Shown here: in pieces, positions 1 through 64,000 of the stretch
Layout: each line of letters opens with the position of its first letter
Position numbering within the stretch: the first letter of the stretch is position 1
Assembly (NCBI GenBank): GCA_050012495.1
Contig: JBEKHB010000001.1
Coordinates: forward strand, 11,304-75,303
Origin: Syntrophorhabdales bacterium
GTDB lineage: Bacteria; Desulfobacterota; Syntrophorhabdia; Syntrophorhabdales; WCHB1-27
Length of the DNA stretch: 64,000 bases
Direction of reading: 5' to 3'
Made by a program: the position numbers and the translations under genes
The notes under the pieces: model-generated
Told to the model about the DNA's origin: nothing
What the model saw: the letters and a program-made list of their open reading frames with translations, nothing else
The model's database searches: none

Positions 1-378
1 GCGGAGCTAACAGGCGCCGACCTCTCGCAAGGCAACTTGCGAAATGCCATGTTTGCGCGGGCAAACCTGTCGTGGGCAAACCTGTCGGGCGCTGATCTTT
101 CCCGCGCTAACCTCTCCCACGCCCGGCTCTTGCACGCCAATCTCTCACACGCCAAACTGATAGGCGCCGACCTCCCCAATGCCGATTTATCCGACGCTGA
201 CCTCTCGGACGCCGATTTGTCCCGGGCCGACCTCTTCGGCGCAGACCTTTCGCGGGCAAACCTCTCCGGCGCGATCTTGGCGGGCGCCCACTGGCCGGAC
301 GGGACAAAGTGCTCCGACGACTCGATAGCAAAATGCACCAAGGCACCACCGCCGCCGCCCACGGGAGGTATGTTCTGA
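1..378 (+). CDS. Pentapeptide repeat protein (5' truncated by window edge)
   Basis: Frame 1 is open from base 1 ([16 protein letters not shown]...). Tandem A(D/N)LS(G/R/D) pentapeptides, ending WPDGTKC...SIAKC. Confidence 0.9.
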
Positions 379-394
379 TTCTTCTGTGCGTTAC

Positions 395-1930
395 TTAAGG
401 CCGGCTCCGCGTCTTTCGCACCTTGGCGGTGCGGCTTTCCCCTTTTCCGGCCTTATGAGGCACGCGCCGGTCAGCCTTATGGACGGCGTGTTTTGCAAGG
501 GCGGGCTTCGCGTCCAGGGAAATACGGTGTCTTTTCGCACTCTTCAGAGTAACGATATCATTTTCATCATCCGCCGAAAATGCGATCTTCTCGCGATTCC
601 CATTACCGGCGGCCCTGGCATCGACGCCGGCATCCCGTTTTCCGGGAGCAAACCGCGGGATGTAGAGGACTTGTCCCCTTGCAAAAGCCAGGTGATCTCC
701 ACCTTCATTCACGAGCATGAGGTCTGAGCGCGAAACCTGGTAGCGCTTCAGGATGCCCGCGAGGGAATTCCCCTTCTTCACCTGGTATTTCACCACCCCC
801 ACCACCTGCCCGCCACTTTCCAGCTCTGCTTCGAGTCTCTCGCTGACCGCATCAGGACTGTCGATTCCAGGAACCGTAATCTGGTACTCCTTCCGATTGG
901 GCGGCGTAATACCTCTTACAATTTCGGGGTTAAGCGCCTTTATTTCACCGACATCCAGGGACAGGGTGCGGGCGATTCTTCCGAGGGCCACGCCGCCGGG
1001 AACTCCGACTTTCATCAACTCGTAGACAGGGGGATGACCGGTATCGGCAAAGCCGTACTTTTCCGGATCTTTCGCAATGAGCGCGGCAGCGATCAATTGA
1101 GGGACATATTCCTGAGTTTCTTTCGGCAATGTCTTATATTCCCTCAGCTTCCAGAAGTCCTTCGTGTCGTGTCTCTCGATGGCCCTCTCCACTCTGTGTT
1201 CTCCGGCGTTGTAGCCGGCCGCGGCGAGATACCAACACCCGAACCGGTCAAAAAGCTCTTTCAGATACCGGCCTGCCGCCGCTGTCGATTTCTCGAGGTC
1301 GCACCGCTCGTCCACCCAGAAATCCACCTTGAGGCCGTATCGCGCACCGGTCTCATGGATAAACTGCCAGGGTCCCCTTGCTTTCGCGGGCGAATAGGCC
1401 TTCATGTTGAAGCCGCTCTCTATCATCGCAAGATACACGAGGTCCTCGGGAAGCCCGTTTTTCTTGAGGATGGCCCTGATCGTCGGCACATACCTCTTTG
1501 CGCGCTCGAGCCAGCGCGCAAAGACTTTGCGCCCGGTCCCCGTAAAATACTTTATGTAGAGGTTGACCGCGTCATTCAGGACAATGGGTATGTCGAAACC
1601 ATCGGAGACGCTCGAGGCGGCGAGGGATTTCCGTATTGTCTCAAGAATCCTGCTTTCTTCTTCAGTAAGCTCGTTCTTTCGATACAACGCATCCTCGCCA
1701 ACGTCTTCCCTGCCCTCATTCTCGAAGGTCCGGATCCACGGCGCCCGGGAAAAGAGAGGGCTATCGGGAAGCGCATCCTGAGCATCCTCGCCCTGCCCGT
1801 TTCCATAACCGGCCGGGCAAGACCCTCCCACGGCCGGCCGGTCTCCCTCATCCTGCAGAGAGAGTGCCTGAGAACAATTCAACAGAAAAAGGGAAGCGAC
1901 CATGAGGGCAATAAACACGGGCCTTAGCAT
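395..1930 (-). CDS. Lytic murein transglycosylase, MltD-like (SLT + LysM)
   Basis: LAMIESGF, GPWQFI, AAGYNAGE and LPKETQEYVP motifs, with C-terminal LysM-like YQVKKGNSL. Start placed at the signal peptide MLRPVFIALM (1930). Confidence 0.9.
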   Translation of the reverse strand: MLRPVFIALMVASLFLLNCSQALSLQDEGDRPAVGGSCPAGYGNGQGEDAQDALPDSPLFSRAPWIRTFENEGREDVGEDALYRKNELTEEESRILETIRKSLAASSVSDGFDIPIVLNDAVNLYIKYFTGTGRKVFARWLERAKRYVPTIRAILKKNGLPEDLVYLAMIESGFNMKAYSPAKARGPWQFIHETGARYGLKVDFWVDERCDLEKSTAAAGRYLKELFDRFGCWYLAAAGYNAGEHRVERAIERHDTKDFWKLREYKTLPKETQEYVPQLIAAALIAKDPEKYGFADTGHPPVYELMKVGVPGGVALGRIARTLSLDVGEIKALNPEIVRGITPPNRKEYQITVPGIDSPDAVSERLEAELESGGQVVGVVKYQVKKGNSLAGILKRYQVSRSDLMLVNEGGDHLAFARGQVLYIPRFAPGKRDAGVDARAAGNGNREKIAFSADDENDIVTLKSAKRHRISLDAKPALAKHAVHKADRRVPHKAGKGESRTAKVRKTRSRP

Positions 1931-2030
1931 ATCGCATCGAGGATACCAGATGAGGCCTGATGCGTCAAGAAAAAATGGCCGGCCGTAAGAGGCAGGACCA
2001 CCTCGAATCTGCTCCCCTGGGAGGCGGGCC

Positions 2031-2064
2031 AAAAAAAGGGGGCGGGAGAGACATCCCGACCCCT
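2031..2064 (-). terminator. Probable intrinsic terminator at end of left operon
   Basis: Minus strand GGGGTCGGGA-tgtctc-TCCCGCCCC hairpin followed by a T-run. Confidence 0.6.
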
Positions 2065-2100
2065 TGGCTATCATCGCCGCTTCGGCCTCTTGAGCTACGT

Positions 2101-2559
2101 TTACACCGGCCTTTCCCCCACCGTGATTTCACCACCCACCCGTGCCTGACCATGCCGGATAGGGCGAGACAAAGAAGAGGTCGGCTCCGGGGATGAAGGC
2201 GCGGGCTCCCGCATCATAAACACAACGAGGGCAAACGCCAGCAACAGAGAGACAATGATTATGGCTGCCCACGGCAATTCCTGTGGCTTCCTGCTGTTCC
2301 GTCTTACGGCCATCGCACCATGCCCGTCCATCTTTTTGACACGTAGTATGCCCCTCCACCCGCAATCAAGACACCTGTACGCCTTTTTGTCGAAATGCTT
2401 CATGATGCGCTCTCTCAGGTTTCTCGTCCGGCTCCGCTTTACGCGGGTGGAGCTGCAGCGTGGACACACAGTTTTCGTCTTGTCCTCCCATGAGGCATGA
2501 CGAAGCCGATGTGGCTTTTTGTGCCCCTTATCGTTTTCCCACATATTGCGCCGGTACAT
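2101..2559 (-). CDS. Small Zn-ribbon protein with one TM helix
   Basis: CPRC...RSR...YRCLDCGWR, then hydrophobic WAAIIIVSLLLAFALVVFM. Start uncertain. Confidence 0.65.
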   Translation of the reverse strand: MYRRNMWENDKGHKKPHRLRHASWEDKTKTVCPRCSSTRVKRSRTRNLRERIMKHFDKKAYRCLDCGWRGILRVKKMDGHGAMAVRRNSRKPQELPWAAIIIVSLLLAFALVVFMMREPAPSSPEPTSSLSRPIRHGQARVGGEITVGERPV

Positions 2560-3007
2560 TCTTGCCGTGCGCTGTCAGAAGATCCCGATATCCTTGCACC
2601 GTCCAGGAGAAAATCTCACCTTTTGGCCTGAAGGTAGGCTCCTTGTGCAGCCCTCCCCATTCTCCGACCCATAGCCAGCTATCCCCTGCCCTCACCCTTG
2701 CCTGGCAGTGACTCTTCCAGACAAAGGCGCCCCACAGGAGCCCGTCGAGACAAAGCATGTAGCAGGCCACTCTAGTTTGATACCCTTCCGCGGCATATTG
2801 TTCTGCGTCGATAATTGCCTTCTCACGGCACGTAGAGCATGAGGGAGCCACGACGAGAACGAGAAATAGCAAAACCGATATCCAATTTGGCTTTTTGCGA
2901 GAAGGCCGGGGGCCACGGTCACGATGTGCGCCCCCGCCTCGAGCCACTCGATCACGTGTATTATTTCCCTGGTTGAGCCGACGATTATTTTCGACTTGAG
3001 GCCGCAT
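2528..3007 (-). CDS. Hypothetical protein, possible lipoprotein
   Basis: Fills the gap in the operon. Basic-hydrophobic-Cys segment (RKKPNWISVLLFLVLVVAPSC). True start uncertain. Confidence 0.45.
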   Translation of the reverse strand: MRPQVENNRRLNQGNNTRDRVARGGGAHRDRGPRPSRKKPNWISVLLFLVLVVAPSCSTCREKAIIDAEQYAAEGYQTRVACYMLCLDGLLWGAFVWKSHCQARVRAGDSWLWVGEWGGLHKEPTFRPKGEIFSWTVQGYRDLLTAHGKNVPAQYVGKR

Positions 3008-4916
3008 CGGTCGAGATGTTTCCGCCTATCCGGACAGATGTACCGATGACCTCCCGGTAGGGCGTATATTCGGGAATCATCCGTTGGAGCTCTTCTTTGA
3101 TTCCCCGGGAGTTGCCCGACATGGCAAGCTGTACGAGGGCTTTGACGCTGTCACGCAACGGCTTCATCGAGTACCCGTTCCGAGATCGCAGAATCATGAT
3201 TTTGTCGTGGCTGGTCGGCATGAAATCCTCGCCTTCGGTCGCCAACTCCTCGAAAAGCTTCTCACCAGGCCGCAAACCAATGTAGTTAATCTCGATGTCC
3301 TCATCCGGCTTGAATCCGGAAAGTGCTATCATTTCGCGAGCAACGTCGTCAATTCTCAAAGCAGCGCCCATTTTCAAGACGAATATTTCTCCCCCTTTTC
3401 CAATAGCTCCTGCCTGGAGGATCAGGCGGCAGGCTTCGGGTATTGTCATGAAGTAGCGCTTCATGTCTTTGTGGGTGACCGTCACCGGTCCACCCTGGGC
3501 GATCTGCTTCTTGAAGAGAGGGACCACACTTCCCACGCTCCCGATGACGTTGCCGAACCTCACCGCCATAAAGCGGCAGTGGTTTTCCGCGGAATAGGCC
3601 TGGGCAAGAAGCTCCGTGAGCCTCTTTGACGCGCCCATCACGTTTGAGGGCCGCACTGCCTTGTCGGTGGATGCCACAACGCACTGTTCCACTTTGTTCT
3701 CGATGCACAACTGAAGGAGCGTCTGCGTTGCAAGCACGTTGTTATAGACGGCCTCCCAGGGGTGAAGCTCCATCATGGGCACATGTTTGTAGGCAGCGGC
3801 ATGAAACACGACCTGGGGGCGGGTCCCGTCGAAATACCTCTGCATCAGGGACCTGTTCTGAAGCGCGGCAAGAACCGGAGTGATGGCGATAGAGGGAAAA
3901 GCCGCTTTCAGCTCCATATCTATGTCGAAAAGGCCCGACTCGTTCCTGTCCAGGAGGACCAGCATGGACGGCTCGAACTGGGCGATCTGCCGGCAAAGCT
4001 CGGAGCCGATGGAGCCCGCGGCGCCGGTGACCAGCGCCCTGCGGCCCGTCAGGTACCGGCCGATTTCGTTTACATCGATCTCCACCTGCTTTCTGCCGAG
4101 CAAGTCCTCGTACCGGACGTCCCGAATGGCGCTTACGCTCACCTTGCCCTCTATGAGCTCCCCGATCCCGGGAACGGTCTTAAAGGTCACGTTGGATGTA
4201 GTGCAGAAACCGACCAATCTTCGCATCTCTGCGGCAGTGGCGGAGGGTATGGCAATAATGATCTCATCCACGCTCAAGTCTTTCACCAGGCGGCCCATAG
4301 CGCTCACGGTCCCGAGTACGGGTACCCCGTGGATGGTCCGTTTGAACTTGGACACATTGTCGTCGACAAAACCCACCACCACATAACGAAGCCTCGGATT
4401 ATCTTTGATCTCCCGGAGAAGCTTCTCCCCTGCGCTGCCCGCGCCGATGATAACAAGCCTCTTCGTCGGCGCCCACGCGTCGCCGTTGCTATCGGTCAGG
4501 TCTCTCTCCCGCATGTAAGGGACGATAAGCCGGATGCCGAGCCTGAACCCCCCGAGGAACATGACGCTCAGGAGGAAATCGATGATAAATACACCCCGCG
4601 AAAATCCCACAAACCGGTGGACGGCCAGAATGATGAAAAGGATGGCGGCAGAACTCGCCGCGATCGCTTTAAGGAGGTTGAGGAGGTCATGTATGCCCGT
4701 ATACCTCCACATCCCCCGATAGAGGTTGAAGTAAAAGAGGGCGATAAGCTTGAGGGGCAGTATCCATATCACCGTTGCGAGGAATGTATGCAATTCTCTG
4801 GATGGAAGCCTCACGTCAAACCGGACCAGATAGGCGGCAAAGTACGCCGCGACACTTAAGACGGCATCCGCCCCCACCATGAGCCAGAAATTTCGACGCC
4901 TGGTTATGCTGAACAT
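2985..4916 (-). CDS. Membrane-bound UDP-GlcNAc 4,6-dehydratase (PglF/CapD/WbpM family)
   Basis: Four N-terminal TMs, TGAAGSIGSELCRQ, HAAAYKHVP, STDKAV, MGASKR, GLRPGEKL. GAAGGAG RBS upstream of ATG 4916. Confidence 0.95.
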   Translation of the reverse strand: MFSITRRRNFWLMVGADAVLSVAAYFAAYLVRFDVRLPSRELHTFLATVIWILPLKLIALFYFNLYRGMWRYTGIHDLLNLLKAIAASSAAILFIILAVHRFVGFSRGVFIIDFLLSVMFLGGFRLGIRLIVPYMRERDLTDSNGDAWAPTKRLVIIGAGSAGEKLLREIKDNPRLRYVVVGFVDDNVSKFKRTIHGVPVLGTVSAMGRLVKDLSVDEIIIAIPSATAAEMRRLVGFCTTSNVTFKTVPGIGELIEGKVSVSAIRDVRYEDLLGRKQVEIDVNEIGRYLTGRRALVTGAAGSIGSELCRQIAQFEPSMLVLLDRNESGLFDIDMELKAAFPSIAITPVLAALQNRSLMQRYFDGTRPQVVFHAAAYKHVPMMELHPWEAVYNNVLATQTLLQLCIENKVEQCVVASTDKAVRPSNVMGASKRLTELLAQAYSAENHCRFMAVRFGNVIGSVGSVVPLFKKQIAQGGPVTVTHKDMKRYFMTIPEACRLILQAGAIGKGGEIFVLKMGAALRIDDVAREMIALSGFKPDEDIEINYIGLRPGEKLFEELATEGEDFMPTSHDKIMILRSRNGYSMKPLRDSVKALVQLAMSGNSRGIKEELQRMIPEYTPYREVIGTSVRIGGNISTDAASSRK

Positions 4917-5007
4917 CACTTCACTCCTTCGATGTGTGTGTTCCTGCGGGTTAATTTCCGGATGTCTTGACTCAGTGCGCATGCCTTCACAGGATCTTCT
5001 TTGCTGC

Positions 5008-6216
5008 TCAAAACCTGTTCGTTGTCTTGATAATTGCTGTGACAACCCGTTCCAAATCGCCTTCCGTCATCTGAGTGCCGGACGGCAAACAAAGGCCCCT
5101 GGCGAAAAGCTCTTCGCTTACCTCTCCCCCCACCAAGCGAGCTGGATATCTCTGACCCGGCTGCATCTGCTCGTGAGTCCTCCCTTTGCCCTTTGCCCTG
5201 TGGTTTACTTCGAAGACAGGCTGCATATGCATCGGTTTCCACACGGGCCGCGATTCGATATTCTCCTTTTCAAGAGTCAAACGGATGGATTCCCGGTCAA
5301 CCCCGAATTCCTTCGGATCGATCAGGATAACGGTGAGCCACCTGTTCGACTTCCCATAAGGCGCTTCAGGCATGAACGTTATTCCGGGCAGATCGCCGAG
5401 GGCGTTCCGGTAGTAGTCGAAGATCTCCCGCTTTCTCCTCACCCGCTCATCGAGCACCGTCAATTGGCCCCTTCCTATGGCCGCGACAATGTTGCTCATC
5501 CGGTAGTTGTAGCCGATCTCCGAATGTTCATAATGGGGGAATGGGTCTCTCGCCTGCTGTGAAAGAAATCGAGCTCGCTGAATAAAATCTTTGTCTTCCG
5601 ATGCGAGCATTCCTCCACCGGAAGTCGTGATGATTTTATTTCCGTTGAAGGAATAGATGGACGCTGCGCCGCCTACCCCTGCAGAAGAGCCATTAAAAGT
5701 CGCCCCCAGGGCCTCTGCCGAATCGATGACGACCGGTATGCCGTAGGGCTCGCATATTTGTATGATCCTGGCCAGGTCGCAACTTTGCCCGTAGAGATCT
5801 GTCGGCACCACCGCCTTCGGTAGGGTGCCCGTTTCCTTGCACCGGAAAAGCTCCCCGGCCAGCAAATCGGGGTCCATATTCCAGGTTGATCTATCCGAGT
5901 CGATGAAGACCGGCCGTGCCCCTCCAAAGAGAGTCGGTGTAATGCTTCCGATGAAAGTGTGGTCCGACACAAAAACCTCGTCGCCCGGCCCAACTCCCAG
6001 ATTGCGCACGGCGAGATGCATCGCGGCGGTCCCGCTGGAAAGGGCGACCGCATAAGGGATGCCGATCTTCTCGGAGAACTCCCTTTCGAAGGCATCCACC
6101 ATGGGACCAAGGGGGGCGATATAGTTGCTCTCAAAGGCCTGTTTCACGAATTCGATCTCCCGGCCGGACATGTGGGGAGGGGATAGATAGATCCTCTCTT
6201 TCCCCACGTCACCCAT
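5008..6216 (-). CDS. DegT/DnrJ sugar aminotransferase (PglE/EpsN-like)
   Basis: IYLSPPHM, SSGTAAMHLA, SFNGNKIITTSGGG, GYNYRMSN, GLCLPSG. Confidence 0.95.
   Translation of the reverse strand: MGDVGKERIYLSPPHMSGREIEFVKQAFESNYIAPLGPMVDAFEREFSEKIGIPYAVALSSGTAAMHLAVRNLGVGPGDEVFVSDHTFIGSITPTLFGGARPVFIDSDRSTWNMDPDLLAGELFRCKETGTLPKAVVPTDLYGQSCDLARIIQICEPYGIPVVIDSAEALGATFNGSSAGVGGAASIYSFNGNKIITTSGGGMLASEDKDFIQRARFLSQQARDPFPHYEHSEIGYNYRMSNIVAAIGRGQLTVLDERVRRKREIFDYYRNALGDLPGITFMPEAPYGKSNRWLTVILIDPKEFGVDRESIRLTLEKENIESRPVWKPMHMQPVFEVNHRAKGKGRTHEQMQPGQRYPARLVGGEVSEELFARGLCLPSGTQMTEGDLERVVTAIIKTTNRF
5182..5202. repeat. Heptamer tandem repeat (CCCTTTG)x3, in frame in aminotransferase
   Basis: ccctttg ccctttg ccctgtg, lying in an apparent loop insertion (RAKGKGRTH...). 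Confidence 0.55.
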
Positions 6217-6619
6217 GGCGTTTCTTCTCCATCTCTTTGATCACTTTCACTGGAACCCCTGCGGCTATTACATCATCCGGTATGTCCTTGTTGACGAAAC
6301 TGAATGCGCCGATCACCGCATTCTCTCCCACGGTTACACCGGGCATAATGACACTGTGACTCCCTATCCTGCAATTTTTTTTGAGAACTACCTCCCCTTT
6401 CTTTTCATCAATAGTTGAAATTGAATAGATGGAACAGTGTGAGCCGATTTGAACAGAATCTTCGACTATCACGCCGAATTCAGCATTTATGTAAGTGAAA
6501 GCTCCAATGTCGGTCCCATGGCCCAATTCGAATCTCTCCTTGTGCTGCACCACCCAGTTGTATTTCGTGGGCTTGCCTTCTTCGATTAAGGGGACCTCCC
6601 AGTTTTTGAATCTATCCAT
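6209..6619 (-). CDS. Hexapeptide-repeat acetyltransferase
   Basis: IGSHSVIMPGVTVGENAVIGAFSFVNKDIP...AAGVPVK left-handed beta-helix. Confidence 0.9.
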   Translation of the reverse strand: MDRFKNWEVPLIEEGKPTKYNWVVQHKERFELGHGTDIGAFTYINAEFGVIVEDSVQIGSHCSIYSISTIDEKKGEVVLKKNCRIGSHSVIMPGVTVGENAVIGAFSFVNKDIPDDVIAAGVPVKVIKEMEKKRHG

Positions 6620-6634
6620 AGCCTGAAGCCGGCC

Positions 6635-7234
6635 CTATGACTCGGCGGCGGTCCTCTTGAACTCTTCCATCGTGGCGTGTCCCGGCTGATTAACCCCTTG
6701 TCGTCTGAGTAGTTTCCACATGGTCAACCCTAGGATTTTTAGGTCTAAGAAGAATGAGCGATGATCCACATACCATACATCGAGTCTAAACTTGTCTTCC
6801 CAACTTAGCGCATTCCTGCCATTTACCTGCGCCCATCCTGTAATACCCGGCTTTACCTCATGCCGCCGCGCCTGCTCTGGCGTGTAGCGATCCAGGTATT
6901 GCATCAATAACGGTCTCGGGCCTACGACGCTCATATCTCCCTTTAACACGTTGATCAGCTCCGGCAGTTCGTCCAGACTGGTACTACGGAGGAATCTGCC
7001 GAACTTTGTCAACCGTCGATGATCCGGAAGGAGATTACCAGTAGCGTCACGATCGTCGGTCATGGTGCGGAATTTGTACATTAAAAACGGTCTGCCGTGG
7101 AGCCCGGGGCGGATCTGGACGAATAATACCGGCGCGTTCAGAAAGACCCGTATAAGAATTGCGATGGCACACACCAAGGGGCTCAATAGGATCAACCCTA
7201 ATGAAGCGATGAACAGGTCAAGGGCGCGTTTCAT
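6635..7234 (-). CDS. Monotopic phosphoglycosyl transferase (PglC/EpsL-like)
   Basis: KRALD, YKFRTM, SLDELPEL, GDMSVVGPRP, KPGITGWAQVNGRN. Confidence 0.95.
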   Translation of the reverse strand: MKRALDLFIASLGLILLSPLVCAIAILIRVFLNAPVLFVQIRPGLHGRPFLMYKFRTMTDDRDATGNLLPDHRRLTKFGRFLRSTSLDELPELINVLKGDMSVVGPRPLLMQYLDRYTPEQARRHEVKPGITGWAQVNGRNALSWEDKFRLDVWYVDHRSFFLDLKILGLTMWKLLRRQGVNQPGHATMEEFKRTAAES

Positions 7235-8343
7235 TAAGCCAATCCCATCGCCTTCATGATGACAGCATTTACATTTTCCACGTCATATTTTTCCTCGGCG
7301 ATCTCTCGACTGCGCTTGCCCATACGATCAATCAGCTGCGGGTCCGTGATAAAGCGTTCCATGGCTGCAGCCAAAGCCTTCGCGTCCTTGACCGGCACCA
7401 GGAAGCCATTCTCGCCATCTACCACCGTCTCACGGCAGCCTGGCGCATCGGTCGTCACGATTGGACGCCCCATAGCCATAGCCTCGAGCACCGAGCGCGG
7501 TGTTCCCTCACGGTAGGAGGGGAGTACGTAGACACTGGCATTTCGAAGAAATGGTCTCACATCATCTGCGGTGCCTAGATAGTCGATCATGCCTTCTTGC
7601 TGCCAGGCTCCAACTTCAGATCTCGAGATCGCGGACGGATTGCTGTCAAGAGGGCCAAGCAGTCGGAAAACGGCGTGTGGATGGGAGGATTTCACTTCAC
7701 GGGCGGCTTCCGCATATTCCACAACACCCTTATCACGAAGCAGCCTGGTAATCATCAGAAATATCGGCCGGGTATCAACAGGCGCCTGAGCGTAATAGCG
7801 GATATCCACACCAGAGCCGTTGATCAGTGTGGCGTTTCTTTCTTTCACAATGTGTAGGCTGACAAACAGCATGAGATCGTCGGGGTTCTGGAAAAACACA
7901 GTACTGTTTGTCTTCAGGGCTGCACGATACAACCTTGTGACCAGACCGTTGACAATCCGGCGCTTAATGGTCCCGCCAGAAAAGGCATAGCCAAGCCCTG
8001 TGATGATTGAATAGGTAACCCGAACCCCGGCAAGATGGGCAGCCAACGATCCGTATATTACGGGTTTGATGGTATAGGCCAGAATGACGTCCGGCTGAAG
8101 CACTCGGAACCACCATACCAGCCTTATGAGAAATATCAGGTCCTTGACCGGATTTATGCCTGCCCGTTCAACTGGCATGACGCAGTACCGCACTCCGATA
8201 TACTGTAGGGCCGCTTCTGTGGCCGCATCATGCTCAGGCGCACAGGCGATCACCTCGTGGCCTGCTTTCGAAAATGCGGACAGGAGCGGGCCACGGAAAA
8301 GCACCAGAGACTTCGCATAATTGCCCAGGACTACAATTCTCAC
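7234..8343 (-). CDS. GT4 glycosyltransferase (PglA/CapM-like)
   Basis: YTIKPVIYG, FFQNPDD, RLLRDKG, LPSYREGTPRSVLEAMA. GTG start overlaps the asnB stop. Confidence 0.92.
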   Translation of the reverse strand: MRIVVLGNYAKSLVLFRGPLLSAFSKAGHEVIACAPEHDAATEAALQYIGVRYCVMPVERAGINPVKDLIFLIRLVWWFRVLQPDVILAYTIKPVIYGSLAAHLAGVRVTYSIITGLGYAFSGGTIKRRIVNGLVTRLYRAALKTNSTVFFQNPDDLMLFVSLHIVKERNATLINGSGVDIRYYAQAPVDTRPIFLMITRLLRDKGVVEYAEAAREVKSSHPHAVFRLLGPLDSNPSAISRSEVGAWQQEGMIDYLGTADDVRPFLRNASVYVLPSYREGTPRSVLEAMAMGRPIVTTDAPGCRETVVDGENGFLVPVKDAKALAAAMERFITDPQLIDRMGKRSREIAEEKYDVENVNAVIMKAMGLA

Positions 8344-10292
8344 TGAGCCTCCAACCATGCCTGAAACATCAGCACATCCCATAGGTGATACTGCCAGTTG
8401 TGATTACCTGTAAGATGATCACGCCACATGTCCCGGATAGGCCCGGGGTTGAAAAAACTTTCCTTCTGTAAGCGCTGTTTGTCGAGCAGTGCCTCTGCCC
8501 AGTCACGCAGAGGCCCCCGTATCCAGGACCCAATGGGAACACCGAAGCCTGCCTTGGGTCGGTCTGTCAATTCTTTAGGGACGTATCTATTGAGGATCTG
8601 GCGAAGCAACCACTTACTCTGGCCGCTCCTGACTTTCATAGAAAGCGGTACGCCCCAGATAAATTCCACCACCCGATGGTCAACGAATGGCACACGGGAT
8701 TCCAGGCTTACCCCCATCGTCGCCCGGTCTAACTTAGTCAGGATGTCGTCGGGCAAATACGTAACCAGATCGAGATACATCATCTGTGCCGTAATGTCCC
8801 CTGTGTTGAGCCACTGGGCAGGCGTTGATACACTGGTAGCAGGTTCCTCGGCTCCCAGAACAAGATATGCGGGTTTTTGCCAGTGTGAAATGAAGCGCCA
8901 ATACATTTCCATTGGGTCGCGGGCATCGAGGATACTGGCAAGCTTGTGCAGTTTGTCTCCTGGCGTCCTTTGTTTAAAGGAGTCGGGTAGTATTAACCGG
9001 GCGGCATTGAAAATCCAATCCCATGTCCTGGGCGAGACGGTTTCTATCGCCTTGGCCGCATACTTTCTGACCGGTTGCGGGAACCATCGCAGTTTGCGCC
9101 AAATCCTCTGCCACCAAAAATGGCGGTTATATCCACCGAAAAGCTCATCTCCGGCATCACCGGTCAGGCCTACCGTTACGTATCTTCTCGCCAATTGCGA
9201 AACGAGAAACGTGGGTATTTGGGAAGAGTCAGCAAACGGTTCATCGTAGAGGATGGGAAGCCTGGGAATGACTGCCATCGCGTCTTTAGGTGATATATAT
9301 AACTCAGTATGATCCGTCCCTAAATGCCGGGCCACTGCTCTCGCATCCATCGTTTCATTGTAAGCTTCCTCGGTGAAGCCGATGGTAAAGGTTTTTACAG
9401 GACGCGTGCTCTGCGCCTGCATAAGCGCAACGATTGTGGATGAATCGATTCCACCGGAAAAGAGCGCGCCCAGAGGTACATCGGCAATCATCTGCTTGCC
9501 AACGGCATCGCGCAGCAGCGTTTCGAGAACGTCAGCAAGCTCTTCTTCCGTCCCCGCAAACGGGCTTTCCAGACCGTGCTCGGCAACAGTGCGTGCCGAC
9601 CAATAGGTTGCCGACTCCGGATATTGCCCTTCACCGGCAGCATCGGTGATCGTGATGGTGGTACCTGGGATGAGTTTACGAATGCCTTTATGAATAGTAT
9701 AGGGGGCGGGGATGCAGTTGTGCCGCAAGTAGAGGGCAACAGCATTGCGATCAATATCGGCATGAAAGGCAGGATACGCCCTTAAGGCCTTCAGTTCTGA
9801 ACCGAACAGGAAGACATCACCGCACCAGCCGTAATACAACGGTTTTTCCCCAATGCGGTCACGTACCAAGGTCAGACTGTGCTCCTGCCTATCCCACAGT
9901 GCGAAAGCGAACATACCGACAAACCTCTTCAGTGCGGCGTCTATACCCCAATGTTCAATCGCGAAGAGCATAACCTCCGTATCAGACTGACCCCGCCAGT
10001 CATGCGGTGAGAGTGAATCCAGCTCTTTTCTAATAGACAAGAAGTTATAAATTTCACCATTGAAAACGATAACATACCGACCGGAAGAAGAGTGCATCGG
10101 CTGATGGCCGGTGGGGGAAAGATCGAGAATGGAGAGGCGGCGATGGCCAAGCGCTATTCCAGCAGCCTGATCATACCAGATGCCGAAGTCGTCCGGACCC
10201 CGGTGGGACAGGCACTCTGTGGCGAGCCGCAAAAATTCCAATTGATCTGCGTGAAACCCTCTTTTTCTTATGAATCCGGTGAATCCGCACAT
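8340..10292 (-). CDS. asnB: Asparagine synthetase-like glutamine amidotransferase (sugar amidation)
   Basis: MCG N-terminus, HRGPDD, GHRRLSILDL, FNGEIYN, SGGIDSS, GDAGDELFGGY. Confidence 0.93.
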   Translation of the reverse strand: MCGFTGFIRKRGFHADQLEFLRLATECLSHRGPDDFGIWYDQAAGIALGHRRLSILDLSPTGHQPMHSSSGRYVIVFNGEIYNFLSIRKELDSLSPHDWRGQSDTEVMLFAIEHWGIDAALKRFVGMFAFALWDRQEHSLTLVRDRIGEKPLYYGWCGDVFLFGSELKALRAYPAFHADIDRNAVALYLRHNCIPAPYTIHKGIRKLIPGTTITITDAAGEGQYPESATYWSARTVAEHGLESPFAGTEEELADVLETLLRDAVGKQMIADVPLGALFSGGIDSSTIVALMQAQSTRPVKTFTIGFTEEAYNETMDARAVARHLGTDHTELYISPKDAMAVIPRLPILYDEPFADSSQIPTFLVSQLARRYVTVGLTGDAGDELFGGYNRHFWWQRIWRKLRWFPQPVRKYAAKAIETVSPRTWDWIFNAARLILPDSFKQRTPGDKLHKLASILDARDPMEMYWRFISHWQKPAYLVLGAEEPATSVSTPAQWLNTGDITAQMMYLDLVTYLPDDILTKLDRATMGVSLESRVPFVDHRVVEFIWGVPLSMKVRSGQSKWLLRQILNRYVPKELTDRPKAGFGVPIGSWIRGPLRDWAEALLDKQRLQKESFFNPGPIRDMWRDHLTGNHNWQYHLWDVLMFQAWLEAQ

Positions 10293-10301
10293 GTGGTTAA
10301 A

Positions 10302-11372
10302 CTAGTATTCCTTAACTACTGATTTAAGCAATGTTGCAAGTCTGCTTGAGGTGACCTGCACACAGTAGCTATTTTCAACCTTTTCTCGACCGGCCCTTCC
10401 CATGAGTGAGCGCAGAGACTCATTACCGAAAAGGATCCGAAGTGACTCCGACCATTCGTCTAAGGTCGAGGCAAGAAAACCGTTACTGCCATGGTCGACG
10501 ATCTCTTGATTAACGCCTACGGGAGATGCGATAACGGGCTTGGAACATGCCATGTACTGGATCAATTTATATCCGCATTTACCGCGTTCCCAGGGACTGT
10601 CCGGCAAGGGCATGATTCCTACATCGAAATCGTAAATATCGGCGACTTCAGTCTTATCCGACCACGGACGAAATTGCATCGGTACGCCTTCGACCTTTAT
10701 ATTGTGTGCCCCAATGAGGACAAGCTTAATCCGTGCTGACAAACCGGATATTTCGGCAAGTACCGGTTTGAGATAGCCCAAATATCTTTCCGTCACAGGT
10801 GTTCCGATCCACCCAACCGAGAAATAATCCTTTTCCGTCCGGGGAAGGAGACGATACCTATCCAAATCGATTACTGTTGGAAGTACCTCTACGCGTTTCG
10901 CGCCTGCCTGCCGCGCCTGTCCCGCCAAATAGCTGTTTCCAGCTATCACCAGCGCAGCATGTCGCATAACTGTGTCAATCTTCTTTCCCAAAATATTGCG
11001 GAACGGGTTCTTTGAATGTGTGTCGTAAGTGTGGAAAACTGCATCGTCATAGTCAACCACGTACGGAATGCCCAGTCGTGCCAGCAGTAACTCTGCGAAA
11101 GAAGGCAGCCATGGGAACAATTCTTTTTCCACGAGGAGCAAATCGAATTTGGAGCTTTTGAAAAGTAACATAAGCCTGTGTAAATAGGCAGAGAAAATGC
11201 GCGTAATATTCAAAGGTTTTTGTGTGTACAAATTCTTCAGATAATTGTTGTCGAGCAAAGGTGCAACAGTCACGTCGATACCTGCAGCCTGCAAAAACGG
11301 CAGATACTGAAGAAAACGCATCCTGCTGCTCGCTCCAAGGTTTTCGTATCGACTGAGGAGAAGGATCTTCAC
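10302..11372 (-). CDS. GT4 glycosyltransferase
   Basis: GASSRMR, DYDDAVF, GKCGYKLIQYMA, SPVGVN. Confidence 0.9.
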   Translation of the reverse strand: MKILLLSRYENLGASSRMRFLQYLPFLQAAGIDVTVAPLLDNNYLKNLYTQKPLNITRIFSAYLHRLMLLFKSSKFDLLLVEKELFPWLPSFAELLLARLGIPYVVDYDDAVFHTYDTHSKNPFRNILGKKIDTVMRHAALVIAGNSYLAGQARQAGAKRVEVLPTVIDLDRYRLLPRTEKDYFSVGWIGTPVTERYLGYLKPVLAEISGLSARIKLVLIGAHNIKVEGVPMQFRPWSDKTEVADIYDFDVGIMPLPDSPWERGKCGYKLIQYMACSKPVIASPVGVNQEIVDHGSNGFLASTLDEWSESLRILFGNESLRSLMGRAGREKVENSYCVQVTSSRLATLLKSVVKEY

Positions 11373-12325
11373 GGGAAATTACGTTTCATCCCTGTAACAA
11401 TAATACCGGGCAGAGCCTTCGAAAACATCTTGTATGCCGTTATAGTTTCGGCGACATCCTGGACCGAACGCCGGCCGATCCCCAGGGCTAACCGCGACAA
11501 AGGCTCAATGAAGGCCGTAGCCAACATAAGCGATGTTGCACTGAACCAACTGAAGTGCTTATATCCGTATAATACCCGGCTGCGTAGCGAATAAAATAAC
11601 CGACCTGCTCTTATTTGTTCCGACGATCCCCCGCCCTTGTGGTAGGCTTGTGCTTCCGCAAGATAGAAGCATCGGTATCCGACTTGTTGAGCCCTACGTG
11701 AGAAATCAACCTCCTCAAAATAAACAAAGAACCTTTCGTCAAACCCTCCTAAACTTTCAAATAATGAACGTCGTACAAAAAAGAAAGCGCCCATTACTTC
11801 ATCAACGTAGCTATTCGAGGCATGATCCCATTCCGTCATGAAGTGGTTTGGGAAACAGCTCGGGAAAAGCTTGTCAAGAGCAAGCATTTTAACAATAAAC
11901 CGGCCGGCAGTGGGGAAGCAGGCACAGGTTCGTAACACAGTGCGAGTGTCGTCAACAAGTTGGATACCGACTATTCCAACTGCCGAATTCTCCGAGTTTC
12001 CCAAAAAATGAATCGGCACAGATAATGACTTTTCAAATAGTAGTGTATCCGGATTCAGAAAAAGGATGTAATCAGCTTTACCGTCTTTTGCCCCCCGGTT
12101 ACACGCGGCTGCAAAGCCCTTATTGTCAGAATTGAGGATAAGCGCGATTGGTAAATTTATGTCCTGCAAATCGGCAACAGAACCATCCGAAGACCCGTTA
12201 TCCACTATTACCACCCGACTCAAGTCAAACTCCATTCGATTCGCCGTAAGGATGGACCGTAGACACTCCCTTAACAGAGGTCCCGCGTTCCAGTTTACAA
12301 TGACCACATCCAGGGTGTTTTTCAT
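11369..12325 (-). CDS. GT2 glycosyltransferase (rhamnosyltransferase-like)
   Basis: VIVNWN, VDNGSSD, GFAAACN, LNPD, GFDERFFVYFEEVD. Confidence 0.9.
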   Translation of the reverse strand: MKNTLDVVIVNWNAGPLLRECLRSILTANRMEFDLSRVVIVDNGSSDGSVADLQDINLPIALILNSDNKGFAAACNRGAKDGKADYILFLNPDTLLFEKSLSVPIHFLGNSENSAVGIVGIQLVDDTRTVLRTCACFPTAGRFIVKMLALDKLFPSCFPNHFMTEWDHASNSYVDEVMGAFFFVRRSLFESLGGFDERFFVYFEEVDFSRRAQQVGYRCFYLAEAQAYHKGGGSSEQIRAGRLFYSLRSRVLYGYKHFSWFSATSLMLATAFIEPLSRLALGIGRRSVQDVAETITAYKMFSKALPGIIVTGMKRNFP

Positions 12326-12395
12326 GGTTTGTTCGGTAAGTCAGCCTGCACGACAAAGCTCCAAGCAATACCCCCGCATTTCCTGCACCGGCAGC

Positions 12396-13679
12396 TTATG
12401 GCAGCCTGTTGTCAGATCTAGGACCAAGAGCGGCCGCAAAAGAGCTCCGTCCTCGTCCGCCATAAAAGGGTAGACGGCAGAGCACACACGTGAAGAATAC
12501 CGCCTGTATCCAAAAACTTAGTCCGGTAAAAAAAAGCTCACCGGCACTGCTTGTCACTAAACTCCCGAATGTCAACCCGTATAGAATTACAAAGGGAGCG
12601 CTATAAGCTGTTGCTTTCTTATAAATCCATGTTGTAATAATTCCGAGACAGAACATAATGATCGCCAATCCAGTTACGCCAAAATCCGTGTAATAAGGAT
12701 AATACATTGTGTATACATTGGTTGGCGATGGCACAAACGTGAAACTAAGAATTCCGGAAGGAACGACAACGGTCGGATCAAAAGCTTTGGCAGCAGCCTT
12801 AAAAAATCTAAAAGTTAAGCCAGTAGTCTCACCCAGATTATCAGGTGCTCTTACAACTTGATCAAACGCTACCGGTCCGCTAAGAGCATACACCAGAGCA
12901 CTCTCCGCTATGCTCGCCAAATTTTCTGTGGCACTTTGATCCTGCGAGCCCCCTTTCTTGAGCAAGATGGCAGGTATAGAGAAAACAAGGGAAAAGACTA
13001 TCAATCCAATTATTAAAGTCTTAATTCTCAACCTGCCCGCGCGAAGCGAGGCCATGCCGATGAGTCCGAAAATAAGTACTATGGCACCGGACCGCGCTGC
13101 CGAAAACAGATGATAGGTTAATGTTATGGCAGCTAAAGTAAAAAAGCGAGTTCTTTGAGCACGCGAGCCATCATCCATATAAAATGAAGTAAAGGTAGCG
13201 AAGGTAGCGAGGGCAGTCAAATAGCCAAACATTCCGAAGGCCTGGTCCCGCGGAACGTCAGTGGCGGTTTGCATTCTGAGGCCCGTATAAAACTCCACAC
13301 CTATCCCATGCATCATACTAAGTCTCTGTAAGCGCATCCAATAAAAGGGGAACGCCAGGAATAAGACCGCTATTGTTATATCGATGACATGCCTTAGAAA
13401 TGCTTGCTGGTACCTTGTTGGCGATCCGTGGGATACGTCTATTCCTCTAGAGAAACGGAGGATTAATAGGCCGCCTAAGCTAAACATAACCGCACCGAGT
13501 AGATATATCATTAAAGTTTCTTCTGAAATTCGATCAAAAAAACCTCCGCATAAGAATAGAGTAAACATCAAGACTGTCCATAAAGTTGAAAAGAGTGCAG
13601 GCGGATACAAGACCGATTTTCCTATTCTGGCGTTAGCCCAACCCAGTATTCCGAGTACAATAACAAAAACGAGAATCAT
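12396..13679 (-). CDS. wzy: Polysaccharide repeat-unit polymerase
   Basis: Many TM segments, PTNVYT...YYTDFG motif typical of the O-antigen polymerase family, Wzx in the same cassette. Confidence 0.8.
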   Translation of the reverse strand: MILVFVIVLGILGWANARIGKSVLYPPALFSTLWTVLMFTLFLCGGFFDRISEETLMIYLLGAVMFSLGGLLILRFSRGIDVSHGSPTRYQQAFLRHVIDITIAVLFLAFPFYWMRLQRLSMMHGIGVEFYTGLRMQTATDVPRDQAFGMFGYLTALATFATFTSFYMDDGSRAQRTRFFTLAAITLTYHLFSAARSGAIVLIFGLIGMASLRAGRLRIKTLIIGLIVFSLVFSIPAILLKKGGSQDQSATENLASIAESALVYALSGPVAFDQVVRAPDNLGETTGLTFRFFKAAAKAFDPTVVVPSGILSFTFVPSPTNVYTMYYPYYTDFGVTGLAIIMFCLGIITTWIYKKATAYSAPFVILYGLTFGSLVTSSAGELFFTGLSFWIQAVFFTCVLCRLPFYGGRGRSSFAAALGPRSDNRLP

Positions 13680-14609
13680 TTATCTGACATCCATAAATTG
13701 GTTGTTAAGCCTGTTGATACGCCACCGCTCCAAAAATGTTGACAGAACGAGGCACACTACTAGCATTGCTGTCGCCTCTACCCGCTTTTGGAGAGAGCTT
13801 TCTTTATGGATCAACCGAGTATATATCCGCCAAACATCTCGATATGATCGAGCAACCCCATACCGATATAACGCTTTCTTCAAATATTGAGCGGTAGAAA
13901 AAGGATCATGCTTGAGAATGTCCTTATGGTTTTCTAAAATCATCTCATAGGACCGAGCGATATCACGGGACCTAGCGATTGTGGTTTCCGCATTCGATAA
14001 GTTGTCGGATTGGCGGTGGATGACCCTTAGCGGCTTATTAACCGCCAGAAAGTTAAACCTTTTTGAAATTTCATAAACAAAAACCTGCTCACATCCCCGC
14101 AAACCCTCAGGAAGTAAGAAATGGTCAAACACTTCTCGTCGGTACACATAAATCATCTCACCACGGCGTAAAACGCCATGACACAAAATATCCCTTTCGT
14201 CAAGCACCTTGCCATCCGCGACCTGAACATTTTGTTTGCCCGTAGCAGCGATGACGCATGGAAACAGGGCAACACCAATATCATCGTTTGCATCATCCAT
14301 GACCCCTATCATGGATCGTAAAGCATCCGGGCATAGTTCATCGTCACTATCAAGAAAAACCACATAGCGGCCGAGAGCCAACGCTGCACCAGCGTTGCGA
14401 ACTGCATTTACTCCCCTGTTGTCACGAAAACGCAAGTAAACAATGCGTGTGTCCTTAAACCCATCGACAACATCCTTTGTATCGTCCGATGACCCATCAT
14501 CAGCAATTACCCATTGGAAATTAGCCTTCTGGTCCTTAATGCTCAGCCACGCACGCGGAAGCAAGGTCGATCTGTTGTAAGTAGGGGTCACTATAGAAAT
14601 GTCTACCAT
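13680..14609 (-). CDS. GT2 glycosyltransferase
   Basis: ISIVTPTYNR, ADDGSSD, RNAG, FLDSDD. Start at MVDISIV. Confidence 0.9.
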   Translation of the reverse strand: MVDISIVTPTYNRSTLLPRAWLSIKDQKANFQWVIADDGSSDDTKDVVDGFKDTRIVYLRFRDNRGVNAVRNAGAALALGRYVVFLDSDDELCPDALRSMIGVMDDANDDIGVALFPCVIAATGKQNVQVADGKVLDERDILCHGVLRRGEMIYVYRREVFDHFLLPEGLRGCEQVFVYEISKRFNFLAVNKPLRVIHRQSDNLSNAETTIARSRDIARSYEMILENHKDILKHDPFSTAQYLKKALYRYGVARSYRDVWRIYTRLIHKESSLQKRVEATAMLVVCLVLSTFLERWRINRLNNQFMDVR

Positions 14610-14871
14610 TCTCTTTCGGTTCTTCCGCTCGATGCGTACTTTTCGCTTGAAAAAGATGTGAACATACAACCCAATAAAGAGAAGCAGCCAGCGTCTCTTA
14701 TCAGAGGGGAAGTATATCCACAAGTCTGTTGTACCATGGATTCGGTCTCGGCTACACGCATGTAATGACAGCATATGAGGAGGGCAAGGCGATCTTTACC
14801 ATGAGGCATAACATTAAATGTCAGTGGACGGAATATTAGTCATGTAATCCGTCTAGTTGATCTATCAAAGC

Positions 14872-15657
14872 TCACTTGTCAGCATATCGATCGGCAATGC
14901 GCGCCCACCGCTTGCGTTGCGTTGCCCGCGGAAGACTCCAGAATACTCGACTGCGCAATCCATTATAAATCCGTCGCCACATCTCTCTTCCCTGCATGGC
15001 TGGCCGATATTTAAGGTCAATGTCGATTCCTGCCTGCCGGCAAACCTGTCTGCCCCACGGCAACCACTGGCCGCGTTCGACACAATGCTGATATTTGATA
15101 GCCGGTTGCCATACGCACCATAGCGGGTCAGGCAAGTTGGGGCTGCTACCGCTACCTTTAAATTCGAAATCCCAAATGCTGTACTCTGGTTTGAGCAGCG
15201 ACCGTAATGTATCGGCCTTCCAAAACGAGACTTGGCTGGTAATTCGATAAGGGTCACCCGGCACCACCCGCCCCAATTCGGGATAGCCTTCAACGGGTTC
15301 AGAAGGAGCTGGATTGGGTGCTAGCCGCAAGCACCCCACGCGATTCTCGACAGCCACCTGCGCTAATCGCACCACTCGAGCCGTCTCGACCTTGTCTTCG
15401 ATAAGAAAGTCTTCTAAAAAAGTAAGGACGTACGGCTTGTCAAGCGTGTCTAGCAATTGCCGGAGTTGTGTCCCCCATGTGACTTCATCACCCGTTCTGA
15501 TCGAAATGACGCGCGAATCCTCATATGTCTGATGATTCGTACCCAAGTACACCTGAAACGGACAATCAGGCCACCATTTCCAGAAGAATGTGAAGAACGG
15601 TTTCCACAAATCTGCATAACGGTCATGCGAAATGACAATCAGCGGAATGTCATGCAT
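14872..15657 (-). CDS. Putative GT-A fold glycosyltransferase (conserved hypothetical)
   Basis: YADLW..FF...WPDCP, FLEDF acidic motif, SIWDFE. GAGGGGAG RBS. Located in the polysaccharide cassette. Confidence 0.6.
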   Translation of the reverse strand: MHDIPLIVISHDRYADLWKPFFTFFWKWWPDCPFQVYLGTNHQTYEDSRVISIRTGDEVTWGTQLRQLLDTLDKPYVLTFLEDFLIEDKVETARVVRLAQVAVENRVGCLRLAPNPAPSEPVEGYPELGRVVPGDPYRITSQVSFWKADTLRSLLKPEYSIWDFEFKGSGSSPNLPDPLWCVWQPAIKYQHCVERGQWLPWGRQVCRQAGIDIDLKYRPAMQGREMWRRIYNGLRSRVFWSLPRATQRKRWARIADRYADK

Positions 15658-15685
15658 TTCTCCCCTCCTTCAAAAGCTATGAACA

Positions 15686-15785
15686 GTCTCATAATACTCC
15701 TGTCATGCCGGCCTTGATCCGGTACTAGGAAGGGCCCGGATTCTGGCAGCAGCCTGAATGACAACGCATCGAATAATTATGAGAC
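15686..15785. mobile_element. MITE/REP-like palindromic element
   Basis: Perfect 10-bp terminal IR GTCTCATAAT / ATTATGAGAC enclosing TGTCATGCCGG...GAATGACA, a REP/RPE-type palindrome. Intergenic. Confidence 0.6.
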
Positions 15786-15836
15786 GGCTAATAATTCCTC
15801 CAACTGAAAGATGATTTGTCCCGGTGCGGAAACAGA

Positions 15837-16655
15837 TTAGTCAGTCAGGATAACGGCATAATTGGCGTACTGGAAGTTCTCCAAGGCAGGCGTGTAGTGC
15901 AGTATACGTCGTGCACCAGTTGGCCCCAGTTTATGAAACTGATAACGCGGATTGACCTCTTTCACAAATTCCCAGACATCACGTAGCAAGATAGAGGCAT
16001 CAATGTAAGTGCCACCATACTCAAATTGAATGGCGCGCACCTGCCCTTGTCGGAGTGACTCACGCATCCCTCTTAAGACACTCAATTCGTGGCCTTCCGT
16101 GTCGATCTTAACCAGGTCGACTTGAGTCAATCCCGCCCTCTGGCAGTACCGGTCGAAGGTATCAATCTGGATCGCAACAGTCTTCAGTTTTTGATATTCT
16201 GGCAGGCTTGATCGGACGTACAATGAGTTAAGACCGCTCTCTTCCCCTTCGCCGGCGACATGCAACATCGCTTGACCGGGAGCACCCCCCAGCCCGCAAT
16301 TATTGAACACAACCCGGCCAGTGCACTGTTTCAATAATATCCGGCTTTGCAACAGCCGAAACGTGGTCGGGCTTGGCTCAAAGCAATGAATTTGAACCGT
16401 AGCATTGAGTTGCAGGGCCAACGCGGTCCAATCGCCGATATTAGCGCCAACGTCAAACGCTACGCGAGCCTGCCTAAGCATTTCTTGTAAGAATCGCCGC
16501 TCGCCGTTTATGGCGAAATCAATCTCTTGCTCACCGTTATGCAAATCGACAATTCGCTTGGACACCCGATAAACCATGGGAACCCTGGAGACATAGTACA
16601 GTCCCAACTTAATGCTGCGTTTGAGTGGCGTTACCAGATCGTTGTTCATGGACAC
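15837..16655 (-). CDS. FkbM-family methyltransferase
   Basis: FDVGANIG, HCFEP, DLVKIDTEGHEL.VLRG, QFEY. Confidence 0.9.
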   Translation of the reverse strand: MSMNNDLVTPLKRSIKLGLYYVSRVPMVYRVSKRIVDLHNGEQEIDFAINGERRFLQEMLRQARVAFDVGANIGDWTALALQLNATVQIHCFEPSPTTFRLLQSRILLKQCTGRVVFNNCGLGGAPGQAMLHVAGEGEESGLNSLYVRSSLPEYQKLKTVAIQIDTFDRYCQRAGLTQVDLVKIDTEGHELSVLRGMRESLRQGQVRAIQFEYGGTYIDASILLRDVWEFVKEVNPRYQFHKLGPTGARRILHYTPALENFQYANYAVILTD

Positions 16656-16678
16656 CAGTTCCCTTACATTAGATTACA

Positions 16679-17467
16679 TTACTTGGTCTTACTGAAGACA
16701 AACAAACCACAGCCACAATCACATCGGCGGGCAGTCTCAAACGAGGCATTCGCCACAATTCTCAATCCCTGATCCTCAATCAGGTGAAATTCCTTCAACT
16801 GAAGCGGGCGAATCGCTTCGACAATAGTTTGCGGATCAAACACCCGATGCGCGTCGAAACACAGATGTTCTCGCCCAACCGGCGTAGATAAGAGTAGAAT
16901 TCCACCGGGCGCCAACACGCGCGCTAATTCTTGCGCGGCCTGCAAGTAACCATTAGGATCAATCGGACCCCCATAACGACCAAGTCCAATATGCTCAATG
17001 ACATGCAGACAGCTCAAACTTATAACACTGTCGTCGTCAAACGGCAGATCGACAATTGACCCCTGTCGAAATTCAACATTCTTTACTTCTGAAGCTAAGG
17101 GCCGGAGGTCAACGTATACAACTCGACTAAAGACGAGCAAATGGGCAATAAAGCCATCCAGACGACTTCCGACATCGACATGCTCAATCACGGGTTGTTC
17201 GTAAAGATACTGGGCCGCCCAGAGGTCTTGAAAGAAGTAGTGTCCCTTTGCCGTTCCGGCACCAGCAAAACGATCCGCCGATGTATATAAGACATCGCCT
17301 ATCTTTATTCCGAACCGCCGATCCTGATTTCTCCTGCTATATTGAATCCAGTGGATTACATAGTATGGAACTGCTCGGCATCGGTTAATAAACGCCGCCG
17401 GATCAAATAAGAAGGAGCGGAAACAGTAATACAGCTGCTTTAGCGTAGGACTATCCGAGAATCTCAT
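16679..17467 (-). CDS. DUF268-like SAM-dependent methyltransferase-fold protein
   Basis: HYFFQDLWAA, HVDVGSRLDGF, SCLHVIEHIGLGRYG, FDAHR. Confidence 0.8.
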   Translation of the reverse strand: MRFSDSPTLKQLYYCFRSFLFDPAAFINRCRAVPYYVIHWIQYSRRNQDRRFGIKIGDVLYTSADRFAGAGTAKGHYFFQDLWAAQYLYEQPVIEHVDVGSRLDGFIAHLLVFSRVVYVDLRPLASEVKNVEFRQGSIVDLPFDDDSVISLSCLHVIEHIGLGRYGGPIDPNGYLQAAQELARVLAPGGILLLSTPVGREHLCFDAHRVFDPQTIVEAIRPLQLKEFHLIEDQGLRIVANASFETARRCDCGCGLFVFSKTK

Positions 17468-18299
17468 CTCTAAAGAACCAGCCGTAGTTGTCACAGAATG
17501 CCCTTCGTGCGTAGCTCTCAATTTGTGATCTTGAGACTGGCACCAAACCACTCTTTAAGCGGTAGGCCCTATAGCCGCATTTCCAGAACTCCTCAAAGGT
17601 CGCCACAAAATCCTGATTAATCTCCAACCTATTCTGCTGCAAGCAAATCTCGACGAACCACATGGGTTTAGGCGATTGCACCAACAGCTGCTGAGCCCCT
17701 TGTAATACGCCGAGTTCGGCCCCCTCCACATCAATCTTGATCAGCAATCGCTGCTCAAGAAATCTCTGGCCTACCGCGATATCCAACGAAGTTAATGGAA
17801 TAGTTGTTGCCTCGCCAGCAGAGGCTGAATGCCCGCCACCCCATTCATTTAGCAATGATGCTCCTGTCGCTTCACCATATATGGTGGTCAGGCGCGGTGA
17901 TCTTGCCAATCCCATTGGCCAAACCTCAACATCCTCAAAATGATTCGCCTTCAAGTTGTATAGCAACACCTTGAGATTCGCGGGAAGCGGCTCAAAAGCC
18001 ATAACATGTTTGCCATGCGAGCGAGCTAAGACCGTGTACATCCCTACGTTCGCCCCTACGTCAACAAACACATCGATTCTACTCAAGAGTGAGCTTATCC
18101 AATTGATCTCTAGCTCCTCATGGGCTCCCCAGTGACCTCCACCGGGCATTGCAAAGTAAAACCCAAGCGGCGTCACCTCCGGTCTCAGCTGTCTGTATTG
18201 CCACCATCTACGGATGCATCTAGCTGTACGCGTGACTACCGGCAATCGCGATCTTATCACTCCTCCTAACTGCAGCCTCAGAGACTGAGAACGCTTCAT
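17451..18299 (-). CDS. FkbM-family methyltransferase
   Basis: FVDVGANVGMY, AFEP, IKIDVEGAE. Confidence 0.9.
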   Translation of the reverse strand: MKRSQSLRLQLGGVIRSRLPVVTRTARCIRRWWQYRQLRPEVTPLGFYFAMPGGGHWGAHEELEINWISSLLSRIDVFVDVGANVGMYTVLARSHGKHVMAFEPLPANLKVLLYNLKANHFEDVEVWPMGLARSPRLTTIYGEATGASLLNEWGGGHSASAGEATTIPLTSLDIAVGQRFLEQRLLIKIDVEGAELGVLQGAQQLLVQSPKPMWFVEICLQQNRLEINQDFVATFEEFWKCGYRAYRLKSGLVPVSRSQIESYARRAFCDNYGWFFRDEILG

Positions 18300-19603
18300 G
18301 TTCGTTTCCTGCTCTTGACGATGAAGATCAGTACCAAATAGAACATGGCTCCAGCCACGTCGGCCCAAATTACGCCGCTTATCCCGGCTATATTTGCGCC
18401 AACCAGAACGGCCGAGGCGGTCACTATTGCTGTCGCACTCTTGGGTATAATAAGTGGATGGCTCTCAGTCCCTGTCAAAACGATGAAAGATGCAATCTGT
18501 CCGCACCCCGATAGTCCACCCGCTAAGATGGCAACAGGTAAGAGTGCTGAAACATCGCGAAAGTCTTCGGCAACAAAAATCGAGAAAATCTCCCGGTGAA
18601 ACAATCCGGCCCCAACTAAAATGAGCAACGTGACTATAAACATCGATAGCAACAACATCATGTTTAATCGGTCTGCCCGAGCTCGCCGAGAATGGTCACG
18701 TCCATCACCGGCGAGGCTATATAGCACGGGCACTCCCATTTGGGTTAAATAATTAGAGAAAATCGCCATACTGGCTAATCCAAGCTGCGCTAAAGCCGCA
18801 TACTGTCCGACCGCTGCTGTATTGCGAATGATTCCCAACCCCCACCGCTCAGACGAAGATTGCAGCCATGCAAAAATGCCAAATACCGAAAAAGGCCAGG
18901 AATAGCCTTTCACTCTGCGCACCCAATCGGTTATCCGATCTGGATGGTCAGCTGCCTGTGTCAGTAGTGTATGATGGCGATAACGCTGATATTGCCAATA
19001 CTGCGAGCTAAATACGGTAATGGAAGCTACGGCGTACGCCCACATCGCAACTGTCGCGGATGCCCCCAACACTACAAAAAGCACAACGGCAAACAATAGA
19101 CGTAGCCACTGACTCAGGCCTGCATGCCACGCGACTATGGCGCGCTGTCTTACTGCATTTTGCATTCCGTCCAGAATTGTCGACAAACCGGTGAATCCAC
19201 CATATACCAAGGCGCCAGATGACAACCTCCACCATTGACTCTGACCGGTTATCCACATGAGGATGGCGATGCAAACTGCGAGTCCGATTAAGATAATCGT
19301 TCGTTGCCACATCGTCTTCCAAGCCGCCTGCATAAGTTCGCACGCCTGCTTGGCCTCAAGCGAAGCACTGAAGAAACGCATGACAGCTTGGCCAGGACCA
19401 GCGAAAAAACAGTTTCCCAGCAGGAGCGGTGCGGTAAGGGCTAATGTTAGCACACCAAACTCAGACGCGCCTAGCATCTTGGTGAGTACCTTTAACGCAA
19501 CCAGACTTCCAACGACCGAAGCTGCTTGGCCGATACCAACCCATACAAATTCACGGCCAATTTTTAGGTAACGCGTCGAAAGTACTTCCTGTAGAACAGT
19601 CAT
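18296..19603 (-). CDS. wzx: Polysaccharide flippase (MOP/PST family)
   Basis: About 12 TMs, LTKMLGASEFGVL N-terminal PST motif, AVGQYAA. Confidence 0.85.
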   Translation of the reverse strand: MTVLQEVLSTRYLKIGREFVWVGIGQAASVVGSLVALKVLTKMLGASEFGVLTLALTAPLLLGNCFFAGPGQAVMRFFSASLEAKQACELMQAAWKTMWQRTIILIGLAVCIAILMWITGQSQWWRLSSGALVYGGFTGLSTILDGMQNAVRQRAIVAWHAGLSQWLRLLFAVVLFVVLGASATVAMWAYAVASITVFSSQYWQYQRYRHHTLLTQAADHPDRITDWVRRVKGYSWPFSVFGIFAWLQSSSERWGLGIIRNTAAVGQYAALAQLGLASMAIFSNYLTQMGVPVLYSLAGDGRDHSRRARADRLNMMLLLSMFIVTLLILVGAGLFHREIFSIFVAEDFRDVSALLPVAILAGGLSGCGQIASFIVLTGTESHPLIIPKSATAIVTASAVLVGANIAGISGVIWADVAGAMFYLVLIFIVKSRKRT

Positions 19604-19625
19604 ATATCAAATTCTGTAGGCAGGC

Positions 19626-19650
19626 ATGGGGTCAAATCTTTCCTTGACAA
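19626..19650. repeat. Short palindromic GGGGTCAAATCT..TTGAC element
   Basis: GTCAA (19631-35) / TTGAC (19644-48) inverted repeat just upstream of wzx. Resembles small REP-like ends. Confidence 0.3.
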
Positions 19651-19890
19651 GGAGAAACAGATTGGGATGCTGGTTGTGTTTTGGCTGTCTGATTTACGCT
19701 TTAATAACTTCAAAGCTCAAAGGAACTGCGTTCAGGCGTGAATGGGTGAATGCGTTAAAGCGCAGATGCGGCCGTCGTTCGAAACGATTCAGAAGTTTCT
19801 TGAGCTTTCCTCCATTTTCCACGGTCAGGAGATTTTGGAAGGAAAATATTCCAACAAGAGCATGGCTAAATCGTGTCGCCGTAATTTCTC

Positions 19891-21331
19891 TCAGTAAGGC
19901 ACATAATGGGCTTCCTGGTTAGGTGATTCAAGGTTTGTGAGGTTTTTATTACCATCGTACAACCCACTCATCAAATTCACGAATTTATTGCTGCCCACAT
20001 ACAGATGTTCTATCTTCGTAGTGGGTAGGTTTCGGAAGACTGCCCTATATTGCGGTCCGTTTTCCTTTGTATTGCCTATAGAATTATCGGTAATCCTTAT
20101 ATTGTTCGCATAATAGCTTTGGGGTGGTAGAGTTGAATATCCGTCGTGGGCAAAGAAAATGCCCGTGCTATATTCCCGACTTTGGACGCCTTCTCCGCAA
20201 TCGAATATAGTGTTTTTTGTGATATCTACATTAATGCTTCCCCAGGGGGAGCCGATAAATGTTATTCCGCCTCCTGTCACCCCACTATTCTGTTTTGGGT
20301 AATTTCCGTATCGTGCACCGAGTGAATGACCATGCCAACACCGCGATATTTATCATTGCGCCGTAAATTACTCGCAATATCATTGTTGGTAATTTTTAGG
20401 CCTATTATAGGTCCTGCATTGGCATAAGCGCTACAAAACGTACGCTGTGCACCATTTGCAATCTGAATGCCGACACATTCGCCGGCCGACATTCTTAGAG
20501 TTGACCGGTTCAAAAGTATTGCATTGGAACTGATAACGACGTTTTTAAGGGGTGTCGCTGTCAAAAAGAAAGAAACACCCCGAGCACAATTATGCATGCT
20601 ATTTTCCTGATCGATACATCGGATAGATTGTTGCCTCCCATCATGTGAGCGGTGCTTTCATTATCGTTTTGATTATCTAGCATGCGATTCGCAAGTTTGA
20701 GTATCGATTGCTCGCCTCTTCCAGCTATAGATAAATTTGAATGCAAGGTTAGAATGCGATTTTCGAGATAATTTCCTTGAGTGGTTATTTTTCGCAATAT
20801 GTAAACGCCTTCTGGTAGATGAATGTTCGCGGCAGCATCTATGGCTTTTTGAGTTGCATAGGTATCATCAGTATACCCGTCACCTTTTGCCCCCCACCAT
20901 TGAGGATAAACGTTCTGACTGGCAGTTTTGAAGGCAATGGCTCCATCACCAACAAAAATACGTGCAATGGGCGCTAAAAACTTGCCATTGATGGTTAATC
21001 TATGCGGTGCCGGGATGGTAAGGCAGGCGCCCTCTTCCAATTTAAGCGTAATGTACTCCGGAACTTCAAGATCTGTCGTAATTGTCCAGTTGCGGGAAGA
21101 TAACACTAACGTCTGGCGATCACGACTTGCTTTACTGCTAACACTTTGTAAATCATTCGGTTTGCTCCCTTGCAGGGGCTCGCTTGTTGCTGAAAGTGAG
21201 AAAATCAAAACACTAAAGAAACCAAGAATAAGCACGGCAATTTTAATCAAAAGAATTCCTCGGACCTTCCGGGATAAAGGCGTGAATAAAAACTGTTCTC
21301 TCCCGAAGGCTAGACCTTTATCTCTTGCCAT
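19891..21331 (-). pseudogene. Right-handed beta-helix glycanase/lyase (Pectate_lyase_3/GH55-like), split by two single-base deletions
   Basis: WWGAKGDGYTDDT.A.QKAIDAA motif plus parallel beta-helix repeats across three overlapping ORFs (20561-21331, 20277-20597, 19891-20280). One extra base in an A4 run and one in a G4 run fuse them. Confidence 0.75.
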
Positions 21332-21694
21332 AATAGGGGATTACCTCTTTTTTTGCTCCCTTGTTGGCGGGCGATAGTTCCAGCGTTTTCTCGTAGCAAA
21401 GCCCAGCTTCCTGGCGACGACCCAGCATCTCAAGGATATCCGTGAGGGCGATCCTGTACTTCGCCACAGTACTGGTTTGACTCGAGTAGTCTTGTGTTTG
21501 TTTTCACTGCTGAGAACAACAGAACGTTGGAGTCAATGGAAGTAAAAACACGATTTGAGTTGTAGGGTGTTGAGACCGGACGTATTTTAGTCTTCCGCTT
21601 GCTTGTTCGACTGGCCGGCATCCGCGTCAAACCCTATTCCACCGAGGGAAGGAGGCTGATACTGAAATCCTAAACCCCGGGCATCGGGAAGCAG

Positions 21695-22729
21695 TCAACG
21701 CCACGTGCTATAATACTCCAACACCTTCTTCTTTGCCTCCTGGTTTGCGGGGGATAATTCCAAGGCCTTTTCATAGCAGAGCCTCGCTTCCCGGCGCAGG
21801 CCTTGCTTTTCATACACCTCGCCGAGGGCCAACCTGTAATCGGCAACGCGGGGTCTGGCGACGACCAAGGACGACAGTTCCTCCCGCGCCAGATCGAGCC
21901 GGCCTTGACGAACATGGAGATCGGCAAGGAGGTAGTTGAAATCCTGGAGGACGCTTTTCTTTGCTTCCACCTCGATCACCCCCATTTCAGGGGGAGAAAG
22001 GCTTTCATCGGCGAGTATCTTCTTCCATGTGGAGATTGCCTCGACCCTCTCGCCCAGCGCGAAGCAGAGCGCAAGCTTTTTGATGGCAAAGGGCCAATCG
22101 ACAGGGGGCTGTATAACAGTTCGTTTCAACCAGAAGACGGCTCGATTTGTGTCACCTTTCTCGGCGGAGATTGAACCGAGGGCGAGACACAGATGCGGGT
22201 CGGACACAAGCGCGTGGTCAAGGGCAAGGCTGAGGTTCAGATTCAACTCCGCCAGATTCCTGTAAAGGAACCTTTTTTCTTCCGGGATCTCAGGAAGGGC
22301 ATCGGACAGGTAAAGACCTGTTCGAAGGTACGTTTCAGGCCGGCTGGGGTTCAAAGACAGGGCCTTTTCGCACCGCGCAAGACCTTCATCGATCCGGCCA
22401 TGTTTCCCTTCAACCTCGCCCCGCAGCACCCAGGCTTCGGGGTTAATTGCATCGACGCATACGGCCCCGCGCACCGATCTATCGGCATTCGGATCATTGA
22501 TCGCCATCAGTGACCGGGCGAGAAAGGTCTTGTAAGCGGAGGAGAGAGGGTCGAGCATCGATAACCGTTGCAGGATCAAAAGCAGAGTCTCAGGTGTGTA
22601 ATGGGCGGCGGGAGACGGGCAAGTCCAGAGAGAACTCGAATCAATGGCAATGACCAGCTCGCTGAAGCATCTCACGCCGGATAGGTAGACCAGGATGGAC
22701 AAAAGGAAGGTGAGGAGAATCCTGGCCAC
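21695..22729 (-). CDS. TPR-repeat protein with N-terminal membrane anchor
   Basis: TPR patterns (AWVLRGEV...ALSLNP; LALGEVYEKQG...YEKALELSP). Confidence 0.8.
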   Translation of the reverse strand: MARILLTFLLSILVYLSGVRCFSELVIAIDSSSLWTCPSPAAHYTPETLLLILQRLSMLDPLSSAYKTFLARSLMAINDPNADRSVRGAVCVDAINPEAWVLRGEVEGKHGRIDEGLARCEKALSLNPSRPETYLRTGLYLSDALPEIPEEKRFLYRNLAELNLNLSLALDHALVSDPHLCLALGSISAEKGDTNRAVFWLKRTVIQPPVDWPFAIKKLALCFALGERVEAISTWKKILADESLSPPEMGVIEVEAKKSVLQDFNYLLADLHVRQGRLDLAREELSSLVVARPRVADYRLALGEVYEKQGLRREARLCYEKALELSPANQEAKKKVLEYYSTWR

Positions 22730-22732
22730 TGC

Positions 22733-23254
22733 TCACTCTCTTATATCCGCGTGAATTTCCCCCGGGTAATTACGCTCAAACCCGATCCTGCCAGGCCCAG
22801 AGGCTCGATGATCAAATCCCAACGTGAGATCGGCGGGAGGTGGTGCGGCCACGGCCTGTCCCTCCACAGGTTGCAGCCCGGTTTCCTGGTCGCCGCCTTC
22901 CGCTCCCCTGTCTTTGTCAGAGATTCTGCTACTGATGTTCTTTGTTTTTGCGCCGTAGTCGATCTTACGCTTGTTGGCTTTGACCCCCTCTGTGCCCGGT
23001 CCGGGCGTACCCTGGGCATCGGCCGGACTTGCCGCCGAGTCGAGTCTGTCGACATCCAGCATATTCTCAGGTGCATCGGCGGTCTTTCCGCACGTATCCG
23101 CCGTATTCTCGAATACAGGCAGATTGGGCAGGACCGGAAGACGCATTTCACCTGCCATACTCAAGGTGGAAAAGAGAAAGACGATCAGCGGGGCGCATAG
23201 TGCGCATCTTTTCATCCTCTCCGAACGCATCGGCGCCATGTCCTTACGCTCCAT
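22733..23254 (-). CDS. Hypothetical secreted low-complexity protein
   Basis: Signal-like MKRCALCAPLIVFLFSTLSMA. Tight overlap or abutment with both neighbours. Confidence 0.5.
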   Translation of the reverse strand: MERKDMAPMRSERMKRCALCAPLIVFLFSTLSMAGEMRLPVLPNLPVFENTADTCGKTADAPENMLDVDRLDSAASPADAQGTPGPGTEGVKANKRKIDYGAKTKNISSRISDKDRGAEGGDQETGLQPVEGQAVAAPPPADLTLGFDHRASGPGRIGFERNYPGEIHADIRE

Positions 23255-24782
23255 CCTCTCTGCTCCACGAGAAAGACGTATGTACTACCCGCCACGTAAG
23301 GCCCATGATCAAAAAAAGCAGCATGGCGTTGGCCGGGATCTGGAGGTTGAAGTCGGCCAGGGAATGGACGAGCAGGGCCACGATGGCAGCCAGGCCGCTA
23401 GCCCCGAGGAATATCGAGTACCGGCTGCGGCGTGTAAGCAAGGCGCGAACGGAAGAGGCGAGGAACAGAAGAAAGAATGCCAGCCACGGAATGAAGCCGA
23501 TCAGCCCCACTTCCGAAAGAAACTCCAGGTAGTCGTTGTGGGCGTGGTCCATGATCATTGCGCCAAATTTCTGCGGCTTATAAGGGGGGTACGCAAGCTC
23601 ATAGGTACCGAGCCCGGTCCCGGTGAGGGGAAAGTGCTTGATCAACGTAAAGGTGGTTTGCCAGACGAGAAAGCGGTCCTCGTAGCTGGTTTCAATCGTC
23701 TGCCAACGCTCCTCAACCGGGGCCAGGCCTTTCCACATGCCCCAAAGGCACCCCAGACCGAGCACGAGCGCCAGGACAATCGGCAGGGCCGCGTGGCGCG
23801 TTTTTGTCGCGGCCATCAGCAACAGGACGAAGAGCACGGCCGCAGCCAGGCTCAAGTGGGCCATGCGCGACATGGAAAAGATGAGTCCGAGGACCATGAC
23901 GATGATCCCCGCAAACAGGAAATAGAGAAAAAGGAAACGACGGGCCTTGACGCGTGAAGTGATACCGGAGACAAAGAGGCCGATCGAAACAGGTATACAC
24001 ATGTTCATAAGCCCGGCGAAATGGTTGCGGTTGATATAGGTTCCGGTTACACAGTCTATGCAGTACTTTTTCGTGAACCATAGAAGAGAGCCGGAGTGAT
24101 TAAGATAGACATAGAGGCCGTATATCGCGTCGGCAAACCCAATGATGAAGACGGCGACAAGCAGCCGCGTAATCGAAGAATGAAGAAGTGGGTGAGGAAG
24201 TGTTGAGTGTTGAGTGTTGAGTTTTGAGTTTTGAAACCAATAGGCTGGCGAGGGACGGAATGGCGAATCCTGAGGCGTGAACGTGGCGACGACAAAGAAA
24301 ATAGATGCATAGGCCAGCCATTTCAGGAGAGCGGCGCTCGTGGCGGAGAGGCTGAGACTCAAAGGGAGCAGAGGGCATAGAGCAGAGGGCATAGAGCCGG
24401 GACCGAAGGTTGGAGCGAGACCCAGGCGCTGGTAGAGGCCGGCGGCGTTGGGAGACATTTTCTGGAGAAATGAGAAAGGCAAAGGCGCCATCTGAAAAAG
24501 ACAAAAGAGAAGGAAGAGGAAGAGGGGAAACATGAGCCACAGGGTGCGGTGCAAATAGGAAGAATGTGTTGAGTTTTGAGTTTTGAGTTTTGAGTTATCG
24601 GAAGAACGCGACATTTCCGCGTCGAGGCGGGAAAAGTCGGTTGTCCAGAGGTGCAGAAGAAGTAATGAAAAGATCAGAAGCTCCATCGCTGAGTAGGTAA
24701 CGATGTAGACCGAACCAACGGCGGCAGGAGCGCAAATGATGAGCATGATTAAGCCGATGAGAATGATAGGGGAAGAGAACAT
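23244..24782 (-). CDS. O-antigen ligase / oligosaccharyltransferase family (Wzy_C)
   Basis: GTYINRNHFAG, SMSR, GTGLGTY, HAHNDYLE, HSLADFNLQIPAN. Confidence 0.9.
   Translation of the reverse strand: MFSSPIILIGLIMLIICAPAAVGSVYIVTYSAMELLIFSLLLLHLWTTDFSRLDAEMSRSSDNSKLKTQNSTHSSYLHRTLWLMFPLFLFLLFCLFQMAPLPFSFLQKMSPNAAGLYQRLGLAPTFGPGSMPSALCPLLPLSLSLSATSAALLKWLAYASIFFVVATFTPQDSPFRPSPAYWFQNSKLNTQHSTLPHPLLHSSITRLLVAVFIIGFADAIYGLYVYLNHSGSLLWFTKKYCIDCVTGTYINRNHFAGLMNMCIPVSIGLFVSGITSRVKARRFLFLYFLFAGIIVMVLGLIFSMSRMAHLSLAAAVLFVLLLMAATKTRHAALPIVLALVLGLGCLWGMWKGLAPVEERWQTIETSYEDRFLVWQTTFTLIKHFPLTGTGLGTYELAYPPYKPQKFGAMIMDHAHNDYLEFLSEVGLIGFIPWLAFFLLFLASSVRALLTRRSRYSIFLGASGLAAIVALLVHSLADFNLQIPANAMLLFLIMGLTWRVVHTSFSWSREDGA
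24202..24236. repeat. Heptamer array (GTTGAGT)x3-TTTGAGT-TTTGAAA, in frame in ligase gene
   Basis: Direct reading. Encodes FQNSKLNTQHST. Confidence 0.85.
24363..24397. repeat. Heptamer array AGAGGGC/ATAGAGC x5, in frame in ligase gene
   Basis: agggagc agagggc atagagc agagggc atagagc. Encodes SMPSALCPLLP. Confidence 0.8.
24568..24595. repeat. Heptamer array GTTGAGT-(TTTGAGT)x3, in frame in ligase gene
   Basis: Direct reading. Encodes NSKLKTQNST. Confidence 0.85.
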
Positions 24783-24794
24783 TAAGAGCCGTTC

Positions 24795-24815
24795 ACTTAG
24801 AACTCAAAACTCGAC
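24795..24815. repeat. Inverted copy of the ACTCAAA heptamer array at the phosphatase/ligase junction
   Basis: + strand acttaga actcaaa actcgac, opposite orientation to the arrays at 24202 and 24568. Confidence 0.65.
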
Positions 24816-25601
24816 GCTCCGGAAGCCCTGCCTAAGAAGACGCGAAAATAGCCCCGGCTTCTTAGGCAGGGCTTCCGGAGCGTCGATGTGTTTGCCGGCG
24901 ATGATGGCGGCGGGATACTCTTTCACGAGTTTGTGCGCATATTCAGCGCCGATGAGAGATGAAGCGAGCTTGAAGGCCTTCGAGAGCACAGGCGGTCGCC
25001 TCTTGGCTGAATGTGCATCCGACGCAATCACATGGACTAGCTGATATTTGAGCAGCTCCTCGGAGCACTTCCGGATCTCGGGACCGAAGTCTCCGGTGAG
25101 GCTCATGGCCGTCAACTGGACGAGTCCGCCTTTCTCGACCCAGTTCCGCACGATGTCCGTCTTCCCGTGCACGGCGGTGTTCCGCTCCGGGTGCGTGAGA
25201 ATCGGGGTGAAGCCGGCAAGGGTGAGATGGAACATCCATTCGATGTACCTGGGCGGTATCACATGCCGGGGGAATTCCACCATCACGTACCGCATGTTGT
25301 CGTTTACGGTCAACACTTCCCGGTTCTTTACCAGTGAATCGAGATGCTCGTGCACGTGTATATCTGCGCCGGGCAATACCTCTAGAGGGATTTTGCCCCG
25401 CTCGATCTCTGCATTCAGTGTGCGGACCCCGTCGAAAATAACATCGGGGGTGGTATTGTACGTCCCGTTGGGTACGTGCGGCGTGGCAACGATAGTCGTG
25501 ATCCCATCACGGGCTGCGACCAGGCACATCCGGACTGCCTCGTCGAGGTCCTTAGCGCCGTCGTCAAGACCGGGGAGAATATGGGCGTGGAGGTCGATCA
25601 T
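24804..25601 (-). CDS. PHP-family protein-tyrosine phosphatase (CpsB/CapC/YwqE)
   Basis: IDLHAHILPGLDDG, ATPH, THPERN, ASDAH. Confidence 0.95.
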   Translation of the reverse strand: MIDLHAHILPGLDDGAKDLDEAVRMCLVAARDGITTIVATPHVPNGTYNTTPDVIFDGVRTLNAEIERGKIPLEVLPGADIHVHEHLDSLVKNREVLTVNDNMRYVMVEFPRHVIPPRYIEWMFHLTLAGFTPILTHPERNTAVHGKTDIVRNWVEKGGLVQLTAMSLTGDFGPEIRKCSEELLKYQLVHVIASDAHSAKRRPPVLSKAFKLASSLIGAEYAHKLVKEYPAAIIAGKHIDAPEALPKKPGLFSRLLRQGFRSVEF

Positions 25602-25632
25602 GCGTGTGGCGTCACCGGATCGATTTCACTAC

Positions 25633-27888
25633 CTATGCCTGCTGGTCGGGCTGTTTGCTCCCCTTGTTTCCGGAGGGGGATTTCCTGGAAAAAAAACCTT
25701 TTTTGGGCTGGTCCCACTCGTGACGCTTGCGCGTTTTCTTGCCCTCGCCGTCGTGGCCGTAGTAATCATAGTAATGGTAGTAGTAGTGGGAGTAGTGGGA
25801 GTAGTAATAGCTTTCCCGGCCGATATCTATGTTGTTCAGGACAGCGCCTATCACCTTCGCGCCGCTATCTCTCATGACCCTGGACCCGTGTTGGGCCGTT
25901 TCCCTTGTGGTAGCGCCTCCATGGACCACATAGACCACACCGTCCATAAGCTTGCTCAACACCACCGCGTCCGTGACCGAGCTTATCGGGGGGGAATCGA
26001 GGATGATCTTGTCGTAGGCGCCCTTCATCTGATCGATAAATTCCGCCATCTTCTTCGAGCCGAGGAGCTCCGCCGGGTTGGGAGGCACGGGGCCGCAGGT
26101 CATGACATCGAGCTTTTCGTGCAGGACCGATCGATAAATGTCCGGCTCCTCACCTACAATGACGTTGCTCAACCCTCGACGGTTCTCCAGGCCGAAGACC
26201 TTGTGGATCTGAGGCTTCCTCATGTCTGCGTCGACGAGGAGGACGGATTCCCCGGAATAGGCGATCACGAGGGCGAGGTTGGCAGTGATGAACGTTTTGC
26301 CCTCCTTCGGGATAAAACTCCCGATCAGGATCGTTTTGAGGGGGGCGTCGGGTGACGAAAAGAGCACGGCCGTGCGCAGGCTGCGAAACCCTTCCGCGAC
26401 CGTGGACTTTGGCTTATGGTGCACGATGATCTCCGGGCTCGACACTTTTTGCCCTATCTCTTCCATAAAGTTTATCCTGGGGATGAGGGCCAGGCACGGG
26501 GTCTCCAGATACTTCTCGATGTCATCGGGGGTCTTGAGGGTGTTGTCGAGGTACTCGAAGAAAAAGGCCATGCCGCAGCCCATGAAAAGACCGACTACAA
26601 CCGAGAGTAGTATATACTGCAGGGGCTTGGGCCGGGCGGGCAATATCGGCACTTCGGCCCTGTCCACGATCCTTACGTTGGTAGTCCCCAGCTCGCCCGC
26701 CACGCTCGTCTCTTTCAGCCTCTTCAGGAGGTTCTCGTAAAGCTCCCTATTCTTATCCGCCTCCCTGGCGAGCACGCTGTACTCTATCGATCTTTCACTC
26801 AGCTTCTGGGTCTCCGCCTTTTGGCCTTCCACGGCGATGCGCGCATTGGCTTCCCTCGCCCTCGCGATAGCCAGCTCGTTCTTGATGGAGGCCAGCACGT
26901 TCTGTGATTCCGACTTGATCTTCTGCCGGTTGGCCTCGATCTCCGATTTGAGCTGGGTCATTTTCGGGTGCTTTTTACCATACTTCTGGGATAGCTCCGA
27001 CATCTGTGTGACGAGCCTCGCCTCGTTCTCTTTGAGCCTCTGGATCAGGTAATTGTCCATCACCTGGGGCATGGACTCGATGGGTACCCCTTTTGAGAGA
27101 AGGTCCTGCACCTCCTTGTAGCGCGCTTCGACCTCAACCCTCCTCGTCTGTTCGTCGACGAGCCTGCCGGTCAGGCCGCCCAGCTTCTGCATGGCAATGT
27201 TTTCTTTCTCCTTGTCCCCCTGAAAGGGAGTGATCTGCACGATGCCGTACCGTTCTTTATATGCTTGCAGCGCCTGTTCCGATTCCTCGAGGGTCTTCTT
27301 CTGCTCCTCTATCTGCTTCGTGAGGAAGTCCTTGGCCTCACCGGACGTTTCACTCGCCCATGCAATGTTTTGCTCGATGAACCCCTTTGCCGTCATATTG
27401 ACGATGTCTGAGGCGAGGTGCCTGTCCGTGCTTTCGTAACTGATATCGACAAGGCGGCTGTTCCTGATCGGGTCAATTTTCAGGCGCTTTGATAACTTAT
27501 CTGCGAGTAAGGTTTCTTTGGCCTTTTTGTCCAACGTCGAGCCGTGCTGCGATTTCGGTGGATTGAACACGGGGTTCTCTGACAAGTTGAGCGCCTGGAT
27601 CACGCGCAGGGCCAAAGAGCGGCTCTGGAGGACCTTGTACTGGGTCTGGTAGAACTCCGTGCTGTTCACATCAACCGGCAGAAGATCCTGCATGTTGAGT
27701 ACTTTTGGCGCTTCCCTTTCAATCAGTATCCTTGTCGTTGCCTTGTATACGGGCGTCATGACAAAGGAAGCGATGGCAACCGTACCGACAATGATTGCAA
27801 AACAGACCAGGGCAGGGCGACGCCACTTGTAGAGGGTGCGGAGATAGTCATAGATGTGTGTTTCGTTGGTTTGGCCGGGAATGTTCAT
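25633..27888 (-). CDS. wzc: Polysaccharide co-polymerase / BY-kinase (Wzc/GumC)
   Basis: Two TMs with a coiled-coil periplasmic region, EGFRSLRT, PKEGKT Walker A, VDADMRKP, ILDSPP, C-terminal Tyr cluster. Confidence 0.95.
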   Translation of the reverse strand: MNIPGQTNETHIYDYLRTLYKWRRPALVCFAIIVGTVAIASFVMTPVYKATTRILIEREAPKVLNMQDLLPVDVNSTEFYQTQYKVLQSRSLALRVIQALNLSENPVFNPPKSQHGSTLDKKAKETLLADKLSKRLKIDPIRNSRLVDISYESTDRHLASDIVNMTAKGFIEQNIAWASETSGEAKDFLTKQIEEQKKTLEESEQALQAYKERYGIVQITPFQGDKEKENIAMQKLGGLTGRLVDEQTRRVEVEARYKEVQDLLSKGVPIESMPQVMDNYLIQRLKENEARLVTQMSELSQKYGKKHPKMTQLKSEIEANRQKIKSESQNVLASIKNELAIARAREANARIAVEGQKAETQKLSERSIEYSVLAREADKNRELYENLLKRLKETSVAGELGTTNVRIVDRAEVPILPARPKPLQYILLSVVVGLFMGCGMAFFFEYLDNTLKTPDDIEKYLETPCLALIPRINFMEEIGQKVSSPEIIVHHKPKSTVAEGFRSLRTAVLFSSPDAPLKTILIGSFIPKEGKTFITANLALVIAYSGESVLLVDADMRKPQIHKVFGLENRRGLSNVIVGEEPDIYRSVLHEKLDVMTCGPVPPNPAELLGSKKMAEFIDQMKGAYDKIILDSPPISSVTDAVVLSKLMDGVVYVVHGGATTRETAQHGSRVMRDSGAKVIGAVLNNIDIGRESYYYSHYSHYYYHYYDYYGHDGEGKKTRKRHEWDQPKKGFFSRKSPSGNKGSKQPDQQA

Positions 27889-27950
27889 TTAAATAATCCC
27901 TCCGGGTGCGCGTTCACTGCTCAAGGCTCAGGGTCACATGGAGCCGTCTG

Positions 27951-28841
27951 TCACCAGAAGCTTTCGGGTACGACGATCGTGTCGCCCGGTTCGATGAGGT
28001 TTTCCATAGTGAGGTAGAGGTCCACCTTCTTACCGTCCTTCTCCCTTACCGTCTTTGCCTTTCTTTTGGCAGCCTTTTCTGTAAAACCACCCGCCGTGCT
28101 GATGGCGTGCAGGACGGTCATCCCCTTCATGAAGGTGTACTGGCCCGGCCGCTTCACTTCTCCCGTCACGTAGAATACCTTGATCTTCGGTACAAAAATG
28201 GTATCGAGGTTAAGCACCTGGATGTTCTGGCTCCTCTCACCTTCGAGGACGTCCCTGAGCCTGACTTTGATAAGCTCGGAGGGATCGGCCTGATCAGGCA
28301 GAAGCGGGGTTTGCACTCCGACTTTTTCCTTGGGCCTGACGATCATGATCTCCTGGTCCGCTTCCGGCTTTACCCCACCCGCCATGGCTATGGCCTCCAC
28401 AAGGAGGGTCTTTCTTGTCAAAGGATATGCCCCGGGGGAGTTAACCTCTCCTATGACAAAGATCTTCTGGCTCCTGTACTCGGTCACTTGCACGCTTACC
28501 TGGGGGTCCACGATGTACCCGTCCGCGAGCATCTCCCTCAGCTTCTTTTCTACCTGAAGCTGACTGAGGCCCGTGACCCGAAGCTCTCCGATAAGGGGAA
28601 AACTTATTTTTCCCTCTATGTTGATCCGCGCTTTCCTTGTCAGATCGGGATGATCCCAGACCGTGATCGAAATCTCGTCTTCGGGGCCTAGCACATAATC
28701 GGCATCGGCGAACACGGCGGAGGGGAGGAGAGAACAGAGAAGGAGAGCCGCGAGGGCGACGCAGGAGGCGCGAAGCACGAAGACAGATAACGAATGACGA
28801 ACGACGCATAACGGGTTCTTGCTATTCATGCACTTATTCAC
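27951..28841 (-). CDS. wza: Polysaccharide export protein (Poly_export + SLBB)
   Basis: DYVLGPEDEISITVW, GKISFPLIG, VIGEV..PG, two SLBB repeats, ends VPESFW. Confidence 0.92.
   Translation of the reverse strand: MNKCMNSKNPLCVVRHSLSVFVLRASCVALAALLLCSLLPSAVFADADYVLGPEDEISITVWDHPDLTRKARINIEGKISFPLIGELRVTGLSQLQVEKKLREMLADGYIVDPQVSVQVTEYRSQKIFVIGEVNSPGAYPLTRKTLLVEAIAMAGGVKPEADQEIMIVRPKEKVGVQTPLLPDQADPSELIKVRLRDVLEGERSQNIQVLNLDTIFVPKIKVFYVTGEVKRPGQYTFMKGMTVLHAISTAGGFTEKAAKRKAKTVREKDGKKVDLYLTMENLIEPGDTIVVPESFW
28761..28814. repeat. Degenerate heptamer array in the Wza N-terminal region
   Basis: ataacga atgacga acgacgc ataacgg (28787-28814), preceded by gcgcgaa gcacgaa. Confidence 0.5.
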
Positions 28842-28892
28842 CTGTTGTGGTATGTGAGCCAGGGCCCGAAAGGCCGGGTGCCGGTCTTTGCC

Positions 28893-30080
28893 TTAGGGAG
28901 TAAGGATAATCTTGAACATTATGCGGTGGTCGGTATAGGAGTACTGATCAAAGGTGGAATGTGCATCCCTGTACTGGTATTCGAGCCTGGCCTGAAGCCA
29001 TTTTTGTATGTTGTAAAAGGCTGCGGCTCCGCCGCTCCATATCTCGTCGCTGCGCTTTTTCAGCGCACCTGTGACAGGCTCTGTCAGGTTGTCGATATAG
29101 GCGCGTTCCTGATAGGAGATTGCTGCCGTGGCGCCTATCTTGCCCGTGAAGAAATGCTGAAGGGTAAGGGTCATCAACGTGTTGACATAGGAAGCGTTGA
29201 GCAGCATGGTATCATCCGCAAGGGCGCGAAGGGCGTCAAGGGTCAGGCTTGTCCTCGCGTCAAGGTCGTCAACGAGCTGGCCGGCCATGATCCAGTTGCG
29301 GGGACTGTTATCCCTGCCCGCCACGGTCGTGTCAAACTCCTTCCAGCCGTAGCCTACCTTGAAATTCCCCTTCAGCTTTCCCGCAGGGTCAAAGGCAACA
29401 CCCAGATAGGCCAACCGGTCCTTGTGATCTGCAAGACGGTCGGAGACGAAGTCCTTGGCGGCGTAGTCGTACTCGACCAATCCCGACATGCGTGGGAGGA
29501 AACGATAATAGAGGCTTGCACCGACGAGATTATTCGTATATTCCGCGTACCGGTCGCGATACTCGTCGAAGGCCAGATCCTCGCGGTTATACTTCGCCTC
29601 GATCTTCCACCTGTCCGCAAAGCTGTAAGCGGCAGCGGCGTTAAGGAAATTATCATGGAAAGGCATCTGGTGCGTCATTAGCTGGATACGTTCGATGGTG
29701 CTTTTTGTAAAGTTGTCTCCCAGGGTAAACTCCAGGCCGCCCGGCGCAACGAGATGGAGAAGCCCGTTGGCCCGGTGATCCTGGTAATTGTTCGCCGAGT
29801 ACTTGGCGAAGTCGACGAACCCCACCTTGTAGCCGAGGTCGAACGAGCTCTGCCCGAAGAGGTACTTGAGGCCCATACCGGGGGTGACCGTGGTGACGTA
29901 GTCCGACTTCTTGTCCGATTGCGTCAGAAAGAGATTGCTCCTGAACATTTCCTGGAGGTCAAGCTCGGGCAGAAGGGTAAAGTGTCCGTATTCTATTGCG
30001 GCGCCGGCCGGCCTCAGGAGCGAAATCGATAACGCGCAGATGAGCAGCCCCAAAGCAAGGATTCTTTTCAGCCGGCCCAT
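28893..30080 (-). CDS. Outer-membrane beta-barrel for EPS export (BBP2-like)
   Basis: Signal peptide, alternating amphipathic strands, N-terminal SN.F...KKSDYVTTVTPG. Adjacent to wza. AAGGAG RBS. Confidence 0.8.
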   Translation of the reverse strand: MGRLKRILALGLLICALSISLLRPAGAAIEYGHFTLLPELDLQEMFRSNLFLTQSDKKSDYVTTVTPGMGLKYLFGQSSFDLGYKVGFVDFAKYSANNYQDHRANGLLHLVAPGGLEFTLGDNFTKSTIERIQLMTHQMPFHDNFLNAAAAYSFADRWKIEAKYNREDLAFDEYRDRYAEYTNNLVGASLYYRFLPRMSGLVEYDYAAKDFVSDRLADHKDRLAYLGVAFDPAGKLKGNFKVGYGWKEFDTTVAGRDNSPRNWIMAGQLVDDLDARTSLTLDALRALADDTMLLNASYVNTLMTLTLQHFFTGKIGATAAISYQERAYIDNLTEPVTGALKKRSDEIWSGGAAAFYNIQKWLQARLEYQYRDAHSTFDQYSYTDHRIMFKIILTP

Positions 30081-30110
30081 GTTATGCTCCTTTATAAAAC
30101 TCACTGAACT

Positions 30111-30674
30111 TTACCTGGAGGGACTTGCCACGCCACCGCCGCCGGTTGCTCCGATGCCTGCGGTGCCGAACGTTGTTCCACCCGGACCCACTCCGCCGGG
30201 GGCCGGTCCTGCCGGAGCCGTAGTGGCGACCAGAATTGCCATATCCACGGTAGACCGGGAGATGCCATCATTCAGGGCAGCTGTTCGCAGATTATTGAGG
30301 AGACCCACATTACCGCTGACCGCAGTCGCGGCACCGGTGATTACGGAACCGGGGTTGACCCCCGGAATGCCCAGGGCGGCTTTGAGGACGTCGATCGCCC
30401 GGTCCGGCTTTGCCTTCACGGCCGCATGGACGATGCTGTACGCCGACGTTGCTTTCACGGCTATCGCTTCACGGATTACCGGGATACAATCAGCGCCGGC
30501 GGCTATGCATTGGGTAACGATATCCTCTATGGTCACGTTGGCCGTCAGGGCGTTACGTATTACCTGGGACAGGGGCATGCCCGTCGCCATATCGCTTCTG
30601 ACATCAGCTCTCGCGTGTGCATGGATCGAGACAAGGAAGATAAGAAAAAAAAGTGCGAATGATAGTTTTTTCAC
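30111..30674 (-). CDS. Secreted helical protein with Gly/Thr/Pro tail ending GGGGVASPSR
   Basis: AGGAGG RBS plus GTG start, signal peptide VKKLSFALFFLIFLVSIHAHARA, Ala-rich helical repeats, low-complexity tail. Confidence 0.75.
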   Translation of the reverse strand: MKKLSFALFFLIFLVSIHAHARADVRSDMATGMPLSQVIRNALTANVTIEDIVTQCIAAGADCIPVIREAIAVKATSAYSIVHAAVKAKPDRAIDVLKAALGIPGVNPGSVITGAATAVSGNVGLLNNLRTAALNDGISRSTVDMAILVATTAPAGPAPGGVGPGGTTFGTAGIGATGGGGVASPSR

Positions 30675-30861
30675 GGTACCTACCCTCCTCGTAGGGAATA
30701 TCGCGCCAAAAAACACCATCCGGGAATGAAGCCGGCCATGCTGACCGGTCAAACCGGAACTTCCCTCACAGCCTGAGGCGACATGCCCGCCCTTGCCAAC
30801 AGGTAATGGCTCCCGATTGTCCTGGATAGCGGGCTCCACACGTTTATCGGCCGGAAAGAGC

Positions 30862-31053
30862 CTAGTTCCCGTAGACCAGTTTCACGATCGAATCCCGGTA
30901 TATCCGCAAAGACCCCTTGACCTTGATGCCTTTAATTGTCCCCAGCCGATGCCAACGATATACTGTCTTGAGAGAAACGCTGAGGAATGAGGCAACGTCA
31001 TTTGGTCTCAAAAGAGTTTTATCGGGTAGATCCCGATACTTCACGTTATCCAC
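30862..31053 (-). CDS. Excisionase/BldC-like HTH_17 DNA-binding protein (paralog 1)
   Basis: LLRPNDVASFLSVSLKTVYRW...GSLRI. GGAGG RBS. Confidence 0.85.
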   Translation of the reverse strand: MDNVKYRDLPDKTLLRPNDVASFLSVSLKTVYRWHRLGTIKGIKVKGSLRIYRDSIVKLVYGN

Positions 31054-31087
31054 GACACCTCCGAAGCCATTGTGTTAAACTCGTCAG

Positions 31088-31519
31088 TCATCGCTCGTCA
31101 CTTCCTGCGGCGGCAAGTGGGCTCGCTTGTTCCGCGACCTTCGCTCCACATGTCGAGGCGGCAATGAGATGCAGCAGACTTTCGGGATCAAAAGGCTTGA
31201 AAAGGAAGGCGCAAGCGCCCCTCTGAATCGCATCCTCTCTCACATGAACGTTTGCTGTACCACTCATCATGATTACAGGGATATCCAGGTTCTCTCTCCT
31301 GATGTCTTCGAGTACTCCAAACCCGTCAGGAGCCACGCCCAAGTCCACATCCAACACCACCGCACTGAACGCCATCAGCCGGAATTTGTCGATCGCTTCC
31401 CGGCCGTTCGATGCCACTACTGATTTGAGGCCGGCGGCTGTCAGCCAGGAAGAAAGCAGGTCAGCAACCAGATTGTCGTCGTCTACCAGCAATATTAGTG
31501 ACTCGTTGTTCTCCCCCAC
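31088..31519 (-). CDS. Stand-alone response regulator receiver (CheY-like)
   Basis: ILLVDDD, VVLDVDL (phospho-Asp), IPVIMMSG, FLFKPF. GGGGAG RBS before GTG 31519. Confidence 0.88.
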   Translation of the reverse strand: MGENNESLILLVDDDNLVADLLSSWLTAAGLKSVVASNGREAIDKFRLMAFSAVVLDVDLGVAPDGFGVLEDIRRENLDIPVIMMSGTANVHVREDAIQRGACAFLFKPFDPESLLHLIAASTCGAKVAEQASPLAAAGSDER

Positions 31520-31727
31520 AATATCTCCCCAGGATGCCGTCTTGAACGGCGTATTTTCCACCCATCGCAAATCGAGGCCACTCTCTTCTTCGATGAAGTC
31601 CCGGAAACGGGACGCTGTTGCCACTGGTTCGGAAGTGCCGCGGATACCATAGCCATGCAAGGCACATCGGCCAACCGGCTTTTAGACAGGTGATACCGGA
31701 GGCAATGACATGAGTCCGGATGGTGGG

Positions 31728-31739
31728 CAAACTACCGCC
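31728..31739 (-). promoter_or_regulatory. ops-like pause element GGCGGTAGTTTG
   Basis: Exact match to the GGCGGTAGnnTG consensus. Intergenic and oriented toward the left EPS cluster. Confidence 0.7.
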
Positions 31740-31786
31740 TGGGATAGCTTATCAACGGTCCATAAACGCCAGGGCTGCCACAGTTG

Positions 31787-32020
31787 CTATCTTTCGGCAC
31801 CGGACCTTTGCAATAGAGTCAGGATCGAGCCACGGGTTATTCGAAGGGACTTGTTGATCCTGACCCCCTCGATCAAACCAAGCTCAAACCAACGGTAAAC
31901 AGTCCTCTCGGAGACACGCAAAAACGACGCCACTTCGCTGGGCCTTAACATGGTTCTCGGCGGCAATTCTGCTTTCACGTTCAGCTCTTTCACGCTGTCT
32001 TTTTCCTCTGAACCGAGCAT
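31787..32020 (-). CDS. Excisionase/BldC-like HTH_17 protein (paralog 2)
   Basis: MLRPSEVASFLRVSERTVYRW...KSLRI. Confidence 0.85.
   Translation of the reverse strand: MLGSEEKDSVKELNVKAELPPRTMLRPSEVASFLRVSERTVYRWFELGLIEGVRINKSLRITRGSILTLLQRSGAER
31917..31932 (-). promoter_or_regulatory. Possible sigma-54 -24/-12 element (inside HTH paralog 2)
   Basis: TGGCGTCGTTTTTGCG = GG-N10-GC. Lies between the box at 32096-32112 and the ops site at 31739, but is within coding sequence. Confidence 0.35.
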
Positions 32021-32095
32021 ATTATTCACCGATATAGGGAATGATACCATCCGGCGAAAAACCGTGTCTAAGACGCATGGCGGCAATGTCGCTAC

Positions 32096-32112
32096 TGTCT
32101 GAAAAGTTTACA
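32096..32112 (-). promoter_or_regulatory. YGTAAA-N7-GACR box (putative enhancer)
   Basis: Minus strand TGTAAACTTTTCAGACA. Intergenic. Confidence 0.55.
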
Positions 32113-32366
32113 AAAATCCGCGATGGGTACGAGACAGCCTATAAAGAGATTCTATGCGCAGTAGTCATCACCCCGGTCACAATAGAGCAATTGCGAAAGG
32201 CTCACCCGGCGCGAAAAACCGATGAGGGACGATCCAGGCATCCCCACATCACTTCGTTTTCGTTGATTTCTCGCAGGGGAAACTTCGAGTGTCTGCCTCT
32301 TCTTTAGATGGCTACAGCACGGAGATGCATGATTAAAGAAGCCACGGACCGACCCGCCGCCTTCTC

Positions 32367-32588
32367 TTATCCGAGTCCCACGTTCTTTCCACAAGACAAA
32401 AAGTCGACGACGGAGGTGCGCAACACCCTGACGGACCTGTTTAACTTGACGCTTTCCATCAGTCCCATGTCACACCAACGATAGACAGTCTTGGCTGACA
32501 CGCCTAGATAGGCGGCCACCTCCGCAGCCTTCAACAATCTTTTCCTTGGCATATCATCCAGCATAATTTCGTTATTCTCGTTTGCCAT
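32367..32588 (-). CDS. Excisionase/BldC-like HTH_17 protein (paralog 3)
   Basis: LLKAAEVAAYLGVSAKTVYRW...RSVRV. GGGGGAGG RBS with TTG start. Confidence 0.85.
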   Translation of the reverse strand: MANENNEIMLDDMPRKRLLKAAEVAAYLGVSAKTVYRWCDMGLMESVKLNRSVRVLRTSVVDFLSCGKNVGLG

Positions 32589-32974
32589 TGCCTCCCCCCT
32601 ATGGTCACTCTAAGACTGATTTCCAGCCGCATCGTGTGTCTTTCAACATTCCCAGGGTCTTTGCAAACAGGCATCAGGCTGATAGCCTTTCAACAACGCT
32701 ATCACAATTCGGACATCTAGTGAAGGGCTTTTACGACGTCCTCCTTGTGTCCCTCCAACCCCCTTCTGACCTCCCGCACTTTGTCCCGGCCGAACAAGAT
32801 TTTGCCTCCCTTTCATATAGACTCCCCGGCGCACGGAATTCTTCCCTTAATTTCGCTCCATCTTCTGAAAATCGACAAGCCGATGCCATATCCTTCGCTG
32901 CCACCCACGCCCAACGGGTGCGGGGCCCGACCCGCAAGCGTGTACCCCGAAAATTCAACGTTGTCTTTATGCCG

Positions 32975-32991
32975 CGTCAACATGTTTTACA
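32975..32991 (-). promoter_or_regulatory. YGTAAA-N7-GACR box
   Basis: Minus strand TGTAAAACATGTTGACG. Confidence 0.5.
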
Positions 32992-33112
32992 GAGTCAACG
33001 ATGCCGCCAGGAACTGTGGCGGCCTGGAATTTCTTCCATGAAATCGTTGAGGTAGTAATCACGGAAACCCCCGGTATTGCGTTCAGGCTATCACACCCGC
33101 TCCCGCTGTAAG

Positions 33113-33129
33113 TGTAAACTGCGTCGACA
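33113..33129 (+). promoter_or_regulatory. YGTAAA-N7-GACR box
   Basis: TGTAAACTGCGTCGACA (TGT-N11-ACA). Confidence 0.55.
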
Positions 33130-33240
33130 TGTCTATCACTATCCTGCGCTCCCATCATAAAAGAACTGCTGTCCGGCCCCCTTGCTCGGACTCACCTTGA
33201 GTGGAGTAGCGCGGCCCGCCTCATTTCAGAGGGTGATGTA

Positions 33241-33257
33241 TGTAAAGGACCGGGACA
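33241..33257 (+). promoter_or_regulatory. YGTAAA-N7-GACR box (enhancer of promoter 1)
   Basis: TGTAAAGGACCGGGACA, 134 bp upstream of the sigma-54 element. Confidence 0.65.
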
Positions 33258-33374
33258 CTGCGCACGAAGTTGCCGGGCCTTTTCCGGAACCTGTTTCCCG
33301 CACCGGGCCGCCGCTCTCCGTGATTTCAACCACTTGGACGAGTGGGCACCTCATGTGTGCGAGAACCTGCCATG

Positions 33375-33390
33375 TGGCATGCTTATTGTA
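33375..33390 (+). promoter_or_regulatory. Sigma-54 -24/-12 promoter 1
   Basis: TGGCATGCTTATTGTA. Near-consensus, with GT instead of GC at -12. Near-identical copy at 36219. Confidence 0.7.
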
Positions 33391-33598
33391 AACATCGGAT
33401 TCGAGCGCAAAGGCAGTCTGTCAAGGTCATTCATCGTGCTCCCTCTTTTTAGGTCCTGTAAGCGAAGGCAGTTGAGGCGCGGTAACTGGCGCCAATGAAG
33501 ACATCCGCGGAGGAAGTCAGTGCTTCAGCGGGAGGACCGGGGCATGCAGATGACATATCTGAAACGCGTGAACCACGCACCACGGGCATTCATCCGAT

Positions 33599-33610
33599 GG
33601 CGGTAGCCTA
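33599..33610 (+). promoter_or_regulatory. ops-like element GGCGGTAGCCTA
   Basis: One mismatch to GGCGGTAGnnTG. Ends ~35 nt before the first gene of the right cluster. Confidence 0.65.
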
Positions 33611-33644
33611 TCCGTAGTACGTCGTCTCCTTAAGGACTTAGCAT

Positions 33645-35078
33645 ATGGAGCCTACTATGCAGGCGGAATCTTCAAGTTTGGCGGTAAATCAGGGGAACCG
33701 CAGCGAGAACGAACTCGCACTGCAGGGTTTTCCCAGGCAGAAGTTGTTTCTTCTCGCGGGTGATATGGGCTCGATCCTGGCGGCAGGCCTCGTGACGTCC
33801 CTGAGCGCCGCGGGGTCCGTGCCGGCCATATCGTCGCTGCTGACAATTCTGGTGGTCTCGGTCATCTGTTATCCGGCTGCCCTCTATGTCTTTGACATGT
33901 ATAACGCGGAACGTTCTTTCCACCGCGGAGACATGGTAAAGCGATGCCTCTGCGCGATACTCCTGGGCGGCGCCGTTTCAGTCCTCTTTAGCGCGGTGGT
34001 CGGAGAACACGCCATCGCCAGGGGCCAGCCTCTCCATATGGCCATGTTGTTGGCCCTCTTCGCCGGTTGCCGCTACGCCTACTCAACGCTTTCGCAAACC
34101 ACCCTCGTAAAAAAACCTGTGCTGATCGTAGGCGCGGGCGATACCGGCCTGGCCATCTATAATATCCTCCGCTCCCCGGCCTCGCCTTATACCGTGAAAG
34201 GGTTCGTGGATGACGACGGAGCGTCAGCAGCCTGGGCCTACCCCAAAATAGTAGGCACCACCGACCGTGTGACAGAGCTTGCCGGCAACGTCGGGGCCGC
34301 TTCCGTGATACTTGCCATTCCCGGAGACCGCTCAGCCCGGCTCACCCGGCGCATCCTTCAGGCACGGCTGCAGGGGACAGTAATTGAAGAGATGGCAGAC
34401 GTGTATGAGCGACTTACCGGCAGGGTCCCCGTGGAGCACATCCAGGACGAGTGGCTCATGTCCGCTGAAGGGTTCGACATCCTCCATAAAGCCTGCCTCC
34501 GTCATGTCAAGCGTTTTTTGGACCTGGTGATATCGGGCTTCCTGCTTCTCCTTACCTTCCCGGTGATCCTGGTTGCCGGCCTCCTGGTCCATGTAGATTC
34601 GACGGGTCCCGTCTTTTATACCCAGGAGCGTGTGGGAAAAAACGGAAAGGTATTTAAGGTTTTCAAGTTTCGCTCCATGAGAGTGGACGCCGAGAGCCAG
34701 GGCGCCCAATGGGCCGCCGGTGACGATCCCAGGGTCACCCGCGTAGGGAAATGGCTGCGCCTCTACCGCATAGACGAGCTGCCGCAGTTGTGGAACGTGG
34801 TCAGGGGCGACATGAGCGTGGTAGGCCCTAGGCCGGAACGACCTGAGTTCGTGCACTTCCTGGAGCAGAGGATCCCCTACTATAGCCTTCGGCATTATGT
34901 CACACCGGGGATCACGGGTTGGGCGCAAGTGAGCTTCAGATACGCATCATCGGTAGAGGACGCGCTGAACAAGCTTGAGGCGGACGTCTACTACATAAAG
35001 AACATGTCACTTCTCCTCGACCTCAAGATCCTGCTAAAAACTATAGGGGTGGTCTTCCTTGCACAAGGGTCACGTTAA
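33645..35078 (+). CDS. Initiating polyprenyl-phosphate sugar transferase (WcaJ/PEP-CTERM-system type)
   Basis: N-terminal TMs, YERLTGRVP, FKFRSM, RIDELPQL, GPRPERP, PGITGWAQV. Confidence 0.93.
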   Translation: MEPTMQAESSSLAVNQGNRSENELALQGFPRQKLFLLAGDMGSILAAGLVTSLSAAGSVPAISSLLTILVVSVICYPAALYVFDMYNAERSFHRGDMVKRCLCAILLGGAVSVLFSAVVGEHAIARGQPLHMAMLLALFAGCRYAYSTLSQTTLVKKPVLIVGAGDTGLAIYNILRSPASPYTVKGFVDDDGASAAWAYPKIVGTTDRVTELAGNVGAASVILAIPGDRSARLTRRILQARLQGTVIEEMADVYERLTGRVPVEHIQDEWLMSAEGFDILHKACLRHVKRFLDLVISGFLLLLTFPVILVAGLLVHVDSTGPVFYTQERVGKNGKVFKVFKFRSMRVDAESQGAQWAAGDDPRVTRVGKWLRLYRIDELPQLWNVVRGDMSVVGPRPERPEFVHFLEQRIPYYSLRHYVTPGITGWAQVSFRYASSVEDALNKLEADVYYIKNMSLLLDLKILLKTIGVVFLAQGSR

Positions 35079-35097
35079 GCCGGAAAGTGTAGTGCCC

Positions 35098-35985
35098 ATG
35101 TCGGAGCATGAAAGCCCCGTGGTTCGCCTCGTGAAAAACACTACAAGCCCCATCGTGATGACCGTCGACCTTGAGGACTGGTTCCAGGTCGAAAACGCGA
35201 GGTCCGCTTATCCGGTCGCCACATGGGACTCTTGTGACCTCCGTGTAAATCTTTATACAAAAATCCTCCTCGATATCTTTGACTATTACAATATCCACTG
35301 CACCTTTTTTGTCCTTGGCTGGCTGGCCGAAAGATGCAAGGGCGTCGTCCTGGATATCCAGGCCAGGGGCCATGAGCTGGCATCCCATGGATATGGTCAC
35401 CAGCTTACGTATGAGCTGTCGAGGGAAAAACTCCGGGAAGACCTCTATAGAAGCAAGAGTCTCCTCGAAGACATCACGGGCATGCGCGTTCTTGGCTACC
35501 GCGCCCCCAGCTTCTCGATCACCGACAGGGTCCTTGAAGTCCTGAGAGAACTCGACTACGTCTACGACTCCAGCTACAACAATGCGGCCGTCAACAAACG
35601 CTACGGGAAAATCGAGGGGCAATGGCACGCATCGTCGACAGGCCACCTGATGGCGCGGAACGGAATTTTAGAGCTGCCCGTCAGCAACCTGAATATCGAC
35701 AGGCTTGCCTTGCCCTGGGGCGGCGGGGGTTACTTCAGGTTCTGGCCTTTCCCCCTTTTTAAGTGGGGGGTCAAGCGTATCCTGAGCACCCAGGGCAGTT
35801 ACCTCTTTTACTTTCACCCCTGGGAGCTCGACTCTGTTCAGCCAAAGATCAAAAATATCGGCATCACAAAAAGGTTTCGCCACCGCGTAAATCTTGTCAA
35901 CACATTTCATCGCATCAATCTGTTTTTCTCTGCGTTCAAACATTGCCGGTTCATTTCATGTACCTCCTTCATTGAAAATGGATAG
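35098..35985 (+). CDS. Polysaccharide deacetylase, DUF3473 / PEP-CTERM-locus type
   Basis: MTVDLEDWFQV, TFFVLGW, GHELASHGYGH, GYRAPSFSI, GGGGYFR, FYFHPWELD. Confidence 0.92.
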   Translation: MSEHESPVVRLVKNTTSPIVMTVDLEDWFQVENARSAYPVATWDSCDLRVNLYTKILLDIFDYYNIHCTFFVLGWLAERCKGVVLDIQARGHELASHGYGHQLTYELSREKLREDLYRSKSLLEDITGMRVLGYRAPSFSITDRVLEVLRELDYVYDSSYNNAAVNKRYGKIEGQWHASSTGHLMARNGILELPVSNLNIDRLALPWGGGGYFRFWPFPLFKWGVKRILSTQGSYLFYFHPWELDSVQPKIKNIGITKRFRHRVNLVNTFHRINLFFSAFKHCRFISCTSFIENG

Positions 35986-36085
35986 ACAAGAAGGTCTGGG
36001 GGAAGCGCAGGAGACGCGCGCAACCTCGGGTGCATATACCGGCAAAAAGGAGCGAATTCGTTCGCTCTCTTCGATCCCATGGCGT

Positions 36086-36102
36086 CGTAAAGGAATCGGA
36101 CA
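36086..36102 (+). promoter_or_regulatory. YGTAAA-N7-GACR box (enhancer of promoter 2)
   Basis: CGTAAAGGAATCGGACA followed by ctg, as at 33241. 133 bp upstream of the sigma-54 element. Confidence 0.65.
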
Positions 36103-36218
36103 CTGTAAAAGAAACCGTCGCATCTTTTTTTACGGTCGGACTTCCGGCAGGACCGCTCACCTCATGTGATATCGGATACTTAGAAACACAGCAGGCGGCA
36201 TCTTTGACAGCCGGCGCC

Positions 36219-36234
36219 TGGCACATTTATTGTA
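36219..36234 (+). promoter_or_regulatory. Sigma-54 -24/-12 promoter 2
   Basis: TGGCACATTTATTGTA. Confidence 0.72.
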
Positions 36235-36440
36235 ACCACGCATATCAAGCGCAAAGAGACCTGAATCCAAGGTGTTCATCTTACGCGCTGTCAGAACCAA
36301 TGCAGGCGAAAGAAGTCCGGCAGGGCGAGTTGCTGGTTCGTCCACATGCGTACGGGCGAGATTCATCCCGCGAGATGCGCTGCCGTACCTTTAGGGGAAC
36401 ATGGAAGACGCAAGTTCATACCGCACAAACCTTTTCCAAT

Positions 36441-36452
36441 GGCGGTAGCCTG
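36441..36452 (+). promoter_or_regulatory. ops element GGCGGTAGCCTG
   Basis: Exact GGCGGTAGnnTG in the 5' leader of the long downstream operon. Confidence 0.75.
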
Positions 36453-36504
36453 CCCGCATGACGCCTTTTTCAAGAAATGAATCCACACCCGCGAGGGGTG
36501 ACAA

Positions 36505-37578
36505 ATGAAAGTGCTGGTAACGGGTTCACACGGGTACATAGGATCAATTCTGGTCCCCATGCTCTTGAGAGAGGGGTATGAAGTTCTGGGATTGGACAGC
36601 AATCTCTATGAAGAGTGCGTATTCGGGGACGCGAGACCCGACATGCCCGGTCTGAAGAAGGACGTCCGTGATGTCGGGCCTTCGGATCTGCGGGGAGTCG
36701 ATGCGGTAATTCACCTCGCCGCCCTGTCAAATGACCCATTGGGCGATCTCAACCCTGAGCTCACCTTTGAGATCAATTACAAGGCGTCGGTCCGTCTGGC
36801 GCGGCTCGCAAAGCAATCAGGGATAAGCCGCTTTATTTTCTCTTCGTCGTGCAGCACCTACGGGGCATCAGGGGATGAGATGCTGACAGAAACAGCTCAC
36901 TTCCACCCGGTAACCCCCTACGGTGAATCGAAGGTCTTCGTGGAAAGGGATATAGCGGCCCTTGCGGATTCGACATTCAGCCCCACCTTTCTGCGAAATG
37001 CGACCGTCTATGGCGTCTCCTGTAGAATGCGCTTCGATCTGGTATTGAACAACCTGGTTGCCTGGGCAGTCACCCGCAGTCTGGTATACCTCAAGAGCGA
37101 TGGAACCCCCTGGCGGCCCATCGTCCATGTTGAAGACGTGTCGCGCGCCTTCCTGGCAGTCCTGAAGGCACCGCGTGAGACCGTCCATAACCGGGCGTTC
37201 AATGTGGGGAGTAACAGTGAAAACTACCGGATCAGCGAATTGGCAGACATCGTGAAAGAGACCGTGCCCGACTGCCGTATTGAATTTGCGAGCGACGCGG
37301 GCCCGGACAAGCGCTGTTACCGGGTGGATTTCACCAGGTTTGCCGACACATTTCCCGACTATAGGCCACAATGGACGGCCCGGCTGGGGGCCGGCGAGCT
37401 TTATGCGGCATACCGGAAGACAGGGCTGGATCTCGATGACTTCGAGGGGCCCCGTTTCAAGCGCATTGAGCACATAAAGAAGCTTCTGAACACCGGGCGC
37501 CTGGACAGCACCCTCAGATGGGCCGGGCCCCGGGCAAAAGACCATGTCCCAAGGGAGACCCTCCATGCAGAAAGATAA
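36505..37578 (+). CDS. NAD-dependent sugar epimerase/dehydratase (extended SDR)
   Basis: [32 protein letters not shown]. Confidence 0.92.
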
Positions 37579-38872
37579 GGATGCGTCCGTCAGTTACGGG
37601 ACCGGTCCCGCAACCGACGGGCAACAATTGACAGATAACGTCCATGCCAGTTGCCGTTTCTGCGGCACGCCCCTCTATCAGACTGTCGTGGATCTCGGTA
37701 TGTCCCCCCTTTGTGAGAGCTATCTGCGACAGGACCAGTTGAACGAGATGGAAGCCTTTTATCCGCTCCACGTGTACGTCTGTGACAACTGCTTCCTCGT
37801 TCAGCTCGAGGAATACGTGTCTCCGAAAAAGATATTCACCGAATACGCCTATTTCTCTTCGTATTCGGCATCCTGGCTGGAGCATGCCCGCTCTTATTCG
37901 AGAATGGCTACGGAACGTTTTGGCATCGACGACACCAGTCTCGTCGTCGAGCTTGCGAGCAACGACGGCTATTTACTGCAATATTTTGCGAAAGCGGGCA
38001 TTCGCGTCCTCGGGGTTGAGCCGGCCTTGAACGTGGCGGATGCGGCCTTGAAGAAAGGCATCCCCACCCTCACAAGGTTCTTCGGCGTCGAGCTGGCGAA
38101 AGAAATGGCCTCTCTCGGCCAGCAGGCAGATCTCCTCATCGGGAACAATGTGCTCGCTCAGGTCCCTGACCTCCATGACTTTGTGAAAGGCATGCAGATC
38201 GTGCTCACACCGAAGGGGGCAATCACCATGGAATTCCCCTATCTTATGGAACTCATCAAAAAAAACCAGTTCGATACCATCTACCACGAACATTTCTCAT
38301 ACTTTTCATTTACCACGGTCGAAAAAATCTTTGCCGCTCATAACCTGAAACTCTTCGACGTGGAAAAAATTCCCACCCACGGCGGTTCTCTGCGCATTTA
38401 CGCCTGCCACGCGGAGGACGGATCGAAGCAGGTGAACAGCCGCGTGGAGGCGCTCAGGGCTCACGAAGAAAAGGCGGGTGTGAAAACCCTCGGTTACTAT
38501 ATTTCCTTTTCCGAGAAGGTGAGAGAGACGAAGCGAAAGCTGCTTGAGTTTCTCATCTCCACAAAAGAGCAAGGGAAATCGATTGCCGGGTACGGCGCCC
38601 CCGGAAAAGGGAACACCCTTTTGAATTACTGCGGCGTCAGGTCGGATTTTCTCGACTATACGGTTGACAGGAGCCCGTACAAACAGAACAAGTTCCTGCC
38701 CGGCACGCACATCCCCATTTTCGATCCGGCAAAGATCGACGAGACGAAGCCTGACTATCTGTTGATCCTCCCCTGGAACTTTAGGGACGAGGTCATAAAA
38801 CAGATGGCCCACATCCGGAGCTGGGGCGGTAAGTTCGTTGTTCCCATACCTGAGGTGAGGGTCTATCCGTGA
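37565..38872 (+). CDS. NDP-hexose C-methyltransferase (Zn-binding)
   Basis: CRFC...CDNC Zn site, [39 protein letters not shown]. Confidence 0.92.
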
Positions 38873-39417
38873 TTTTTACCGAAATAAAACTCGGAGGGGC
38901 CTTCGTGGTGGAAATCGAAAAGCTGGAAGACCGGCGCGGCTTCTTTGGCCGCACCTGGTGCCGAAGGGAATTCGAGGCTCACGGCCTGAACCCCCAGCTT
39001 GTACAGTGTAGTGTTTCCTTCAACACGAGTAAATGCACCCTGCGAGGCATGCACTATCAGTCTGCTCCGTACCGGGAGGCAAAGCTGGTCCGCTGCACAT
39101 CAGGCTCTCTCTATGATGTGGTCGTCGACCTCCGCCCGGAATCACCGACATTTATGGAATATTTCGGAGCGGTGCTGGAGAGCCGGGACAAGAGGAACAC
39201 GATATACGTCCCCGAAGGGTTCGCCCACGGGTTCCTTACCCTTGAAGAGCATACCGAGGTCCTTTATCAGATGTCGGAGTTCTATGCCCCTGGGGCCGCA
39301 CGGGGATTCAGGTGGAACGACCCATCCTTCGGTATTGAGTGGCCGGAGGCGCCCCGTGTCATCTCGGACCGCGACGGGGAGTACCCCGACTTTACCGCAC
39401 CGGGAGGGCCCGTATGA
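38869..39417 (+). CDS. rfbC: NDP-4-keto-6-deoxyhexose 3,5-epimerase (RmlC family)
   Basis: DRRGFF, TLRGMHYQ, AKLVRC, VPEGFAHGF, WND. Confidence 0.92.
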   Translation: MIFTEIKLGGAFVVEIEKLEDRRGFFGRTWCRREFEAHGLNPQLVQCSVSFNTSKCTLRGMHYQSAPYREAKLVRCTSGSLYDVVVDLRPESPTFMEYFGAVLESRDKRNTIYVPEGFAHGFLTLEEHTEVLYQMSEFYAPGAARGFRWNDPSFGIEWPEAPRVISDRDGEYPDFTAPGGPV

Positions 39418-40808
39418 CCGGCCGCCGAATCCGGGCGCCATTCGCGAAAGATGCCCCCGGCCGTGACATGCATACGTTTATAGCCGACCTTTATCCCCTC
39501 TGCAGGAGCATCACGGGCAACGGTCTGCGGGAGACGCTGCGCCGCATACAGACCCACATCCCGTTGACAATCCACGAAGTCCCAAGCGGCACACACGTAT
39601 TCGACTGGACCGTGCCCAGGGAATGGAACATCAGGGATGGGTGGGTGAAGAACGCTCAGGGGGAGAAAGTGATCGACTTCAGCGCCTCGAACCTGCACGT
39701 GGTCAATTACAGCGTGCCCGTACATAAAAAAGTTTCGCTTCCGGAGCTGCGGGAACACCTTTTCACCATACCCGAATTTCCTGACTGGATCCCTTACAGG
39801 ACCGCCTATTATCATGAGAGCTGGGGGTTCTGCCTGAGCCACAACCGTTTGAGGAGTCTGAAAGACGAAGAGTACGAGGTCTATATAGACGCCACCCTCG
39901 AACAGGGGCGCCTCTCTTACGGAGAGTATTATCTCCAGGGGATGAGCGACGAGGAGATACTCATTTCCTGCCACACCTGCCACCCGTCGCTCTGCAACGA
40001 CAACCTGTCCGGCGTCGCGTTGGCCACCTTTCTCGCAAAGCATCTCCGGACACTTTCCGGCCCCAGGTATTCCTACCGGTTCCTTTTCATGCCCGGCACG
40101 ATCGGGGCCATTACCTGGCTTTGCCTGAACGAACCGCAGATCGAACGGATCAGGCACGGCCTCGTGGTCGCCTGCGTAGGCGATTCCGGCCCATTCACCT
40201 ACAAGAAAAGCCGCCGGGGAAATGCCGAGATCGACAGGGCGGCAACGCACGTGCTGGCGCATTCCGGCCGCGAATACAAGATCGTCGACTTCTCTCCCTA
40301 TGGATATGACGAGCGGCAATTCTGCTCGCCCGGCTTCAACCTTCCTGTCGGTTCCCTGACCCGGACCCCCTACGGCCGCTTTCCCGAGTACCATACGTCA
40401 GCCGACAACCTCGACCTGGTCCGGCCCGAAGCCTTAAGCGATTCCTTTGCGGTCTACCTGTCACTACTGGAGGTCCTGGAAGAGAATAACACCTACGTCA
40501 ACACAACACCGAAGTGCGAGCCCAACCTGGGCTCACGGGGGCTTTATGGGGACACAACCGGAGAGAAAGAACGGCTCAGCCTGCTCTGGGTCTTGAACCA
40601 ATCGGACGGTACGCCTTCGCTCCTCGATATAGCAGAGAAGGCAGACCTGGACTTCAGCCTCATCTCAGCCGCAGCCGACGCCCTGTCGTCAAAGGGGCTG
40701 CTGCGGGAGAGGAAGCCGGAAAGAACCGAGATTGCTCTGGCCTCCGCGGGCAGTACCGATGGCAACACAAACCCCGCTCCTTGCAAAAATTGTGAGATGC
40801 TTGAATAA
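39414..40808 (+). CDS. DUF4910 (DUF2172/M28-like plus winged helix) protein
   Basis: LYPLCRSITGNG, FDWTVPREW, CHPSLCNDNLSG, YDERQFCSPG, EYHTSAD, CEPNLG.RGLY. Confidence 0.9.
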   Translation: MTGRRIRAPFAKDAPGRDMHTFIADLYPLCRSITGNGLRETLRRIQTHIPLTIHEVPSGTHVFDWTVPREWNIRDGWVKNAQGEKVIDFSASNLHVVNYSVPVHKKVSLPELREHLFTIPEFPDWIPYRTAYYHESWGFCLSHNRLRSLKDEEYEVYIDATLEQGRLSYGEYYLQGMSDEEILISCHTCHPSLCNDNLSGVALATFLAKHLRTLSGPRYSYRFLFMPGTIGAITWLCLNEPQIERIRHGLVVACVGDSGPFTYKKSRRGNAEIDRAATHVLAHSGREYKIVDFSPYGYDERQFCSPGFNLPVGSLTRTPYGRFPEYHTSADNLDLVRPEALSDSFAVYLSLLEVLEENNTYVNTTPKCEPNLGSRGLYGDTTGEKERLSLLWVLNQSDGTPSLLDIAEKADLDFSLISAAADALSSKGLLRERKPERTEIALASAGSTDGNTNPAPCKNCEMLE

Positions 40809-40823
40809 AGAAGGAGGTGCTCA

Positions 40824-41633
40824 ATGAAAGTGGTGCTCTTTTGCGGCGGTCTTGGCACAAGATTGGGAGAATTGACAGAGGACGTTCCGAAGCCGATGGT
40901 GAAGATCGGGTACCGGCCCATACTGTGGCACCTCATGAAGTATTATGCCTATTACGGCCACAACGAGTTTATTCTTTGTCTCGGCTACAAGGCCGACAAG
41001 ATAAAGGACTACTTTCTCAACTACAACGAATGTCTTTCGAACGACTTCACCATGTTAAACGGGGGAAAAGACCTCCATTTGGAGAACTGTGATATCGCGG
41101 ACTGGAAGATCACTTTTGCGGACACGGGGTTGCGGTCGAACATCGGCCAGCGTCTCAAGGCGGTCGAAAAATATCTGGACGGGGACGAGCTCTTTCTCGC
41201 CAATTACTCGGATGGACTCACAAACCTCTATCTGCCCGACATGATAGATTTCTTTGTGCAAAGCGGCAAGCTAGCCTCCTTCCTCTGCGTAAAACCTTCG
41301 CAGAGCTTTCACGTAGTCTCAATGAACAAGAGCAATCTCATAGAGGACATACAATACGTTGCCAATACGGATATCACGATCAACGGCGGCTATTTCGTGT
41401 TCAGAAGAGAAATATTCCAGTATATCAGGAACAACGAAGAGCTGGTCGAAGAGCCGTTCAGAAGGCTGATCGAGAGGGAACAGCTCCTCGGATACAAATA
41501 TAACGGGTACTGGTGCATGGATACCTTCAAAGAGCACCAGGAGCTGACCGACATGTACCATAGCGGGCACGCGCCCTGGGAGGTGTGGAAGCTCAACGAC
41601 GAAAACGGGCGCAGGGAGATTGCGCGTGCTTAG
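40824..41633 (+). CDS. rfbF: Glucose-1-phosphate cytidylyltransferase family
   Basis: LFCGGLGTR, PKPMV.IG, LCLGYK, DTG, INGGYF, CMDT. Confidence 0.85.
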   Translation: MKVVLFCGGLGTRLGELTEDVPKPMVKIGYRPILWHLMKYYAYYGHNEFILCLGYKADKIKDYFLNYNECLSNDFTMLNGGKDLHLENCDIADWKITFADTGLRSNIGQRLKAVEKYLDGDELFLANYSDGLTNLYLPDMIDFFVQSGKLASFLCVKPSQSFHVVSMNKSNLIEDIQYVANTDITINGGYFVFRREIFQYIRNNEELVEEPFRRLIEREQLLGYKYNGYWCMDTFKEHQELTDMYHSGHAPWEVWKLNDENGRREIARA

Positions 41634-42285
41634 GCTGAACTTCGAAAAAGGTGACGGATCACCCCGAAAGCTCCTGTGCCTCGGCGCGCATGCGGACGAT
41701 ATTGAAATCGGGTGCGGCGGCACCCTATTGCGGCTCTGCGAAGAACGCGATGGTATAGAAGTCCGCTGGGTCGTATTCGCCGCTTCCGGACCGAGGGCAG
41801 CGGAAGCGCGGCTGAGCGCCTCCCTCTTTCTCGAAAAGGCATACCGAAAGACCGTCACCATAAAACATTTCAAAGATAGCTTTTTCCCCTTTCAAGGCGC
41901 CCGGATAAAGGAGTATTGTGAAGACCTGAAAGCGTCGTTTTCTCCCGACCTGATTTTCACTCACTACAGAGGCGACCTTCACCAGGACCATCGCTTCATC
42001 TCGGAAGTTACATGGAACACATTCCGGGACCACCTTATCCTGGAGTACGAGGTGGTCAAATACGACGGTGATCTGGGAAATCCCAATTTTTTTATCGGTC
42101 TGGATACGGAGACCTGCCAAAGGAAAATTAATGCCCTCCTGACCTGCTTCAAGACACAGGCCGCAAGGAAATGGTTCTCGGAGGAGACGTTCTTGTCGAT
42201 CCTGAAGCTCCGGGGCGTTGAATCGAATGTGCCGGGCGAGTATGCCGAGGGCTATTATTGCCGAAAAATGGTTTTCCAGGGATGA
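41620..42285 (+). CDS. PIG-L/LmbE family deacetylase
   Basis: GAHADDIEIGCGG, DLHQDH. Confidence 0.9.
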   Translation: MRVLRLNFEKGDGSPRKLLCLGAHADDIEIGCGGTLLRLCEERDGIEVRWVVFAASGPRAAEARLSASLFLEKAYRKTVTIKHFKDSFFPFQGARIKEYCEDLKASFSPDLIFTHYRGDLHQDHRFISEVTWNTFRDHLILEYEVVKYDGDLGNPNFFIGLDTETCQRKINALLTCFKTQAARKWFSEETFLSILKLRGVESNVPGEYAEGYYCRKMVFQG

Positions 42286-42334
42286 AAACAGAAAGCCAAA
42301 AAAACTGCTATCGCAAATAAAAAGGGGCACGACC

Positions 42335-43249
42335 ATGATACACCTGCAACAACCCGCGTGGGTCTACCTGGGTGGAAAGATGAGACCATGGCATGAGGCC
42401 GTCCTGCATATCTCAAGCGAGGCGGTAACCCGCGGCCTGAATGTCTACGAGGGTCTCAAAGGCTACTGGCAGGAAGATGGGGTTAAATTCGGAATAGTCG
42501 CCATGCCGAGGCACTTCGCCCGGTTGCAGCGCTCGGCCCGGTTGTTACACATCCCCTGTGTAATGGGCTATGAGGATTTCGAGCGGGCATGCCACGAACT
42601 TGTCCGGGCGCTCTATGAGCCGGAGAGGGATATGTGGATTCGGGCCACTTTGTATGTAATCGAAGGCCATTGGGGCGAGGGCACGGTGGCCGACCTCGTT
42701 CTGACCGCATACCATCAGGACAAAGCGCCGCCCGCGCCGATTGACATCGGCGTGAGCACCTGGCAGCGAGCTGCCGATAACGTGCTGCCTCCGAGCATAA
42801 AAACCAGCACCAACTATCAAGTGGCGCGCCTTGCACGGATAGAGGGGCGTAGCCGGGGCTACTCCGAAATGATCCTCCTTAACCAATGGGGCCGCGTGGC
42901 TGAGGCAACCGGTGCGGGTGCGCTCATGGTGAAAAACGGTAAGGTTATTACCCCGCCGCCTTCAGAGGGGGCGCTCGAGAGCATCACGACCTGGATTATC
43001 AGGGACATCTGTGCATCGATGGGCATCGAGTTCATCGTAAGGCCGATCGACCGGACGGAGCTTTACATCGCCGACGAGGTGTATCTCGCGGGCACCCTTG
43101 CAGAGATAACTCCCGTCCGCCGCATCGACGAGTTTCCGCTGCCGCCGGACGGCCCCGTTCTCGCGCGGGTCGCAGCTCGCTACAGAGCAGCCGTCCGGAG
43201 TACCGACCCCCACCAGGCGGTCGACCTTTCCATAATCCCCGGCCGGTAG
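42335..43249 (+). CDS. Class IV PLP aminotransferase (IlvE/Dat-like)
   Basis: GLNVYEGLKGY, HFARLQRSA, IKTSTNY, LESIT, ADEVYLAGT. Confidence 0.88.
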   Translation: MIHLQQPAWVYLGGKMRPWHEAVLHISSEAVTRGLNVYEGLKGYWQEDGVKFGIVAMPRHFARLQRSARLLHIPCVMGYEDFERACHELVRALYEPERDMWIRATLYVIEGHWGEGTVADLVLTAYHQDKAPPAPIDIGVSTWQRAADNVLPPSIKTSTNYQVARLARIEGRSRGYSEMILLNQWGRVAEATGAGALMVKNGKVITPPPSEGALESITTWIIRDICASMGIEFIVRPIDRTELYIADEVYLAGTLAEITPVRRIDEFPLPPDGPVLARVAARYRAAVRSTDPHQAVDLSIIPGR

Positions 43250-43327
43250 CCTGAGTCCTGCCGCAAAAGGCGGCCCGCAGCGAAACTTTCGTTTCCTAGA
43301 GCGAATTCATAAGGAGATGGGGGCTAT

Positions 43328-44113
43328 ATGATGGAATCGATAGGAGAAATTATCAAATACGGCGACCTCCTCTATATGATGGTCTGGAGGGATATACGGA
43401 TAAAGTACAAGCAGTCGGTAATCGGGATCATGTGGGCCGTGTTCATGCCGATGGTCATCGTCGGGACGGGCATATTGGTAAGATACGGTTTTGCGCTGGC
43501 TTCACACGCGCCTGTCGATTTCAATGATCTGGCCGCGGTATCCGTGAAAGCGGTACCCTGGGCATTTTTTGTCTCCACTATCCGTTTCTCGACCGGCAGT
43601 CTTGTGGGGAACCCCAACCTCGTGACCAAGATATACTTCCCGAAGATCATTTTTCCGATTTCCTCGATGTTTTCGCAGATGTTCGATCTTGCAATTGCCT
43701 CGGGCCTCCTGGCGGTAGTGCTGGCTTTCATGCGCATCGGATTGAGCGTCCACCTGCTGTGGGTCCCCATCCTGCTCGCCCTGCTCGTGCTGTGTGCGAC
43801 AGGTATGGGAATACTCTTATCCGCGGCCAATCTCTTTTACCGGGACGTGAAATACCTGGTGGAGGTGGTTGTCACCTTTGCCATCTTCTTTACCCCGGTA
43901 TTCTATGATGTGTCCATGTTTGGAAAATGGGCGTACATCTTCCTGCTTAATCCCCTGGCCCCGATCCTTGAAGGGATCGCTGCCTGCGTGGTGCATCACC
44001 GGATGCCTCAGATCGAGTGGATCCTGTACAGCGCGGCCGCGTCCCTGGCAATATTCGCGTGTGCATTCGCGTTCTTTACGAAATTGGAACCGCTGTTTGC
44101 GGAAAGGATTTGA
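43328..44113 (+). CDS. wzm: ABC-2 polysaccharide exporter permease
   Basis: RDIRIKYKQSVIG..W, KIYFP, YRDV, TPVFY, LNP. Confidence 0.92.
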   Translation: MMESIGEIIKYGDLLYMMVWRDIRIKYKQSVIGIMWAVFMPMVIVGTGILVRYGFALASHAPVDFNDLAAVSVKAVPWAFFVSTIRFSTGSLVGNPNLVTKIYFPKIIFPISSMFSQMFDLAIASGLLAVVLAFMRIGLSVHLLWVPILLALLVLCATGMGILLSAANLFYRDVKYLVEVVVTFAIFFTPVFYDVSMFGKWAYIFLLNPLAPILEGIAACVVHHRMPQIEWILYSAAASLAIFACAFAFFTKLEPLFAERI

Positions 44114-44114
44114 A

Positions 44115-45359
44115 ATGAAGACATCTGAGACCGTGCTCGAAATGGATCATGTAGCGAAGAAATTCAAGAAAGGGGAAGCCTTTGATTCCCTGCGGGATCT
44201 TATACCCGCGCTGTCCGGCAGGGTTTTCACACGCAAGAAAAGGTCCCTGGCCGAACACGAGTTCTGGGCCTTAAAGGACGTATCATTTCAGGTGGCCAGA
44301 GGAGAGGCCTTCGGGATCATAGGGCCTAACGGCGCAGGGAAGAGCACCATCCTCAAACTGCTGTGCCGGGTGATGAAGCCGACCGAAGGGCGCATAGTCG
44401 TGAACGGCACCATGTCGGCCCTCATCGAGGTGGGCGCCGGTTTTCATCCTGACCTCACCGGCCGTGAGAATATTTTTCTCAACGGCGCAATTCTCGGTAT
44501 GAAGAAAGAACAAATCAGGAAGAGATTTGACGAGATCGTAGAATTCTCGGGTCTTGCGGATTTCATCGACACCCCGGTCAAACGTTACTCCTCCGGCATG
44601 TACGCGCGCCTCGGTTTCTCCGTGGCCGCCCATGTAGACCCCGATATCCTGATCGTCGATGAAGTCCTGAGTGTGGGCGACCACTTGTTCCAGGTGAAGT
44701 GCGGACAAAAAATGAAGCAGATAAAAGAAGATGCAGGCGCCACGGTAATATTCGTCTCTCATAACCTTAGGGCGGTAGCCGAGCTGTGCGACAGGCTGCT
44801 TCTTCTCGAACGGGGTGAATGCGTGCAGCTGGGGCCTCCCGGCGAGGTGATCAATTCCTATTTGAACCGAATCCTGCAGCGGCCGGTCTCCTTTACACAT
44901 GGGGTGGGGATATCGAAGGTCACGGTCCGCGGGAGGACAGGTGAGCAGGTGCACTTCGAATCAGGGGAGAAAGCGTGGATCGAGATCGAGGTATGCGCGA
45001 CGAAACACGTCAGCGGCCTTGGCCTGGCAATCGGGTTCAAGACCCAGGATCATTGGAGTTTTTTCGACACCTCGACAAGCCGGCTCGGGAAGAGGACGTT
45101 CTCGGTAGGGCCGGACCGGACCGTCAGGTACACGTTTGAGCTCGATCTGCACCTGGGTCCGGGCAGTTACTATTTCGACGTAGCTCTCTACCGGTACGAC
45201 GCCCAAATGATTTTCGACGAGTTCCTCCAGGCGGGAACGCTGATGATCAGCACCGAGAAGGCTATACATGGGATAGCGAACCTGTATCCCGTCGCCTATG
45301 AGCAAGATGACATCTCCGACACCTTCGAATTGATGAGGTCGAGACCCGGCGTGGCATAG
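44115..45359 (+). CDS. wzt: ABC polysaccharide exporter ATPase with Wzt_C domain
   Basis: FWALKDVSF, GPNGAGKST, YSSGM, VDEVLSVGD, C-terminal Ig-like extension. Confidence 0.93.
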   Translation: MKTSETVLEMDHVAKKFKKGEAFDSLRDLIPALSGRVFTRKKRSLAEHEFWALKDVSFQVARGEAFGIIGPNGAGKSTILKLLCRVMKPTEGRIVVNGTMSALIEVGAGFHPDLTGRENIFLNGAILGMKKEQIRKRFDEIVEFSGLADFIDTPVKRYSSGMYARLGFSVAAHVDPDILIVDEVLSVGDHLFQVKCGQKMKQIKEDAGATVIFVSHNLRAVAELCDRLLLLERGECVQLGPPGEVINSYLNRILQRPVSFTHGVGISKVTVRGRTGEQVHFESGEKAWIEIEVCATKHVSGLGLAIGFKTQDHWSFFDTSTSRLGKRTFSVGPDRTVRYTFELDLHLGPGSYYFDVALYRYDAQMIFDEFLQAGTLMISTEKAIHGIANLYPVAYEQDDISDTFELMRSRPGVA

Positions 45360-45500
45360 TTCAACAATAATAGGTCGACTATGACCCGGAGGGCCTCATT
45401 CTTAATTCAGGGATAATCATGGTTACCGATCACACATCATTGCCGGACAACTCACAGGACAGGGCCATACGTAAAGGCTAAAAAGGAATAAGACGGGAGG

Positions 45501-46553
45501 GTGCGTATGTCAGGCATGCCTTGGATAAAGAACATGGGCAAGCAGATGCTTGCGGCGAGATGCGCCGCCGCTCAGGGATTGCGCGTGAAGCTCTTTCGCG
45601 ATTGGCAGCCGGAGCTCGATGAAGCCCTCGAAAGCTTGCCCGAGAACGAACTCCTCCCTCACGATCTGTTCCGCTCCCTCATGAAGATGACGGACCCGAA
45701 AATGAGACAGATAAGTCTGATCAGGGAACATGGAGTGCCCGTCGCTTTGGCCGGCCTCAGAAACAGGTGGGGCTATTGGGAGCCCGTCACGCAATGGATT
45801 GTGCCGGGAGTGCTCTTCCCCGTAAAAGAAGGCTATATGTCCCGGGTGCTGCCGGCCCTTGATCTCCAGATTCAAATCGCGTGGTGGAGATGGAACGAGC
45901 CACCGCCAAAAATGGATTGCATAAAACAAATAAAAATGACGCCTACCAGGGGCATGTCCTGTTCCGAGGATTTTGAGCACTACTGGCGCCGGTCAGGCCA
46001 CATGAAAACTATTCAGAAGGCGAGAAACAGGTGCAAAGGCTTTGAATTGAGGACTAACACACCGAATGCCGCGGAATGGACTATCAGGAATTGGGATGCC
46101 AAGTGGCGCACACCCGGGACGGGAGAGTCCCCGGACCTGGCCGAAAGGCTCCTGGTTGCCCGGTGCCTGGAAGAACGGGGACTGCATCACACGCTCCTGC
46201 TTTCCGACAAGGACGAACCGGTCGCCGGCGGCACCCTCATGGCAGATCGCAACGAAGTCGTGCTGCATTGCAACTACCGCAATCCGAAGTACGACTGGTA
46301 CAGTGTGATGAACCGGCTCGCAGAGTTAACGTTCTATTGGGCAAAAGAAAGGGGATTTACAAAAATTGACATGGGCGGCTCTTTCGACTACAAGGAGAAA
46401 TGGGCGCCGGAGGCCGGCCAGAAATGGGAGTTCACCGTGTGCCCCGAATATGTCCTCTATAAAGGACGGATATCCGTATTTGCGGGGAAAGTGCGGAACG
46501 GACTGAAGCGCTGTTCCGGAAGACCTGCCTCATTGAATCCATCTGCGAGCTAA
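45501..46553 (+). CDS. GNAT-family (CelD/BcsL-like) acyltransferase
   Basis: FEHYW...IQKARNR, ID.GG..DYKEKW C-terminal motif. Confidence 0.7.
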   Translation: MRMSGMPWIKNMGKQMLAARCAAAQGLRVKLFRDWQPELDEALESLPENELLPHDLFRSLMKMTDPKMRQISLIREHGVPVALAGLRNRWGYWEPVTQWIVPGVLFPVKEGYMSRVLPALDLQIQIAWWRWNEPPPKMDCIKQIKMTPTRGMSCSEDFEHYWRRSGHMKTIQKARNRCKGFELRTNTPNAAEWTIRNWDAKWRTPGTGESPDLAERLLVARCLEERGLHHTLLLSDKDEPVAGGTLMADRNEVVLHCNYRNPKYDWYSVMNRLAELTFYWAKERGFTKIDMGGSFDYKEKWAPEAGQKWEFTVCPEYVLYKGRISVFAGKVRNGLKRCSGRPASLNPSAS

Positions 46554-46563
46554 GAGGTTCTCC

Positions 46564-48000
46564 ATGTCCTATCCCGCACCCACATTTCAGCCGCTGCCGG
46601 TGAGCCCCCGTGGGGTCCGCCCGGAGGGCAGCCCCCGGGAAGCCAAGGGCCGGCCGCGAATCGGGCTCCTCAGCCCCTATACGGGTTCCAACCTGGGCGA
46701 CGCCGCCATCATCGAATCGGCACGGACCCACCTGCTGCGGCTCTTTCCCGACGCCGGGATGCTGCTGATCGTCCTTAACTGCGGCCGCGCCTCAAGGGCC
46801 CACGGCCTCGACTCCTTTCCACTGACTGCCGTGCCCCGCGCGTTTTATTTTACCGTGGCGGATGCGCTGCCCGCGGAGGCTCCCGTCGGCGACGGGTCGC
46901 CGCCCGCCCGCCCGCCCGCACTTCCCGGAGGGATGAGATCCGCTCTCAAGGGAGCGGCAAGGCACGTCCCTCTGGTCCTGCCGGCAGCCCAGCGGCTCCG
47001 GGACCACCTTCATGGGGCTGCGCTCGAAGCGCTCCACCTCATGGAGTCGTGGCGCATGGTGAAAAGCCTGGACTGCCTGGTAGTCGTCGGCGGCGGCCAG
47101 TTCGACGACGAATTCGGAGGACCCTGGGCTCACCCCTACTCGATGTTGAAGTGGACCAGGCTAGCCGCGAAAGAGGGCGTCCCTGTCTCTTTTATCGGTA
47201 CAGGGGTGGACAAGCTCCGATATCCTCTCAGCCGTCTATTTTTACGCAACACCCTTTCCAGGGCACAACGCGTCTCTTTGCGCGATGCGGGGTCTCTCGA
47301 CATGCTGCGCCGTATGGGCATCCAAGGCGATCTCATTTACTGTCCTGATCTGGCCTTCGGGCTCGCACAGCCCCGTGGTGATACGCCATTTCCTCACTCG
47401 TTACCGCCGCAGCGTCTCACCATAGGTCTCAGTCCTATTGCGTACGGTCTTCCCGGCAGTTGGCCGACAGATCTTTTGGCGCTTTTCAATCGATATTGGC
47501 GAGAATGGGAGTCCTTCGCGGTTTCCCTCCTCGACTCCGGTCATGCCGTCTCGCTCTTCTGCACCGACGACGCAGACCTTCGATTGACCCGGCGGCTTTA
47601 TGATCGGCTCAAAGTCATGCCCAATGTCAATGGCCGCGTGCATCTCCTGCCCGGGCTCAGTCTCCCCCGGCTCATGTCCGGACTGAAGACGTTTGACGCC
47701 GTCGTCGCAAGCCGCCTGCACGGGTGCCTCCTGAGCCATCTCTGCGGGACACCTGCCCTGGCGATCTCCTATCGCAGGAAGGTAGCCGCGCATATGGCCG
47801 ATATGGGACAAGAACGCTTCTCTCTGGATTTCGAAAACTTTACTGCAACGGAAGCACGCCGGTCCCTCTTCGACCTGCTCGGAGACCGGGAGGCACTTTC
47901 AGCCTCGCTCGCGCGCGCATGCGAGGTAAAACGCAAAGCCGTGGAAGAGGAATTCGTAGCCGTGGGCAAAAAACTCACGTTAAGGAGCGGCAATAAATGA
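46564..48000 (+). CDS. Polysaccharide pyruvyl transferase family
   Basis: NLGDAAI, VGGGQF, SLRDAGS, PDLAF, ASRLHG. Confidence 0.88.
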   Translation: MSYPAPTFQPLPVSPRGVRPEGSPREAKGRPRIGLLSPYTGSNLGDAAIIESARTHLLRLFPDAGMLLIVLNCGRASRAHGLDSFPLTAVPRAFYFTVADALPAEAPVGDGSPPARPPALPGGMRSALKGAARHVPLVLPAAQRLRDHLHGAALEALHLMESWRMVKSLDCLVVVGGGQFDDEFGGPWAHPYSMLKWTRLAAKEGVPVSFIGTGVDKLRYPLSRLFLRNTLSRAQRVSLRDAGSLDMLRRMGIQGDLIYCPDLAFGLAQPRGDTPFPHSLPPQRLTIGLSPIAYGLPGSWPTDLLALFNRYWREWESFAVSLLDSGHAVSLFCTDDADLRLTRRLYDRLKVMPNVNGRVHLLPGLSLPRLMSGLKTFDAVVASRLHGCLLSHLCGTPALAISYRRKVAAHMADMGQERFSLDFENFTATEARRSLFDLLGDREALSASLARACEVKRKAVEEEFVAVGKKLTLRSGNK

Positions 48001-49046
48001 CGGTGTCAAGAACCAACAGGTCCGGACGGGCCAAACCGGCGACGGACGGGCCCCTTGTCGCTGTCGTCACGCCTTTCTTCAATACCGCGGCGTACCTGGA
48101 CGAATGCATTCAAAGCGTGGCCGGCCAGACCTACACGAATTGGGAATATATTCTGGCGGATAACTGCAGCACCGATAATTCGGCTCATATCGTGGAAAAG
48201 TACGCGGCATCCGATAAGAGAATCCGCCTGATCCGGGAGGTCGAATTCCTGGGACAGACCGAGAACTATAACCGGGCCCTTACGTATATATCGCCGGGAA
48301 GCACGTACTGCAAAATCGTTCAGGCCGACGACTGGATCTATCCAGCCTGCCTGGAGGAGATGATCGAGGTTGCCGAATCGGGCCACAACGTGGGCCTGGT
48401 TTCATCCTTTACGCTCTATGGAGACCACGCCGGCCACGGCGGCCTGCCCCTCGCCGGGGGACCGGTCTATCCGGGCACGGAGGCAGCGAGGGCTTTCCTC
48501 CTCAAGGGCAAGACCCTCTTCGGCTCGCCGACCTGCGTCATGTACCTGAGCGATGCCGTCCGATCCCGCGAGCCGTTTTTTTCCACCACCACGCGTTATT
48601 TCGAGGACACCGAGGCATGCCTCGACATACTGCGGGACCATGAGTTCGGGTTCGTGCCACAGGTGCTGAGCTTCAACCGGCGCGACAACGACTCCATCTG
48701 GAGCGGATTGAAACAGTATAACCCCTATGTCCTCCACGAGGTCATGCTCCTCCACCTTTTCGGGCGCCATTTCCTCGACCGGGGGGAGTTCGCCCGGCGG
48801 CTTCGTCAGCTTGAAGACGTCTATTACGACTTGCTCGCGCAAGCCGCTCTCAAGGGATATGGGAAGGACTTCTGGGCGTTTCACCTCCAGGGACTGGCGA
48901 GCGTCGGGCAGAAGGTCAACTACGGAAAGGTCGTCTTCCGGGCCTTCCCTATCATGGCCTACTCCTTATTGAAGCCGCAGCGGGGCGTCCGTGCCCTCTG
49001 GCGCAGGTGCTTCAGGGCGAGTGGCGAGGTGGCGAGTGGCGAGTAA
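47997..49046 (+). CDS. GT2 glycosyltransferase
   Basis: VVTPFFN, DNCSTD, QADD. Confidence 0.9.
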   Translation: MTVSRTNRSGRAKPATDGPLVAVVTPFFNTAAYLDECIQSVAGQTYTNWEYILADNCSTDNSAHIVEKYAASDKRIRLIREVEFLGQTENYNRALTYISPGSTYCKIVQADDWIYPACLEEMIEVAESGHNVGLVSSFTLYGDHAGHGGLPLAGGPVYPGTEAARAFLLKGKTLFGSPTCVMYLSDAVRSREPFFSTTTRYFEDTEACLDILRDHEFGFVPQVLSFNRRDNDSIWSGLKQYNPYVLHEVMLLHLFGRHFLDRGEFARRLRQLEDVYYDLLAQAALKGYGKDFWAFHLQGLASVGQKVNYGKVVFRAFPIMAYSLLKPQRGVRALWRRCFRASGEVASGE

Positions 49047-49121
49047 GAAATTTAACGCAATGGGTTTCACTCTGAACCCGTCTTTCGGCACCCATCACGC
49101 AGCACTCCTCACTATGCACTG
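49016..49121. repeat. Paired heptamer arrays (GGCGAGT)x4 and (NNCACNN)x5 across a gene junction
   Basis: ggcgagt ggcgagg t ggcgagt ggcgagt (49016-44), then ggcaccc atcacgc agcactc ctcacta tgcactg (49087-121). Confidence 0.65.
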
Positions 49122-49140
49122 TACGGAGGGGTAACTCATC

Positions 49141-49902
49141 ATGCCGGCCACACTAAGCCTGCCATCGACCGAATTCAGTCATCCGAAATCATATGCCTGG
49201 CTCTACAGCGGGGATTCGAGCGTCGCCCACTTCTTTACTACGCGGTTGCGCATAATCCTTGATCTGATCCGCGACTACGAAGGCGGGAAAGTCCTGGACG
49301 TGGGTTGCGGGCCCGGTATACTGATAGGCCGCCTCGCCGAGAGGAACCGCGTAGTCGGGTTGGATATATCCCAAGAAATGATACGGGAATGCGCTGTATC
49401 CCTCCGCGGCTCCGGCTCGGTTTTTTTGACGGGAAGCGCCGAGGACCTGCCGCTGCGGGATACAACATTCGATGTCGTGGTCGGAATGGGCGTACTCGAA
49501 TACGTTGCAGACGCGCACAAGGCCCTGGGCGAGTTCAGCAGGGTGGCGAAGAAAGGCGGCATGGTCGTCGTATCCATGCTGAATAAAATGAGCCCTTACA
49601 GGCTTTGGGAGCGGACCGGCTGGGGCTGGACACAGTCGATCAGCAAAAAGCTGGCGAGAAGACCGGCCCCCCACCGCGACGAGCTGCACCTCCTCTCGGA
49701 GAGAGGGCTGCGCGGGCTGGCCGAATCCAACGGTCTTGAAGTCGACGATGTGGTCTACTATGATTTCAACCTGTTCCTCCCTCCCCTCGACAGGTACATG
49801 CCGCGAAGAGCCATGAGGATGAACAGGCGACTTGAGCACTTTTCCAGCAATTATCTGAAATGGATCGGTACCGGGTTCGTCGTCGCGGCCAAAAAAAAAT
49901 AA
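49141..49902 (+). CDS. Class I SAM-dependent methyltransferase
   Basis: VLDVGCGPG, GLDIS..M, AEDLP...FD, GVLEY. Confidence 0.9.
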   Translation: MPATLSLPSTEFSHPKSYAWLYSGDSSVAHFFTTRLRIILDLIRDYEGGKVLDVGCGPGILIGRLAERNRVVGLDISQEMIRECAVSLRGSGSVFLTGSAEDLPLRDTTFDVVVGMGVLEYVADAHKALGEFSRVAKKGGMVVVSMLNKMSPYRLWERTGWGWTQSISKKLARRPAPHRDELHLLSERGLRGLAESNGLEVDDVVYYDFNLFLPPLDRYMPRRAMRMNRRLEHFSSNYLKWIGTGFVVAAKKK

Positions 49903-49943
49903 CCCATATCCGCTTTTTAAAAAGGGAAAAGAGGGCGGCCTTT

Positions 49944-52172
49944 ATGAACAACCCACGCATATCGGTAATAATCTGCTCCTGCAACCGTGCGGCAGGTCTT
50001 TCCGGCCTGTTCAACGACTTCAGGGCCAAAAGCGCCGGCCTGCCCGCATCCGCATGGGAGATATTGTTCGTCGACAATGGATCGACGGACAACACCGCTG
50101 AAATAGTTGATCGCTGCGCGCTGGAGTTGTCCCTCCCCCTTCGCTACGTTGCAGAGCCGCGCCGCGGCAAATCTCACGCCCTCAATAGGGGGGTGGAGGA
50201 GGCCGCAAGCGGCTTCCTCGTCTTTACAGACGACGATATCATACTCGATCAGGCATGGTTTGCCGAGGTTCTTGAAGCATCGGAAAGGCAATCCTATGAT
50301 ATGTTCGGCGGCAGGGTTATCGCCGTACTGCCGCCTGGCATGCCTCCATGGCTGCTGGATAAAAACAACAGGCCCCTCGTCGGCGGTCCTTTGGTGACCC
50401 ACGACCAGGGGGACGACGAGCGGGAATACGATGCGTCCATGCATAGACCCATAGGCGCAAATATGTTCATCCGTAGAAAGCTGTTCGAAAAACTCGGCCT
50501 CTTTCGCACAGACCTCGGTCCCCTTGAGAGAGGCGGCGTCTATGGCGAAGACAGCGAGCTGGCGCTCCGCTTCATGCTGGCGGGAGAAAGGGCGCTCTAT
50601 TACCCCAGGGTCATCGTCTATCACCCCATTCTTAAAGACAGGATCCGCAAAGCTTTTTTCCATCGCTATTACTTCAATTGCGGCCGGGGGAGCGCGCGCT
50701 TTATGGACCCGATCCCCGGGACCACCCGCTACTTCAACATTCCACGATACCAGTTGCGCCGCGCCTTCGTCGATCTTTGCAGGTTCGGGCTGTCGGACGT
50801 TTTCCTTCCTCCCGGCGAGCGGTTCCGGCGCAAAGTGCAGCTCCTCTTTCTCTTCGGCATAATTGCGGAATATTACGCAGGCAGACAGCGCCGTGTCCCC
50901 CCTCCCGTCGCTGAACCGCACGAAAGCGCAAGGCCGGCCCCGGTCCCGAAGAGCGTGGCAGCTGAATCGCGACCGGCTGAGGGACCCCTCTTCCCCTTCG
51001 TAGGGGTGATAGGTCTTGTGCCTGACGTCTGGGGTGATTACTGGCAGGTCCGCCAGCACGTGCTCACCCGTCTCGCCCGTTACTTTTTTGTCGTATGGGT
51101 CAATCCTGCCCGCTCCCTGCCGGAGGACCTCCACGAAATCTGTGCGCAAGAGGGCATTGACGAGGGGCCGCAAATGGCAGGATTTCACGTGTATACGCCA
51201 CAATTCAGGCTGTCAAAGATATGCCGCCCCGGACTGCTCGCAGACTTCTTTTTCGATCTTCGCCTGCGACAAGCACGCAAAATCCTCGAAAAAAAAGGAT
51301 GCAAGAAAATAATTACCTATATCTGGCGGCCCGAGTATGAAAGGGCCCTTTCCTCCCTGCCGGGCAACCTCGCCTGCTATCACATCGACGACGAATATAC
51401 CTTTTCCGAGGAGGAAGTGCCGACGGACCCGGTAGAGACAAGGTTGATCAAGAGAGTCGATCAGGTCTTTGTTCATTCCCAGGGGCTGTTTGAAAAGAAG
51501 GGGGGACTCAACCCTCGTACGATGGTCGTTCCGAACGGGGTGGACTATGACGCCTACGCACTCCCCCACGCGGAACCCGCCGATTTGCGGTCCGTTCCGA
51601 AACCGAGGATCGGCTATACGGGCATTCTCAAGACACAGCTCGACTGGCCCCTTCTCCTGCAATTGGCACGCAGGCATCCGGAGTGGTCGTTTGTGTTTGT
51701 CGGCCCTCGCAATGGCTCGCAAACTGAGATCTTACGATGGGTAGAAACACTCTTAAGCCTTGCGAACGTCTACTTCCTGGGCGGCAAATCACCCCGGTCG
51801 CTGGCCTCCTACCCCCAGCACTTCGACGTGGCTGTCATGCCGTACCGCGTCAATAGTTACACGAACCACATCTATCCGTTGAAATTGCACGAGTACCTGG
51901 CGAGCGGCTGTCCCGTCGTCGGCTCTAAAATCCGGTCGCTCTCCCAGTTACAGGACGTGGTGAGGCTTGCCGGGACGGCTGACGAGTGGTCCGCCGCGCT
52001 CTCCGATGCGCTCTCTCCCTCAGCCCGCTCCGGAAAGGCGGTGGAGAGGCGCCGGATGGTTGCGAAGGACCACGACTGGAACCGCATCGTGCACACCATT
52101 GCACTCGCGTTATGCACGCTTGCAGAGCCGGAGAGTGCGCGGTTCATGGAGAGGGCCTCTCTCCAGCAATAG
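49944..52172 (+). CDS. Fused GT2 + GT4 (TuaH-like) bifunctional glycosyltransferase
   Basis: N-domain VDNGSTD, FTDDD, GANM, GEDSE. Pro-rich linker. C-domain VPNGVD, IGYTG, PLKLHEYLASG. Confidence 0.88.
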   Translation: MNNPRISVIICSCNRAAGLSGLFNDFRAKSAGLPASAWEILFVDNGSTDNTAEIVDRCALELSLPLRYVAEPRRGKSHALNRGVEEAASGFLVFTDDDIILDQAWFAEVLEASERQSYDMFGGRVIAVLPPGMPPWLLDKNNRPLVGGPLVTHDQGDDEREYDASMHRPIGANMFIRRKLFEKLGLFRTDLGPLERGGVYGEDSELALRFMLAGERALYYPRVIVYHPILKDRIRKAFFHRYYFNCGRGSARFMDPIPGTTRYFNIPRYQLRRAFVDLCRFGLSDVFLPPGERFRRKVQLLFLFGIIAEYYAGRQRRVPPPVAEPHESARPAPVPKSVAAESRPAEGPLFPFVGVIGLVPDVWGDYWQVRQHVLTRLARYFFVVWVNPARSLPEDLHEICAQEGIDEGPQMAGFHVYTPQFRLSKICRPGLLADFFFDLRLRQARKILEKKGCKKIITYIWRPEYERALSSLPGNLACYHIDDEYTFSEEEVPTDPVETRLIKRVDQVFVHSQGLFEKKGGLNPRTMVVPNGVDYDAYALPHAEPADLRSVPKPRIGYTGILKTQLDWPLLLQLARRHPEWSFVFVGPRNGSQTEILRWVETLLSLANVYFLGGKSPRSLASYPQHFDVAVMPYRVNSYTNHIYPLKLHEYLASGCPVVGSKIRSLSQLQDVVRLAGTADEWSAALSDALSPSARSGKAVERRRMVAKDHDWNRIVHTIALALCTLAEPESARFMERASLQQ

Positions 52173-52207
52173 AAGAGATACCGACAGAAAAGGAGTACAA
52201 GCGGTTG

Positions 52208-53419
52208 ATGAGAGTCTATTCTCTGCCCCCGGTGCAACATAAGGTTTCCCTGTCCTCCGTCATGGACGCATATACCCATGCGCCGAACGCGGAAGGGGAC
52301 GGCTTTATGGAATCGATGAGGAGTTTCCTGGGTACGGAACATCTCTTCTATGTTTCTTCGGGCAGGGCGGCCCTGTGGCTCATCATGAAGGCCCTGTCCG
52401 CTTTGAGGCCGAAAAAGGAAGTCCTCATCCCCGCCTACACCTGCCCGGCCGTTCCCGCGGCCATATTGAAGGCCGGCCTGAAACCCATCCTCGTCGATAT
52501 AAATCTGACGGATTTCGGGTTTGAGCATCAGGACCTGGAGAAGAAGATCGGAAAGGAGACCCTTGCCGTCGTCGTCGTTCATCTCTTCGGCTATCCCGCG
52601 GCCATAAATCCAGCCCGGAAACTGTGCCGCGAAGGGGACGTCTTTCTCGTGGAAGACGCGGCACAGGCCTTCGGCAACACCGTGTGCGGTTTTCCCGAAA
52701 AAAAACTCGGGCTCCTGGGTGATGCGGGGTTCTTCAGCTTCGGACGAGGCAAACCGATAGGCGCCCTCCATGGCGGCCTCGCGATAACCGGATCTCCTGA
52801 GATCCATGAGCAGGCTAAAGCCATATACGGGCGACTGGATGGAATTTCCTCCCTTGGCGGCCTCGCTTCTTTTGTTGCCTTTCTCCTTTCTTCCTGTCTG
52901 TCCGATCCCCGATTGTACTGGATACCCCAAATGATGCCGTTCCTCCGTCTCGGGGAGACCCATTTCAGCCCGGACTTCCCTCTGAAAAAAGGATGCAGCG
53001 GTGTTATCCCTGTTCTCGATCTGCTTTTCCGTTCTCTTCAAAAGGAAAAGCAGATCAGGGAGGAGAATTCGTCCTGGTACCGGCACTACCTCCTGCCTGC
53101 CTCAGGCAGCGCCCTCTCTTTGCGCGACCGATACCCCTACCTCAGGTATCCCCTCCTCGTGAGGGACTGGACCTTAAGAGACAAGCTCCTTGGTCGCCTC
53201 TCGTCGGAAGGGACGGGAGCAGCGGGTCTCTATCCCTGCCCCCTCAATGAGCTGCCGGATCTTAAAGAACGCCTGGACGACAGAAGGCGCTATAGGAATG
53301 CAGGGATACTGGCCCGGAGTCTCATCACCCTGCCCGTCCATCCCGGCGTGACCGCAGGGGCGCGCGAAAAAATAGGGCGGATCGCGCATCAGACCATAAT
53401 GGAGGCTTCCACGCAATGA
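52208..53419 (+). CDS. DegT/DnrJ-like PLP enzyme
   Basis: SSGRAAL, PAYTCP, VHLFG, EDAAQA, FSFGRGKP, TLPVHP. Confidence 0.85.
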   Translation: MRVYSLPPVQHKVSLSSVMDAYTHAPNAEGDGFMESMRSFLGTEHLFYVSSGRAALWLIMKALSALRPKKEVLIPAYTCPAVPAAILKAGLKPILVDINLTDFGFEHQDLEKKIGKETLAVVVVHLFGYPAAINPARKLCREGDVFLVEDAAQAFGNTVCGFPEKKLGLLGDAGFFSFGRGKPIGALHGGLAITGSPEIHEQAKAIYGRLDGISSLGGLASFVAFLLSSCLSDPRLYWIPQMMPFLRLGETHFSPDFPLKKGCSGVIPVLDLLFRSLQKEKQIREENSSWYRHYLLPASGSALSLRDRYPYLRYPLLVRDWTLRDKLLGRLSSEGTGAAGLYPCPLNELPDLKERLDDRRRYRNAGILARSLITLPVHPGVTAGAREKIGRIAHQTIMEASTQ

Positions 53420-54480
53420 GCGTCCGTATCGCAACCACCGGAGATAAGGAAGCATGGGACGACTACGTAGCCACGAGCCCGCGCTCGAGCGCATGGCACC
53501 TGTGGGGATGGCGGAAGGTGATCGGGAAGACCTACGGCCATACGCCCTATTATCTCCTTGCAACTGATGAATCGAAGATCGAGGGCGTGCTGCCGCTCTT
53601 TCACCTGAAGAGCCTTCTCTTCGGGAATATGCTGGTCTCGATGCCCTTCCTCGACGGCGGGGGACTCCTCACCGACACGGACGACGCTGGGAGGAGCTTG
53701 CTGCTCGAAGCCGTCAACATCGCGCGCCGGACAGGTGCATCCACCATTGAGCTGAGGCACCTTGAGCCCCCAACCTGGCTGGCCGGCCCGCTCCCTGGCG
53801 GGATCCCGACCCACGGTCCGCGACCCTCGAAGGTGCGCATGCTGCTGGCGCTCCCCGGCTCATCCGAGGTGCTGGTCAACTCTTTCAAGGCAAAATTGAG
53901 GAGTCAGATCAAGAGGCCCTCGAAGGAAGGATGCCGGGCCGTCATCGGCGGCATGGAGCTTTTGGACCAATTCTATCGCGTGTTCCTGGTTACTATGCGT
54001 GACCTCGGGTCTCCCGTTCACTCCAAAACGCTCTTTGTCCGGGTGCTTCAGGAATTTTCCGGGAATGCACGGATCTTTCTGGTGACGAAGGAACAGGCGC
54101 CCATCGCCGGCAGCCTCACTATCAGTCTGGGCGACACCGTAGTGAATCCCTGGGCCTCCTCCCTCAGGGCATTCAGCGCGTTGAGCCCGAACATGCTCCT
54201 CTACTGGACCATGCTCGAATTTGCCTGCAACAACGGCTTCAGGTTTTTTGACTTCGGCCGGTCCTCGCCGGATGGAGGGACTTACCGTTTCAAGGCCCAG
54301 TGGGGCGCTGCGCCCGTCCCGCTCAATTGGGGTTACATCTCTTTGTCAGCGGATAAGTCCCCGGCGCCGGTCACCGCTCAAAGGAACAGGCTCGATAGGT
54401 TTACGCGGTATTGGAAGCGGCTGCCCGTCGGTCTCACCTCGGTTCTCGGTCCTGTGATCAGAAGGCAGATAAGTCTCTAG
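53416..54480 (+). CDS. FemAB-related (GNAT) protein, PEP-CTERM/XrtA-system type
   Basis: LVSMPFLDGGG, FKAKLRSQI, MRDLGSPV, PNMLLYW, FDFGRS, FKAQWG. Confidence 0.9.
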   Translation: MSVRIATTGDKEAWDDYVATSPRSSAWHLWGWRKVIGKTYGHTPYYLLATDESKIEGVLPLFHLKSLLFGNMLVSMPFLDGGGLLTDTDDAGRSLLLEAVNIARRTGASTIELRHLEPPTWLAGPLPGGIPTHGPRPSKVRMLLALPGSSEVLVNSFKAKLRSQIKRPSKEGCRAVIGGMELLDQFYRVFLVTMRDLGSPVHSKTLFVRVLQEFSGNARIFLVTKEQAPIAGSLTISLGDTVVNPWASSLRAFSALSPNMLLYWTMLEFACNNGFRFFDFGRSSPDGGTYRFKAQWGAAPVPLNWGYISLSADKSPAPVTAQRNRLDRFTRYWKRLPVGLTSVLGPVIRRQISL

Positions 54481-54491
54481 TCCGGACGACC

Positions 54492-55811
54492 ATGGAAAAA
54501 CTCTTGATCATCTCTTATCACTTCCCCCCCGATTCAGCCATAGGAGCAGTCCGCCCGGCAAAATTCGCCAAGTACCTGCCCGAATTCGGCTGGAAACCCA
54601 TAATCTACACCGTAGATGAAAAGCATTACGAGTCATGCGACGCCTCCAGGTTCGAAGACCTCCTGAGAGGGATCCGGATGTACCGCGCCGACCCCTTTCC
54701 AGGCCTTCTTCAGCTCTATTCGGGAATAAGGTCGCTGAGCACGCCCGCGACAGCACAGGAAGGCAAAGCCGCAAAGAATGAGATGGGCCGTCCGGGCTTT
54801 CCCAAGAGGCTCATCAGCTCCCTCTTGCGCCTGCCGGACGAGCATCAGGGCTGGGTCTTGAGCATAGCGGCTCATGGGAGGCGCATTTTGAAGGAACACG
54901 GCGCCAGGGTATTTATGACTTCCGGTCCTCCCATGAGTACGCACCTCGGCGGGCTTCTGCTGAAGAAGATGACGGGGGTCTGCTGGATAGCCGATTTCAG
55001 GGACCCGTGGACGACCATGCAGGAGTGGAAAGACGAGGCATTTCGATCGGACGCGGCCTTGCGGATCGAACGATGGCTCGAAAGAAAGACGGTGAGCGCG
55101 GCGGACGGCATCGTCACCACGGCCCCCAGTGTCACCCGGTACTTTCAATCGCTCCTCCCCCGGGAAGAGAGGGGGAAGGTTATCACGATCACCAACGGTT
55201 ATGACAACAGCGATTTCCAGGGCCTGCCGCAGCCTGAGGCAAACCCTCCCGGAATGCGCCTCACCCATGCCGGCTCTCTTTATCTCGGCCGCAATCCCGA
55301 GCCCCTTTTTGGCGCCCTCCGGAACCTTATCGACAAGGGCGCGATCGGCTCATGTGAGGTCCAGGTAGATTTTATCGGTGATCCGCATTACAGCGGCGCC
55401 CCGCTTTCCGCCATGGTGCAAAAGCATGACCTCGCACAGACCGTATCGCTCTCAGGGAAAATGGACTCCCGTGCGTGTTTTCAGAGATTGCTGGACTCCC
55501 GGGGCCTTCTGCTCCTTGCCCAGGACCAGCCACAGGAGATACCCGGAAAGGTATTCGAATACCTGCGCCTTAACAAGCCGACGTTGGTGATAACCGGTGA
55601 GGGCGACACAAAAGATCTCCTGCTGGATTTCCCCAATTTCTTCCTTGCCGATCCCCAAAAGCCGGGAGAGATAGAAGAAAAATTACTGGAGACGATAAGA
55701 CACATGAGGAGCAAACGGCGCACCGGGCCGCAGGGCGGGATCATGCGGTATGACCGCAGGGCGCTCACGGCCGAACTCTCCTCATGGCTATCCGCAAGGA
55801 GGTTCTCGTGA
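54492..55811 (+). CDS. GT4 glycosyltransferase
   Basis: SYHFPP...GAVR..KFAKYL, SGPP, ADFRDPW, NGYD, PGKVFEYL. Confidence 0.9.
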   Translation: MEKLLIISYHFPPDSAIGAVRPAKFAKYLPEFGWKPIIYTVDEKHYESCDASRFEDLLRGIRMYRADPFPGLLQLYSGIRSLSTPATAQEGKAAKNEMGRPGFPKRLISSLLRLPDEHQGWVLSIAAHGRRILKEHGARVFMTSGPPMSTHLGGLLLKKMTGVCWIADFRDPWTTMQEWKDEAFRSDAALRIERWLERKTVSAADGIVTTAPSVTRYFQSLLPREERGKVITITNGYDNSDFQGLPQPEANPPGMRLTHAGSLYLGRNPEPLFGALRNLIDKGAIGSCEVQVDFIGDPHYSGAPLSAMVQKHDLAQTVSLSGKMDSRACFQRLLDSRGLLLLAQDQPQEIPGKVFEYLRLNKPTLVITGEGDTKDLLLDFPNFFLADPQKPGEIEEKLLETIRHMRSKRRTGPQGGIMRYDRRALTAELSSWLSARRFS

Positions 55812-57064
55812 TGAAATCGACTACCGCTCAAATCCCTCTCACCTACGCGCCGGAGAGACTGACCATCCTGCTGGGGTTGTTCTATTTGTGGCTGTTCATG
55901 GTGCTTGACCGGCCCCAGGATTTCTTCCCCCAGTTGCAGGCGGTCAGGCCGGCACTGATCCTGGGCTGCCTGCTCGTGCTCTTTTTTCTGCCTCAAAACC
56001 CGGCAGCCGCACTCAAATCGGTCCTCACCGGCAGACAGTCGAGGCTTTACGTATGCCTCCTTGCCGTAATGGTGCTCGGCATCCCCTTCTCGCGCTATCC
56101 GAGCCGCTCTTTTCACGCCGTATTCATCGAACAATCGAGCAACGTGCTCCTCTTCTTTTTCCTCTATGCCCTGATCGATTCGGTAGCGAAGCTGAAACGC
56201 GTCCTATTTCTCGCGGTCGTCAGCGCAGGGTTATACTCCGCGTTTTGCCTGGCCAGGGGCACCTTTGTCGACGAGAGGCTTTTTTTCGGCGACATGTTCG
56301 ACCCGAACGACCTTTCCTTCTTTGTACTCAGCTTCCTGCCCTTCGGGTGCCTTTTCCTCACCGGGGAAAGCCGTCTCCGCAGACTGCTCTCGGCCGGCGC
56401 CCTTGTTTCCGGTATCCTCCTCATCATATACAGCGGCTCCCGGGGCGGCTTTATCGCCTTTGCCGTTGTGTGCGGCCTGATGGCATTTTCAAAAAACCGC
56501 TCGATCACGCGGTCAGCCAGGCGCATCCTCCTCCTGGCGGGCATACCCTGCATCCTCTTCATGCTGCTCGGCACAGGCACGTCCCGGTATTCCACCATTT
56601 TGAACCCGGAAGGGGATTACAACTATTTTGACGAAACCGGACGGTTAGCTATCTGGGAGAGAGGTATCGATCTCATGGCGTCGAATCCCGTCACGGGCGT
56701 CGGTGTCGGCTGCTTTGATGAAGCAATTGGAGAGGAAAGAAAGGCAGCAGGGCTTCTCCCCAAATGGCAGGCAGCCCACAATGCCTTTATACAGATAGGG
56801 GCAGAAACGGGCATCCTAGGTCTTGTGCTGTTCACTGCCATGATTCTCAACGCCCTTATCGGTTTTGCGCGGGTAAAGAAGGCGGCGGCGGTTGACCTGA
56901 TCAGGATCGCGGAAATGGGATTTATCGGTCTCATCGGCCAGGTCGCGTCGATCACGTTCCTCAGCCAGGCATACTCTCCTTACTGGGTATTCTACATGGT
57001 GCTGCCCTTCGTGCTGCTCAGGCTGTCGGCTCACGAAAAACCGGAGGTCCAACCTTGTTCATAA
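55811..57064 (+). CDS. O-antigen ligase/polymerase family (Wzy_C)
   Basis: RPQD, DPNDL, SGSRGG, GRLAIW, GVGVGCF, AHNAFIQIGAETG. Confidence 0.88.
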   Translation: MKSTTAQIPLTYAPERLTILLGLFYLWLFMVLDRPQDFFPQLQAVRPALILGCLLVLFFLPQNPAAALKSVLTGRQSRLYVCLLAVMVLGIPFSRYPSRSFHAVFIEQSSNVLLFFFLYALIDSVAKLKRVLFLAVVSAGLYSAFCLARGTFVDERLFFGDMFDPNDLSFFVLSFLPFGCLFLTGESRLRRLLSAGALVSGILLIIYSGSRGGFIAFAVVCGLMAFSKNRSITRSARRILLLAGIPCILFMLLGTGTSRYSTILNPEGDYNYFDETGRLAIWERGIDLMASNPVTGVGVGCFDEAIGEERKAAGLLPKWQAAHNAFIQIGAETGILGLVLFTAMILNALIGFARVKKAAAVDLIRIAEMGFIGLIGQVASITFLSQAYSPYWVFYMVLPFVLLRLSAHEKPEVQPCS

Positions 57065-58611
57065 ATGCGAGAGCAAGGCACACCGCGGAGAACCAGTCCG
57101 GCGACCTGTCGGCATGGGGCCTGAAAACAAATGAAGAGGGCCATCTTTCGGTAGACGGGCGGGACGTCCTCGAACTCATCCGCCGGTTCGGGTCGCCCCT
57201 CTTCGTGGTAAGCCGCCCGCGCCTGGAAAAGGACGCTCTTGAGATAAAAAAGGCGGTCGAGGAGCTCATTCCCGGCTCCATGGCGTTTTACTCCTACAAG
57301 ACAAACTGCGTGCCGGCCATCCTTAAAGAGATCCATACGCTGGGCCTGGGGGCCGAGGTGATTTCCCCCTATGAGCTGTGGCTCGCCGCAAGCCTCGATG
57401 TCCCCGGCAGCATGATCGTCTATAACGGCGTAAATAAAACGGCAGAGAGCATCGCTATGGCGGCGGAAATGGGGGTGCTCGCAGTAAATGTCGACCATGT
57501 CGAGGAGATTGAGAGGCTCTATGGAGTGGCAAGAGGGCGGAAAAGGAGGATCGGCGTCGGGATCAGGCTCGCTCTGAAGGCTTCACAATTCGGTATGGAA
57601 ATCGCGAATGATGAAGCCATGGACGCATGCCGGAGAATCTTGCGGCTGTCGGACTACCTCGACCTCAGGTGCGTCCATTTCAACGTGGCGAGCAATGCGA
57701 AAAACGCTGCCTTTCATAAGTCCTGTGCGCTTCGGGCAATGGAGTTCATCGCACAGGTCAAAAAGGAAACGGGAAGAGAGATCGCCTGTCTCGACATAGG
57801 AGGCGGCTTCGGGGTACCCACCAGCAAAAATATGTCCGGCGTGGAATACGCCCTCTACCGCGGCCTGGGCCTGCCGCCCTCCCCCCCAAAGCCGGAAGAC
57901 GCACAATCTATCGGCCTGTTCATGAAAGAGATCGCGACTGTCCTCAAGGGCTTTTGCGCGGACAGGAACGTGTTGTTGCCCAAGCTCCTTGTGGAGCCAG
58001 GCCGGTTCGTCACAAGCAGGTCCGAGACGCTCCTCACCACAGTCCTCACGATAAAGAAGAAGCCCGGCGGCAAGACCTTTGCCATAACTGACGTGGGCAG
58101 GTTGTCGGTGGGGTTCCCCTGCGATTTTGAATATCACCGGCTCTTCGTCGCGGACCGGCCGCATGCGCGGCCGGTCCGATGTTATCAGGTGATGGGGCGG
58201 GTATGCACCTCGGCTGACTGGCTTTTCAAAAACCTCTACCTGCCTGAGTTGAAGGCGGGGGATGTACTGGCGGTCATGGACGCCGGCGCCTACTTCTCTT
58301 CCTATTCATCCAATTTCGCTTTCCCTCGTCCCGCTATTGTGATGGTCTCGGACGGCAGGGAGAGCATCATCAGGAAAGAAGAGAGCTTCGAGCACCTCAC
58401 GGCGGTGGACAGGCTGGATACCGGGTTGCATTCAAAGGCACATCGAGGCGGCGACGAAGAGCCGACGCAGGCGTACGTCGTTGTACGTCAAGGAAAGCGA
58501 CGAGGAGCCAACAAAGATGGGGCGAAGAAGGCGACCTGGTATGACCCGGGCGCGGAGTTTCATCCATTGTCCGTGCAGCCGGCTGCAAGGGAGGGAACGT
58601 GTCATCAGTAA
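57055..58611 (+). CDS. Fold-type III PLP-dependent decarboxylase (LysA-like, divergent)
   Basis: YSYKTN (PLP Lys), SQFG, LDIGGGF, EPGRF, GRVCTSAD, DAGAY. C-terminal extension beyond the usual family end. Confidence 0.85.
   Translation: MFINARARHTAENQSGDLSAWGLKTNEEGHLSVDGRDVLELIRRFGSPLFVVSRPRLEKDALEIKKAVEELIPGSMAFYSYKTNCVPAILKEIHTLGLGAEVISPYELWLAASLDVPGSMIVYNGVNKTAESIAMAAEMGVLAVNVDHVEEIERLYGVARGRKRRIGVGIRLALKASQFGMEIANDEAMDACRRILRLSDYLDLRCVHFNVASNAKNAAFHKSCALRAMEFIAQVKKETGREIACLDIGGGFGVPTSKNMSGVEYALYRGLGLPPSPPKPEDAQSIGLFMKEIATVLKGFCADRNVLLPKLLVEPGRFVTSRSETLLTTVLTIKKKPGGKTFAITDVGRLSVGFPCDFEYHRLFVADRPHARPVRCYQVMGRVCTSADWLFKNLYLPELKAGDVLAVMDAGAYFSSYSSNFAFPRPAIVMVSDGRESIIRKEESFEHLTAVDRLDTGLHSKAHRGGDEEPTQAYVVVRQGKRRGANKDGAKKATWYDPGAEFHPLSVQPAAREGTCHQ
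58451..58512. repeat. Direct repeats flanking a GTAC palindrome (REP-like element) in the decarboxylase 3' end
   Basis: GCGACGAAGAGCCGAC (58451-66) and GCGACGAGGAGCCAAC (58497-512) around CGTAC-gtcgtt-GTACG. Confidence 0.55.
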
Positions 58612-59798
58612 TCGTGACGAACGGCAAGAACAGGATCGCCTACAACATCGTGCGGAGCCTCGCAAAAAAAGGGATAAAAGTCTACTGTGCCGATTACGTG
58701 CCGCGAGCCATGTGTTTTGCATCCCGCTTCTCCAGGGGCCATTTTGTCTACCCCTCACCGTTCCGTGATCAGGCGGCGTTTATCAAATGCCTGGTTGAGA
58801 ATAGCGGCCGCCTCAAGACGGACGTGGTCATACCCGTGCACGAGGAAACGTTCGTGCTGGCTAAATTCATGCACCTGCTTCCGAAAGAGATGAAACTTGT
58901 GCTCCCCGATTACGAAAAGGTCCTCCTGGCCCACAACAAGGACAGGTGGACCGGGATTGCGCGCGAACTCGGCATACCTGTCCCGCCGTCCTGTTCCATC
59001 GATGAGGTGAGAAGGGGCAGCGGAATCGCCGGAGCGTTGCGCTTCCCGGTCCTTATCAAGCCCAGCCAGGGGGGAGGCGCGTGGGGCATAACGCAGGTCG
59101 ACTCACGGGATGACCTGCTGGCCATGGTCGAAAGGGAGACATATCTCGACCGGCCGTGGGACCGCTTCTTCGTTCAGGAAAAGATAGAGGACCACGATAC
59201 GGTCTGCGTGGCGATGCTGGCAAAAAAAGGCGGGATACGGGCAAAGATCGCCTACAGGCAGATCAGGGACTTCCCCGCGAAGGGCGGTCAGGCCACTTTT
59301 CGGATAAGTCTGCATCACGAGCAGGCGGAATACTACTTCCAGCGGCTGCTGGAAACGCTGGAGTGGCACGGGGTCTGCCAGGGGGATTTCGTTGTCGACA
59401 GAAAGAGCGGCGTCCCCTATCTTATCGATATCAACCCGCGATTTTGGGGATCCCTCACCCAGGCCATCGCCTCGGGCGTCGACTTCCCCTATCTCGTTTA
59501 CCGGATTGCAATCGATGGCGACGTGGCGCCGGTCACGGATTTCCGGGACGGGGTCATGACGCGGTGGGTCGGGGGCGACCTCATGACCCTTCTCCCCTCC
59601 CTGCGCCTTGCCAAGGAGAAGCTGAGCTTCCTCCACCACTTTTTCTTTCCCGGCGCCGGTCCGGTTGTCTACGATGACTGGAGCGCCGCCGACCCTCTCC
59701 CGTTTTTTGTCTGGGCCCTTGATGCCCTTGCCAGGATGGTCAGCCACCGTTCGCTCACTCCGGCCCCGCACGATGCCCTGGAGGGGGTCTGGGCATGA
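58599..59798 (+). CDS. ATP-grasp carboxylate-amine ligase
   Basis: VRSLA..G, FPVLIKP..GGGA.G, FVQE, IDINPRFWGS, SGVDFP. Confidence 0.88.
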   Translation: MSSVIVTNGKNRIAYNIVRSLAKKGIKVYCADYVPRAMCFASRFSRGHFVYPSPFRDQAAFIKCLVENSGRLKTDVVIPVHEETFVLAKFMHLLPKEMKLVLPDYEKVLLAHNKDRWTGIARELGIPVPPSCSIDEVRRGSGIAGALRFPVLIKPSQGGGAWGITQVDSRDDLLAMVERETYLDRPWDRFFVQEKIEDHDTVCVAMLAKKGGIRAKIAYRQIRDFPAKGGQATFRISLHHEQAEYYFQRLLETLEWHGVCQGDFVVDRKSGVPYLIDINPRFWGSLTQAIASGVDFPYLVYRIAIDGDVAPVTDFRDGVMTRWVGGDLMTLLPSLRLAKEKLSFLHHFFFPGAGPVVYDDWSAADPLPFFVWALDALARMVSHRSLTPAPHDALEGVWA

Positions 59799-60979
59799 CC
59801 TCGATGAAAAAAGACCACCGCCCGAGGATAGCGTATATGGTCACACCGGTGACCTTTGGCGGCTGCGAACGGGTGAGCATGAACTATTTGAGGGTCGCCG
59901 ACAGAGAGAGGTTCGATATCACCCCAATCCTGTTCATCCGTCCGTGGGAGGATGAGCCCCTTTTTGCGGCTGAGCTGAGAAGCATGGGCTACTCCTTCCA
60001 TTCAGTCCCTGTCGGCATGACGCTGACGGGAGACTACCTTCGCTTTGCCCGTGCCGTCAGGATGGTTCTCGCCATACTCCGGCTGCACAAAATGGATCTG
60101 CTCCACACTCACGGCTACTTTGCCGACATTGCCGGCTGCATCGCGTCCCGGATCACACGACTTCCGCACATTGCCACCTCTCACGGGTTCATCAATACAG
60201 AGAAAAAATTGCGCTTCTACAACCGCATCGACTGCCTCGCTCTCAGGTTCAGCGAGAGAATAATCGCCGTGTCGGAGGGCATACGTCACGACCTCGTCCA
60301 CACTGGTGTCCGTCCTGAACGGATCACCGTGATACCGAACACGGTCGGCGCCGGTACCCCGGTTAACGGCAACGGCAGGGTCAGGCAGCTTCTCGGGCTT
60401 GGCAGGGAGGAAACAATTGCCGGATACGCGGGCAGGCTGAGCGTCGAAAAAGGGTTGGCCTATCTGCTGGAAGCGGTCAGCATCCTGAAAAGCCGGGGCG
60501 AGAAGTTCAGGCTCCTTATCCTTGGGGACGGTCCGGAACGGGGTGTGCTTGAGGAGATGACCCGGATGAAGGGCATTGCGGACATGGTGATCTTTGCGGG
60601 TTTCCAGGCTGACGTTGAAGAATGGCTCGGCAGTACAGACATCTTTGTCCTCCCCTCCTTGACCGAAGGCGCTCCGATGGCCCTCCTGGAAGCCATGTCC
60701 CTGGGACTTCCCGTACTCGCGACGGCAGTCGGAGGTGTGCCCCTCATGGTAGAGCATGGAGTAAACGGCTTGCTTGCCGCCCCCGGCGACCCGCAAAGCC
60801 TTTCCGAGGGGCTTTCCCTGCTCCTCCGCGATCCACCTTTTCGCAGAAAATTGGGCCGGGCGGCGCTCGACTTCACGAACGCCCATTGCGACATCATTGG
60901 CTGGCGGGAACGGATAGAAAATGAGTATGCGTCTCTCCTCACGAGCACATCGACCGTAAGAAAGGCGGCGACTGCATGA
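59795..60979 (+). CDS. GT4 glycosyltransferase
   Basis: GGCER, HTHG, GRLSVEKG, LPSLTEGAPMALLEAM. Confidence 0.92.
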   Translation: MTSMKKDHRPRIAYMVTPVTFGGCERVSMNYLRVADRERFDITPILFIRPWEDEPLFAAELRSMGYSFHSVPVGMTLTGDYLRFARAVRMVLAILRLHKMDLLHTHGYFADIAGCIASRITRLPHIATSHGFINTEKKLRFYNRIDCLALRFSERIIAVSEGIRHDLVHTGVRPERITVIPNTVGAGTPVNGNGRVRQLLGLGREETIAGYAGRLSVEKGLAYLLEAVSILKSRGEKFRLLILGDGPERGVLEEMTRMKGIADMVIFAGFQADVEEWLGSTDIFVLPSLTEGAPMALLEAMSLGLPVLATAVGGVPLMVEHGVNGLLAAPGDPQSLSEGLSLLLRDPPFRRKLGRAALDFTNAHCDIIGWRERIENEYASLLTSTSTVRKAATA

Positions 60980-62196
60980 GTCTCCAATCCTTCACGTCAG
61001 GCGGGCTCCAGCTCCTTATCGCCGCGCTTGCAGCGTACATCACCGCGAGCACCGGCTACCTTCTGGCCCTCGCCCTTGCTTATCGGGTAGTGCAAGAACC
61101 GGAAAAGCTCATCGCCCGAAAGACGTACAAATTTGCCGTCCTCGTTCCCGCCCATGACGAAGAGCTTCTCATTTCCGGCCTTTGCGAGAACCTGCGCGCC
61201 CTTGACTATCCTCAGGACCATTACCGGGTCTTTGTTGTCGCCGACAACTGCACGGACAGCACGGCCGAGCGCTGCCGCGTCTATCCGGTGAATCTCCTCA
61301 TCAGACGGGACTTGTCAAGAACGGGGAAGGGGCATGCCGTCGCATGGGCCCTGCAGCGGATACCGCTCGACGGCTTTGACGCGGTCTTCCTCATTGACGC
61401 GGACACCCTTGTAAACAAGCATGTCTTGACCGAGCTCGGCATGCTGCTCGACCGGGGTGAACAGGCCATCCAATGCTGCAACTCCATCGGCAACCGGGAC
61501 GAGAGCTGGTTCACCCGCATGCTTTTTGTGTCGCGGACCATCAACAATCTCCTCTACCATCACGCCAAATACAAGCTCGGCCTCTCCTCTCACCTCATGG
61601 GAACGGGCATGTGCTTCACCGCCGCGTTGATCAAAAAGAAAGGGTGGACAGCGTTCACGATCGGCGAGGACTGGGAATACTCGACACAACTGGCGGAGGA
61701 CGGGGTCAGGATAGCCTTTGCAAAGGACGCGGTCGTTCGTCATCAGGAATCGAGATCGCTTCACCAGGCAACGAGCCAACGGTTGCGGTGGTCCAGGGGC
61801 CGATTTTATGTTTCCGCGAAATTCGGCACAAGGTTGTTCTGGAGGGGGCTTTCGAGAAGGGACCCGATTCTCTTCGATGCCTCCCTCCCTCTTATCTTCC
61901 CCAATTATTCTTTGCTGGCAAACCTGACATGCCTGACCCTGATGCTCTGTCTGCTCCTGCCCCCAGGCGCCTTCAAACTCCCTGCCCTGGTCCTGGCACT
62001 TGGCCTCATCGCAGGGCAGGCTATCCTCTTCATTGCGGGGGTGTACCTCGCGGGGTCGTGGGCGACCACGTGTAAGGCCCTGTTGTATGTCCCACTCTTT
62101 CTGTCCTGGAAGTTCCTCATCGACTTCCTGAGCATCACGGGGTTGTACAACGGCAAAAAATGGGTAAGGACCAAAAGATACGCCGTAAAAGAATAG
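60976..62196 (+). CDS. Membrane GT2 glycosyltransferase with QxxRW motif
   Basis: PAHDEE, ADNCTD, GKG, IDAD, GED, QRLRW, flanking TMs. Confidence 0.9.
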   Translation: MSLQSFTSGGLQLLIAALAAYITASTGYLLALALAYRVVQEPEKLIARKTYKFAVLVPAHDEELLISGLCENLRALDYPQDHYRVFVVADNCTDSTAERCRVYPVNLLIRRDLSRTGKGHAVAWALQRIPLDGFDAVFLIDADTLVNKHVLTELGMLLDRGEQAIQCCNSIGNRDESWFTRMLFVSRTINNLLYHHAKYKLGLSSHLMGTGMCFTAALIKKKGWTAFTIGEDWEYSTQLAEDGVRIAFAKDAVVRHQESRSLHQATSQRLRWSRGRFYVSAKFGTRLFWRGLSRRDPILFDASLPLIFPNYSLLANLTCLTLMLCLLLPPGAFKLPALVLALGLIAGQAILFIAGVYLAGSWATTCKALLYVPLFLSWKFLIDFLSITGLYNGKKWVRTKRYAVKE

Positions 62197-62213
62197 ACGG
62201 AAAAACAACAGAC

Positions 62214-63362
62214 ATGACCGGAAACGGCAAAAAAATCAATCTCCTTTTTGTGCTGCTTCAGATGGCAACCGGCGGGGCCGAAAAGGTGGCCCTCACGATC
62301 GCGGAACACCTCGACCGGTCACTCTTCAGGGTCCATGTTGCCGGCTTTGAAGGCGGCGCTTTAAGGGACAGATTCAGCGAGGTGAGCGAGGCCGTCTTCC
62401 AGGTTCCGAGAAGAAATGGCCGGGATCTGAAGACAGTGCTTCTTCTCTCCAGGATCATCCGGGAAAACCATATCGACGTCATAAACTGCCATCATTACGC
62501 CGCCTTCTTCTATAGCTGGCTCGCGGCCCGGCTGGCGCGTGCGGGCACGATCGTCTACACCGAGCATTCAGCCGGTGAAGTGGAGGATATCCGCCATATT
62601 CACAAATTCCTGTGCAGCTCCCTATTCTTTAAGAAAACCGGTGCGATAGTGGGCGTTTCCCGGGAGATTGGCGACGCCTTCAGCACCAGGTTTCCCGGGC
62701 ACGGGAGGTTGGTGACGTCCATCCCGAATGGGATCGACGTGCAGAAATTTGCAGGTACGGGCAGGAGAGAGCAGGTACGGAACGCTTTCGGGATCGCGCC
62801 GGATGATTTTTTGATAGGGACAATCGCGAACTTCCGCCGCGTAAAAAACCACCTCTGTCTCTTGCGGGCGTTCACTCTCCTGGGGGCGGCCCGTCCCGGG
62901 ACCCGGCTCGTCTTCGTGGGCAGGGGTTATGCGGACGACGGGGAAAACTCGGAGAAAGAGGTGAGAGATTACGTGCAAACCTATGGATTGGAAGACCGGG
63001 TTCTCTTCGCCGGATACCGGGAAGATATAGCCGACATTCTCGAATCACTCGACCTTTTCTGTCTTCCGTCGGTCTCGGAAGGTCTCCCCGTCAGCGTCCT
63101 CGAAGCCATGGCCGCAGGCGTCCCCGTAGTGGGAAGTGACGTGCGGGGCATAAGAGAAGTAGTGCGCCACGGCCGCACGGGACTTCTCTTCCCCTCGAAC
63201 GATGCGACGAGCCTCGCCCGCGCCATCGAAAGCCTGATAGGAGACGTGCGGACGCGAACCCGCCTCACGGAAGAAGCTTTTTCCTACGTGCGGCTGGAGC
63301 ACGACCTGCGGCCATGGATCGCACGATACGAAAACCTTTTCCAAGGGTCCTTTCATGCGTAA
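62214..63362 (+). CDS. GT4 glycosyltransferase
   Basis: [32 protein letters not shown]. Confidence 0.92.
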
Positions 63363-63511
63363 AACCCCCGAAAGCGGCAGAGCATCAACCTCCTTCACCC
63401 TACAAACGGCATGTATCCACCGCACCAAAGCTCCGCCTATCTGTTGTCCGGGCATACGACATATGCGACAAGACCGGAAAGTCCTGCCCTTCGCGCGATA
63501 AAGGAGATGAT

Positions 63512-64000
63512 ATGTGCGGTATCTTTGGAATAGTAGGCGACGCTCCTCTCGAAGCACAGCTCAGGCGCTCACTCGCCACGCTGAGCCATCGCGGCCCCGA
63601 CGGCAGCGGGATCTTTGTCTCGCCCGGTGTAGGGCTCGGCCATCGCAGACTGAGCATCATCGATCTGGAAGGCGGCACGCAGCCCATGTTCAACGAGGAC
63701 CGCACCAAGTGCGTTGTCTTCAATGGAGAGATTTACAATTTCCCGGAGCTGAGGAACGAGCTGCGTGCCAAAGGTCATCGCTTCACCACCAGGAGCGATA
63801 CGGAGACCATCCTTCATGCCTACGAGGAGTGGGGAGAAGCCTGCGTCGAGCGGATGGCGGGCATGTTCGCCTTCGCCATATGGGATGAGAGAGAAAAGGT
63901 GCTCTTCCTGGCGCGGGACCGTCTGGGCATCAAACCACTCTTCGTCGCGGATTACGGAGGCAGGTTCTATTTTGCCTCGGAAATCAAAGCCATCCTCGCT
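63512..64000 (+). CDS. asnB: Asparagine synthetase-like amidotransferase (3' truncated by window edge)
   Basis: MCGIFG...HRGPDGSG...[10 protein letters not shown]...QPM...FNGEIYNF...SDTE...RDRLGIKP, open to the window end. Not in the ORF track. Confidence 0.92.

Follow-up and report, generated by a model that had tools for sequence, protein, structure and literature searches.

A secreted protein with a conserved Ser-Pro end at the head of a polysaccharide export operon: a candidate acceptor and tether for the exported chain

The available part of a 2025 review treats the release of Wzy-type polymers from the lipid carrier, and their attachment to Gram-negative cells, as an unsolved problem, and states that it is not known exactly how such capsules are retained in these bacteria (PMC12220298); the anchors listed in the available text of a further source are Wzi, lipid and LCP only (PMC13721041). 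The question is raised in concrete form by a 64,000-nucleotide stretch of DNA from a Syntrophorhabdales bacterium (GenBank assembly GCA_050012495.1, contig JBEKHB010000001.1, positions 11,304 to 75,303), which we refer to as the window, and in which a small secreted protein heads an operon for polysaccharide export. An earlier note on this DNA had suggested that the protein could be a dedicated acceptor or carrier of the polysaccharide, with its Gly-rich Ser-Pro tail serving as a sorting or glycosylation signal. What, then, is this protein for?

The protein, referred to below as the tail protein, is the 187-residue product of a minus-strand open reading frame (30111..30674) that starts with GTG and ends GGGGVASPSR-stop; the plus strand of the same interval contains stops and is not an open frame. 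A signal peptide was assigned by eye to residues ~1-23 (MKK, a hydrophobic stretch, then AHARA/D), and an AlphaFold model built on a 7-row alignment predicts nine helices forming an Ala-rich solenoid over residues 25-152 and a disordered segment at 156-187 (pLDDT <50). The Thr/Pro/Gly linker, placed at residues 153-182 by sequence and model, leads into the A-S-P-S-R tail (30114..30128, minus strand), in which the nearly invariant Ser184 is the predicted glycan acceptor. Neither the sequence nor the model contains a C-terminal hydrophobic helix. The features described beforehand, namely the open frame, the Ala-rich repeats (CIAAGAD, AVKAKPDRA and ALGIPGV are all present), the linker, the GGGGVASPSR end and the lack of a TM anchor, all hold. 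No Pfam or NCBIfam family matches the protein, fold searches with the helical domain return generic or designed helical repeats only (best Foldseek E 0.24; best structural match Z 8.8, rmsd 3.6 over 145 aligned residues), and in the protein atlas it falls with nameless clusters at 0.91-0.92. The gene is present in a single copy in the host genome, and plasmid searches with two tail proteins as queries gave no match.

The position at the head of the operon is also borne out, the BBP2_2 outer-membrane barrel starting on the same strand 7-28 nt past the tail-gene stop, depending on the start codon chosen; from this spacing alone we infer that the tail gene and the downstream cassette are co-transcribed. 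In the 3' direction, and all on the minus strand, follow the barrel (28893..30083; predicted to have 18 strands and no plug), a Wza/OPX protein with Poly_export and SLBB domains (27951..28841), a Wzc co-polymerase/tyrosine kinase (25633..27888), a CpsB/CapC PHP phosphatase (24804..25601), an RbmD-like Wzy_C ligase (23244..24782), a 173-aa ORF without a family (22733..23254), which has a homologue in one of the four family loci examined, and a membrane-anchored TPR protein (21695..22729). In several relatives the TPR protein and the ligase are one fused protein. Upstream of the tail gene lies a single-domain response regulator (31088-31660, minus strand), a homologue of which is also found near the tail gene in two family loci, L010 and L013. 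The interval 30680-33600 is a 3 kb gap between two divergent polysaccharide regions, the second of which (33645-64000, plus strand) carries an XrtA/PEP-CTERM-type priming transferase and a deacetylase, together with ABC-type wzm/wzt genes and a Wzy_C gene of its own. Among the glycosyltransferases on the other side, a multi-pass membrane protein without a Pfam match (12396-13679, minus strand) is a possible polymerase of the downstream cluster.

The Wzy_C protein of the cassette (motifs TGTxxNRNHFAG, SRM, DHAHNDY and DFNLQIPAN) is predicted to transfer the chain to the tail. It has the conserved Arg and a His-Ala-His-Asn sequence, its nearest solved structure is 7TPG, which we take to be a WaaL, and neither a PglL_A nor a Wzy_C_2 domain is reported for the cassette-type ligase. 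By its profile scores it is distinct from the pathway polymerase: the second Wzy_C gene of the window, in the divergent synthesis cluster (55784-57064), scores 67 bits against the ligase profile as opposed to 526 bits for the cassette ligase, which is itself a member of that profile. The Wzy_C domain and the conserved Arg/His are shared with the Wzy_C O-oligosaccharyltransferases (O-OTases; PilO/TfpO, TfpM, PglS and the general PglL) and with WaaL. O-OTases follow acceptor rules that call for a Ser near the C-terminus in low-complexity sequence, a feature common to their acceptors and the tail protein; unlike in the known pairs, the acceptor candidate is not a pilin and the ligase lies in a polymer export operon.

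The tail is kept among homologues, a lack of which had been named beforehand as refuting: close homologues all end ASPSR, and a family profile search returned 171 proteins, of which 153 sequences were counted (the query appearing twice among them). SP plus 0-5 residues closes 92 of the 153, and SxN closes many of the others. Within the bacterial family of the host, the tail gene is found in 4 of 21 other genomes; in three of these it immediately precedes the barrel, once in frameshifted form, and in the fourth it adjoins other polysaccharide genes. Across 38 aligned tails on unrelated passengers the Ser alone is nearly invariant, and the linkers are variously Gly-, Pro-, Glu- or Gln-rich; the conserved element, as read from these alignments, is [A/V]-S-P and not the Gly run, and since the Gly run is swapped for other linker types in many members, the signal would be the serine. 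The proposed Gly-rich SP tail is therefore upheld in its Ser-Pro part, the Gly run being just one kind of linker. The passengers encoded upstream of barrels are secreted proteins of 130-830 aa with Ala-rich helices, FecR-like domains or others, and their shared end is far from chance: [AVIGTSP]SP plus 0-5 residues ends 57 of the 3719 ORFs of the host genome, a background of 1.5%, and among the 30 genes that precede the best-scoring barrels the same motif ends 15, ~30-fold over background. One locus, L133, encodes two tail proteins, one Ala-rich and one FecR-like (1775-2503 and 5203-6447), both ending GGGVASPS-x. Protein P0009 has the helical unit in four tandem copies, each with a GADP..ATAAG motif at its end. 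Secreted Ala-rich helical proteins of 250 aa that lack the tail form a family in marine gammaproteobacterial-type genomes (L155, L156, L157, L159) and are not linked to polysaccharide genes. In the host genome itself, a 533-aa secreted protein (L235:4977-6578; G000:C21) ends ...GGGSSSFTVSPSSPILY and is possibly a distant tail; its gene adjoins a priming transferase and ABC export genes.

Linkage was surveyed from the barrel, in the 30 best PF10082 loci of 151 genomes of the window's phylum, chosen regardless of neighbours. In 15 of the 30 the gene directly upstream encodes a secreted [AVIGS]SP-x protein, with passengers of 190-550 aa in this set, and in a quickly built tree that covers 28 of the barrels, the two truncated loci being left out, the tail gene lies directly upstream in 15 of 18 loci on one side and in 0 of 10 on the other, where the barrels sit behind Wza or a kinase. 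The barrel profile further matches 106 of 401 Pseudomonadota genomes, so that the reach of the cassette is wide, with only some of these genomes carrying ligase and tail. A recurrent set of barrel, Wza, Wzc, PHP, TPR, ligase and tail gene is found there, and among 60 barrel loci analysed of the 120 places listed, the tail, called by eye, is present in 15 of 21 loci with an RbmD-like ligase and in 1 of 39 without; these counts include kin and are hence not independent, so that p-values drawn from such counts are overstated. For the six ligase-only loci, a tail gene is found elsewhere in three of the genomes and a cut-off homologue in one. Syntenic linkage to the barrel, the Wzy_C ligase and the TPR gene, which the earlier note had set as a test of its idea, thus holds across phyla. 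Three family genomes have, upstream of the tail gene, two conserved genes that are missing from the window (L010:6047-8023, L011:12663-14774, L012:12752-14872); their products are ~280 aa and ~360 aa long, the longer one starting with a twin-arginine-like leader. The G005 locus L232 is a decaying operon with insertion sequences in wzc, in which barrel and Wza are intact and the tail gene, phosphatase and ligase have been lost together.

The same surveys bear on a different explanation, in which the tail would be a barrel-binding signal and the protein would either plug or gate the 18-stranded barrel or be a passenger secreted through it in a two-partner or type XI manner. The tree just described favours it, as does the window's phylum at large, where tail and ligase do not go together within a stretch: 8 of 16 tail stretches have no ligase nearby. 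But in support of the ligase link, a strong ligase is encoded elsewhere in 9 of the 10 tail genomes that lack one in the stretch (one of the 10 being proteobacterial); the exception, G006, has no strong ligase, a deviant tail and no barrel of the window-type clade, and in the ligase search within the host's family, where tail-less genomes were also covered, 6 of 22 genomes match. Further in favour of the barrel-binding explanation are the barrel model, which predicts no plug of its own, locus L078, where barrel, Wza and tail gene stand together with the ligase far away, and P0144, where an Ala-rich repeat is fused to a BBP2_2 barrel, possibly as an assembly artefact. Against this, the Pseudomonadota tail gene is usually paired with the ligase and often on the opposite strand from the barrel; in two family genomes a Wza-Wzc-TPR-PHP-ligase cassette has no barrel and yet starts with the gene of a secreted protein whose deviant tail reads SESSP or SESTP (L233:16497-17306, L234:2619-3425; one contig ends nearby); and the TAAG site and lapG/lapD genes discussed below are left unexplained. 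A Ser-Pro end is, moreover, a poor beta-strand signal. By sequence the window barrel has no relative of solved structure, its model has no periplasmic TPR or POTRA domains, and it is a BBP2_2 barrel and not a cognate Slam or TpsB barrel of the type XI and two-partner systems, a SlipAM match being below cut-off; a complex prediction for the barrel with the last 32 residues scored 0.01 and was weighed neither for nor against. On balance we consider a barrel-directed role of the tail unlikely, at roughly one chance in five.

The cassette has a counterpart in a model organism. The vps/rbm locus of Vibrio cholerae was located through the published rbmD primer sequence, which matches exactly in 1 of 285 genomes of one genus; the matched locus is laid out like vps/rbm, and its VpsL, VpsM, VpsN and VpsO have the lengths given in a table in the available part of the source (PMC13726011). 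Gene by gene, the cassette of the window corresponds to rbmE-rbmD/vpsMNOP: barrel, Wza and Wzc are the counterparts of VpsM, VpsN and VpsO, the TPR protein is the positional counterpart of the TPR-like VpsP, and the rbmD product belongs to the ligase family (27% and E 2e-26 against the ligase of the window). Directly upstream of rbmD, at the rbmE/rbmEF position, lies a gene for a 201-aa secreted Ala-rich protein with the end GGGTASPN. The window protein has the RbmE(F)-like layout of signal peptide, Ala-rich helices, linker and S-P end, and like RbmE(F) it is linked to RbmD and VpsM homologues. By position it is the counterpart of RbmE(F), and perhaps distantly so by sequence, where a direct comparison with RbmE gives only a weak match (27% over 107 aa, BLAST E 4e-4); RbmE matches the broad profile A4 with 58.6 bits and not the close-family profile A2, and hhalign of A2 against A9, which includes four rows first found with A2, gives 98.9%. 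The two systems thus share, across rbmDEF and vps-II (vpsL-Q), the tail gene, ligase, VpsM, VpsN, VpsO and a TPR-like VpsP, and differ in that RbmE (L212) carries a TAAG-type site, AIAGGADPGSITEPTAAG, absent from the window protein, and in gene order. Among 30 ligase loci of the genus Vibrio, a script calls a tail gene immediately upstream in 22, with xAAG in 21 of these, and inspection by eye does so in 24; in 6 of the 30 no tail gene was found within 1.5 kb upstream. VpsQ was considered as the V. cholerae tail protein and ruled out, being VanZ-like (PMC13726011, in the part available).

Published work on these genes, as far as the available parts of the papers go, reports that rbmDEF is consistently paired with vps-2 and that annotations often merge rbmE/F into a single gene (PMC11451748), and that RbmD is oligosaccharyltransferase-like, of unknown function, with effects that require vps genes (vps-I) (PMC6901666). 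rbmD and rbmE are known in one model organism, with no function attached to them, and in the main texts of the literature searched we found nothing on RbmE function, on its tail or on a LapG-cleaved polysaccharide tether. Two published results for V. cholerae speak against a tether: RbmD did not use the diNAcBac donor, which most O-OTases accept (PMC6901666, accessible portion), and the poor dispersal of V. cholerae lapG mutants, which show ~sixfold less biofilm polysaccharide stain than rbmB mutants, is attributed by the authors, in the text available, to FrhA and CraA (PMC7768729).

The TAAG site links many of the proteobacterial tail proteins to the LapA/LapG/LapD system (also CdrA), with which these relatives share a folded periplasmic domain, a GADPT..ATAAG site and a linker. 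The earlier note mentions neither the site nor the lapG/lapD linkage of the relatives. The LapA protease site (AIAAGADPT..ATAAG) occurs in many proteobacterial tail proteins, in seven of them 26-39 residues before the end; where a LapA-type adhesin (L138) reads AIAAGADPTQTGEATAAG, tail proteins read AITAGADPTTVGEATAAG (L051) and AALLAGLDPTEVSEATAAG (L150). Unlike LapA, the tail protein has a Sec signal peptide in place of type I secretion, is 187 aa long and has no adhesin body, RTX repeats or TolC; the NF033682 retention-module matches of its relatives are weak (E 2e-5 to 0.035, at most 41 bits against a cut-off of 50 bits), and the window protein gives none. The genes lapG and lapD, confirmed by Pfam, adjoin the tail gene in many relatives: the order lapG-lapD-tail-ligase is found in eight loci (L051, L052, L063, L067, L094, L154, L178, L181), and in L053 the pair follows the tail gene. 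In Pseudoalteromonas sp. THAF3 a run of lapG, lapD, tail gene (WP_138548842.1) and ligase gene (WP_022945831.1) borders on a VPS-like cluster. Locus L051, recorded as Flavobacterium, has a layout near-identical to that of Paraglaciecola L052, and its label may be wrong. LapG is encoded in 12 of 20 tail-bearing Pseudomonadota genomes, whereas the window's phylum gave none in 22 genomes. Among those 20, the tail protein has a strict [TP]AAG close to its end in 7 of the 12 LapG-positive and 0 of the 8 LapG-negative genomes; five LapG-positive genomes lack it, and among the LapG-negative ones L123 has TAAG 47 residues from the end and L054 has SAAG. Just one of the 12 LapG-positive genomes (G445) encodes an adhesin whose retention module scores over the cut-off, which makes the tail protein a candidate LapG substrate in these genomes. 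In the host, LapG and a TAAG-type dialanine site are both absent, from the genome and the window protein respectively; the missing site is in line with the LapG-less genome, and a tether there would not be cut by the LapG route. In Caulobacter, a capsule export locus holds a LapG relative, HvyA, and a ligase-like gene; HvyA activity prevents capsulation and its target was not found, according to the portion of the source at hand (PMC4241560). Since we identified no tail protein in the alphaproteobacterial loci L077, L095 and L109, the link to HvyA is one of analogy only. Small secreted proteins with Pro-rich ends are encoded just upstream of alphaproteobacterial-type barrels in L077 (8665-9135), which also carries a LapG relative, and in L095 (10806-11279), and are possible divergent equivalents.

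From these comparisons, the conserved tail, the cross-phylum linkage and the RbmD-family ligase, which together lend support to the acceptor idea of the earlier note, we propose that the tail protein is likely, with a probability of about 0.55, a dedicated acceptor and tether for the polysaccharide exported by its operon. Wzy-type chains grow at the reducing end on the lipid carrier, so the reducing end would be the last to leave. Once complete, the chain would be passed by the RbmD-like ligase from the lipid carrier to the tail serine, which would free the lipid and fix the chain to protein; the chain and the 30-residue linker would follow into the Wza/barrel channel, and the N-terminal domain, too folded to pass, would remain on the periplasmic side and act as a stopper in the manner of LapA. 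In LapG-bearing relatives, a cut by LapG at TAAG, at low c-di-GMP, would shed the chain with its linker. Glycosylation, a long-polymer glycan, threading, retention and release are thus all steps that we infer. The wider claim, that this is a widespread anchor, a mini retention module loaded covalently by an RbmD-like ligase, lodged in the export channel, cut by LapG and controlled by c-di-GMP, with RbmE as the V. cholerae anchor and a new LapG substrate and with an equivalent protein as the HvyA target, is put forward tentatively, at somewhat less than even odds. In the main texts of the literature searched, we found in print neither the tail nor its modularity nor its link with the Lap protease. 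A point against the tether is that prmB, a hypothetical gene upstream of the barrel in the Sphingomonas promonan cluster, is dispensable for polysaccharide production, as stated in the accessible text (PMC11340318), although prmB may not be a tail gene at all, and a tether need not affect production.

A more modest glycoprotein would explain part of the evidence equally: the tail protein may take single repeat units only and act as an accessory of the matrix or envelope, or as a sink for lipid-carrier recycling, instead of tethering a long polymer. The ligase linkage is the same for both explanations, and Wzy_C O-OTases with dedicated acceptors (for example PilO/TfpO, and PglS on pilins) usually transfer short glycans. 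It would also suit the report, in the part of the paper available, that rbmD, rbmE and rbmF mutants merely modulate rugosity, colony and biofilm form (PMC8295476). The cassette, however, travels with barrel, Wza and Wzc and not with synthesis genes, both in our loci and in the available portion of a published comparison (PMC11451748), and the succession of stopper, site and linker is the one by which LapA is retained in a pore; a short glycan seems to us improbable as the whole answer, about as much so as a barrel signal. That this is an ordinary low-complexity secreted protein with an end of no special role, as its lack of a family beyond a generic helical-repeat fold and the joint loss of tail gene, ligase and phosphatase in G005 could suggest, is very improbable and largely refuted by the recurrence of one end, ~30-fold over background, on unrelated domains encoded at a single genomic position.

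An acceptor-tether would be set apart from the systems closest to it. The class 3 OPX translocon (EpsX/EpsY, WzpB/WzaB) shares the 18-stranded barrel, short Wza and Wzc, the three components named in the text available (PMC12819527), to which the window adds tail protein, ligase and TPR protein. Wzi lectin, glycolipid anchors and LCP ligases have the same role of keeping the capsule on the cell; none has a covalent protein tether of the kind proposed. With PEP-CTERM/exosortase systems the tail has in common a C-terminal motif on varied passengers that is linked to polysaccharide loci, but the tail protein has no PEP motif, transmembrane helix or basic cluster, and its cassette has no exosortase and usually one tail gene. 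The suggestion that the tail is an alternative to PEP-CTERM finds no support in the host genome, which encodes one tail protein beside three exosortases (contigs C22, C61, C81) and six clear PEP-CTERM-type proteins, this latter system going with another barrel clade; a single tail protein beside a full PEP-CTERM set indicates a dedicated component and not a general sorting signal.

The finding names a candidate acceptor protein, residue, enzyme and release protease, and thereby makes the question of how Wzy-type polymers are attached directly testable. It offers a function hypothesis for V. cholerae rbmD, rbmE and vpsP and, if true, would tie protease control by c-di-GMP to polysaccharide shedding. 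As a short C-terminal glycosylation tag on interchangeable carriers, the tail could also be useful for glycoconjugate work.

Follow-up and report, generated by a model that had tools for sequence, protein, structure and literature searches.

Small BldC-like proteins are widespread, but nearly all work on them has, to our knowledge, been done in Streptomyces. Classical MerR regulators carry a C-terminal coiled coil and an effector-binding domain and act as dimers on palindromes. EpsW of Myxococcus is a single-domain response regulator that controls exopolysaccharide (EPS), and the UpxY/UpxZ pairs are locus-specific regulators, NusG-like antiterminators, that head the capsule loci of Bacteroides. 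For BldC itself, the available part of the published account gives a large regulon and the repeat AATTXXXX(C) (PMC5859096).

The 64-kb stretch of DNA analysed here (the window) contains three minus-strand genes, P1, P2, and P3, whose products of 63–77 aa are small, stand-alone winged-helix proteins of the Xis/BldC fold and form part of a subfamily specific to their lineage (Table 1). All three pass the Pfam HTH_17 profile (PF12728; gathering cutoff, 27 bits): P1 scores 36.1 bits, P2 40.9 bits, and P3 44.1 bits. They align end to end with 18 invariant columns, and identity is 55% between P1 and P2 and 38% between P1 and P3. In accordance, the initial annotation described full-length paralogs of these sizes. 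The AF2 model of P3 (pLDDT 83.8) consists of b1-a1-a2-b2-b3-a3 and nothing further. Its best Foldseek match is Pukovnik Xis (4j2n; TM-score by target length, 0.83; 37% identity over 49 residues), and the corresponding TM-scores against BldC (6ama and 6amk) are 0.72–0.84. The subfamily profile matches BldC with an E-value of 2.4e-8 and Pukovnik Xis with an E-value of 8e-8. Model, structural matches, and profile matches thus agree on the fold that had been proposed.

Like BldC, a stand-alone protein of ~65–75 aa, the three proteins comprise a winged HTH only, without a coiled-coil dimerisation domain or an effector domain, and both carry the recognition-helix motif TV(Y/T)RW. Both are also chromosomal, lack a nearby integrase, and have direct repeats in a conserved promoter. 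However, the proteins score only 30.4, 25.5, and 27.5 bits against the BldC family model (NF033787, HTH_BldC; cutoff, 77 bits), several paralogs occur per genome here, and a receiver gene stands between two of them, an arrangement that the available part of PMC5859096 does not describe for BldC. With phage and ICE excisionases (Pukovnik Xis 4j2n and RdfS 8dgl) the trio shares the fold, and P3 passes TIGR01764 (excisionase-family DNA-binding domain; 32.9 bits, cutoff 28.8), whereas P1 (24.6 bits) and P2 (24.2 bits) fall below the cutoff. Unlike those excisionases, the trio has no integrase or mobile context, and its synteny is stable across genera. A classical MerR regulator was considered and rejected, because the proteins end ~10–15 residues past the wing and score 19 bits against Pfam MerR (cutoff, 28.2).

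Table 1 Features of the region around the three HTH_17 genes, in window coordinates
Feature	Position	Strand	Description
P1	30862..31053	-	63 aa, GTG start; stand-alone winged HTH (HTH_17); last gene of P2-REC-P1
REC	31088..31519	-	Stand-alone receiver response regulator, ~143 aa, no output domain
P2	31787..32020	-	77-aa HTH_17 protein; first gene of P2-REC-P1
P2 promoter and candidate operator	32041..32100	-	Promoter scan score 10/12
P3	32367..32588	-	73-aa HTH_17 protein; a separate old clade
Second GTCTTAGA	32609..32616	-	21 nt ahead of the P3 start
Conserved block GGAA-GAA-TTCC ... GTCTATATGA	32805..32850	-	~230 bp upstream of P3; strongly conserved in the alignment
Sigma-54-like -24/-12 element TGGCATGCTTATTGTA	33375..33390	+	255 bp upstream of the priming glycosyltransferase

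For the first and third paralogs, which the initial annotation credited with clear ribosome-binding sites, GGAGG lies 4 nt upstream of the GTG of P1, and a purine-rich GGGGGGAGG run stands immediately upstream of P3. The longest reading frame of P2 extends from 31787 to 32086 (99 aa), and the ATG at 32020 is kept in five of six genomes of the genus and yields the 77 aa of the initial annotation. In the tree, P1, P2, and P3 form three separate orthologous clades, indicating that they are old clades and not recent duplicates. Nor are they tandem in the strict sense, as first described, since the receiver gene sits between P1 and P2. That gene, the most telling neighbour, had been overlooked in the earlier reading. 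An independent contig from run X18 covers positions 27500–35500, and the arrangement of the trio is therefore not an assembly artefact.

The receiver gene (REC) has an open frame that reaches 31660 (31088–31660, 190 aa), and the GTG at 31519 is its likely start. The N-terminal 47 residues of the longer frame are unconserved outside the genus, and relatives start with ATG or GTG ~8–25 codons ahead of the DDD motif; the extension was therefore rejected as coding. REC matches Response_reg (PF00072) with 80.2 bits. Residues D13 and D14 (the DD pair), D57, S86, and K108 are invariant across 11 orthologues, so that all phospho-acceptor residues are kept. Searches with Pfam and NCBIfam profiles find a receiver only, with no fused output domain, and a weak search with P1 as the query finds no fused REC-HTH_17 protein at E ≤ 0.001 among seven longer candidates.

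The order P2-REC-P1, on a single strand, recurs at 11 loci in three genera in tblastn maps. An orthologue of REC occurs once per genome in 11 of the 22 genomes of the family; each of these has P2 on one side and P1 on the other, and in each cassette the P1 orthologue lies downstream of REC. P3 adjoins the cassette in this genus only. The conserved unit is P2-REC-P1, which appears to be an old three-gene functional unit, and P3 is probably a separate old paralog that moved alongside it in this genus. Purifying selection acts on all four genes, with dN/dS against orthologues of 0.05–0.46 where dS could be computed (0.05–0.46 for P1 and 0.05–0.12 for P2). REC resembles EpsW in being an output-less receiver domain encoded at a polysaccharide locus, but it is bracketed by two genes for small, putatively DNA-binding proteins that travel with it even where EPS genes are missing.

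In the promoter of P2, GACA recurs as a direct repeat, with copies beginning at 32099, 32090, and 32068. The last of these falls in the -35 element TAGACA, within the near-palindrome GTCTTAGAC, and is followed by an extended -10 element, TGgTATCAT (32049–32041). The promoter block (TTYAGACA, GCGACATT, GTCTTAGACA, and TGnTATCAT) is kept across genera, while the flanking DNA has diverged. The candidate repeats, of GACA type and 9 and 22 bp apart, differ from the repeat given for BldC in the available part of PMC5859096. The GACA and GTCTTAGA motifs were identified post hoc. GTCTTAGA stands upstream of 12 of 13 P2-type genes and has only two matches in the window, one at the P2 promoter and one ahead of P3; the latter is kept at three of five P3 loci of the genus. 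The conserved block farther upstream of P3 has one exact occurrence in the window and is retained even in the genome G002, despite a different upstream neighbour. A generic scan for promoters and terminators returns sites no more numerous than in shuffled sequence, and an Rfam scan of positions 30000–34000 gives no matches at E ≤ 1.

On balance, we lean towards the reading that the trio consists of lineage-specific BldC-like regulators, that P2-REC-P1 is a phosphorylation-linked cassette, and that its targets at this locus probably include EPS genes. An unlinked histidine kinase would phosphorylate REC, and the state of REC would tune the action of P1, P2, or both on DNA. The HTH proteins may line up head to tail on direct repeats, in the manner of BldC. 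The P2 promoter could itself be a target, since its GACA repeats overlap the -35 element, and this would amount to autoregulation or cross-regulation by the paralogs. Among the genes controlled in this genus would probably be those for EPS export and synthesis, since the cassette there heads the u242-EpsL-Wza-Wzc operon and stands opposite the priming-transferase operon. A two-component theme also recurs in the P3b sister clade, where the order is histidine kinase (HK), NarL regulator, and HTH gene at five of nine loci. We offer this as a well-supported annotation with a testable hypothesis, not as a demonstrated mechanism. A bolder version, which we regard as unlikely, is a split response regulator, in which phosphorylated REC would govern the head-to-tail assembly of two BldC-like proteins on phased GACA repeats and the paralog network would provide a BldC-type switch per polysaccharide locus, specific to the family. 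The network so conceived comprises leader copies at Wza-Wzc loci and copies inside HK-NarL operons.

The main competing reading assigns all three proteins to EPS as dedicated regulators of both flanking clusters, which would act, for instance, in a cascade or by bending DNA for the sigma-54 promoter of the priming-transferase operon; this is possible, if somewhat doubtful. As the initial annotation stated, the trio lies at the hinge of two polysaccharide clusters; these are divergent. The left cluster, co-oriented with the trio, encodes an EpsL-like barrel, Wza, Wzc, a PHP phosphatase, and Wzy, and the right cluster begins with the TIGR03013 priming transferase at 33645. In five of seven genomes of the genus, cassette and transferase are transcribed divergently.

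The dedicated-regulator reading also gains from the rest of the subfamily. Fourteen of its 68 genes lie <10 kb from a Wza gene (Poly_export match), compared with ~1.5% expected, and these 14 correspond to 9 of 68 Wza loci, but the count shrinks to perhaps two to four independent associations because the genomes are kin. Single leader copies directly precede a second Wza-Wzc-transferase locus (G000:C45, G006, G011, G013, and G003), and in G006 two subfamily HTH genes stand in front of the orthologue of the EpsL-Wza-Wzc cluster of the window. The genes that come after the cassette in G003 are DegT, a Bac_transf-like gene, and Polysacc_synt_2. Like UpxY/UpxZ, these are paralogous small regulator genes that head several polysaccharide loci within one genome, but the families are unrelated, NusG-like antiterminators there and winged HTH proteins here.

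Other observations weigh against dedicated EPS regulators. Four of the 11 cassettes (G002, G014, G017, and G019) have no polysaccharide neighbours; their annotated neighbours are housekeeping genes, for a P-type ATPase, MetK, an HD protein, adenine deaminase, a radical SAM protein, an ADP-forming acyl-CoA synthetase, PBP1, and a GHMP kinase. In G005 and G006, the Wza cluster is ~40 kb distant. Orthologues of P3 lie upstream of LemA-TPM genes at all three loci in genus g5, and other P3 orthologues outside the genus adjoin a phosphomannomutase and a transposase. The motifs GGAAGAATTCC, TTAGACA, AGACA-N5-7-GACA, and GACA/GTCTTAGA are not found at the EPS promoters, and no motif was found that the HTH promoters have in common with them. 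The link to EPS thus stands as a recurrence near Wza/Wzc loci, far above chance and in several clades and genera, but fails as a constant partnership, with other clades lying in HK-NarL operons or before LemA-TPM. The tie of the subfamily to sugar-polymer genes is, in this partial sense, recurrent and not constant.

The dedicated-regulator reading also invokes sigma-54. The sigma-54-like element upstream of the priming transferase is kept in all five genomes of the genus that have the transferase, and it has a twin at 36219–36234. The consensus TGGCAC-N5-TTGCW with two mismatches matches the window 21 times, where 28.7 matches would be expected, and there is therefore no overall enrichment of sigma-54 sites; the only notable ones are the two conserved TGGCAY-N5-TTGTA. 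The genome holds rpoN and 26 genes for enhancer-binding proteins (EBPs), of which neither rpoN nor any EBP gene lies on this contig.

A second alternative, which we consider improbable, is that the proteins are pleiotropic BldC-like or nucleoid-associated factors with many targets, and that adjacency to EPS genes reflects shuffling of gene order at a variable locus. Their contexts are varied, with ~4–9 paralogs per genome and seven subfamily copies in this one, and even genomes of the same genus have different genes flanking the cassette. The fold and small size are those of BldC, with the large regulon ascribed to it in the available part of PMC5859096. Nevertheless, the recurrent proximity to Wza in several clades and genera is at odds with mere shuffling, and the strict co-inheritance of the HTH genes with one REC gene argues for a specific signalling input.

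The subfamily appears to be confined to one family of Syntrophorhabdales-like MAGs of uncultured peat bacteria. Subfamily matches at E ≤ 1e-6 occur in 16 of 21 genomes of the family, whereas among 300 other genomes of the phylum only one has a match at E ≤ 1e-12, and that match is weak. At 58 loci with HTH_17 homologues from outside the family, neither REC nor EPS genes form a neighbourhood, beyond scattered weak matches, and the linkage to EPS and REC therefore cannot be generalised to HTH_17.

A PF00589 search finds no integrase in the window, in agreement with the initial annotation. On the contig of the trio, matches lie at C1:91244-93125 and C1:117994, at least ~16 kb past the end of the window, and the nearest is ~47 kb from the trio. 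All seven subfamily copies in this genome are free of a PF00589 match within ~47 kb on the same contig, in contrast to four other HTH_17 genes of the same genome (contigs C32, C41, C53, and C75), which lie <1.5 kb from an integrase match and fall outside the subfamily. The comparison upholds the earlier proposal of domesticated chromosomal genes, and P1, P2, and P3 are probably chromosomal regulators, putatively DNA-binding, and not recombination directionality factors. That they are mobile-element relics, excisionase genes bereft of an integrase, or parts of a MADS-type defence system is very improbable, even though close homologues are annotated as 'excisionase family DNA binding protein' or 'predicted site-specific integrase-resolvase', a phage Xis is the best structural match, and MADS1 matches weakly, for integrases are distant, purifying selection and conserved synteny extend across genera with dS above 1, and the true integrase-linked genes are of another kind. 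The MADS1 antiphage HTH (NF047737) was rejected at 26.6–32.9 bits against a cutoff of 80, with REC and EPS genes as neighbours and, in the Pfam and NCBIfam profile search, no methyltransferase adjacent to the trio.

At the level of literature listings, we found no precedent for exopolysaccharide regulators of the excisionase or HTH_17 family, for EPS in Syntrophorhabdus, or for BldC-like proteins paired with response regulators. Conserved gene order links an entire paralog family with two-component signalling and, recurrently, with loci for polysaccharide export. The stretch is listed in 24 DNA sequencing runs from peat or wetland, and no RNA run that contains it was found. If REC truly controls the flanking HTH proteins, the cassette would be a response regulator built from separate parts, for which we found no example in print. 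It would also open a way to study the control of matrix production in peat by these hosts, which are abundant and uncultured bacteria related to syntrophs.

Three small minus-strand genes, P1, P2, and P3, lie at the hinge of two divergent polysaccharide (EPS) clusters. As the initial annotation had described, they share the strand of the left cluster. That cluster comprises an EpsL-like barrel, Wza, Wzc, PHP phosphatase, Wzy, and Wzx. They diverge from the plus-strand right cluster, which begins at 33645 with a TIGR03013 priming transferase followed by a DUF3473 deacetylase, sugar-modifying enzymes, a Wzt ABC ATPase, and glycosyltransferases. One contig of an independent peat run spans 27500-35500, and the layout is therefore not an assembly artefact. 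All three proteins exceed the Pfam HTH_17 cutoff (27 bits) and align end to end, with 18 invariant columns and identities of 55% (P1–P2) and 38% (P1–P3). The ribosome-binding sites reported for P1 and P3 correspond to a GGAGG and a G-rich purine run, respectively. The ATG of P2 is conserved in 5/6 genus genomes; its longest ORF extends to 32086. The initial annotation described three tandem paralogs; they are indeed paralogs on one strand, but it overlooked a stand-alone receiver gene, REC, that sits between P1 and P2.

Features of the hinge region and of related loci (loci L081, L099, and L100 in their own coordinates)
Feature	Position	Strand	Remarks
P1	30862-31053	-	63 aa; HTH_17 36.1 bits; GTG start, GGAGG 4 nt before
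P2	31787-32020	-	77 aa; HTH_17 40.9 bits; ATG start, GGTGA 6 nt before
P3	32367-32588	-	73 aa; HTH_17 44.1 bits; ATG start, G-rich purine run before
REC	31088-31660	-	Response_reg 80.2 bits; likely start GTG 31519, giving 143 aa
u242	30111-30839	-	directly after P1
GATAGC ... GCTATC inverted repeat	31740-31790	-	just after P2 stop; ~43-bp spacer
GATAGC ... GCTATC inverted repeat	~32690-32720	-	upstream of P3; 11-bp spacer
Sigma-54-like TGGCAY-N5-TTGTA	33375-33390	+	255 bp upstream of priming transferase
Near-identical twin	36219-36234	+	before epimerase gene
L081 (G004, closest relative)	11547-13523	+	two extra ORFs, 282 and 361 aa
L099 (this genome, contig C33)	8454-12965	-	PAS-histidine kinase, NarL-type regulator, HTH, PAS-protein
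L100 (this genome, contig C45)	132-10096	-	Wza, Wzc, Bac_transf, DegT, FemAB-like

GTG 31519 is preferred as the start of REC because the stretch of ORF ahead of it lacks conservation and the starts of relatives lie nearby. The acidic pair, phospho-acceptor Asp, Ser, and Lys are invariant across 11 orthologues, and REC has no output domain. P1, P2, P3, and REC are under purifying selection (dN/dS 0.05-0.46; dS > 1 between genera).

P1–P3 belong to a subfamily of lineage-specific small winged-HTH proteins. The AF2 model of P3, made from 50 subfamily sequences, has a pLDDT of 83.8 and the layout b1-a1-a2-b2-b3-a3. Foldseek ranks Pukovnik Xis first, superposing 49 residues at an rmsd of 1.0 with a TM-score by target length of 0.83; DNA-bound BldC gives 0.72-0.84 on the same score. 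The Foldseek E-values are weak owing to the very small size of the domain. In accordance, the subfamily profile matches BldC (E 2.4e-8) and Pukovnik Xis (E 8e-8), which upholds the proposed Xis/BldC-like fold. However, scores against the NCBIfam BldC and MADS1 models are far under the cutoffs. Therefore, P1–P3 share the architecture of BldC yet fall outside the curated BldC subfamily.

The closest database entries are MAGs that carry the label uncultured delta proteobacterium, Syntrophaceae, or Syntrophorhabdales, and the stretch occurs in peat and wetland metagenomes. The three-paralog profile (E <= 1e-6) matches 16/21 other genomes of the family and, weakly, 2/19 genomes from other families of the order; 1/300 other genomes sampled across the phylum has a match at E <= 1e-12. 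A word-indexed search of 5.8 billion proteins returns only 33 P1 relatives of near length, all carrying HTH_17 and named excisionase-family proteins in their sources. According to tblastn maps of 40 fetched loci and a tree of 61 members, P1, P2, and P3 form three distinct clades, each of them old. What is conserved as a unit is a same-strand cassette, P2-REC-P1, present in 7/7 genus genomes and, in two other genera, in 3/4 (g5) and 1/1 (g6). Exactly one REC orthologue (E <= 1e-30) is present in each of 11/22 family genomes, in every case between P2 and P1. P3 is next to the cassette in 5/7 genus genomes (G000, which is this genome, G001, G002, G004, and G006); the P3 orthologues of G003, g5, and g6 lie away from it.

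Subfamily members recur at polysaccharide loci. In 22 family genomes, 14/68 subfamily matches are within 10 kb of a Poly_export (Wza) match, against ~1.5% expected by chance, and these pairs involve 9/68 Wza loci; because the genomes are kin, the 14/68 perhaps amounts to 2-4 independent associations. The sister clade of P1 is made up of lone leader genes, each placed immediately ahead of a second Wza-Wzc-transferase locus (G000, G006, G011, and G013). In this genome that locus, L100, is headed at the 5' end by a subfamily HTH gene of its own, 31 bp from the contig end. G003 has a single copy, nested in the P1 clade, that is divergent from a Wza gene; downstream of the G003 cassette come a u242-like gene, DegT, a Bac_transf-like gene, and Polysacc_synt_2. 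In G006, the orthologue of the window's EpsL-Wza-Wzc cluster is located elsewhere, preceded by two subfamily HTH genes.

P1–P3 are domesticated Xis/BldC-fold regulators, but the constant partner is the receiver rather than EPS genes. A priming transferase diverges from only 5/11 cassettes, and Wza follows within 6.5 kb in only 2/11. The fetched flanks of 4/11 cassettes (G002, G014, G017, and G019) contain no polysaccharide genes; annotated neighbours there are a P-type ATPase, MetK, HD protein, adenine deaminase, radical SAM enzyme, ADP-forming acyl-CoA synthetase, PBP1, RACo, DUF763, and GHMP kinase. We lean, at somewhat better than even confidence, toward a lineage-specific BldC-like regulator family in which P2-REC-P1 works as a phosphorylation-linked unit whose targets here include EPS genes. 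The initial observation is confirmed and sharpened, and its interpretation proves partly right. Strictly EPS-dedicated control, with which the recurrence near Wza would agree, is rather unlikely. Other clades serve other contexts: in 3/3 genomes the g5 P3 orthologues (L089, L091, and L093) immediately precede co-oriented LemA and TPM-domain genes, that of G003 is beside phosphomannomutase and transposase genes, and 5/9 loci of P3b, the sister clade of P3, are ordered PAS-HK, NarL regulator, HTH. In L099, which shows this P3b order, the third gene encodes a P3-like paralog (77% identity). Apart from scattered weak matches, these contexts are absent around HTH_17 homologues from outside the family. 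It is quite improbable that P1–P3 are pleiotropic architectural proteins. A literature search, shallow in depth, turned up no earlier description of an HTH-REC-HTH cassette, nor of EPS regulation by HTH_17 proteins.

A mobile-element or defence relic is hardly credible. The window has no integrase, as first noted; the PF00589 matches of the contig lie ~16 kb or more past its end; 7/7 subfamily copies of this genome have no integrase within ~47 kb on the same contig. The absence of nearby integrases and the synteny stable across genera argue strongly against an excisionase role, and the view of P1–P3 as domesticated rather than phage genes stands. Among 17 HTH_17 and 19 integrase matches in the genome, four HTH_17 genes (C32, C41, C53, and C75) are within 1.5 kb of an integrase; none belongs to the subfamily, and they probably serve integrated elements as true excisionases. 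The C75 tyrosine-integrase gene has two in-frame TGA codons.

The P2 promoter (TAGACA, 18-bp spacer, TGgTATCAT; promoter scan 10/12) has been conserved across genera that cannot be aligned in the surrounding DNA. It is preceded by two conserved blocks, TTYAGACA and GCGACATT; other conserved segments are found ahead of P3 and in the interval from P2 to REC. Three GACA direct repeats begin at positions 32099, 32090, and 32068; the last of them is in the -35 element and within GTCTTAGAC. These differ from the BldC repeat AATTXXXX(C), as given in PMC5859096. GTCTTAGA occurs only twice in the 64-kb window, each time on the minus strand: one copy belongs to the P2 promoter, and the other precedes the P3 start by 21 nt. 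It is upstream of 12/13 P2-type genes examined and in 3/5 genus P3 loci. GACA and GTCTTAGA are candidate binding motifs chosen post hoc, and the candidate P2-promoter motifs do not recur at EPS promoters. The GATAGC ... GCTATC repeats, whose conservation does not extend beyond the genus, could form hairpins or act as operators.

The sigma-54-like element upstream of the priming transferase is kept in 5/5 genus genomes with the transferase, and its twin in 4 genus genomes; in both, position -12 is T where C is usual. Genes for RpoN and 26 enhancer-binding proteins are present in the genome, with none of the latter on this contig. From these elements and proteins, the right-hand cluster may be sigma-54 dependent; no link was found between the HTH proteins and the sigma-54-like promoter of the priming transferase.

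The product of u242 has no Pfam or NCBIfam match; an internal start gives a signal-peptide-like N-terminus, and the tail is Gly/Ala/Pro-rich. Homologues (42-50% identity) are found after P1 or before EpsL in G004, G003, and G002. The extra ORFs of L081, the 282-aa one without a Pfam match, lie between P1 and u242-EpsL-Wza. The distal left cluster (flippase and neighbouring genes; 10000-22000) has a GC of 0.45-0.50, against 0.55-0.60 elsewhere, a pattern consistent with a variable segment of the locus that has been exchanged horizontally.

Follow-up and report, generated by a model that had tools for sequence, protein, structure and literature searches.

Promoters of the NtrC-type enhancer/IHF/sigma-54 class are exemplified by those of nifH and Pu. 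At the level of elongation, RfaH and its ops element serve enterobacterial LPS, capsule, haemolysin and conjugation operons, and the NusG paralogs UpxY (Bacteroides) and LoaP (Firmicutes) serve polysaccharide or antibiotic operons. A further relevant arrangement is the PEP-CTERM/exosortase region of Haft et al. 2006, which comprises a motif 1 and a sigma-54 motif 2 together with PrsK/PrsR/PrsT; the excerpted text of that paper describes motif 1 as a 17-mer ending in TTTACA or TTTACG (PMC1569441). In the 64,000-nt stretch of DNA analysed here (the window), an enhancer-dependent sigma-54 promoter appears to be paired with an E. coli-like ops element ahead of slime-polysaccharide operons, and the pairing recurs order-wide. 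We propose, with a probability of about 0.65, that each of two such regions acts as a two-stage module for control of both initiation and elongation at a polysaccharide operon.

A preliminary description placed a box, a promoter and an ops-like element at 33241, 33375 and 33599 (copy 1) and at 36086, 36219 and 36441 (copy 2), and direct inspection of the window re-located all six motifs at these positions (Table 1). The box-to-promoter distance is 134 nt in copy 1 and 133 nt in copy 2, and the promoter-to-ops distance 224 and 222 nt respectively. The homology extends past the motifs: global alignment of the two regions over ~420 nt yields 264 identical columns of 464 (57%) and a score of 21, compared with -39 +/- 8 for 300 dinucleotide shuffles, none of which reached 21 (z 7.5), and -40 +/- 9 for random segments of the window. 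We propose that the two modules derive from duplication, and the 224/222 agreement reflects common descent. Within the window, the box pattern with up to three mismatches is matched twice, each time exactly, where 0.33 would be expected (4 of 100 shuffles reach two), and GGCGGTAGCCT with up to one mismatch has five matches against 1.05 expected, the exact ones being copies 1 and 2 only. The promoter string with up to three mismatches is not enriched (4 vs 2.76 expected), its exact matches again being the two copies only. Genome-wide, GTAAAGGA-N3-GGACA occurs three times and TGGCA-N3-TTATTGT four times, and the bare 8-mer GGCGGTAG shows no enrichment (186 observed vs ~209 expected).

Table 1. 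Positions of the control elements and operons within the window.
Feature	Sequence	Position	Strand	Remarks
Third ops-like element	GGCGGTAGTTTG	31728..31739	-	12/12; 68 nt ahead of receiver-only response regulator (31660-31088)
Minus-strand box	TGTAAACTTTTCAGACA	32096..32112	-	Before small HTH gene, ~370 nt upstream of third ops
Second upstream box, copy 1	TGTAAACTGCGTCGACA (TGT-N11-ACA)	33113..33129	+	128 nt before the box of the preliminary description, from which it was absent
Enhancer-like box, copy 1	TGTAAAGGACCGGGACACTG / TGTAAAGGACCGGGACA	33241..33257	+	Centre ~150 nt before predicted start; identity 0.75 vs next spacer 0.42
IHF-like block, copy 1	GTGATTTCAACCACTTGGAC	33320..33339	+	Between box and promoter; identity 0.71
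Sigma-54-type -24/-12 element, copy 1	TGGCATGCTTATTGTA = TGGCAT-GCTTA-TTGT	33375..33390	+	Identity 0.85
5'-end block, copy 1	TTCGAGCGCAAAGG	33400..33413	+	At predicted transcript 5' end; putative start near 33400-33402; identity 0.70
ops-like element, copy 1	GGCGGTAGCCTA	33599..33610	+	Sense (non-template) strand; 46 nt before ATG
Two-gene operon		33645..35985	+	Sugar transferase and polysaccharide deacetylase genes
Box, copy 2	CGTAAAGGAATCGGACACTG / CGTAAAGGAATCGGACA	36086..36102	+	Congeners have TGTAAA at this site
IHF-like block, copy 2	GTGATATCGGATACTTAGAA	36166..36185	+	
Sigma-54-type element, copy 2	TGGCACATTTATTGTA = TGGCAC-ATTTA-TTGT	36219..36234	+	
5'-end block, copy 2	ATCAAGCGCAAAGAG	36244..36258	+	At predicted 5' end
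ops-like element, copy 2	GGCGGTAGCCTG	36441..36452	+	12/12 to GGCGGTAGnnTG; 64 nt before ATG
Long operon		36505..63362	+	~23 same-strand ORFs, short gaps, ~27 kb

The operon behind copy 1 encodes a TIGR03013 XrtA/PEP-CTERM-system sugar transferase (33645-35078) and an XrtA-type polysaccharide deacetylase (35059-35985). Behind copy 2, a family scan covering genes up to 48000 was run, and the operon includes genes for an epimerase, a C-methyltransferase, a dTDP-sugar epimerase, a nucleotidyltransferase, an aminotransferase, a Wzm/Wzt ABC exporter and a pyruvyl transferase.

Comparison of 11 copies of the control region from six congeneric genomes, which are kin, so that counts across them are not independent, reveals four blocks that stand out: the TGT-N11-ACA box (identity 0.75), the IHF-like block (0.71), TGGCAY-N5-TTGT (0.85) and GGCGGTAGCYT (0.72), against 0.37-0.42 for the spacers. 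The block at the predicted 5' end has an identity of 0.70, and a search there for a consensus RNA structure found none. The motifs are thus kept upstream of orthologous operons, as the preliminary description anticipated, and the spacers are not. Its claim of conserved spacing holds for box to promoter, 133-139 nt in all 11 despite spacer identity of 32-44%, but not for promoter to ops, which ranges over 99-226 nt (two congeners have 99-100 nt and the rest 211-226; other genera have ~120-132). The distance from box to IHF-like block is likewise held at 79-82 nt in 11/11. The copy 1 IHF-like block has one mismatch to WATCAANNNNTTR, which we take to be the IHF consensus, and the copy 2 block of genome G004 fits it exactly. 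The second upstream box is found also in related loci L037, L038, L041 and L042. Five of the six congeners keep the modules; in G003, DNA searches for them found none, and all that was seen was a sigma-54 plus ops match before an epimerase gene. Selection on the ops element appears to follow operon length: ahead of the 27-kb operon it is exact in 5/5 orthologous leaders (block identity 0.91 vs 0.32 for the leader), as against three of six ahead of the two-gene operon (G000, G004 and G005; 3/7 with L042 counted), where it is mutated at G2 (G006) or T6 (G002, L042), with one mismatch in G006 and G002, and deleted in G001/L041.

The genome contains rpoN and about two dozen sigma-54 activators, no activator gene being found near the modules. 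The -12 element, originally cited as TTGC, is TTGT in both copies; in copy 1 GG and TTG are correctly spaced and T replaces C at -12. GGCA and T-ATTGT are invariant at the -24/-12 spacing in the 11 sequences. On a crude ORF map rather than gene calls, 9 of 41 TGGCA-N6-TTGT sites fall in ORF-free DNA, compared with 3 of 52 for off-spacing N5/N7 controls and a background of 9.4%. A very unlikely reading is that this is duplicated sigma-70 promoter DNA in which TATTGT is a -10, the sigma-54 likeness is incidental, and the upstream blocks are ordinary activator or repressor sites that could serve three small HTH proteins of the BldC/excisionase type from neighboring genes. Copy 2 does carry a sigma-70-like TTGACA-18-TATTGT (36204-36233; 10/12) overlapping its sigma-54-type element, the -12 is not GC, no activator gene lies nearby, and the three small HTH genes (30862-32588) are paralogous, with a fourth ahead of the ops on contig C45. 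However, copy 1 and most congeners do not keep the -35, GGCA is invariant in 11/11 although it would lie within the sigma-70 spacer, and one sigma-70-like site was found vs 2.2 expected. A box-to-promoter distance of ~134 nt with a bend-like block between is enhancer geometry, correctly spaced TTGT is enriched in non-coding DNA, and elsewhere in the order ops leaders follow canonical GGCA-N6-TTGC promoters, all of which favors a sigma-54 promoter.

The PrsR-like activator suggested by the preliminary description does exist in this genome (628.6 bits vs a family-model cut-off of 502.6) but does not qualify as a conserved one. Its gene lies in a strain-specific island beside the tmRNA gene, where PrsR, PrsK, exosortase and a PEP-CTERM gene occupy DNA starting where congener homology stops. 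PrsR was not found by the family model in 6/6 congeners (38 candidates scored per genome), nor by protein search in 5/5, where the best match has 42-43% identity; it was therefore rejected as the conserved activator, since five congeners in which it was not found keep the modules. These distributions also count against the idea that the box equals the PrsR site ('PEP-CTERM box') reported by Haft et al. 2006 and that the modules form part of a PrsK/PrsR regulon. The boxes, read on the opposite strand, are indeed 17-mers ending in TTTACA or TTTACG (TGTCCCGGTCCTTTACA), and the single PEP-CTERM gene beside prsR in G000 has TGTCGGAAATGTTTACA followed ~100 nt later by GGCAT-N5-CTGCA. Nonetheless, the box-to-promoter spacer is 117 nt, vs a published 63 +/- 11 (maximum 92), and the orientation is reversed, and we regard a PrsR site as improbable.

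Exactly two genes of the genome belong to the NusG family, one of which encodes an RfaH-like paralog (164 aa, contig C43) of the kind the preliminary description called for. Its best model is RfaH (TIGR01955, 119.7 bits; UpxY 66.9, NusG 52.4, LoaP 51.4), at a score below the curated NCBIfam RfaH cut-off of 144.5. In an alignment with E. coli RfaH, the paralog retains K10, R16 and R73, which make up three of the five residues that the available part of bioRxiv 10.1101/324400 names as contacting bases, and E48, I93, F130 and F56, assigned to autoinhibition and RNAP contacts in the excerpted text of PMC7593976. It has Asn at the positions of H20 and R23, which are two of the three residues reading T6 of ops in E. 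coli according to the same part of bioRxiv 10.1101/324400. The paralog is present in 30/31 related genomes at 50-93% identity, and rho is present in the genome. The findings on which the preliminary description staked its computational case (rpoN, a NusG paralog, and motif conservation upstream of orthologous operons) were all obtained.

The copy 1 element GGCGGTAGCCTA matches GGCGGTAGnnTG at 11/12 positions. GGCGGTAGCYT (GGCGGTAGC[CT]T) is enriched in leaders, with 7 of 13 genomic sites within the 9.4% ORF-free fraction; the two copies that served to define this pattern are included in the count, and without them 6/11 sites are ORF-free. The genes behind the leader sites encode UDP-sugar dehydrogenases, an XrtA-associated ATPase and a GGDEF protein. 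For most of the other ops sites in leaders of this genome, the 420 nt upstream contain no TGG[CT]A-type sigma-54 string, so ops is not tied to sigma-54. The third ops-like element heads a divergent export operon (outer-membrane barrel, Poly_export, Wzz/tyrosine kinase), and its context is retained in L037, L039 and L041. The minus-strand box is retained in L037, L038 and L041; no sigma-54 element was seen after it on reading the sequence by eye.

The search for co-occurrence in relatives bore out the composite at other polysaccharide loci: within the order, GGCA-N6-TTGY-N60-300-GGCGGTAGCYT is matched 28 times, in 18 of 96 genomes, vs 3 for a reversed control. Composites mostly precede polysaccharide genes; 10 downstream ORFs taken from 20 composite instances among the matches listed gave, by Pfam, seven polysaccharide genes, two without a family and one ParB-like. 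Outside the genus, many matches have canonical TTGC promoters and unrelated leaders. The ops element lies 18-190 nt before the first long ORF among composite matches (46 and 64 nt in the window).

A different reading of GGCGGTAGCCT accepts the sigma-54 promoter and enhancer and makes the element an RNA-level or protein-binding leader element rather than an RfaH-type loading site, for example a small GGC/GCC hairpin that affects translation, processing or a different factor. The element is always found 18-190 nt before the first long ORF, where translation signals also sit, a 3-bp stem is possible in GGCGGUAGCC, copy 1 tolerates changes at G2 and T6, and the NusG paralog is under the RfaH cut-off and without H20 and R23. 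We consider this unlikely in view of the 11-12/12 match to the enterobacterial 12-mer, T11 included, the presence of the element in unrelated leaders of several genera, leaders that do not exceed shuffles in structure (z -0.30 and -0.33) and have no match among Rfam families, and an RfaH-like factor conserved with K10, R16 and R73 in 30/31 relatives.

Under the two-stage reading, which we derive from sequence comparison, a sigma-54 activator (enhancer-binding protein) would bind the TGT-N11-ACA box(es) ~150 nt upstream and, in copy 1, may also bind the second box ~280 nt upstream. A DNA-bending protein at the IHF-like block would bring the activator to sigma-54 RNA polymerase at TGGCAY-N5-TTGT, with transcription predicted to start near 33401 in copy 1 and 36245 in copy 2. 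Past a largely dispensable leader, polymerase would pause at non-template-strand GGCGGTAGCCT(A/G), where the RfaH-like paralog from C43 could be loaded onto it. The loaded factor would exclude NusG/Rho-dependent termination, and the whole operon, ~27 kb in copy 2, would therefore be transcribed.

Like NtrC-type promoters, the modules combine a TGT-N-ACA dyad near -150 with a bend site near -70 and with -24 GG / -12 TTG, although here with T at -12 and a putative IHF block having 0-3 mismatches to what we take to be the consensus. They share with UpxY and LoaP a specialised NusG paralog and a long leader of a polysaccharide operon. In contrast, UpxY and LoaP are each encoded at the head of the locus they act on and rely on different leader signals, whereas one unlinked factor here would serve many loci via an ops-type DNA element, and the UpxY and LoaP models score the paralog lower (66.9 and 51.4 bits). 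As far as the available text of Haft et al. 2006 goes, their region resembles ours in that a sigma-54 element is preceded by a 17-nt box of the TGT...TTTACA type, at a locus of XrtA-system polysaccharide genes. By contrast, our modules lie before biosynthesis operons, where theirs lie before single PEP-CTERM genes; our box has the opposite orientation and stands 117 nt from the promoter, compared with ~63 nt; TTGT occupies the -12; and an ops is added downstream. PrsR is not found in module-keeping congeners. The modules have in common with RfaH/ops a 12-nt GGCGGTAGnnTG-type element in the non-template strand, within a long 5' leader that precedes long polysaccharide operons, and a stand-alone NusG paralog that scores best as RfaH, keeps K10, R16, R73, E48, I93, F130 and F56, and is encoded away from its targets, as is rfaH in the excerpted text of PMC7593976. 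Unlike that system, the present one belongs to an uncultured Syntrophales/'delta proteobacterium' MAG and not to a gammaproteobacterium, the protein scores below the NCBIfam RfaH cut-off with N20/N23 for H20/R23, and ops positions 9-10 are invariably CY, which would give the hairpin a longer stem. At least three targets here, and many in the order, would start from sigma-54-type promoters, and the factor, instead of being patchy, belongs to the order's near-universal core genes (30/31).

The 4.55-Mb source genome (167 contigs) carries the two control regions in the middle of what a gene-family scan identifies as an XrtA/PEP-CTERM-type exopolysaccharide locus (see table). All six motifs and both spacings of the preliminary description were recovered as given there, and the copy 1 and copy 2 sites are the only places in the window where these strings occur exactly, be it box, promoter or ops. 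Alignment of the copies, which had been described as a duplicated module, gave 264 identical columns of 464 (z 7.5), with a score that none of 300 dinucleotide shuffles reached; such homology across the whole region argues that the likeness is the product of duplication, and not of six independent coincidences.

Features of the control regions and their surroundings in the exopolysaccharide locus (window coordinates)
Feature	Position	Strand	Context
Copy 1	33200-33645	+	Ahead of TIGR03013 sugar transferase and XrtA-type deacetylase
Copy 2	36045-36505	+	Ahead of epimerase gene and ~23 same-strand ORFs to 63362
Second box	33113-33129	+	Additional to the preliminary description; retained in relatives
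Minus-strand box	32112-32096	-	Additional to the preliminary description
Third ops	31739-31728	-	12/12 to consensus; ahead of response regulator and export operon
Leftward genes		-	Three small BldC/excisionase-type HTH proteins, receiver-only response regulator, outer-membrane barrel, Poly_export, Wzz/tyrosine-kinase protein

The third ops recurs in the same context in three of the six related loci examined (L037, L039 and L041); L040 has an ops 8-mer in a different context, and none was seen in the 3 kb examined of each of L038 and L042. Three paralogous ORFs of 63-99 aa lie on the minus strand between the divergent operons (30862-31053, 31787-32086 and 32367-32588), with weak matches to BldC, excisionase and MAD1 HTH models, and a fourth paralog sits just upstream of an ops in an XrtA-associated ATPase locus elsewhere in the genome (L032, contig C45). 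These small HTH proteins may be locus-specific regulators.

RfaH is the standard example of how a universal elongation factor can be recruited in a sequence-specific way. We put at roughly two in three the probability that each module works in two stages, a reading drawn from sequence comparison: initiation would be controlled by a sigma-54 promoter together with its putative enhancer and bend site, and the ops word in the leader would then load an RfaH-like antitermination factor, securing transcription of long polysaccharide operons. Paralog-dependent effects on pausing and elongation are proposed at the GGCGGTAGCCTG element.

Sigma-54 promoters are defined by a GG at -24 and a TTGC-type element at -12, exactly one helical turn apart. 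GGCA and T-ATTGT, with the spacing of a -24 GG and a -12 TTG, are invariant in all 11 module sequences from the source genome and its congeners, and the -12 base is T, not C, so that the TTGC element cited in the preliminary description is in fact TTGT. In the source genome, where ORF-free DNA makes up a 9.4% background, such DNA holds 9 of 41 TGGCA-N6-TTGT sites and 18 of 53 TGGCA-N6-TTGC sites, as against 3 of 52 off-spacing TTGT controls; since TTGT is enriched there at the correct spacing alone, the variant seems to be in use. A sigma-70 reading ranks low: the one sigma-70-like match, which lies across the copy 2 promoter, has a -35 that is not conserved. The genome encodes the expected rpoN product (one Sigma54_DBD gene, 202 bits) and, besides PrsR, about two dozen other sigma-54 activators, none of them linked to the box. 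The box itself, a conserved TGT-N11-ACA and putative enhancer, lies 133-139 nt upstream of the promoter. We note a third promoter of the same TTGT type, TGGCATGATTATTGTAAGCC, at position 1230 (minus strand) of contig C16 (L035), before a LuxR-type response regulator gene and divergent from a sigma-54 activator gene (C16:2404-3456); no ops lies downstream of it.

BLAST recovered copy 1 in five and copy 2 in four of six congeners, and neither in 24 more distant relatives, so that similarity of the modules at the DNA level does not extend beyond the genus. Conservation upstream of the orthologous operons, anticipated in the preliminary description, is concentrated in the proposed elements: in the 11-sequence alignment the promoter has a mean pairwise identity of 0.85, the box 0.75, ops 0.72, a mid block 0.71 and a block at the predicted 5' end 0.70, as compared with 0.37-0.42 in the four spacers. 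The mid block, GTGATTTCAACCACTTGGAC, lies between box and promoter and resembles the IHF consensus, which one copy fits exactly and the others with 1-3 mismatches; HU/IHF-family genes are present in the genome. The spacing, described earlier as conserved throughout, proves to be so in one part only: box and promoter are 133-139 nt apart in all 11 sequences, whereas promoter and ops are separated by 99, 100, 211 or 222-226 nt. This variation, together with deletion of the ops portion of the copy 1 leader in one congener (G001), suggests that about 120 nt of leader are dispensable, and we read the match of 224 and 222 nt in the source genome as inheritance, not constraint. The ops is fully kept before the 27-kb operon and decaying before the two-gene operon, a pattern that fits the two-stage reading.

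Most copies conserve the blocks at the predicted 5' ends (33400-33413 and 36244-36258) and, about 35 nt downstream, a TTCATCTTACGCGC-like block. RNAalifold found no consensus RNA structure in the first 75 nt of the 11 leaders (0 pairs) and lent no support to a suspected 5'-terminal AGCGC/GCGCU stem; with leader folding z-scores of -0.30 and -0.33, a structured-leader or riboswitch reading was dropped. Rfam returned no match in the entire window at gathering thresholds.

The ops 12-mer, GGCGGTAGnnTG, occurs on the non-template strand of the predicted leaders, with 12 of 12 positions matched at 36441 and, on the minus strand, at 31739, and 11 of 12 at 33599; ops forms part of the JUMPStart element, a conserved element of 39 bp. 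The bare 8-mer is not enriched genome-wide (186 observed, ~209 expected). Of the 13 genomic sites of the longer word GGCGGTAGC[CT]T, seven lie in the 9.4% of the genome that is free of ORFs, and two more (copy 2 and one on contig C12) are overlapped solely by ORFs that lack support, 143 and 106 aa long. Other leader ops sites precede two UDP-sugar dehydrogenases, an XrtA-associated ATPase (TIGR03015), a PAS-GGDEF protein, an acyl-CoA-ligase-like protein and two proteins without a family match. A regex search of the 420 nt upstream found no TGG[CT]A-type sigma-54 string at most of these other sites, which argues that ops is modular and not bound to sigma-54; the C12 leader has a GGCAC-N5-TTGCA upstream, found by eye and confirmed by the composite-pattern search described below. 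Two GGCGGTAG 8-mers on the sense strand at 43711 and 44771, within the Wzm and Wzt genes of the long operon, could be internal reload sites, at a number that is not significant (~0.5 expected). The count of GGCGGTAG in non-coding DNA is inflated by a repeat starting GGCGGTAGGGACGTTGTTTCATTC, present in about a dozen copies, often near contig ends (C49, C53, C63, C73, C74, C88, C90 twice, C99, C111, C139, C142 and others).

Co-occurrence of the elements in relatives, another proposal of the preliminary description, was scanned for as sigma-54 plus ops. The pattern GGCA-N6-TTGY-N60-300-GGCGGTAGCYT has 28 matches in 18 of 96 genomes of the order, 14 of them outside the genus, against three for the backward-read pattern, counts that are drawn from related genomes and overstate independence. 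Most promoters outside the genus are canonical (GGCACAAATATTGC, GGCATAGATATTGC and similar); the leaders there show no relation to the window's own, and in most cases a gap of 106-118 nt separates promoter from ops. Pfam assignment of the first long ORF in 10 of the 20 listed instances (omitting L149, L157, L133, L134, L137, L143, L146, L156, L147 and L158) gave seven polysaccharide proteins (DegT twice, Poly_export, Polysacc_synt_2, a DUF3473 deacetylase, an epimerase and GT17), two ORFs without a family and one ParB-like.

The genome also encodes the NusG paralog that the proposed circuit calls for: there are two NusG-family genes, the second (164 aa, contig C43) lying between unrelated genes. 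Its product scores 119.7 bits against the NCBIfam RfaH model TIGR01955, under the cut-off of 144.5, and this is still its top-scoring model. K10, R16, H20, R23 and R73 are given as the ops-reading residues of E. coli RfaH in the available portion of 10.1101/324400; in our alignment the paralog retains K10, R16 and R73 and carries Asn in place of H20 and R23. At E48, I93 and F130, the autoinhibition and fold-switch residues according to the accessible text of PMC7593976, it is identical to E. coli RfaH, and F56 is also kept. An AlphaFold2 model from a 10-sequence alignment has a pLDDT of 39, too low to judge the fold. Among 31 relatives, 30 have the paralog, at 50-93% identity. Of 301 genomes sampled from the phylum, 72 gave a match (E <= 1e-15); matches outside the order are probably other paralogs, because their identity is 40% or less. 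A rho gene is present, and the ~27 kb of same-strand ORFs after copy 2 make a long predicted target. In two congeners (G006:C4:158100-158750, L159; G002:C88:4100-4750, L160) the RfaH-like gene has one extra G at the same spot, near codon 134, which shifts the last 30 residues to another frame while the downstream sequence is still conserved; these are the same two genomes in which the copy 1 ops is mutated. The extra G may stem from an error of assembly, from decay or from a frameshift.

Which protein binds the box is a separate matter. Each box, when read as its reverse complement, is a 17-mer that ends in TTTACA, like motif 1 of the PEP-CTERM box regulon as described in the available text of Haft et al. 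(PMC1569441), and a PrsR-like activator had been suggested. The source genome does have a prsR, but it is island-borne; PrsR was found in none of six congeners by family model and none of five by protein search, yet five of the six keep the modules with their boxes. PrsR was rejected as the conserved activator for this reason, and the distribution argues that this activator is another protein; the neighbouring small HTH proteins are a weaker alternative as box binders. The island (L036, G000:C61:12000-22000, from about position 2990) comprises a PEP-CTERM gene, prsR, prsK and an exosortase and begins ~150 nt past a tmRNA-like gene. Its flank is 91-93% identical to congeners, its own DNA is missing from the three congeners compared, and at the DNA level its prsR shares 67-68% identity with the prsR of a different genus in the family. 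The PEP-CTERM gene adjoining prsR has a TTTACA-type box followed by a GGCA-type sigma-54-like string ~100 nt on, which the regex missed; this arrangement holds for one of four PEP-CTERM gene matches in the genome. TGTAAA-N8-ACA has 20 genomic sites, seven in ORF-free DNA, and the regex found a sigma-54-like string within 330 nt only for those in the window and on contig C115. Box plus sigma-54 sites are thus too few to define a box regulon. The C115 box (L128, 1036-1052) lies 148 nt before a canonical TGGCACGCGAATTGC promoter at 1184, ahead of a methyltransferase-like gene.

More tentatively, and at somewhat less than even odds, we suggest that a core RfaH-like factor, inherited vertically across Syntrophales, reads what is essentially the E. 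coli ops word, routinely downstream of enhancer-dependent sigma-54 promoters. Were this so, polysaccharide operons would depend on two separate licences, one from a signal-dependent switch at initiation and the other for elongation, and the two-key architecture of sigma-54 and RfaH would be a general design in the lineage, exemplifying stacked control of initiation and elongation on costly exopolysaccharide operons, with relevance to how methanogenic consortia aggregate and form biofilms. Polysaccharide regulons in these metagenome-assembled genomes could also be annotated by a simple rule, a sigma-54 motif with GGCGGTAGCYT after it.

Literature within our scope, with subscription papers and supplements outside it, yielded no prior account of a pairing of sigma-54 with ops/RfaH, nor one of RfaH in Geobacter or Syntroph*; some Syntrophales proteins may be included, under RfaH or under 'uncharacterized homologs', in Data Sets S1H/I of PMC7593976. 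The text of that paper available to us describes RfaH as mostly limited to Proteobacteria, and under the order-wide reading ops recognition would be far older or more widely shared than this picture implies. A near-identical ops word read, in an uncultured syntrophic lineage, by a core but divergent factor (N20/N23) would offer a natural experiment on how ops recognition evolves and which contacts are essential. The modules also differ from the PEP-CTERM box regulon, in which, by the available description (PMC1569441), a spacer of ~63 nt (32-92) separates motif 1 from the sigma-54 motif, as compared with 117 nt from box end to promoter here. Each element is of a known kind, and what appears to be new is the systematic pairing of sigma-54 with ops and the occurrence in Syntrophales of an ops like that of E. 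coli together with an RfaH-like reader that belongs to the core genome.
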